Shown in pieces: positions 1-26,207 of a stretch of 26,207 nt of DNA. The DNA is from a virus. Lineage: Duplodnaviria > Caudoviricetes. The translations under genes were made by a program, and so were the position numbers. Below the pieces are notes generated by a model, which worked only from the letters and a program-made list of their open reading frames with translations, was not told where the DNA came from and searched no databases. Positions within the stretch are counted from its first letter, which is position 1, and every line of letters begins with the position of its first letter. The stretch lies in the IMG/VR virus record IMGVR_UViG_3300027533_000080, positions 1-26,207 of that record, one strand, 5' to 3'.

Positions 1-284
1 CCCGGCGGGAGGCTGGAGGGGTCGCCGCCGAGCAGGGCGCCGATCCGCTGCCGCTCGGCTTCCTTCTCCTGCAGCTCCCACCTGTGCGAGGCCATCTTCA
101 TCGCGAACTCCGGCGACAACTGCGCCAGCGCGCTCTGCGCCTGCGGATCCGACGGGTTGGCGCCGAACGCCGCCAGCGCGCTGCTGAGGCGCCGCTCCTT
201 GCCCTTCGCCTGCCCGCGCTCCCAGCCCTGACGCCACATTGCCCCGGTGTCGACGGGCGTGAACAGGTTCCAGTTGATCGGCAT
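1..284 (-). CDS. Putative virion ejection/DNA-transfer protein, 5' part only (runs off the left edge)
   Basis: Own translation from ATG at 284, directly after the TAG of the 350-aa ORF: MPINWNLFTPVDTGAMWRQGWERGQAKGKERRLSSALAAFGANPSDPQAQSALAQLSPEFAMKM..., open to the window edge. Position after a gp7-like gene suggests the next ejection protein. Confidence 0.65.
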   Translation of the reverse strand, partial: MPINWNLFTPVDTGAMWRQGWERGQAKGKERRLSSALAAFGANPSDPQAQSALAQLSPEFAMKMASHRWELQEKEAERQRIGALLGGDPSSLPP

Positions 285-1337
285 CTATGGGCCTCCCCAC
301 GCAGATCCGCCGCCATAGGCCGGGTTCTGGTAGCTGGTGACGATCGGGCTGTTGTAGCCGCTGCCGCCATAGCCGGTGTAGGCGCCGGGCGCAGGCTGTT
401 GAGACTTGACATATTGCCCGGCGGCGTCGGCGATGCTGCCCGCGATCGAGCCGTACATGTTGGCCGTCCCCTGACCCTGCGCGCCATATATGTTCGACTG
501 GTTGTCGGCGAGGTTCTGCCCGACGCCCATCACGGCTCCGGTTGCCGCGGTGTTGTAGCCCGCCATGCTGTTGGCGGCATTGGCGCCAAGACCCTGCTGT
601 GCCGCCAGCCGGTCCATCCAGCCGCCCAGCTCCTGATTGGCGATGTGGCTGGCGCGGTCCTGCAGCGCGATCTGCGCCGCCGGGCTTTCGTAGTCGCTGC
701 CGAAGTTGTTGGCGACCGCCCGCTGGGCCTCGTCCTGCCGCCACTGGTAGTCGCTCGAGTTGCGGAACTGGTCGAAGGCGCTGAGGGCGCTGGTCGGCTG
801 TCCGGCGGCGTTCATCGCCCCTCCCGGCTGCTGGAGCGCGGCGTAGGGCGACGGTCGCTGCTGGTACATGAAGGTGTCGTAGGCCTGCCGCTCGCCGGGG
901 TGCAGCAGGGACTTGGCGAAGGCCAGCTTCGCCTCCGGCGACCCGCTCATGCGGGCGATCTGCTGGCTCCGCTTGGGGCCGATGGTGTTGGTGCTGCCGT
1001 GGAGCAAATAGTCGAGCTGCGCCTGCGCGTCAGGGCCCGCCGCCGCGGCTGGCATCTGGGCCAATGCGCTGGGCGCCGCTCCGCCGCCGCCACCGGCTGG
1101 TCCGCCGAGCAGCATTTCCATCAGCACGTTCCCGGCGCGCATCCCGCTTTGGGCATAGGGGTCGAGATATTGGCCGCTGCGATCGAGGCCTGCGAAGGCC
1201 AGCTGCGTGTTGTTCGCTGCCGTCTGGGCCTGCGCCTCCAGAGCCCTCTTCTGGGCTTTCTTCTGCGCCTTGTTACCGAGGATGCTGGTGCCGATACCCG
1301 CGAGGGCGGCTCCGGCTGTTGCTGCTGCCATCGGCAT
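285..1337 (-). CDS. Putative DNA-transfer/ejection protein (P22 gp7-like internal virion protein)
   Basis: 350 aa, Ala/Gly/Gln-rich. Hydrophobic N-terminus (AAATAGAALAGIGTSILG) followed by KAQKKAQ..., then LDPYAQSG and F.NSSDYQWR..E motifs typical of podovirus ejection proteins. Follows the GNAT-like gene. Confidence 0.7.
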   Translation of the reverse strand: MPMAAATAGAALAGIGTSILGNKAQKKAQKRALEAQAQTAANNTQLAFAGLDRSGQYLDPYAQSGMRAGNVLMEMLLGGPAGGGGGAAPSALAQMPAAAAGPDAQAQLDYLLHGSTNTIGPKRSQQIARMSGSPEAKLAFAKSLLHPGERQAYDTFMYQQRPSPYAALQQPGGAMNAAGQPTSALSAFDQFRNSSDYQWRQDEAQRAVANNFGSDYESPAAQIALQDRASHIANQELGGWMDRLAAQQGLGANAANSMAGYNTAATGAVMGVGQNLADNQSNIYGAQGQGTANMYGSIAGSIADAAGQYVKSQQPAPGAYTGYGGSGYNSPIVTSYQNPAYGGGSAWGGP

Positions 1338-1338
1338 G

Positions 1339-1794
1339 TCAAAGGCCTTTCATCTCGAACAGTTCGCAGACGCCCGTGGGGGAGTAGATCAGGGCCATCT
1401 GCACGATCCCGAGAGACCTGAAGCCAAGCTGACGATTGAACCACCTCGCAGGACGGTTCTCGACCGGCGGCGCCCGCCACAGTTTCTCGGCACCATATTC
1501 CTCGAACATGAGCCGGATCGCCTCGCGACCCTTGGCTAGGGCATCCTTGCCGCGCACGAGGTAGAAGCTGTGCGCTTCGTAGATCCCGGGCCCTCTCCAG
1601 TGAAAGAACTGACCGCCGCCCTCGTCGAACAGGAGGATGTTCTTGAGATCCGCCAACAGCGCGGTCGGATCCAGCACCTGATCGCCGGGGCCAATGGTGG
1701 GTCGAACGGTTGGATGATTGAGGATCGACGCGATCTCAGCAGCATCCTCGACCGTTGCCCGTCTAATTGCTCCGTTGCCACCGTATCGCCCCAT
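1339..1794 (-). CDS. GNAT-fold virion-assembly protein (DUF2824/P22 gp14-like)
   Basis: 151 aa with IRRATVEDA..I, YEAH and N.PA..F...LGF..LG acetyltransferase-like motifs. Canonical position between tail and ejection genes. Confidence 0.7.
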   Translation of the reverse strand: MGRYGGNGAIRRATVEDAAEIASILNHPTVRPTIGPGDQVLDPTALLADLKNILLFDEGGGQFFHWRGPGIYEAHSFYLVRGKDALAKGREAIRLMFEEYGAEKLWRAPPVENRPARWFNRQLGFRSLGIVQMALIYSPTGVCELFEMKGL

Positions 1795-1810
1795 CGTCTC
1801 TTTCCGTCAA

Positions 1811-2362
1811 TCAGGGGATGACCTGCGCGCTCGCCCCTGCCGTGTAGCCGGATCCTGCTGGCGGACATCCGCCTGTCGTCGGGCCTGCGCCGTCGGCTGG
1901 CGTGGTGACCGTGCCGCAATAGTGGCGCCCGATCGCCCAGTTGTGCTGCGCCTCCTGAAGGTAGGGCGTGGCGTGATATTCGGGCGCGGCATCGGCCCGG
2001 CTCTCGTCGTCATAATAGACGCCGTACTTGGTGCCGAAGGCGAGGCCGGTGATGGTGCCGCCGGTCAGCGCGATCTGCACGGCATTGCTGTAGCGGCGGA
2101 TGTGGCTGGGGATGCTGATCGTCACGCTGCTACCTACGTCCGTAGCAGTCAGGATCATGGTCGGGATGGTGAAAGACCCGAGGATCGCCAGCTGGTCGGC
2201 CATGCCGCCGGGAGCGGTGATGCCGGTGTCGAGGGCGTCGATGACGTTCTGCTGGATCAGGTCGTTGCGCTCGATCGCTTCCTTGACCTGCTGCCACCAG
2301 ACCTGAAACGACGGCCAGCCCGGCTCGGTCGGCGGCAGCGGCGGAAGCTCCAGCCTAGCCAC
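1811..2362 (-). CDS. Putative tail/virion structural protein
   Basis: 183 aa, overlaps the gp10-like gene. N-terminal LPPLP...WWQQV then a beta-rich Thr/Gly region. Confidence 0.55.
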   Translation of the reverse strand: MARLELPPLPPTEPGWPSFQVWWQQVKEAIERNDLIQQNVIDALDTGITAPGGMADQLAILGSFTIPTMILTATDVGSSVTISIPSHIRRYSNAVQIALTGGTITGLAFGTKYGVYYDDESRADAAPEYHATPYLQEAQHNWAIGRHYCGTVTTPADGAGPTTGGCPPAGSGYTAGASAQVIP

Positions 2363-3740
2363 GCGCTCGACCTCCCGCCGGTTCGTTGATGAGGACGCCG
2401 GAGACGCGAAGCGGGGTCGGATCCGTCAGGCGGAAATCGATCATGCAGCCGGGCGCGTCGAAGTAGCCGAGGCGGCGCCAGCGCGGGCGCTTGCGATACT
2501 GCCCCTCGAGGCCCAGCGGAGCGGTCCGCCACATGCTGAAATTGTGCCCGCGATCGCGGCTGGTCCGCATCTCGATCTGGGGGATGACGCCGGGCCAGTC
2601 GTCGGCCTTGATGTTGCCCGGGTTGCACTCGATCTCGAGCAGGTCGACCGGGACCGATCCGCCCTTGATGGGGAAGCCAGCGGTGAATTCGCGGATGAGC
2701 TTCTCGCCGTCGTCGGTCCAGTCGTCGCCGAATTCATAGATCTTGCCGTCGGTGTCGGATCCGAACTGGACGCCGCTCTCCAGCATCGCAGCGCATTGCC
2801 CCAGAAAGTTACCGTGGTTGAATGTCGTGAATTCAGGCCACTCGTTGCCGCCCGCCGGATCGAACACCCATGTCCCGCCGTCGAGGCGGACGCAGAGGAA
2901 GCTGTGGCCTTCGAACAGGAAGGTGAACATGCGGTAGTGCGCGCTCTGGGCGATGCGTTCCTCGAGGGCGTGGTTGCTCATCCTCGTCGGGACGTCGGCC
3001 ATGCGATAGATGACGCCGTCGTGCCCGACCCAGTGCAGCGCATTGTCGAACATGGTCGCCGTGCCGGTGGCGATGATGCCCTTCGGCGCCGTCCGCTGGA
3101 TGATCCGCTTGAGCGGCAGGTTGACGTCGTTCTTGTCGTAGTAATGGGTCTCGGTGCTTTCCTCGCCGAGCAGGAAGAGGTTCTCGCCGATGCTCATGCA
3201 GTCGAGCAGGTCGTCGGGCATCGACTGGGCCGCGGCGTAGGATATCGCCAGCACGGAGCGGGCATTGTTGACCTCGGACCAGTAGAAGTGGTGCGACCCG
3301 TCCTTGAGGAAGATGAACATGCCGCCGATCGTGCCGCACACCGAGCGGACGTTGAAGCCGTCGGGCATGGGGATCGCGGCGAGATCTCCCTCGCGGTAGC
3401 TGTAGGCGGTCTGGCCGCAGGTCACGACCACTTCCATCTTGGAGTTGGCCCAGCGCGGGATCCCGTCGCCGTCGATCGGGCCGACCAGCGAGGTGCCGCG
3501 GTACAGCTCGCCGCCGCTGACGGTGAAGGCGTCGCCATTGAACAGGCCGGGCTTCTGGAAATGGTCGCGGATCGGGCCCTCGCCGACCTCGTACGCCAAG
3601 CGCAGGCCGGGCCTCGACAGCAGGGCGGCGCCGCTCTCAGCTGACGGCGAGGCCTCGGGGAACATGTTCTTCAGCTTCAGCTCGGCGAAGTCTCCGCGAT
3701 CGCGCCGGTAGGCTCCATTGCCGTAGAGGATGTCAGGCAT
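2355..3740 (-). CDS. Packaged-DNA stabilisation / tail hub protein (P22 gp10-like)
   Basis: 461 aa. N(M)FPE, L..RPGL, A.S.PD.L, G..STE, C-terminal S.D.G..FS...LG..GQY..R.RWRRLG pattern characteristic of gp10-like beta-propeller proteins. Confidence 0.8.
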   Translation of the reverse strand: MPDILYGNGAYRRDRGDFAELKLKNMFPEASPSAESGAALLSRPGLRLAYEVGEGPIRDHFQKPGLFNGDAFTVSGGELYRGTSLVGPIDGDGIPRWANSKMEVVVTCGQTAYSYREGDLAAIPMPDGFNVRSVCGTIGGMFIFLKDGSHHFYWSEVNNARSVLAISYAAAQSMPDDLLDCMSIGENLFLLGEESTETHYYDKNDVNLPLKRIIQRTAPKGIIATGTATMFDNALHWVGHDGVIYRMADVPTRMSNHALEERIAQSAHYRMFTFLFEGHSFLCVRLDGGTWVFDPAGGNEWPEFTTFNHGNFLGQCAAMLESGVQFGSDTDGKIYEFGDDWTDDGEKLIREFTAGFPIKGGSVPVDLLEIECNPGNIKADDWPGVIPQIEMRTSRDRGHNFSMWRTAPLGLEGQYRKRPRWRRLGYFDAPGCMIDFRLTDPTPLRVSGVLINEPAGGRARG

Positions 3741-4425
3741 ATGCGGCGTCCTGCGTCCACGGCTGGAAGACGATGCTGTCAGGCCGGTCGCTGTCGTACA
3801 TCTCCTGCTCGAGGACCGCGGCGCGCTGCTTGACGTCGGCCACGGTCGCCTGATCGATCCGGCTGGCGCCGAACATCCCGGCGATGCGCGAGGCCAGCCC
3901 GAGGATCACGGTCTCGGCGAACTCTTGGCTTATGTCGATCGTCTCGCCGGGCTCGGTGATGGTCTGGGCCGCCCGCTGGAAATCGGCGTGCAGCAGGATG
4001 TCGACGGCAGGCACCGGCCAGACGTAGATCTGCACGCTGTCGGTGTCTCGCTTGACGTAGAAGCAGGTCGGGTTGCCGATCGCCGAGCGGTTGGGCATCG
4101 AGTAATATTCGTCGCGGTTCCACTGGGCGAGGATCCGCTGGTTGGTCGGGCTGACGATCTGCCGCACCGAGTTGATGTCGCGCACCGCCTGCTGAAGCGT
4201 GACGGCGCCGGTCCCGCCCGGGACGAGCAGGGTGCCGACCTCGTCGCGCCACAGATTGGCCTTCCTCGACCAGCCCTTCAGCATGGCGTTGAAGCGCACC
4301 ATGCAGTCGATCATCTCGTGGCTGTCAGGATCCTCGCCCGCGTTCAGCACGCCAAGCTCGATCATCGCCTGCTGGACGATCTCGCCTGCGGTCAGGGGCC
4401 AGTTGTAGACGCCGCTGGTAGCCAT
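3733..4425 (-). CDS. Head-tail adaptor (P22 gp4 / tail tubular protein A-like)
   Basis: 230 aa. MATSG.Y.W.LTAGEIV..A..ELGV...GE, N.ML..W, G.PT.FY, VWPVP, LA.RIA motifs. AGGAG RBS upstream. Confidence 0.75.
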   Translation of the reverse strand: MATSGVYNWPLTAGEIVQQAMIELGVLNAGEDPDSHEMIDCMVRFNAMLKGWSRKANLWRDEVGTLLVPGGTGAVTLQQAVRDINSVRQIVSPTNQRILAQWNRDEYYSMPNRSAIGNPTCFYVKRDTDSVQIYVWPVPAVDILLHADFQRAAQTITEPGETIDISQEFAETVILGLASRIAGMFGASRIDQATVADVKQRAAVLEQEMYDSDRPDSIVFQPWTQDAAYA

Positions 4426-4434
4426 GTCGGTCTC

Positions 4435-4668
4435 CTATAGATCCTCACCCGGTGGAATTGGATAGTCCTCGCGAAACACCGGCTCGGTGGCCGGGGCCGC
4501 GGTCGGCAGCGGGACGCCCTCCGGCTTGACCACCGGGGCCTTCATCTCGGCTGGTTTGGGATCGCGGCAGGTATCGAGGCAGACCCGCAGGCCGGTCCAT
4601 TCCTTGGTCAGCTCATTGAGCCTCCGCTTGAAGCCGCAACGAGCGCATTCACCCCATGGAGCCGCCAT
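4435..4668 (-). CDS. Small Zn-finger-like phage protein
   Basis: 77 aa with CxxCGF...L..EWTGL.VCxxxC.DP, a small gene often seen just upstream of the adaptor in such modules. Its TAG overlaps the adaptor RBS. Confidence 0.7.
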   Translation of the reverse strand: MAAPWGECARCGFKRRLNELTKEWTGLRVCLDTCRDPKPAEMKAPVVKPEGVPLPTAAPATEPVFREDYPIPPGEDL

Positions 4669-4701
4669 GAAAACAATTCCTGCCTAATTGCAAAAGGGCT
4701 G

Positions 4702-4773
4702 TTGACACACGGACATTCCGTCCGTACTGAGGGTCTATCGGGCCGCACGGCCACCATACAGAGGAACGAACAA
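4702..4773 (+). promoter_or_regulatory. Expression cassette P1: sigma70-type promoter, operator, 5' hairpin, RBS
   Basis: TTGACA 4702-4707, 17-bp spacer, TACTGA 4725-4730. Palindrome ACGGAC-N5-GTCCGT 4709-4725. GGCC-GCAC-GGCC 4741-4752. GAGGA RBS. ATG at 4774. Confidence 0.85.
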
Positions 4774-5256
4774 ATGCCCAAGACCATTCACACCGCCACT
4801 GCTCCCAACGGCCAGACCTTCAAGCGCACCTCGCAGAACCGGGTCTACAGCCACATCGCGCTGGGCCGCCGCTGTAAGGTCGAAGCCCTGCGCCGCGCCA
4901 ACTCGAAAGAGGCTCAGGTCTCCGATGGTCGCAACTGGGACTATTACAACAACTGCGCCACCGGGAAGGCGACCTACTCGGCCTACGTCCTCAGTGGCTC
5001 GCCCGAGTTCGTGGCGAAAATTAAGGCCCGCGACATCGAGAGCGGCAAGGAGTTTCTCGCCAAGCACCCCGATCGCGCCGCCTACATCGCCCAGCAGCAT
5101 GCCGAGCGCCTCGCCAATGTCGAAGACACCAATTTCGACCTGTGGCTCGACCTCGGCTGGGCCAGCCGCACCGACCTCGCCCTCAAGAACGCTGCCAGCC
5201 ACGCCAGCAAGCCCTACTGGGCCGAGACCATCATCGTCGAGGCCGTCACCAAGTAA
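4774..5256 (+). CDS. Hypothetical protein (160 aa), first gene of cassette P1
   Basis: MPKTIHTATAPNGQTFKRTSQNRVYSH...; RBS upstream, strong C-ending codon bias. The ORF-track start at 4702 is the -35 box. Confidence 0.85.
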   Translation: MPKTIHTATAPNGQTFKRTSQNRVYSHIALGRRCKVEALRRANSKEAQVSDGRNWDYYNNCATGKATYSAYVLSGSPEFVAKIKARDIESGKEFLAKHPDRAAYIAQQHAERLANVEDTNFDLWLDLGWASRTDLALKNAASHASKPYWAETIIVEAVTK

Positions 5257-5262
5257 TCAACC

Positions 5263-5278
5263 GGGGGCTTCGGCCCCC
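5263..5278 (+). other. cUUCGg-capped RNA hairpin upstream of the 5301 ORF
   Basis: GGGGGC-TTCG-GCCCCC perfect stem, no U-tract, followed by AAGGAG RBS. Confidence 0.7.
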
Positions 5279-5300
5279 ACCACACCGAAGGAGAACACCC

Positions 5301-5474
5301 GTGAACGTCGAACTAGTCACCCTGATCGGCAAGCTGGAAGCTGCCCACGAAGACGCCATGAAGCTGGCCCAGAAGCAGCGCAATGGCACCATCACCCAGA
5401 AGCGCCTGCTCGCCGCCTTCTCCCTGATCCGCAAGGCGCAGGACGAGATCACGATGGCGGGTGCTGGCCTGTAA
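5301..5474 (+). CDS. Hypothetical protein (57 aa, helical)
   Basis: GTG at 5301 after AAGGAG; MNVELVTLIGKLEAAHEDAMKLAQKQ... Confidence 0.75.
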   Translation: MNVELVTLIGKLEAAHEDAMKLAQKQRNGTITQKRLLAAFSLIRKAQDEITMAGAGL

Positions 5475-5493
5475 AATAATTGCAAATGAGCTG

Positions 5494-5565
5494 TTGACAG
5501 GTGGACAGGCTGTCCGTAAAAGGGGTTATCGGGCCAAACGGCCCACCGACAAAGGGAACTTGAAA
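5494..5565 (+). promoter_or_regulatory. Expression cassette P2
   Basis: TTGACA 5494-5499, 17 bp, TAAAAG 5517-5522. GGACA-GGC-TGTCC 5503-5515. GGGCC-AAAC-GGCCC 5531-5544. AAGGGA RBS. ATG at 5566. Confidence 0.85.
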
Positions 5566-5859
5566 ATGACCTTCGAACCGATCTCAGACCTCGAAATCGC
5601 CGCCCGCAAGCTGCTCCACGACGACAACCGCGAGTACCGCATTTTCGAGGGGCAGGCCCGCAACAGCATCCGCGTCGCTTTCAAGGCCTGCTGGTGCGGA
5701 TCCTACGAGCCGCATGAGGTCGCCCGCATCATCAAGGGCGTGCAGGGCCTCGACATCAGCGTCGACGTCATCAAGCAGACCCTCACCAAGATGGTCCGCG
5801 CCAAGACCCTTCGCAGCCGTCTGATCGGCGGTCTGCGCCACTACGAACTCAACTACTAG
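5566..5859 (+). CDS. Hypothetical protein (97 aa), possible winged-helix DNA-binding fold
   Basis: MTFEPISDLEI...EVARIIKGVQGLDISVDVIKQTLTKMVRAKTLRSRLIGGLRHYELNY; helix-helix-wing pattern at the C-terminus. Confidence 0.75.
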   Translation: MTFEPISDLEIAARKLLHDDNREYRIFEGQARNSIRVAFKACWCGSYEPHEVARIIKGVQGLDISVDVIKQTLTKMVRAKTLRSRLIGGLRHYELNY

Positions 5860-5900
5860 GATCCAGCACTGGCCCACGGCCAACCGAAAGGGAGAATGAA

Positions 5901-6116
5901 ATGACCGCGCACACCGAAGAGTTCACCTTCACGAGGGCCTTCAGCCTCGACGAAGGCACCGGGACCAAGCTGAACGTCAGCGTGACCCACACAACCGCCA
6001 CCGGCAAGTTCGAGAGCGTCACCTTCTGCGATCCCGACCGCGACCAGATGGTCAGCGTTCCCGCGGATCTGTGGGACCGCGTTGTCGCCGCCGTCGAACG
6101 CCAGAGGGAGTTTTAA
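5901..6116 (+). CDS. Hypothetical protein (71 aa)
   Basis: GGGAG RBS, preceded by TGGCC-CAC-GGCCA hairpin (5870-5882). Confidence 0.8.
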   Translation: MTAHTEEFTFTRAFSLDEGTGTKLNVSVTHTTATGKFESVTFCDPDRDQMVSVPADLWDRVVAAVERQREF

Positions 6117-6119
6117 ATC

Positions 6120-6470
6120 ATGAAGGTCTACCTATCCAAAGACGGGCGGTTCGAAGCCCCCGGCAAGCAGAGTAAGGGCGCCGAGAAGATCGACGTCCCG
6201 ACCGACACCGCCGGGCTGGTCGACTACCTCAACGAACTGACCGCCAACGTCCCGCCGCAGGACGCGCTCGAGTTCGAGCCCGCCCCGCCACCGACCCGCG
6301 GACCGGATCCCGAACTGGTCAAGATCGGCGAGACCCTGCGCCAGACCAGCTGGACGACCGACAGCATCGTCGACTTCATCCTCGACGGCGCCACCGTCTC
6401 TCAGGTCGAGCGGCTGTTCTCCTGCATCGGCACCCGCTTCGCCGAACTGGTCAAGGGGGTGCGCGCATGA
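6120..6470 (+). CDS. Hypothetical protein (116 aa)
   Basis: GGGAG RBS, 3 nt after the previous stop; ATGA overlap with the next gene. Confidence 0.8.
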   Translation: MKVYLSKDGRFEAPGKQSKGAEKIDVPTDTAGLVDYLNELTANVPPQDALEFEPAPPPTRGPDPELVKIGETLRQTSWTTDSIVDFILDGATVSQVERLFSCIGTRFAELVKGVRA

Positions 6471-6976
6471 AGATCCGCCGCCCGCGCCGTCTCCCATTGC
6501 TGGAGGCGGCGCTCGAGATGGAGGCGCCGCTGGGCCTCTGCATCCACCGCTCCGCCGCCTTCGTGTTCGACGCTCCCGGCTCGATCCTCGTCTTCGGCAC
6601 CATCCAGCCGGTCGAGCGGTCGGAGGCCGTCGAGGGCGACAGCGCGGTGCCGTTCATCCACTGCTGGGCCGAGTACCGCGGCCATGTCATCGCCCCGACC
6701 ACGATCGAGCGGACAGGCGGCAAGCTCTGCCCGCTGACGAAGGCCGGTTACTACGCCATAAACGGGGTCTGTGACGTCCACACGCTGACCCGGCCCCAAC
6801 TGCTCGCCCTCGATCGCCAACACGGTCTCAGGCGCGCTCTGAGGCTCAACACCGAGTGCCGCAGCGGCGCCAGCTTCGGCGGCACCCTGCTCGATGCCGC
6901 TGGCGTGGCGTGGAAGGATTACGGCGATGGCGGCGTCGTGCCGATTTATGTCGAAGACCTCGAAAATAGTGCTTGA
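6467..6976 (+). CDS. Hypothetical protein (169 aa), possible transglutaminase/papain-like Cys-His fold
   Basis: ATGA coupling. LCIHRS...LVFG...HCWAE..G.VI.PT motif. Stop TGA lies inside the P3 -35 box. Confidence 0.7.
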   Translation: MKIRRPRRLPLLEAALEMEAPLGLCIHRSAAFVFDAPGSILVFGTIQPVERSEAVEGDSAVPFIHCWAEYRGHVIAPTTIERTGGKLCPLTKAGYYAINGVCDVHTLTRPQLLALDRQHGLRRALRLNTECRSGASFGGTLLDAAGVAWKDYGDGGVVPIYVEDLENSA

Positions 6977-7044
6977 CGACCGGACATGGTGTCCCTAGAG
7001 AGGGGTTATCGGGCCGCTGGCCCATCCGACCACGGAGACACGAA
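6973..7044 (+). promoter_or_regulatory. Expression cassette P3
   Basis: TTGACG 6973-6978, 17 bp, TAGAGA 6996-7001. GGACA-TGG-TGTCC 6982-6994. GGGCC-GCT-GGCCC 7011-7023. GGAG RBS. ATG at 7045. Confidence 0.85.
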
Positions 7045-7230
7045 ATGTACGACATCCAGAACACCATCCAAGAGCTAGAGTTCGCGATCAAGGGCATCGC
7101 CCACATCCGCGCCAACCTCGCCAACCAGACCCGCACCAAGCAGGGCCGCTACAACGTCGACCAGCAGCTGGAAATGCTCTCTGCCCGCGTCCGCCTCGGT
7201 CTGCTCACCCTGCAGCAGGAAGCCAAGTAA
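7045..7230 (+). CDS. Hypothetical protein (61 aa, helical)
   Basis: MYDIQNTIQELEFAIKGIAHIRANLANQ...; first gene of P3. Confidence 0.8.
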   Translation: MYDIQNTIQELEFAIKGIAHIRANLANQTRTKQGRYNVDQQLEMLSARVRLGLLTLQQEAK

Positions 7231-7231
7231 C

Positions 7232-7732
7232 ATGACCTACCTCACCGCAGCCCCAGCCCCCACTGCCGCCCAGCTGGCCGAGATCGAGAAGCTGCAGAAG
7301 CAGGCCTCGGACGCTCTCCGCCGCCGCGAGGAAAGCTGGGAGCGCAGCGACACCGACGGCTTCCTCAGCCAGTGGGCCAACGGCATGACCGCCCAGCTGA
7401 ACGACGCCAAGGTCGCGATCCTGAAGAACGGCGGCTACGCCCGCTTCCGCGTCCTGTGCGACGGTGACGGCAACGTCGTCTCGACCAAGGAATATTGGTT
7501 CACCAACCCCTACAGCTTCGTCCGCGAGGGCAAGTGGCGCCTGCCCGAGAGCCTCGCCGACGGTCTGGGCCGCAAGTGGATCCCGGTCGGCGACAAGAGC
7601 CGCATCCAGAAGCGCCTCGGCCTGCACGAAGAGAGCCGCTGGTTCCCGGCCTACGCCGAGATCACGGGCGGAGGCAAGGGCCTCGGCGGAGCCGCCTCCT
7701 GCTACGTCGGCACCTTCCAGAAGGCCGCATGA
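7232..7732 (+). CDS. Phage hypothetical protein (166 aa) with ESWERSDTDGFLSQWA motif
   Basis: 1 nt after the previous stop with AGGA RBS. The motif is recalled from uncharacterised phage proteins (not searched). Confidence 0.85.
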   Translation: MTYLTAAPAPTAAQLAEIEKLQKQASDALRRREESWERSDTDGFLSQWANGMTAQLNDAKVAILKNGGYARFRVLCDGDGNVVSTKEYWFTNPYSFVREGKWRLPESLADGLGRKWIPVGDKSRIQKRLGLHEESRWFPAYAEITGGGKGLGGAASCYVGTFQKAA

Positions 7733-7740
7733 AATAGTTG

Positions 7741-7812
7741 TTGACGCCCGGTCAGAATGTCCGTAATGGATGTCCTACCGGGCCAGTGGCCCATCCGAAC
7801 TGGAGAGTGAAC
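7741..7812 (+). promoter_or_regulatory. Expression cassette P4
   Basis: TTGACG 7741-7746, 17 bp, TAATGG 7764-7769. GGTCA-GAA-TGTCC 7750-7762 (one mismatch). GGGCC-AGT-GGCCC 7780-7792. GGAGAG RBS. ATG at 7813. Confidence 0.85.
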
Positions 7813-8010
7813 ATGGAAAAGTACATCCGGGTCAAGGCTTGGCTCCCCTGCCGCACCAGCAAGAGCTACGGCTTCTACCCCACCCCCAAGTACATCGGCC
7901 AGATCGTCAACGATGACGGATCACTCACCGACGTCACGGGCAAGTGCGGCACCCGCCGGGCGGCTTTCCTCCGCGCCCTCAACATCCTCAACCAGCGGGG
8001 CTGCAAGTAA
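7813..8010 (+). CDS. Hypothetical protein (65 aa, basic)
   Basis: MEKYIRVKAWLPCRTSKSYGFYPTPKY...; first gene of P4; TAATG coupling to the next ORF. Confidence 0.8.
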   Translation: MEKYIRVKAWLPCRTSKSYGFYPTPKYIGQIVNDDGSLTDVTGKCGTRRAAFLRALNILNQRGCK

Positions 8011-8171
8011 TGAGCTACGTCCACATCCGCACTTACACCGACGCCCGTCTGGCAGACCTGATCCGCTCCCACGGGCGCGGCGGCGACGGCGAGATCGATG
8101 TCTCTTTCCTCGCTGCGCTGACCGCCGAACTGGTGCGGCGTGGCACCAGCTACATCTCGAACAAGGGGTAA
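8010..8171 (+). CDS. Hypothetical protein (53 aa)
   Basis: TAATG overlap; MSYVHIRTYTDARLADLIRSHG... Confidence 0.75.
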   Translation: MSYVHIRTYTDARLADLIRSHGRGGDGEIDVSFLAALTAELVRRGTSYISNKG

Positions 8172-8175
8172 TTTC

Positions 8176-8370
8176 ATGGCCGACATCCGCATCCAGAACG
8201 AGGGGACGATCTTCCTCTTCACCCCGATCTCCGACGAGGCGATCGAGTGGTGGGAGACCCATGTCGAGGAAGGCATGACCTACTGCGGCGCGCATGTCGC
8301 CGACCACCGGCCCGCCGCGGCCATCATCGACGGCCTGATCGAGGCCGGTTTTGAAATCGAAGGGATCTGA
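8176..8370 (+). CDS. Small acidic hypothetical protein (64 aa)
   Basis: AAGGGG RBS; MADIRIQNEGTIFLFTPISDEAIEWWETHVEE...; 13 D/E versus 2 R and no K. Confidence 0.8.
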   Translation: MADIRIQNEGTIFLFTPISDEAIEWWETHVEEGMTYCGAHVADHRPAAAIIDGLIEAGFEIEGI

Positions 8371-8372
8371 CA

Positions 8373-8654
8373 ATGGAACGACTGACTACCAACGACCAAC
8401 TGCGGGCCGCCAAGCGCGACTGGGCGCTGGCCCAATGCGCCAAGGAGAAGGCGGCGGTGGCCGACCTGATCATCGCCGCGGTGCGCTCGACCAAGGGCCG
8501 CATCATGGACGATCCCGGCAACGACGCCGCCCAGCGGATCAACCAGTTGCGCGGCGTTCGCCGTCTGGTCGCCTCGCTCGGCGATGCGCTGGTCACCAAG
8601 GATCCCGGCTTCGACCTGCCGCGGTTCTTCAGCGACTGCGGGTACGGCTCGTGA
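8373..8654 (+). CDS. Hypothetical protein (93 aa)
   Basis: AAGGGA RBS. Helical, with C-terminal D(P)GFD..RF..DCG motif. Confidence 0.8.
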   Translation: MERLTTNDQLRAAKRDWALAQCAKEKAAVADLIIAAVRSTKGRIMDDPGNDAAQRINQLRGVRRLVASLGDALVTKDPGFDLPRFFSDCGYGS

Positions 8655-8845
8655 ACGGCGCCTACTGGCTGAACCGCCGGGTCAAGATCGCGGCATGGAC
8701 GGACCTGTTCATGCGCGGCGAGACCCACGCCACGGTCATCAAGGTCGGGCACAAGATCCTCACCGTTCGCGGCGAGCGGTCGGGCCGCCAGTTCAAGTTC
8801 CGGATCCCCGGAGACGAGGCAAACCCGGCCCTGACCATCTGTTGA
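8651..8845 (+). CDS. Hypothetical protein (64 aa), SH3-like beta pattern
   Basis: GTGA overlap; RVKIAAWTDLFMRGETHATVIKVGHKILTVRGERSG. Stop TGA lies inside the P5 -35 box. Confidence 0.75.
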   Translation: MNGAYWLNRRVKIAAWTDLFMRGETHATVIKVGHKILTVRGERSGRQFKFRIPGDEANPALTIC

Positions 8846-8913
8846 CAGGGGGACAGGTTGTCCCTACTGACAATGTTACCGGGCCATCTGGCCCATCACT
8901 CAGGAGACTGAAA
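8842..8913 (+). promoter_or_regulatory. Expression cassette P5
   Basis: TTGACA 8842-8847, 17 bp, TACTGA 8865-8870. GGGACA-GGT-TGTCCC 8850-8864. GGGCC-ATCT-GGCCC 8881-8894. AGGAG RBS. ATG at 8914. Confidence 0.85.
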
Positions 8914-9144
8914 ATGACCATCACCAAATACACCCACAGCAACATCGGCCTCGTCACCCGTGTCGACGCCATCACCGAGGATGGCGAGCGCGTAAACGTC
9001 GCAGCGTTCGACAACAACGAGGGCGGCAAGTTCGCCTTCGGTTGCTTCGTCGACGGCCTCGCCCGCGATCGGGCCGCACCGTCGCTCTTCAACGAAGACA
9101 CGGGCGAGTACACCGTCGGCACGATGGGCCAGCTGGTCGGCTGA
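8914..9144 (+). CDS. Hypothetical protein (76 aa)
   Basis: MTITKYTHSNIGLVTRVDAITEDGERVNV...; first gene of P5. Confidence 0.8.
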   Translation: MTITKYTHSNIGLVTRVDAITEDGERVNVAAFDNNEGGKFAFGCFVDGLARDRAAPSLFNEDTGEYTVGTMGQLVG

Positions 9145-9347
9145 TGTACGTGATCCGCCGCACGGATCAGGGGGGCGGCTTTGTCGCTCCCCCGGGATCC
9201 AAGAAAGCCTACACGTTCCAGCGCCTGCGGGCGCGGATCTTCAAGACGCGGGAGGCCGCCGAGGCTGACCGCTGCGTCGACAACGAGGTGGTCGAGCCGC
9301 TGCTCCAGTGCCTCGAGGTCATCGTCGTTGATGGGAGGAAGCATTGA
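9144..9347 (+). CDS. Hypothetical protein (67 aa)
   Basis: TGATG coupling; MYVIRRTDQGGGFVAPPGSKKAYT...ARIFKTREAAEADRC. Confidence 0.8.
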   Translation: MYVIRRTDQGGGFVAPPGSKKAYTFQRLRARIFKTREAAEADRCVDNEVVEPLLQCLEVIVVDGRKH

Positions 9348-9556
9348 CCAGATTTCAGAAGGGACAGGCATATTCGGACCGGCTGGTCGAGAAGCGCCGG
9401 GAGGCAATCGAGGAAGCCATCAAGGGGGCGGCCAGCGTGACGGTCGCCCTGAAGCGGCTGGAGAAGCTGGAGAAGGATCCGAGGTTCGCGGCCTACAATG
9501 TCGCCAGCCTCAACAACAAGGGGCGCCTGATCCTTCGTATGAGGCACGAACCATGA
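9344..9556 (+). CDS. Hypothetical protein (70 aa, basic)
   Basis: TTG start in a TTGA overlap, GGGAGG RBS. Confidence 0.7.
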   Translation: MTRFQKGQAYSDRLVEKRREAIEEAIKGAASVTVALKRLEKLEKDPRFAAYNVASLNNKGRLILRMRHEP

Positions 9557-9699
9557 AGTACACGATCGTAAAGCTGATCGACGGCTACGGGGTAAAACCC
9601 GACAACACTGAGTTGCCAATCAGCGTCCACGAGACCCAGCGCGAAGCCGAGCGCGCTGTGCAACGCTACAAGGCAGCAGACAAACGCAGGGAGGGTTAA
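9553..9699 (+). CDS. Hypothetical protein (48 aa)
   Basis: ATGA overlap, GAGG RBS; MKYTIVKLIDGYGVKPD...HETQREA. Confidence 0.7.
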   Translation: MKYTIVKLIDGYGVKPDNTELPISVHETQREAERAVQRYKAADKRREG

Positions 9700-9702
9700 G
9701 CC

Positions 9703-10152
9703 ATGGGCTACACGCATTACTGGACGCAGACGCGGGATTTCACGCCGCAGGAAATGAACAAGATCAACGGGGAGCTGCTCGACATCGTCAAGGTCAGCGG
9801 GATCCCGCTCGGCGGCTGGGATGGCACCGGCTCGCCGGAGTTCACGACCGAGACGGTCGGCTTCAACGGCAAGGGCGATGATGATGGTCACGAGACCTTC
9901 CGCATCAACGCCACGCGGAAGCTGCCGTTCGAGGGCGCCTCTCCCGACCGGCTCGGCTGGGCCTTCTGCAAGACCGCGGCCAAGCCCTACGACATCGTCG
10001 TCGTGGCGTGCCTGACCGTGCTGGCCGCCAAGCATGGCTTCGACGTCTCCAGCGACGGCGGGGCGAAAGACTGGGAGGATGGCGTCAAGCTCGCCTCCAA
10101 GGCTCTGGGCGAGATCTTCACCAACCCAATGAGAAGGGAAGAGGCAGCATGA
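9703..10152 (+). CDS. Conserved-looking hypothetical protein (149 aa; MGYTHYW/HETF/FCKT..KPYD/SSDG motifs)
   Basis: GGGAGG RBS. Motif set recalled from a widespread uncharacterised family (not searched). Confidence 0.85.
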   Translation: MGYTHYWTQTRDFTPQEMNKINGELLDIVKVSGIPLGGWDGTGSPEFTTETVGFNGKGDDDGHETFRINATRKLPFEGASPDRLGWAFCKTAAKPYDIVVVACLTVLAAKHGFDVSSDGGAKDWEDGVKLASKALGEIFTNPMRREEAA

Positions 10153-10355
10153 CACAGGACGACATCAGGCGGATCCGGAAGGGCATGGGCATGTCGCAGC
10201 GTCAGCTGGCGCAGGCCCTCCGCCTCGGCCCCAATGGCGATCGCACGATCCGGCGGTGGGAGAGGGGAGTGATCCCGATCACCGGGCCAGCCAGCCTCGC
10301 CCTCGAGTATATGGAGAAGGAGAATGGCAAAAAGCAAAGAGCAGCTGGAGCATGA
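10149..10355 (+). CDS. XRE/Cro-family helix-turn-helix regulator (Aca-like position)
   Basis: ATGA overlap, GAGG RBS. MTQDDIRRIRKGMGMSQRQLAQALRLGPNGDRTIRRWERGVIPITGPASLALEYM is a clear HTH_3 pattern. Confidence 0.9.
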   Translation: MTQDDIRRIRKGMGMSQRQLAQALRLGPNGDRTIRRWERGVIPITGPASLALEYMEKENGKKQRAAGA

Positions 10356-10497
10356 AGCCCGGCAGTTTTACGAGCGGCAGCAGGCACGGGGACCGAGCGC
10401 GATCCCCGTCGGCGCCTGCATCGTTCGTCCCGGCAGCAAGGGCGTGATCGGCATCAAAGCGGTGCCGGTTGCGCCTGATCCTGAGAAGAAAGCATAG
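10324..10497 (+). CDS. Hypothetical protein (57 aa), absent from the ORF track
   Basis: GGAGAAGGAG upstream of ATG 10324. MAKSKEQLEHEARQFYERQQARGPSAIPVGACIVRPGSKGVIGIKAVPVAPDPEKKA*. Overlaps the HTH 3' end and, convergently, the 1311-aa gene end. Confidence 0.55.
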   Translation: MAKSKEQLEHEARQFYERQQARGPSAIPVGACIVRPGSKGVIGIKAVPVAPDPEKKA

Positions 10498-13400
10498 CGC
10501 CGCCTCCCAGTAGGACGCCGGTCCACACTGGGAGGCCTTTCAGCCCGTTCTTGGTGACCCAGTCGCGCACCGCCGCGGGCCCGCCTCGAGCCAGCAGATC
10601 CCGCAATTTCTGGACGTCTGGCCGCAGGCTGGTGGCAAGCTCGGCGGCATATTTCTGGCGCACCTCGTTGCGCGCTGCGACCTCCGCCGGATAGTCCGAC
10701 GTCGCCAGCCGCTGCTCCAGCCCCGGGATGCTCCCGGTGGCCTCCAGCAGGCTCTTGGTGGCCTCCCCGGTGCCTTGCTCTTCGGGCAGGTTCGAAGGGG
10801 CATAGTTGCTGTCGAACCGGCCCAGCTTGCCGCCGTTGCCCTTGCTGAATTCCTTGACCTTCTTGGCCGCCGCCGCGGTGTCGTCGTTGAAGCTGGTGAC
10901 GACGATCCCGCCGTCGCCATTGTCGACCACGTCGAGGCCTGCGGCGACCGCCTTGTCCATCGCCTCCTGACGTCCCTCCGGACCGAAGTAGAGGCCGTTC
11001 AGCTGCCCTGCCTTGTGGGTGGATACCTGCGGCACGAAGATGTTGGCGCCGACACCGTGCTGGACGTTCTCGATACCGAACAGCTGCCCCGCGGTGAGCA
11101 TGGCGTTGCGGCTGTGGGGATCCATCGCCGGGCCGCCCTTGGATCCGCCGACCATCTCCGGCGACAGGCCGACCAGCGGGCGATCCATGAAGGCCGGGTT
11201 GCGCTGCAGGCCCTCGACCGGGTCGTTCCAGAAGCCCTCGCCGCTGACGGTCGGGCGCTGGTACAGCTGCATCGACGACAGCACCGAGTTCTTGGGGTTG
11301 CCGCCAGCCGCGGCCATGTCGGCAGCGAAGCGTGCGTTCAGCTCCGGATCCGCGCTCATGCCCGGGAACTCGCCGAGGCCTCCGCCCGGCGTGAATTCCC
11401 GCGACAGGATCGCCGTGTTGCGCTCGATGCCGCTGCCGATGCCCTGCCGGGCGTAGACCAGCGCCTCTTCCTCGGTCGGCGGCGTGGCGCGCTTCCCGGC
11501 GGCGTACTTGGCGTTCTCTTTGTTGAGGAAGCTCTGCTTGCGTTCCTCGACCCAGACCACCTCCTGCATGTTGGGAACGGACGCATCGGGAGGCAGCGTT
11601 CCGGCTGCGCGGGCGCGATCGGTCGCCAGTACGTTCTCTCCGGTCAGGAAGGCATGCTCATTGGGCTGGAAAGCGCGATCGAAGGCCGTCTGGCCCGGGT
11701 CTGGCTGGTACCCTAGCGCACGCCCGTGCCAGAGGTCTGACGGGGCTGTGAAGCCCATCGGCACGGTCGGATCCTTGGCGACGCCATAGGGCCCGGTCTT
11801 CTTGCCGAGGGTGATGTCTTCCGGGGTCAGGTTGATGAAACCGCTGTTCTCGCCGACATCGCCATAGCCGAGGTTGGCCGCCTTGGCGCGATCGCCGGTC
11901 GTGACCTGCGGCTCCTTGCCGGTCAGGACGCGCTCGTTGTGGTGCCGGAGCCAGAAGTTGGTCTCGTCGACCGGCGAGGCCTGCGGGCTGTAGACGGCGC
12001 CGCCGCGGGCGAACAGGCTCGCCATCTCCGGCGTGTCGCTGACCTCGTCGATGATGCCGCGGCTCTTGTCGTACCAGCCGAGGCCTTCCTGATTGGCATT
12101 GGCGATCTTGGCATCGACCGCGTTGCGCCAAGCCGCCAGCGCGTTTGGTGCAACGCCCGGCGACCCCATGACGTTGCCTTCGGCATCGAGCCGCAGGTGC
12201 TTCCCGGCGGTGGCCCGCTCGAGCGCACCGGCATAGTCGGTGACGCCTTCGAACGCCCGCTCGAGCGCCGGTTGCCTGCCGCCAGTGATCTCCTCGCTCG
12301 CCTGCATGGTGGCGCCGGTCAGGTCGAGCGGCTGGTCATTGCGCTTGAGGATGTCGAGTTTGCTGTCGTCGAACACGACGTAGTTGCGGGCGTCGTTGAA
12401 CCTCGAGCCGCTGCCCCCGCGGTCGAGATGGCTGAAGCCGGAGAAGCCAGCCTCCTTGAAGATGTGGTTGGGGTCGCCGTACTGCTTCCTGCCGAGGATC
12501 TGCGCCTGCTTGTGGACCGCCGCGCCGCTGTCCCCCGACAGGTCGCCGAAGCCGTGTGCCTCCATGATGGCGGCCAGCGCCGGGCCTTTCGGCTGGCTGG
12601 AGAGGGGTGCCTCGAAATCGAGCAGGTCTTCCGGCTCGGCCTTGATATTGGCTTCGTACATGGCGCCGGGCTGGTCGTAGGCGCCCTTCTCCTTGTTCCA
12701 CACGGCGGGGGGCCGGTAGAGGTTGGCCGCGTCCCGTTCCTCTGACAGGTAAAGCCCATGCCCGCGGGTCTGTGTCCCCTCGCCCGTGCCGAGCTTGTCC
12801 ATGTCGAACCTGTCGAAGACGTGGGGCGAGCCGTGATAGCCGGTGATGTCTGCCTGCATGCCTTCGGGTTGTAGCGGCAGCGTGACGTCCTCGGCACTCA
12901 GCCGCGGCCCGGCATCGCCCGGCCACTCGGGGATCTTCTCGGCCCGCTTGACGATCTGCAGCTCGTCGGGACGGTCCTGCGTCAGCCATGGCGGCGTGTC
13001 GAACATCTGCTTCCTGATGGCCTCGTCAGACCAGCCGAGGGCCTTGTAGCTCTGCTCCATTTTTAGCCGCTCTTGGACGTTGCGCGCCTCGACCTCGCCC
13101 GCGCTGCGCCGGTAGCCCTCGCGCATGGCTTCAGTGTCGAGCGCATCGCGATATGTCTTCAGCTGCCGCTTGACCGCGGGGTCGTCCCAGATCTCATCCG
13201 GCAGCGTGTCGAGCAGGTCGGTGAAGCTGTCCATCTGGCGCTGGATCTCTTCGACCTCTGGACCGCCCCAGACCGGAGGGTTTTCTCCAACCCTGCTGCC
13301 GATCGGGAAATCTCCGGAGACCTGCGGCAGGCCGTGCTGCAGCTCATGGGCCGCGGTCGACACCATCAACGGCTTGGGCCGATTGGGGTTGAACGTGACC

Positions 13401-14389
13401 ACATGCTGCTCGGGATAATAGGCGCCGCCGATATTGCGCCCGCTGACATGGCCGCCGACGCGAAGGGGCTTGTCGAACAGGCCGCCAGTGAAGCCGGGGT
13501 AGTATTTCTCCAGCTCGGGATGCGAGATGACGTTGGTCGCCGCCGTTGCCTTGCCCTGATTGGGGAGTATGCCCTTCTTGACGTTCAGCCCGAGGTCCGA
13601 GATCTCGAACTTGTAGTCGCCGTGCTGCTTGTACATGCCCCCGGTCGCTTTGTAGATCTCGTCGCGACTGGCGCCAGCGGCCTCCATCTTCTCCGCCAGC
13701 GCCAGCATGTCTGGCTTGAGCTTGCCGGGCAGGAACATCGACAGCGCGGATCCGCCCTTGGCGAGCGCGGGCAGGGCGAACTTGGCGCCACCTGCCAGCG
13801 CCATCCCGGCGGCGTGACCGGCACCGGGGACGAGGTCGAGCGCGGCCATGCCGAGGTTGCCAGCGGCCTCGCCGAGGCGCCCGCTGGTGAGATCCTGATA
13901 GCCCTCCGTGGCGATGTCGAGCGAGCCGTAGGGGGTCAGGTCGAGGGCGTCGGCGATCGACCCGCCGATGTGCCGTGCGAGGCGTGGATCCTCGACACCT
14001 GCCGCCTTGGCGAGGCCCGAGGCGCCTTCCTCGGCGATGTCGCGGAAGCTGGTCTCGCGGTTGCGGATCTCACCCTGATCGGCGAGGCGGTTCTTCCAGT
14101 AGCTCGGGGCGCTGGTCGGCCTGACCTCCTCGAGCGGAGCGGTGACCTCCTTGGCGGTCTTGCGCTTCTCGAACCCGGCCAGCGCGCTCTTGGGCGCCGC
14201 GGCCTGCTCGAAATAGCGGGTGGGCTCGACGCCGATGTCCTTGAGGTCGCGGGTGAGATCAGGGCTGACCTTCGAAGCCTGCTCGGCAATCGCGTCCCGC
14301 AGCATCTGCTTGGTCGCATTGATCGGGACCGTGATCTGCACGATCGGACCGCTCGCGAGGCGGATCGAGCGAGTGACCTTGCCCGGCAC
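10454..14389 (-). CDS. Large polyvalent protein (LPD23-like + HExxH metallopeptidase + ADP-ribosyltransferase-like + HhH-glycosylase-like), probably virion-injected
   Basis: 1311 aa. KFEISD (13595-13612); HELQH (13334-13348) with YRRSAGEVEARNVQER; YHGSPH..FD....GTGEG...G.GLYL (from 12838) through NYVVFD (12368-12385); GWY...YSPQ...K...DLW..R...QEVVW (12085-11552). Confidence 0.8.
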   Translation of the reverse strand: MPGKVTRSIRLASGPIVQITVPINATKQMLRDAIAEQASKVSPDLTRDLKDIGVEPTRYFEQAAAPKSALAGFEKRKTAKEVTAPLEEVRPTSAPSYWKNRLADQGEIRNRETSFRDIAEEGASGLAKAAGVEDPRLARHIGGSIADALDLTPYGSLDIATEGYQDLTSGRLGEAAGNLGMAALDLVPGAGHAAGMALAGGAKFALPALAKGGSALSMFLPGKLKPDMLALAEKMEAAGASRDEIYKATGGMYKQHGDYKFEISDLGLNVKKGILPNQGKATAATNVISHPELEKYYPGFTGGLFDKPLRVGGHVSGRNIGGAYYPEQHVVTFNPNRPKPLMVSTAAHELQHGLPQVSGDFPIGSRVGENPPVWGGPEVEEIQRQMDSFTDLLDTLPDEIWDDPAVKRQLKTYRDALDTEAMREGYRRSAGEVEARNVQERLKMEQSYKALGWSDEAIRKQMFDTPPWLTQDRPDELQIVKRAEKIPEWPGDAGPRLSAEDVTLPLQPEGMQADITGYHGSPHVFDRFDMDKLGTGEGTQTRGHGLYLSEERDAANLYRPPAVWNKEKGAYDQPGAMYEANIKAEPEDLLDFEAPLSSQPKGPALAAIMEAHGFGDLSGDSGAAVHKQAQILGRKQYGDPNHIFKEAGFSGFSHLDRGGSGSRFNDARNYVVFDDSKLDILKRNDQPLDLTGATMQASEEITGGRQPALERAFEGVTDYAGALERATAGKHLRLDAEGNVMGSPGVAPNALAAWRNAVDAKIANANQEGLGWYDKSRGIIDEVSDTPEMASLFARGGAVYSPQASPVDETNFWLRHHNERVLTGKEPQVTTGDRAKAANLGYGDVGENSGFINLTPEDITLGKKTGPYGVAKDPTVPMGFTAPSDLWHGRALGYQPDPGQTAFDRAFQPNEHAFLTGENVLATDRARAAGTLPPDASVPNMQEVVWVEERKQSFLNKENAKYAAGKRATPPTEEEALVYARQGIGSGIERNTAILSREFTPGGGLGEFPGMSADPELNARFAADMAAAGGNPKNSVLSSMQLYQRPTVSGEGFWNDPVEGLQRNPAFMDRPLVGLSPEMVGGSKGGPAMDPHSRNAMLTAGQLFGIENVQHGVGANIFVPQVSTHKAGQLNGLYFGPEGRQEAMDKAVAAGLDVVDNGDGGIVVTSFNDDTAAAAKKVKEFSKGNGGKLGRFDSNYAPSNLPEEQGTGEATKSLLEATGSIPGLEQRLATSDYPAEVAARNEVRQKYAAELATSLRPDVQKLRDLLARGGPAAVRDWVTKNGLKGLPVWTGVLLGGGAMLSSQDQAQPAPL

Positions 14390-14392
14390 GGT

Positions 14393-14833
14393 CTACCGCC
14401 AGTTGCCGAACTGCGGCCTTTGCCCCCGCCAGTCGCGCATGTCGCCGCGCCAGTCCTGACGCGCATCGCGGAAGGCGCCGGGATCCATGCTCCCCCGCAT
14501 GGCTTGGAAATCGGGCCGATCGGGGCGCAGGCCACGCCAGTCCTGCATCTGCTGGCGCCAGTCCTGAAACTGCTGTGGAATACCCTGTGGACCGATCGTT
14601 AACGGCGCAGGCTGACCGAAGGCACCGAGCGCGCTTGGCTGCTGCAGTGCCGGGTCAACCGGCGCCGGAGGCGTCCCGGGCGGCATCGGGGGCTGCATCC
14701 CGGGCGCCCCACCCATCATACCACGGAGCTTGCCGAAGCCCTGCCAGCCGCCACCGCCGAAATTGCCTGCCAAGCCCGCCAGCGCATTGTTGTTGGCGTA
14801 GCTGGTCATCGGCATCTGGCCTTGGTCGAACAT
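14393..14833 (-). CDS. Low-complexity G/P/Q/M-rich protein with DWR repeats (146 aa)
   Basis: GGAGG RBS, ends 3 nt before the polyvalent gene start. Confidence 0.7.
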   Translation of the reverse strand: MFDQGQMPMTSYANNNALAGLAGNFGGGGWQGFGKLRGMMGGAPGMQPPMPPGTPPAPVDPALQQPSALGAFGQPAPLTIGPQGIPQQFQDWRQQMQDWRGLRPDRPDFQAMRGSMDPGAFRDARQDWRGDMRDWRGQRPQFGNWR

Positions 14834-14855
14834 TGCCTACCTCCAGCCGCGAGTT

Positions 14856-14879
14856 GGCCCCGCCCCGAAAGGCAGGGCC
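14856..14879 (-). other. UUCG-capped hairpin just downstream of the major capsid gene (weak terminator or stabiliser)
   Basis: Minus-strand GGCCCTGCCT-TTCG-GGGCGGGGCC (two G-U pairs); no U-tract. Confidence 0.6.
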
Positions 14880-14890
14880 GCCCCCGCGTG

Positions 14891-15793
14891 TTAGACGCCA
14901 GTGTTGCCGTACACCGACCGCCAGTCGCCCCAGCCCGCCGAATAGCGTTCCGTGGCCTTGTGCTTGCGGTTCTCGGTATCGAAATCCTCGTCCTTTTCGA
15001 GGTCGAGGGCGCGGCGCTGATAGCTGATCAGGCCGTCCGGCACGTTGGTCTGGAGGAACCAAGCATCGAGGTCGTCAATGTAATGGTTGATGACGATCTC
15101 AGGCACTAGCCCGAGGGTTTTGATCGCATTGACGTCGTTGTTTGGCGTGTTGACCCGAAGCTCGCTCTCGAGGATCCGGGTGGCTTGGAAGATGTTCGCC
15201 GGGCCAGTGATCAGGCGGACCGCCTTCAGGGCGACCGGCATACCGGCGCTGTTCTTCGCCGTGTTGATCACCGTCAGGGCATCCTCGAGGGCCGCTTCCG
15301 AGATGTCAGCCGGGGTCAGCAGATTGCTCTGCAGGCCGTTGACGGTCGGGTGGCTGGCGCTGAAGAGGGTGACGCCGTCACCTCCGACATAGCCCGCCGT
15401 GAACCCGCGGTTGAGGATGTTGGCGTGGACGATCTCCTTGGTGGTCGACATCGACCACGGCAGCATGCGGGCGTTGCTCTCCGCAACCTCCTGATACTGG
15501 CCATCTTCCTCCGCCTCGCGGGTGATGATGTAGCCCAGACCATAGGTCACATGCGTGAAGATGGTCGCCGGGCCTTGCCCGGGTGCATCGTAGATGATCG
15601 ATCCGCCCTCGGGCTTGACCGCCGCGAGGCCCATGCCGGTAACTTCCAGCACCTTCTCATAGGCCTTTTTGGATTTGCGGACGTCGAAGATCCGAGAATA
15701 TTCGCGATCCAGCTTCTCGTAGGTATTGCCGAAGATCGCTTGGATGCCGGGCCATAGAAGGTCGGGCATCGATGAACGGGTTACGGTTCCCAT
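14891..15793 (-). CDS. Major capsid protein
   Basis: 300 aa. LWPGI.AIFG..Y, S.KAYE, G.G.A.VKPEG..I.YD, GGDG..LFSASHP, D.DAWF..T, DFDT.N...KA.ERYS.GW.DWR..YG: the MCP type usually annotated Mu gpT-like. Follows scaffold and cement genes. Confidence 0.9.
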   Translation of the reverse strand: MGTVTRSSMPDLLWPGIQAIFGNTYEKLDREYSRIFDVRKSKKAYEKVLEVTGMGLAAVKPEGGSIIYDAPGQGPATIFTHVTYGLGYIITREAEEDGQYQEVAESNARMLPWSMSTTKEIVHANILNRGFTAGYVGGDGVTLFSASHPTVNGLQSNLLTPADISEAALEDALTVINTAKNSAGMPVALKAVRLITGPANIFQATRILESELRVNTPNNDVNAIKTLGLVPEIVINHYIDDLDAWFLQTNVPDGLISYQRRALDLEKDEDFDTENRKHKATERYSAGWGDWRSVYGNTGV

Positions 15794-15806
15794 GTCTCAG
15801 CCCTTT

Positions 15807-16370
15807 CTAGTAACCGAGCGAAGCGTGAGCTTCGGTCGAGAAGTTGATCTTCACCAGCACCTTGTCGTACTGCCCGATCTCGTTGCCGACCCGGGGCACG
15901 AGGCCCATGATCTTCAACGGATGGGTGGCGGTGGCGGCCTTGACGCCGAGCGTGAAGCCCGACCGCTTGGTATAGGCATTGCCCGTACCAACGACCATCA
16001 GGGCGTTCATCCCGACATCGGCAGCGACCGTTCCGCCCGCCACGCTGTCCTGAATTTCATAGACCGCTTCAGGGTCTGTGGCGCACAGGACGTAGGCAGC
16101 GGTGTTGGCGGCGCGATAGCCGACCATGTTCGTGGTGCCGTCGGGGACGAACCCCTGCACGACACCCGTGATCGGACCGGCGGCGACAGCGCGAATGACG
16201 GCGGCGGTCCCAGCGGCGTCGGCCTCGCCCGTCTTGGCGACAGGATCGCCAATGTACAGGGCAGTGCCGTCAGTGGCCGGGACGTAAAACATCTCCAGCC
16301 CACCGTTGTGTGGTCCGCTCGCCGCATCCCGCAAAGGCCGTAGCCCGAACGGAGTGTTTTGATTGGGCAT
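15807..16370 (-). CDS. Putative capsid cement/decoration protein
   Basis: 187 aa; MPN.NTPFGLRP...A.YIGDPV...GV..G...DP..VYEIQ; immediately upstream of the MCP. Confidence 0.7.
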   Translation of the reverse strand: MPNQNTPFGLRPLRDAASGPHNGGLEMFYVPATDGTALYIGDPVAKTGEADAAGTAAVIRAVAAGPITGVVQGFVPDGTTNMVGYRAANTAAYVLCATDPEAVYEIQDSVAGGTVAADVGMNALMVVGTGNAYTKRSGFTLGVKAATATHPLKIMGLVPRVGNEIGQYDKVLVKINFSTEAHASLGY

Positions 16371-16382
16371 AAGGTAGCTTCC

Positions 16383-16865
16383 TTACTCGAGGATCTGGTT
16401 CCCCCGCCCGATCGATGTGGCCTTGTCGACGTACATTTCAGCGCCAGCTTGACCTTGGATCGGGGCGAGGATCTCGCCTTCCGCGGTCTTGACGAGGGTC
16501 TTTCCCTTGACCATCCCCTGCTCGATCTTCCGACGGCGATCCTCCTTGGCCTTGCGGTCCTCTTGGATGAACTCATTCGGTTTCGACAGGAGGTGAGCCT
16601 TCAGCGGCGTCCCATCTTGCTTGGTGCCGACTATCACGGGATCTACCCCGGCAACCTTGTCCCAGTCGTCCAGCTTGGTCAGCTGGTGCATGCGGTTGCC
16701 TTCGTCATTGACCCATCGCGGGGAGCGGCCTTCTGCGGCCAGCTTCTCTGCGATTTTTTCGGGGATCCCCAGCTTCAGGGGTACTCCGAATGCCGTGTCG
16801 TCACGGCGGCGGCGGCGCTGTGCCACCTCTTCCTTGCGCCCTTGGCGCTGAGTTTCCTCGGTCAT
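16383..16865 (-). CDS. Conserved head-module hypothetical protein
   Basis: 160 aa; RWVND.G.R.....W..V....VG....G.P..A.L..KP.E...ED; lies between scaffold and cement. Confidence 0.7.
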   Translation of the reverse strand: MTEETQRQGRKEEVAQRRRRRDDTAFGVPLKLGIPEKIAEKLAAEGRSPRWVNDEGNRMHQLTKLDDWDKVAGVDPVIVGTKQDGTPLKAHLLSKPNEFIQEDRKAKEDRRRKIEQGMVKGKTLVKTAEGEILAPIQGQAGAEMYVDKATSIGRGNQILE

Positions 16866-16868
16866 CGC

Positions 16869-17720
16869 TTATGCTCCTGCCTTCACGTTTTGCCAATACT
16901 GCTTGGCGTAGGCCTCGACGTTGGGGATCACCCCGCGCTCGGCCATGTCCTTGGCGACCTTCTTGGCCTCCTGCGGCAGGTCGGCATAGGTCGACCCCAG
17001 CTTGCTGCCGGATCCCGATCGACCGCCCGGCTGGGCGACCCCCGGCGGATCCTTCGTGGTGGCGGCGAACAGGTGCGGGTAGATCTTGCGAACCTCACGC
17101 TCGGCGGCCTGCAGCTGCGCCTCGACGCCATGGTTTGCGTTGGCGTAGCGTTCAGCCACGGCCAGCGCCAGATCCCGCGCCAGCGGATCCGCGTTGAACC
17201 ACGGATTGCGCTGCACCCAGCTGACCGCCTCGGGCGGCGGCTCGGCGACCTGCTGCTGGGGGGCGAGCAGCTGCTGGGCCCGACCATTGAGCTGGTCGAT
17301 CGCCCGGCCAACGGTGAAGCTCTCCTGCGCGTTGCCGTCCTCGACCGCCTTGTTGTACCTGCCGACCAGCTTCTCGCGCTCTTCGGCTAGCGTCTGCTGC
17401 AGGATGGCGGCCTGCGTGCGGGTCATGTTGTCGACCGTGCCCCGCAGCTCCTTCAGGTCGCGGCTGAGGCCTCGCTGGATCTCGGCCCCGGCCTTGATGT
17501 ACTCGCTCGCCGGTTTCCACAGGTTGGGATCGCCCTTGAACTGATCCTTGGGGCGCCAGCCCATGCCGCGGGCAAGCTCGTCGACCGGATCCGGCGGAGG
17601 CGGCTCGTCGTCGTCGGTATCGGTCGGTGTCTCGGTCTCGGTCTGGGTCTCGGGTGCGGGGGTCTTCTGCTCTTCTGTTTCAGGGGCACCCTCGGTGACC
17701 TGCTCTGGTTGCGTTGCCAC
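16869..17720 (-). CDS. Capsid scaffolding protein
   Basis: 283 aa. Acidic disordered N-terminus, A..MGW.PK..F.GDP..W..A.EY, coiled coil, W...NPWF, C-terminal Y.DLP.EAK helix. AAGGAG RBS. Confidence 0.8.
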   Translation of the reverse strand: MATQPEQVTEGAPETEEQKTPAPETQTETETPTDTDDDEPPPPDPVDELARGMGWRPKDQFKGDPNLWKPASEYIKAGAEIQRGLSRDLKELRGTVDNMTRTQAAILQQTLAEEREKLVGRYNKAVEDGNAQESFTVGRAIDQLNGRAQQLLAPQQQVAEPPPEAVSWVQRNPWFNADPLARDLALAVAERYANANHGVEAQLQAAEREVRKIYPHLFAATTKDPPGVAQPGGRSGSGSKLGSTYADLPQEAKKVAKDMAERGVIPNVEAYAKQYWQNVKAGA

Positions 17721-17767
17721 TGTGGCTCACTCCTTGTTGCCCTGCTGCGCGGGCCGCGCTTATCCCT

Positions 17768-17887
17768 CTACGGGATCAGAAACCAGTTCGCCGCCAGCGC
17801 CGCTACGACGATGAAGGCGCAAATGATCACGGCGAACAGGACCGCCCTCGCGGCGATCGTCAGGCCAATGCCGGGGAGCCTGCTCAT
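17768..17887 (-). CDS. 39-aa single-pass membrane peptide, absent from the ORF track
   Basis: ATGA overlap with the 257-aa gene; MSRLPGIGLTIAARAVLFAVIICAFIVVAALAANWFLIP*. Confidence 0.6.
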   Translation of the reverse strand: MSRLPGIGLTIAARAVLFAVIICAFIVVAALAANWFLIP

Positions 17888-18657
17888 GGCGCGCTCAATT
17901 CGATCGCAAGGGCCCCAAAGCTGGCACCGCCGGGCGCGCTGCCCCATGTGATAGTTGCGGACGTTTCGCCGCTGTCGCGGGACATGATTTCAATCCCGGC
18001 GCCGGGAACGGAATAGCTGGTTTCGGCCAATTCGGTATAACCGGCCCGTTGCGTGACCAGCGTTGCGCTGGGGGAAAAGACGGCGCCGATGATCGGGTTT
18101 TTCGACAATGGAACGCCGCCCAAGACCGGGGCCGGGGTGCCCGACGTTATGTTGTGCTGGTTGGCCGCTGCGCGCTTGGCCGCCGCGCCGGTTGCCGACA
18201 AGCCGACAACTTTCAGGGCGAATAACCCGCCGCCTGTGCTGCCCGACTGGCCCGAGGTAATGACATGGGGCGTGGCGCTGGTCACAAGGCTGTTGCGGAT
18301 CCAGCAAGTCATGGCATCGGCCCCGGCCCCCTTGAGGCACGATACGCCGATTGTGTAGGTTCCGCCTTGGTCGTCGCTGCATAACGGGTTGTTGTTGCCG
18401 GTCGCCGCCGCAATGACAATAATCAGGTCGCCAACTGCCGGGGTAATGGTGACGGCCTTATCGCCCGCGGTTGTGTTGAAAATTGAGCCGGAAGCATAAA
18501 GCGTCACGGCTGGCGTCGGCAGGGCATCGGGGTAGAACTTGCGCCACACCCCGGCGACCCTGACCCAGCCGCTTGCCACTGGCTTCCACACCCCGGCGAC
18601 CTTGACCGAGGGCGTGGCGGCCTTCCAGACGCCGCCGACCCTGACGTTCATGCTCAT
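17884..18657 (-). CDS. Tail-fibre-associated / receptor-binding protein
   Basis: 257 aa. Three V(R/K)V(G/A)GVW(K/R) repeats, then a beta-rich domain (GDLIIV). ATGA coupling to the tail fibre. Confidence 0.7.
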   Translation of the reverse strand: MSMNVRVGGVWKAATPSVKVAGVWKPVASGWVRVAGVWRKFYPDALPTPAVTLYASGSIFNTTAGDKAVTITPAVGDLIIVIAAATGNNNPLCSDDQGGTYTIGVSCLKGAGADAMTCWIRNSLVTSATPHVITSGQSGSTGGGLFALKVVGLSATGAAAKRAAANQHNITSGTPAPVLGGVPLSKNPIIGAVFSPSATLVTQRAGYTELAETSYSVPGAGIEIMSRDSGETSATITWGSAPGGASFGALAIELSAP

Positions 18658-21600
18658 GTGTAGACCAGCCAGATGTCGCCATCGGCGCCTCCGCTCGGGG
18701 CCGAGACCGAGGCGGTGATTGGCAGCTGTGCCGCGGGCACCTTGGTGCTGGCGTCGAGGCTGGCAACGCCGCTGGCCGCCGCCTTCTGGCTGGTCGGGAT
18801 ATAGTTGGCAAGGGAACTGGCAAGCGCGACTGCGCTGCCGCCCTGCGAAAGCGTGCCGCCTACGTTGAGCGTGCCTGAGACAACCGCGTTACCAGTGACA
18901 TCGAGCGCGGCCCCGCCCGCCGGGGCTGCAACAGTGGTATTGCCAATCGAGATGCCCTGCCGGAAATAGCCGAAGCCATTGGTGACGCCGAACATGGCAA
19001 CTTCGTCACTGTGCGGATTGGCCCCCTGCGGGATGCGATAGGCCCACAGGCCATTGAGGATGTCCCCCACATTCGAGCGCCCGTCCAGCTTGAAAAACCA
19101 GCCGTTCTTTGCCGTGTCATCGAGATTGAGGGTTGCCCCCAGATCGGCATTGAGCAGGAAGCCTCCCCATGCCGATACGCCACTCAAGGTCTTGAGCCTG
19201 ACCTTCACCGTCGAGGCCGGGGTATCCATGACGAAACCGTAGGTGGCATCGAACAGGAGATTGCCGCTCATCCGGTCGCCAGCCTTGTTGACCGGCGTAT
19301 AGGTCAGCGCGCCCGTGACATCGGCACTGGTGAGTGTGACCGCGCCAGAGCGGGTATTGAAGGTCGTAACCCCGCCGCCGCCCAAGGTCTGGATCTTGTC
19401 GTAGATCGCGTTCTTGGTGGCGGCCTCGAGCTTGCCGTCCCATGAGGCGCCATAGGCCTCGTCCGGGATCGTCACCGCGCCGACGAAATTGCCGGTGCCG
19501 TTGACGTTGAGCAGCGGGGTGCCATAGGCCGTGGCCGAGGGGTAGCCGATGTTGACCTTGCCAACGAAGCTGCTGCCGCCCGCGCCCAGCCTGATCGGAG
19601 GCGTGCCAGCCGCCGCGTCGAACTGGAACTCGAAGGCATTGGCGGCGGCGATCTGCGAGGCCCGCCGCTCGTAGCGCATGGTCGATTGGCCGCTCGCTGA
19701 CTTGAACGAGAAATCAACCAGATCGACACCCGCGAGGATCGAGGCATCAGTCTCGAACAGCGCGCCGTGCATGCCGACGATCGAGCCGATCGTCAGCTTG
19801 ACCTTGCCGTAGGAGCCGCCCGTGCTTTCGAAGCTGTTGGTGCCAGCGATGGTCTTGTCGACCTTGAGCGCGCCCATGTTGGTGACGTCGGAGCTGTTGG
19901 CCTTGCCGACCAGTGCCGTGTTCAGCACCTCCATCTGGTCATAGACGGCGTTCTTGGACGGCGCGATCGTGGTGACGCCGTTCCAGCTGAGGCCATAGGC
20001 CGTGTCGCTGACGGCGCCGCCGCCGCCCAGCGTCTCGATCTTGTCCCAGAGCGCGTTCTTGGTTGGTACCTGCAGGGAGCCATCCCATGATGCGCCATAG
20101 GCTTCATCGGGCACGGTAATGGGAATTTGGGATGCAACGACAGTGCTGATGTTCAGCTTCGACACGCCGCCGATCTGGAAGGTATGCGTGCCGGTCGTGT
20201 CGAAGATCAGGCCGCCGTAGGGCTGGATGCTCGACGACCACGCGGCCCCGTTGATGAAGATGCCGCCGTAGTAGCTGCTCGCATCGCCTTGCAGGGTGAG
20301 GGTCGGGTTGGTGGTGGCAAGCGCCAGATTGCCACTCAACGACCCGCCGGTAAGGGGCAGGTAGTTGGCCAGCGCCGATGTGCTGGCCTTGCCTGCCAGC
20401 GCGTCAAACACCGCGTTCTTGGTCGGGACAGCGGCGCTGCCATCCCAGCCTGCGCCATAGGGATCATCGGCAACGGTCAGCACTGTGCCCGCCGCCATGC
20501 CGATACCGCTCGGGGTGACGGTGGCGATGACGGCGTTGTTGGCGCGCAGTTCGACGGTCGAATTTCCGTTAACCTGCAGGCCGGAGCCAAGGTAGCTGGT
20601 GATGCTGCCGACAAGATAGTCGCTGCCGGAATAAGTGGTGCGCCAATGAAGGCTGCTGACGAAGCCATCGGCCCAGATGTTGACGGCGGGATTGGGCGTG
20701 CGAACGGTCAGGTCGCCGGTCAGCGTGCCGCCAACTAAGGGCAGGTAGGCCCCTCCCCCAAGGGCGAGGCTTTCGATCTTGTCGTAAACGGCATTTTTCG
20801 ACGGGGCGACGAGGGTGATGCCGTCCCATGATGGGCCGTAGGCGGTGTCGTCGACCGTGCCCGCGCCGCCCGTGCGGACAAAGACAAAAAAGGCGCCCGC
20901 CGTGAAGTTGCCGCCGTTCGATGGAGCGAGGCGGATGGCATTGAGTGGCTTGGTATTGTCGGCGACGAAGACGCGCTGCGGGTTGCTGCTCGGTTGCCAG
21001 CACAGGCGCGGCCCGCCGACAGCATTGCAGGCATAGATGATGGCGGCGCCCGATCGGCCCGACGTGGCGTTGGTTCCGGCCAGCGAGAAGCCGGTCGTGC
21101 TGATGGACGCGCCAGCGCCGTCGTAAGCCTTATAGTCCCCGTTTGTGGTGTAATAGCTGGCGCCGTTGTTGGTGCTGACGAAGAGGGACGGGACGCCGGA
21201 GGTGGCGCAGACCACGGCCTCCGAGATCACCAGTATGTCGCTGACCCCGGCCAGCCCGGTGAAGGTCACCTCGGGGACGTTGGTCGACCAAGCCCAGCTG
21301 GCCTGCAGCTTCCAGCCGCCGCCGAGGCTTCCGCCGCCGCTGGCGGCAGCAATCAGCGCATCGACCTCGGCCTCGGTGTAGTAGCGGGTGTCATGGGTGT
21401 GGCCGGTGTCTGACTTGCCGTTGAGAGCGGCCTGAAGATCGGTCTGGGCGCTCAAGGTGCCGGTGATGTTGCCCCATACCGCGCTGGTCGCGGTGCCCGG
21501 CGGGACCGCCCAAGCCCCATCGGCGCGCAGGAAGTTGGTGATGCCGAGGCCGGATGGCGGGACGAGGCCGCGCACGCTGGTCGTGAAGATGGCATCGGCG

Positions 21601-22322
21601 GCCTTGGCATTGAGGGCAGTCTGCAGGTCGATCTGGTTCGACAGGACGCCCGTGATCGTGCCCCACACGCCGCCTGTGCTGCTCGAGATCTCGGTGTAGG
21701 CCGAGCCGGTCCAGCGGTAGGTCTTGCCGGTGTCGAGGGCGACGTAGATCTTGCCGGTCTCGCCGGTCGCCGGGAAGGCGGCGAGGTTGGCATATTCGAG
21801 GACGTCGTCGACGTAGCTGGGCAGGTAGATCGCGCTGATCTTGATCGTGCCGTCGAGCGGAACGACGCCATTGGCCGCGCCCTTCTGGGTCAGCGGGATA
21901 TAGTTGGCGAGGTCGGTCGTGTTGGCCTTGGTGGCGAGGCCCGCGGCCAGCTCGGCATCGGTCGCATAGGCGTCGAGCGCGGCGACATTGGCCTTGCTGT
22001 CGAGGGCGGCCTGCAACCCGTTGACGTCGCTGATCGCGTGGTGGTGCCCGACGAGGCTGTAGTTCGCCAGCGCCGAGGTCAGCTCGGCATCGGTGACATA
22101 TCCGCCCAGCTCGGCGTGGATCCCGTCGATCGCAGCGGCCAGCTCCGTGTCCATGGTGAAGCTGGCGAGCGGGTACTCGGCGCCAACCCCGAGGGCATCG
22201 GTCCCGACGATGACCTGCGGGCTGGCGGTCAGCCGGTGCCCGAGGTTCCAGTTGTTGACCGAGATCTGGCGTGCCGGATTGTCAGGCCCGGTGGCTTGGA
22301 CGATAGGCCGGATCTCTATCAC
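18654..22322 (-). CDS. Long modular tail fibre protein
   Basis: 1222 aa, G/A/T/S-rich. H.H.ISDV.GLQAALD.K, LPSYVDDVLEY...FP.TGE.GKIYV, YLPL.GGTLTG, GVTTFN.RSGAVTL, and C-terminal APSGGADGDIW fibre motifs. Confidence 0.85.
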   Translation of the reverse strand: MIEIRPIVQATGPDNPARQISVNNWNLGHRLTASPQVIVGTDALGVGAEYPLASFTMDTELAAAIDGIHAELGGYVTDAELTSALANYSLVGHHHAISDVNGLQAALDSKANVAALDAYATDAELAAGLATKANTTDLANYIPLTQKGAANGVVPLDGTIKISAIYLPSYVDDVLEYANLAAFPATGETGKIYVALDTGKTYRWTGSAYTEISSSTGGVWGTITGVLSNQIDLQTALNAKAADAIFTTSVRGLVPPSGLGITNFLRADGAWAVPPGTATSAVWGNITGTLSAQTDLQAALNGKSDTGHTHDTRYYTEAEVDALIAAASGGGSLGGGWKLQASWAWSTNVPEVTFTGLAGVSDILVISEAVVCATSGVPSLFVSTNNGASYYTTNGDYKAYDGAGASISTTGFSLAGTNATSGRSGAAIIYACNAVGGPRLCWQPSSNPQRVFVADNTKPLNAIRLAPSNGGNFTAGAFFVFVRTGGAGTVDDTAYGPSWDGITLVAPSKNAVYDKIESLALGGGAYLPLVGGTLTGDLTVRTPNPAVNIWADGFVSSLHWRTTYSGSDYLVGSITSYLGSGLQVNGNSTVELRANNAVIATVTPSGIGMAAGTVLTVADDPYGAGWDGSAAVPTKNAVFDALAGKASTSALANYLPLTGGSLSGNLALATTNPTLTLQGDASSYYGGIFINGAAWSSSIQPYGGLIFDTTGTHTFQIGGVSKLNISTVVASQIPITVPDEAYGASWDGSLQVPTKNALWDKIETLGGGGAVSDTAYGLSWNGVTTIAPSKNAVYDQMEVLNTALVGKANSSDVTNMGALKVDKTIAGTNSFESTGGSYGKVKLTIGSIVGMHGALFETDASILAGVDLVDFSFKSASGQSTMRYERRASQIAAANAFEFQFDAAAGTPPIRLGAGGSSFVGKVNIGYPSATAYGTPLLNVNGTGNFVGAVTIPDEAYGASWDGKLEAATKNAIYDKIQTLGGGGVTTFNTRSGAVTLTSADVTGALTYTPVNKAGDRMSGNLLFDATYGFVMDTPASTVKVRLKTLSGVSAWGGFLLNADLGATLNLDDTAKNGWFFKLDGRSNVGDILNGLWAYRIPQGANPHSDEVAMFGVTNGFGYFRQGISIGNTTVAAPAGGAALDVTGNAVVSGTLNVGGTLSQGGSAVALASSLANYIPTSQKAAASGVASLDASTKVPAAQLPITASVSAPSGGADGDIWLVYT

Positions 22323-22333
22323 TGGTCAGTCTC

Positions 22334-22744
22334 CTATGCGCCCGCTTTGGCGACCTCTTCATCCTTGGCTGCGAGCATGACGCGATCGCCCCAGTGGATC
22401 TCGGTCACCGGATCCGGCACCGAGGCCTGCGTCTCGACCACGGCGATGACGTCCTTGTCCTTGAGGATCCGCCACAGCACGCCTTCCTTCTCCCGCGTGA
22501 TGCCGGTGTAGCGACCGATCAGCACGCGATCGCCGATCTGGGGCTTGCGAGATCCCTCCGGCCAGTCGTCATAGCTGAAGGCGAGCGGCGAGATCGCCAC
22601 TAGTATGCCCTCGTCGGCCTGCAGCCGCTCCTTGTCGGCCACGCTCGGCGGCAGCAGGATCGAGCCGATGCGATCGGGCGGCGCGTCAACCTCCACCACC
22701 ACGTTGAATTCCATCGGTATCAGGTCGCATTGAGGTTTCGGCAT
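22334..22744 (-). CDS. groES: GroES/Cpn10-like co-chaperonin
   Basis: LIP....VVV......GSILLP..V..KE.....G.LVA......GDRVL..RY.G......G...RILKDKDVIAVV matches the Cpn10 pattern. Confidence 0.8.
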   Translation of the reverse strand: MPKPQCDLIPMEFNVVVEVDAPPDRIGSILLPPSVADKERLQADEGILVAISPLAFSYDDWPEGSRKPQIGDRVLIGRYTGITREKEGVLWRILKDKDVIAVVETQASVPDPVTEIHWGDRVMLAAKDEEVAKAGA

Positions 22745-22988
22745 GTACGATCTCCGGCTTCACGGTGGCGGCGAAATCATCGAGGACGCACTCGCTCATC
22801 GAGCGGTAGGCGTCGGCCCGCGTGCGTAGCTCTATCAGCATCAGGGGGTTGGCGTCACCCGCTTCCCAGCTGCCGTCGATCCAAGCCGCCTTCTGCTCTT
22901 CTGCCATGCGGCGGTAGGCCTCCATCACGAACTGGGTGATCGGGTGGTCGCTCCACGCCTCGAATTCCTCGTCACTTGGCAGGTTCAT
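22686..22988 (-). CDS. Small head-module protein downstream of portal (100 aa)
   Basis: GGGGAG RBS; MNLPSDEEFEAWSDHPITQFVM..., an EF..W..HP.T motif common after portals of this type. Confidence 0.7.
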   Translation of the reverse strand: MNLPSDEEFEAWSDHPITQFVMEAYRRMAEEQKAAWIDGSWEAGDANPLMLIELRTRADAYRSMSECVLDDFAATVKPEIVHAETSMRPDTDGIQRGGGG

Positions 22989-23077
22989 CTCGCTCCCCCC
23001 GAAACATGGCAATCAGTCGATCGGTGTCAGCTGCGATTGACGCCGCGATCATCTCCCCCAGAGGGTCGCGGATGGGC

Positions 23078-25327
23078 CTACGGGCCGCCGAATGTTTCTT
23101 CGCCGAGGCCATCGACCAGCCCATCGAAGGTGGCTTCCTTCTCGAGCGCGTACTTCTCCTTTTCGCCGCCGATCGCCTTGACCGCCTGCTCGACCAGCTT
23201 GCCCTCGACCTCGACATCGGTCTTGCGCTTCTCGGCCACCGCCAGCATCGGCATCAGCTGCGTCTCCTGATCGGTCTTGCGCGCATCGGCGGCCTTCTTC
23301 TGGGCCTCGGATCCGGCCTTCACTCCCTCGGTCTGCATCTGGCCCGGCAGCAGCTGGGTCTCGACGGTGATCTTCTGGGTCTCGGCCTGCTTCTTGCCCG
23401 CGTCGGCCTCCTTGACCTTGACCTCGGCCATCATCACCGGGTCTGGCTGGGGCGCGACCGGCGGTGGCAGCAGCTTGTCGATGTCCTCGATGTCAGCCGC
23501 CTCGTAGCTGCGCTTCAATGCCTCGCGGGGATCTCCCCCGACCTGCATCAGCAGTGGGATCGACTGCTCGATGTACTGCGCCCGGGCCATCTTCTGCATG
23601 CGCGTCACGGTCGACGGATCCGACACTGGCCGGATGTCCATGTCCTTGGCGTTGAAGTCTGCCGCGAAGTTGGCCTCTGGATCGTCGAGGATGTTGATGT
23701 AGTCCGCCGCCGCGGCCTCGCCGCCGTACAGGCGCAAATTGTCGTGGATCAGCTCATATTCGTCCTTGGCGGAGCGGAAGAAACGCTTGGCGGTGGCATT
23801 GAAGACCTGCAGCCCCTGCTCGATCAGGGCCAGCGTGGATCCGACCGGAGCGGTGTTCGACGCCTCGCCCGTCAGGACGTCCTTTACGCCGGATATCTCG
23901 CGAGCGAAGCCAAGAATGAAATCCAGCACCTGAAATGTGACTGGTGACACGTTGGGAAGGGTTCGCTCGTAGATCCCGTTTCGCAGAGTGTCAGCGGCCA
24001 CATCGACGACCTTGTACTCGCCGGGGGCCATGCGAATAGTACCACGATTTCCCCTGCCCTGTAGTCGTACACCAGCACCGATAAACCCTCCCCCGGCGGT
24101 CTGCGCCGTGCCAGCGTCCATCAGCTGGTTGATCGCCGTGTCAATGGTCGCGTTGAGTTTCTTCAGCAGGTGCCCCAGCCCGATGTCGTAGAAATCGCCC
24201 TTGGGGTTGGGGAACATGCCATATTTGACGTACAGCATGCGCTTCTCGATGCAGTAGATCTTGCCGTTCTCGTCGGCCTTGATGTCTTCCTGCGCGAAGT
24301 TCGCCTCGAGCCTCAGCACCTCACGCGTGGCATGGTCGACGGTGACGATGTAGGGCTCTTCCATCTCGTCCTCGTCGAGGTCGATCCAGCGGTGCTGCTC
24401 GAGCAGCAGGCGGGCACCGGATTTCTCGTCTTCCTCGTCGATCTCCAGCTCGGCCTTGCGGTAGTAGCCGGTCTTCTCGTGCTTGCGGATCTCGTGCGGG
24501 TAGACGTCCTCGAGCTTCTCGGTCGTGCGGGGCGTGGTCAGTAAATCACGGGCACATTTCGGGACCACCAGATTGAGCGCCGGGACCATCATGCTCATGA
24601 CGCCCTTGTACTTGTCGGTCCACACCTTGCGGAACACGCAGCCGACGATCGGCAGCTGCATCAGCAGGGCATCGGTGTCTCCCTCCCAGCCCTTCATGCG
24701 GTAGAAGATCGTGGTGTTCATATACTCGCTGACGCGCTGCGCCCGCTTGCTCTTGGCGCCCGGCGGGACGTCCCACACCGGGATGATCTTGCCCTGTTCG
24801 TCCATCTTCGGCTGCGGCGGCGATGGCTGGCCGGTCTGCGGATCCGGCGGGCCCGGCGGCATCATGTCGGGCAGCGGCATCATCTGGCCGGTCTGGGGGT
24901 GAGGCGCCATCTTGGGCCTGCCCTCGTCCTTGCCGACCACCTTGCACAGCACCGCCTCGTCACCCTTGACGACTGCCGGGTACATGCGTGCGTTGAACTG
25001 GAGCGCGGCGGTCGTCAGCAGCGGGATGTTGATGTTCGACGCGCTCGGCCAAGGCGTTGACTTGACCGGCGTCGGCTTGTCCTGCGCGGCGCTGTCGAGG
25101 GCCTCCTCGGCGACCGTCTCCCACTCGCTGCGATCCTTGCAGTCCTTCTCGTAGTCGTCGACCACTTCGGATCCGAGCTTGATCCGCATGTCTTCCGACA
25201 GCTTGTCGACGATGTTCCCCTGCGACCCCGCCAAGAGGTAGGTCTTGTCGAGCGGGCTCAGATCGTTCGCAGGAACGACCGGGCCGACCTCATCGTCGAG
25301 ATCGAGGTCGAGGGGAACAGTCGCCAT
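23078..25327 (-). CDS. Portal protein
   Basis: 749 aa. R.EWE, PWP.ASN...PLL..AALQF.AR.YP, A.RV..YMN, LP..G..F.K, LLEQH..IDLD.D...EPYIVT, FY.IG.GHLL, NQL.DAGT, GSTLALIEQG...F.A..KR, DI.PVSDP, C-terminal coiled coil. Confidence 0.9.
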   Translation of the reverse strand: MATVPLDLDLDDEVGPVVPANDLSPLDKTYLLAGSQGNIVDKLSEDMRIKLGSEVVDDYEKDCKDRSEWETVAEEALDSAAQDKPTPVKSTPWPSASNINIPLLTTAALQFNARMYPAVVKGDEAVLCKVVGKDEGRPKMAPHPQTGQMMPLPDMMPPGPPDPQTGQPSPPQPKMDEQGKIIPVWDVPPGAKSKRAQRVSEYMNTTIFYRMKGWEGDTDALLMQLPIVGCVFRKVWTDKYKGVMSMMVPALNLVVPKCARDLLTTPRTTEKLEDVYPHEIRKHEKTGYYRKAELEIDEEDEKSGARLLLEQHRWIDLDEDEMEEPYIVTVDHATREVLRLEANFAQEDIKADENGKIYCIEKRMLYVKYGMFPNPKGDFYDIGLGHLLKKLNATIDTAINQLMDAGTAQTAGGGFIGAGVRLQGRGNRGTIRMAPGEYKVVDVAADTLRNGIYERTLPNVSPVTFQVLDFILGFAREISGVKDVLTGEASNTAPVGSTLALIEQGLQVFNATAKRFFRSAKDEYELIHDNLRLYGGEAAAADYINILDDPEANFAADFNAKDMDIRPVSDPSTVTRMQKMARAQYIEQSIPLLMQVGGDPREALKRSYEAADIEDIDKLLPPPVAPQPDPVMMAEVKVKEADAGKKQAETQKITVETQLLPGQMQTEGVKAGSEAQKKAADARKTDQETQLMPMLAVAEKRKTDVEVEGKLVEQAVKAIGGEKEKYALEKEATFDGLVDGLGEETFGGP

Positions 25328-25330
25328 TGG

Positions 25331-25663
25331 CTAGTCCTTCGCTTTGGCCTTGGGCCTCTCCATCACAGTCGGCCCGAACCCGCCCAGCGCAGCGCCCATC
25401 AGGCCGATGTCGTGCGCCAGCAGCTTCTCGGGGTCGGCCTCCGGCGGCGGCGGATCCGGCGGCGGGATATCATCCATCGACCACGGCACACCGAGGCCGC
25501 CATGAGCCGCCACGCTGGTCCGGATGACGCCATGCACCCGCGCCTGCGCCTCCAGCTCCTCGTCGCTCATCTGCGTGCCAGCTGAGGCCTTGCTGTCGGC
25601 CTTCTTCGCCGGAGCCTTGGCCTTATCGCCTCGGCGCCACACACGTTTGGCTTTTGCCATCAA
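25331..25663 (-). CDS. Hypothetical protein (110 aa)
   Basis: AGGAGG RBS, coupled to both neighbours; K/A-rich N-terminus and Pro-rich segment. Confidence 0.65.
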   Translation of the reverse strand: MMAKAKRVWRRGDKAKAPAKKADSKASAGTQMSDEELEAQARVHGVIRTSVAAHGGLGVPWSMDDIPPPDPPPPEADPEKLLAHDIGLMGAALGGFGPTVMERPKAKAKD

Positions 25664-26055
25664 ACACCTCCTAGCGCCTGACGGCGCGCTACAGACGCGG
25701 CGGCCTCGTCGGCTGCAGCTTGCTGTTGCTTGGCGGACAGCGGCGGCACGGTCTGGCCCGCGGCCTCGGCCCGCTTCTTGGCATGGGCCTTCTTGATCGC
25801 CTCTTCCTCGTCGGGCCGGGCGAGGCGCGTGTGGGTCTCGCGATCCTTCGCCGTGCGGCAGCGTTCGATGTCGTTGTCGTCATCGGCGCGATTGATCGTG
25901 TCGCCCTTGCGGGCATCGCGCTTGATTTTGGCCTCTTCAGCCGGTGTCGCGAGCCGGGTGTGCTGGCCGCGGGCCTCGCCGCGATCGTTGTCGTCCTTCT
26001 TGGCGGCTTCCTTGGCCTTGGCTGCGAGGTCGCCTGCGCCTTTGATCTCAGTCAT
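25660..26055 (-). CDS. Hypothetical charged protein with internal duplication (131 aa)
   Basis: AGGAG RBS; two DDND...HTRLA.P.EE..IK units. Confidence 0.7.
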   Translation of the reverse strand: MTEIKGAGDLAAKAKEAAKKDDNDRGEARGQHTRLATPAEEAKIKRDARKGDTINRADDDNDIERCRTAKDRETHTRLARPDEEEAIKKAHAKKRAEAAGQTVPPLSAKQQQAAADEAAASVARRQALGGV

Positions 26056-26064
26056 TTCAGTCTC

Positions 26065-26207
26065 CTATGCTGTCACCGGGTCAGGGATGGTGACCATGTT
26101 ACCAACGATCGGATCGCCCTGCAGTGTCGTCGCCGGGCCGCCGATGTCGAAGACGTAATTGTCCGCGAAGCCGTCGAACACGCGCCGGTCGAACACGCCT
26201 CCGACGA
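26065..26207 (-). CDS. 3' end of a hypothetical protein entering from the right edge
   Basis: ...VGGVFDRRVFDGFADNYVFDIGGPATTLQGDPIVGNMVTIPDPVTA*; its TAG overlaps the next RBS. Confidence 0.6.
   Translation of the reverse strand, partial: VGGVFDRRVFDGFADNYVFDIGGPATTLQGDPIVGNMVTIPDPVTA

Follow-up and report, generated by a model that had tools for sequence, protein, structure and literature searches.

A five-promoter array of small phage genes with a probable Aca-like repressor

How are the 20 small genes of a phage array controlled, and what might they do? The discovery of anti-defence genes has mostly relied on their linkage to Acr or Aca genes already known. The array described here lies in a window of 26,207 nucleotides (IMG/VR record IMGVR_UViG_3300027533_000080), in antisense orientation among podovirus-type virion genes of a phage whose host is likely an alphaproteobacterium.

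Layout of the array and of its promoter element

As the initial annotation described, the ORFs (48-169 aa) are organized in units of 2, 4, 2, 5 and 7, each headed by a copy of the promoter (Table 1). Nearly all have an RBS or overlapping stop and start codons, and their GC3 values (0.71-0.92) are as in the virion genes. The five promoter copies reported at 4702, 5494, 6973, 7741 and 8842 were all found, on the + strand, versus 0.01 expected in shuffled sequence, a post hoc figure as the search pattern was derived from the alignment of the five copies themselves. No sixth copy was detected in the window at up to two mismatches.

Table 1. Features of the array, with positions in the window.
Feature	Position	Strand	Remarks
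P1 element	4702..4776	+	-35 4702-4707; palindrome 4711-4723; -10 4725-4730; leader hairpin 4740-4752; RBS; c1 ATG
c1, 160 aa	4774..5256	+	phrog_32956; homologues in Caulobacter jumbo phages
Internal GGGC..GCCC hairpin	5263..5278	+	precedes c2 RBS; no promoter
c2, 57 aa	5301..5474	+	
P2 element	5494..5568	+	palindrome 5503-5515; -10 5517-5522; hairpin 5531-5544
c3	5566..5859	+	
Degenerate internal hairpin	5871..5881	+	precedes c4
c4	5901..6116	+	
c5	6120..6470	+	
c6, 169 aa	6467..6976	+	TGA stop inside P3 -35 box
P3 element	6973..7047	+	palindrome 6982-6994; -10 6996-7001; hairpin 7011-7023
c7	7045..7230	+	
c8	7232..7732	+	homologues in Rhodobacter and actinobacterial phages
P4 element	7741..7815	+	palindrome 7750-7762; -10 7764-7769; hairpin 7780-7792
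c9	7813..8010	+	
c10	8010..8171	+	
c11	8176..8370	+	
c12	8373..8654	+	
c13	8651..8845	+	stop inside P5 -35 box
P5 element	8842..8916	+	palindrome 8851-8863; -10 8865-8870; hairpin 8881-8894
c14	8914..9144	+	
c15	9144..9347	+	67% identical to Erythrobacter phage protein
c16	9344..9556	+	
c17	9553..9699	+	
c18, 149 aa	9703..10152	+	very large unnamed, mostly viral family
c19, 68 aa, XRE/HTH_3	10149..10355	+	second-last array gene; proposed P1-P5 repressor
c20, 57 aa	10324..10497	+	last array gene; convergent on 1311-aa virion gene

Each copy of the element opens with a -35 box (TTGACR); the 17-bp spacer behind it holds a palindrome, GGWCA-N3-YGTCC, and is followed by a TA -10, a leader hairpin (GGGC..GCCC) and an RBS. 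The motif of the initial annotation stands in all five copies with small corrections, the palindrome being perfect in only three of them (the exceptions are the P1 right arm, CGTCC, and the P4 left arm, GGTCA) and the P1 leader hairpin lacking its fifth base pair. Over 21 distinct element copies, three of the five palindrome pairs are invariant in 21/21, the 3-nt centre is free and there is no compensatory change, a pattern expected for a protein site. An E. coli-type promoter scan returned no promoters, as each of the five copies has A or G at position -7. Since the -10 boxes fit the E. coli consensus poorly, the label 'strong' is unproven for these promoters.

In four of the five copies the leader hairpin folds; its z-scores, between 0 and -2.2, are unremarkable. 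Its arms resemble the half-sites of c19-family operators. It sits behind the -10 and lacks a U-tract. On these grounds, the -10 being of the sigma70 type, the second palindrome was not retained as an N4-type hairpin promoter or as a terminator. A terminator scan found one site, inside c6, versus 4.9 in shuffled sequences, and an Rfam search was negative at E up to 5.

The c19 protein, its relatives and the turnover of the cargo

The XRE HTH noted in the last unit is borne out, c19 matching Pfam HTH_3 with 27 bits (cut-off 23); R32, T33, R35 and W37 are invariant across 32 homologues. Searching PDB sequences with a c19-family profile identified Aca3 as the best solved relative (E 1.3e-5, over the HTH only), with Aca2 at 0.02 and Aca1 absent at E up to 1, and the HTHs of the HigA2 and MqsA antitoxins score nearly as well as Aca3. 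PDB sequence searches with c19 alone, c18 or c6 yielded nothing useful. Structure prediction suggests that the c19 product likely dimerises: its predicted homodimer scores 0.66 versus 0.15 for the best control, with pLDDT of at least 86 and runs agreeing in at least 95% of contacts. The mark applied to this score is reached by 20/30 solved dimers and 1/23 monomers, and since HTH dimers are already solved, this result may reflect mere likeness to them.

Comparison of sequences establishes the element, shows that the cargo turns over and that c19 is retained, and links the c19 family to the promoter design across unrelated phages. Searching related phages for the motif and for cargo turnover, as proposed with the initial annotation, revealed 10 contigs in which the element is kept and the cargo exchanged; this set is what remains of 20 other contigs after setting aside nine with neither the palindrome nor any array gene, and L109, which is the same phage. 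c19 is kept at the same near-terminal place in 3/3 relatives that reach the end of the array. The cargo amounts to 19 genes in the window and 15 more in the close relatives. The element was not found, by patterns or by eye, in L118, in Paracoccus phage Psul1 or in the RcXuper, CcrBL9, RcKemmy and R6L regions. In GTDB genomes, there were three single matches, all devoid of array genes and of the palindrome, and hence no prophage copy. The sequencing runs listed for the phage include no RNA run.

Beyond these relatives, 80 loci in other phages have a c19 homologue located downstream of the same promoter-palindrome-hairpin arrangement, and most of these loci have a single element; the cultured phage Pan3 (ON968454.1) carries such a single-unit version. 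The strict palindrome core of the window occurs 18 times in 90 kb of upstream DNA versus 5 times in 592 kb elsewhere, an approximately 24-fold enrichment. With a loosened pattern, defined after inspecting the loci, the counts are 44 upstream versus 3 elsewhere, and 10 of the 26 clusters with sufficient upstream DNA have no match to it. The leader hairpin is present upstream in 68/80 loci and absent from 12/80, and the palindrome lies at a fixed distance for 50 of the 51 distinct family HTH sequences that have the hairpin. Across the family, the loops of the GGGC..GCCC stem vary in length and sequence, with one C-G to A-T swap (L148/L149/L202). In a reciprocal test, 42 new loci were found through the hairpin, with both palindrome and HTH in 10, the palindrome only in 5, the HTH only in 6 and neither in 21 (p = 0.008).

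A Glu preceding RTIRRWE tracks the operator (17/19 loci versus 1/58 others), kinship being uncontrolled in this comparison. In c19, however, this residue is Asp, and both other Asp loci are without the strict window operator. Topic searches of mostly non-subscription literature found no paper on the c19 family, which supplements of the Aca papers may nonetheless list, and motifs of the HTH helix, the operator, the leader hairpin and the c18 N-terminus were mentioned in none.

The proposed circuit and known Aca systems

These comparisons make c19 a probable Aca-like repressor of the five-promoter regulon; since no cargo matches a known Acr, we do not classify it as an Aca. Host sigma70 polymerase would read P1-P5 on phage entry, and a c19 dimer would then bind GGWCA-N3-YGTCC between -35 and -10, closing the five promoters once a predicted burst of early expression is over. 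Its R32 and R35 would recognise the GG that is invariant in each half-site, like R44 and R47 of Aca1. As no intrinsic terminator lies between the units, transcripts from all five promoters may run into c19, which would create one feedback loop. The leader hairpin might add a further level of control, at the mRNA, a role about as probable as that of a plain 5' stabiliser. We consider the repression circuit alone likely. The complete proposal, in which the five-element array drives 19 exchangeable small genes and c19, the c19 dimer shuts all five promoters and the cargo likely includes counter-defence proteins, seems to us somewhat likelier right than wrong.

Control of several operons by an Aca has already been published (Feussner et al. 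2026, PMC13551039; PMC11065993), also with DNA and RNA motifs. Like the array, the acr-aca1 and acr-aca2 systems reported there (PMC13551039) combine a small terminal HTH, a core-promoter palindrome, a hairpin immediately behind the predicted start site, additional intergenic hairpins, one regulator for several operons and insertion among virion genes. In contrast, up to three promoters are reported for Aca1 and Aca2 versus five in the array, and no known acr gene was seen in any c19-type operon. For Aca10 and Aca12, hairpin motifs are present, yet no binding was observed (PMC13551039). The main text of that article never uses the word 'alphaproteobacteria'.

The Aca1 protein of Pseudomonas phage JBD30 has GGCAC-N3-GTGCC as its binding site, where R44 and R47 sit on the two Gs, and shares with c19 the GGNNN-N3-NNNCC pattern followed by TA and an RxxR in the recognition helix (PMC8633003). 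The half-sites differ (GGCAC versus GGWCA), c19 and Aca1 show no sequence match, and binding is demonstrated for Aca1 whereas that of c19 is predicted. The SIRV2 Aca8 regulon similarly has one conserved sequence before many small unrelated genes and one proposed repressor; this sequence precedes 11/13 early genes and was used as bait for anti-defence genes (PMC11065993). It differs by its archaeal TATA/BRE promoters, by its mostly single genes at genome ends, and by its proven Acrs and measured early expression, whereas timing is only predicted for the array.

Possible functions of the cargo and alternative readings

Part of the cargo would inhibit host defences in the proposed scheme, a step to which we give an even chance. 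Searches of each ORF for Acr families, as suggested with the initial annotation, matched none: 0/20 window ORFs and 0/68 further cargo proteins correspond to Acr or other anti-defence families in Pfam and NCBIfam, general libraries that novel Acrs could escape. The initial annotation had proposed a regulon of anti-CRISPR, anti-defence or host-takeover genes; the regulon gains comparative support from the terminal HTH, the five operator promoters and the cargo turnover, while such functions for the cargo are ones that we infer, with 0/88 Acr matches.

Two cargo proteins were characterized further. c6 is possibly a papain/transglutaminase-like enzyme, with invariant Cys25 and His65, and it has no match among cultured phages. 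The c18 family has thousands of members, with invariant N55, E64, K90 and Y96. The fold of c18 can be aligned with a 556-aa cluster in which ArdC-N is present (TM 0.75 by query). Modelling of c18 reached a pLDDT of 96.8 from an alignment versus 37 from the single sequence. The alignment-based model gave no PDB match by Foldseek at E up to 0.001, a best Z of 5.0 by VIA-align and matches only to unnamed proteins in a viral structure library; these model-based searches show neither a function nor a new fold.

The same c19 circuit might instead serve general early accessory or host-takeover genes (growth inhibition, superinfection exclusion, niche adaptation) that play no part in countering immunity, which we regard as rather unlikely. 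The lack of Acr matches among the 88 cargo proteins would fit this, as would the c1, c8 and c18 homologues found in ordinary small-gene clusters of cultured phages. The 97 ORFs behind c19-family promoters fall into 57 families, including a beta clamp and a pentapeptide repeat protein, which point the same way, but also Mom and TAGT DNA-modification genes, which together with the ArdC-N link suggest conflict functions. Moreover, hypervariable small genes just before a conserved HTH correspond to the acr-aca pattern (PMC9410906).

It is improbable that another protein, a host factor or a phage protein such as c3, reads the palindrome, or that c19 is an activator. The 4.9 kb of L263 contain three operator promoters but not an HTH, 5 of the 15 new operator loci lack an HTH within 3 kb, and the contig is a 26-kb fragment outside which further regulators may lie. 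However, the operators are retained in L107 and L114, from which c3 is missing, searches in either direction find operator and HTH together, and the site between -35 and -10 overlaps that of the polymerase, where Aca proteins repress (PMC9410906).

The analogy with T4-type PeSL cassettes drawn in the initial annotation is not supported, and a role of the elements as promoter-terminator recombination cassettes that shuffle ORFans, with regulation incidental, is very improbable. PeSLs likewise place a repeated sigma70 promoter, a GC stem-loop and an RBS before variable-region ORFans (PMC2839356, PMC4122927), element-adjacent genes of the array change often, some elements look mosaic by eye (L098, L099, L114), and P4 and c8 are shared with the lambdoid phage contig L116 (87% over 592 bp). 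Nevertheless, PeSL stem-loops are terminators, described in the available text of PMC2839356 with no mention of an operator or repressor, whereas the array hairpin has no U-tract and sits behind the -10. A concentration of gene swaps at promoters, and hence PeSL-type shuffling, is unsupported by the sequences compared, junctions having changed at 8/15 promoter sites versus 18/48 other sites (p = 0.37, a small sample), and the single element of most family loci cannot serve as a repeat. Contigs of four sequencing runs aligned to the array contained no promoter-to-promoter joint, an uninformative result. Finally, a reading of c18-c19, and of the single units elsewhere, as toxin-antitoxin pairs of the HigBA type whose antitoxin represses itself is hardly credible, for although the cargo-then-HTH gene order and the HigA2 and MqsA matches fit, the genes upstream of the HTH span 57 families, none of which matches a toxin family, and in L094, whose promoter bears the operator, and L160 the HTH directly follows the promoter without a partner gene.

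Returning to the Aca-like circuit, c19 may tentatively be seen as the founder of an undescribed, widespread Aca-like family, probably of alphaproteobacterial phages, with dual silencing via a GG-N3-CC operator and an mRNA hairpin of the same half-sites. The array would then be a five-promoter, 20-gene counter-defence island, and its motif a bait for anti-defence proteins including c18; taken as a whole, this is possible but doubtful. Together with its HTH, the promoter-palindrome-hairpin signature identifies a distinct pool of hypervariable genes, almost all unannotated. The five natural operator variants, with the helix and operator variants of the family, make DNA-versus-RNA recognition by an HTH of 55-70 aa testable. 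If some of the cargo proteins are inhibitors, the signature would open counter-defence discovery in phages for which the literature searched holds no Aca link.

The promoter element and its genomic setting

All five copies of the promoter element were found where the initial annotation had placed them (4702, 5494, 6973, 7741 and 8842), against 0.01 expected by chance for a pattern derived from the five copies themselves. No sixth copy was detected in the window with up to two mismatches allowed. The elements (P1-P5) comprise a -35 box (TTGACR), 3 nt, a palindrome (GGWCA-N3-YGTCC, the candidate operator), 1 nt and a TA-type -10 box, followed after 5-7 nt by AYC, a leader hairpin (GGGCC-N3/4-GGCC(C)), an RBS and an ATG. 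They head 20 small ORFs (c1-c20) in units of 2, 4, 2, 5 and 7, also as annotated, and two promoterless hairpins precede c2 and c4. As the only site yielded by a terminator scan lies within c6 (one, versus 4.9 in shuffled sequences), transcription would run from every promoter through to c19, the XRE-type HTH protein proposed to repress P1-P5.

The window is an entire contig of 26,207 bases, whose minus strand carries podovirus-type virion genes. The major capsid, head-tail adaptor Ad3, head closure Hc3 and DNA-ejection proteins were recognised using PHROGs, and a 749-aa protein without family match is the probable portal. The nearest other phage found by its capsid (L007, 82% identity) has the gene order capsid, 159-aa gene, 77-aa gene, Ad3, Hc3 without the array, which is therefore accessory at its site. 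L007 also harbours the Cpn10 gene, and it has no tail-fibre-like gene at the corresponding position. The middle and C-terminal parts of the 1311-aa protein are mosaic among relatives, with 26% identity over residues 687-1126 in contig L114, and the DNA of a second assembly of the phage is 93% identical; between near-identical strains this gene varies more than the array.

Features of the array and its surroundings in the window
Feature	Position	Strand	Remarks
Array	4702-10497	opposite to virion genes	flanked by 77-aa gene and 1311-aa gene
c18	9703-10152	+	unnamed family
c19	10149-10355	+	68-aa XRE/HTH_3 protein
1311-aa gene	10454-14389	-	LPD23 domain, probable ejection protein
1222-aa tail-fibre-like gene	18654-22322	-	degenerate internal repeats at 19370-20870
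GroES-like co-chaperonin (Cpn10)	22334-22744	-	between probable portal and tail-fibre gene

We infer an alphaproteobacterial host, because cargo homologues occur in Caulobacter, Erythrobacter, Rhodobacter and Ruegeria phages, because a GapR-like gene is present on a contig with part of the array, and because the -7 T is missing from all five -10 boxes. This T is reported to be absent from most alphaproteobacterial sigma70 promoters (PMC8407463). Cargo homologues are present in actinobacterial phages too.

Cargo turnover and retention of c19 in close relatives

Scanning metagenomes for the promoter-hairpin combination retrieved 21 contigs, including the window's own. The others correspond to the same phage (1), to relatives with the palindrome and array genes (10) and to contigs with neither (9). 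The second assembly differs by a single base between 4600 and 10600, and cargo turnover thus lies between lineages: in the 10 palindrome-bearing relatives gene order is reshuffled, with 15 gene types, grouped by eye, that are not in the window. Among 21 distinct element copies, three of the five palindrome pairs are invariant and the other two are kept in 19 and 18 copies, the 3-nt centre varies freely and no pair is altered on both sides, as expected of a site for a protein rather than of a folded structure.

All three relatives extending to the 1311-aa gene retain c19 (54, 95 and 100% identity), and in one of them (L094) a candidate operator promoter directly precedes the c19 homologue. The window also shares c8 and P4 (87% over 592 bp) with a lambdoid contig encoding RusA, exonuclease VIII and RecT (L116; shared part in the 7229-8589 region), in whose 16 kb no c19 homologue was matched. 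Junctions were changed in 8/15 cases at promoters versus 18/48 elsewhere (p = 0.37); gene exchange focused on the elements is thus not shown. On present evidence the elements are probably not PeSLs, the promoter-stem-loop elements of T4-type phages.

The HTH family and its proposed operator across other phages

Using an alignment of c19 and nine homologues, we found 125 viral stretches and kept 80; the 80 loci analysed are L118 and 79 of these, the window's own phage being omitted. In the 90 kb upstream of the HTH genes the strict window core was counted 18 times, versus 5 times in 592 kb elsewhere. A pattern loosened after viewing the data gives 44 versus 3 occurrences and matches 16 of the 26 clusters, formed at 80% identity, whose upstream DNA is long enough. 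By patterns likewise drawn up after viewing the loci, the leader hairpin, mostly GGGC-AATGAA-GCCC or GGGGC-AAT-GCCCC, lies upstream of the HTH gene in 68/80 loci, and of the 51 distinct HTH sequences accompanied by this hairpin, 50 have the palindrome at a fixed distance. One locus (L129) is identical in design to the window's.

A reciprocal scan by hairpin gave 105 loci, of which 42 were left once loci already among the HTH set (37), loci with under 1.5 kb of downstream sequence (20) and duplicates (6) had been removed. Palindrome and HTH occur together in 10 of the 42, the palindrome only in 5, the HTH only in 6 and neither in 21 (p = 0.008); one HTH-only locus is cut at a contig edge, and others have a different palindrome and a changed helix. 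Since unrelated contigs (L091 near 8000, L093, L095) harbour the window's hairpin behind TTGAC promoters without palindrome, it can occur independently of the operator. In four loci (L265, L229, L256, L221) the same hairpin goes with a more distant HTH, in which the first arginine is missing, and with another promoter palindrome, in L265 GCGCC-N3-GGCGC paired with a Gln, possibly a specificity switch.

The backbones that carry these modules are unrelated, and genes for terminase, portal or methyltransferase are often close by (60 neighbours selected from 114 scanned). Most are single units, and the window's five are the maximum among the loci compared. In contig L263, three operator promoters and an internal hairpin lie within 1.1 kb (841-1925), and its 4.9 kb contain no HTH gene. 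In L185 (6404-6586) and L176, the HTH gene is duplicated, in tandem or partially, within one operon. A single unit adjoins the terminase gene of the cultured phage Pan3, whose recorded host is a cyanobacterium, at odds with the alphaproteobacterial host proposed here.

Proposed recognition, known systems and cargo

The 32 c19 homologues compared all share R32, T33, R35, W37 and E38, and the GG...CC operator ends are nearly invariant across the family. Aca1 is reported to bind GGCAC-N3-GTGCC, with R44 and R47 contacting the two Gs (PMC8633003); this operator geometry and RxxR spacing equal those of the c19 family, suggesting a similar mode of recognition. Among proteins of solved structure, the family profile best matched Aca3 (E 1.3e-5, over the HTH only), with weaker matches to HigA2 and Aca2; Aca1 was not among the matches listed at E up to 1. 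A c19 homodimer is predicted (0.66 versus 0.15 for the best control) through residues 23-27, 45-51 and 54, leaving the recognition helix free, a score that could possibly reflect likeness to solved HTH dimers. A Glu before this helix tracks the operator (17/19 versus 1/58, loci counted irrespective of kinship); the Asp found in c19 does not (0/2 loci).

The leader hairpin fits an RNA structure, because its stem is conserved while loops differ across the family. Its arms in the window equal half-sites that serve other family members as operators. Aca1 and Aca2 bind their hairpins and Aca10 and Aca12 did not, according to PMC13551039, which describes control of up to three operons. With motifs at both the DNA and the RNA level and several operons under one putative regulator, the locus would work like acr-aca loci, and similarly to the SIRV2 Aca8 regulon as reported in PMC11065993. 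It has no known acr partner, and c19 is therefore not classed as an Aca. Among the papers searched by motif strings and by topic, none deals with this HTH family.

Searches of the window ORFs in PHROGs, Pfam, NCBIfam and PADLOC revealed no Acr or defence family, with weak HTH matches only. Five of 68 further cargo proteins have Pfam matches (Mom, TAGT, beta clamp, pentapeptide repeat, DUF6011). Mom counters restriction. In c6, Cys25 and His65 are invariant; 2/39 family members match transglutaminase-like proteins weakly, and a YunG-like identity (at 0.89) is a lead. A counter-defence role of the cargo is suggested by architecture and a few neighbours, not by homology. The c18 family counts 3,587 relatives as 50%-identity clusters, with invariant polar residues N55, E64, K90 and Y96. 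The structure model of c18 is confident, and an Atlas model of the protein aligns to a 556-aa cluster with ArdC-N, which we regard as a lead only. The c18 family merits study in its own right.
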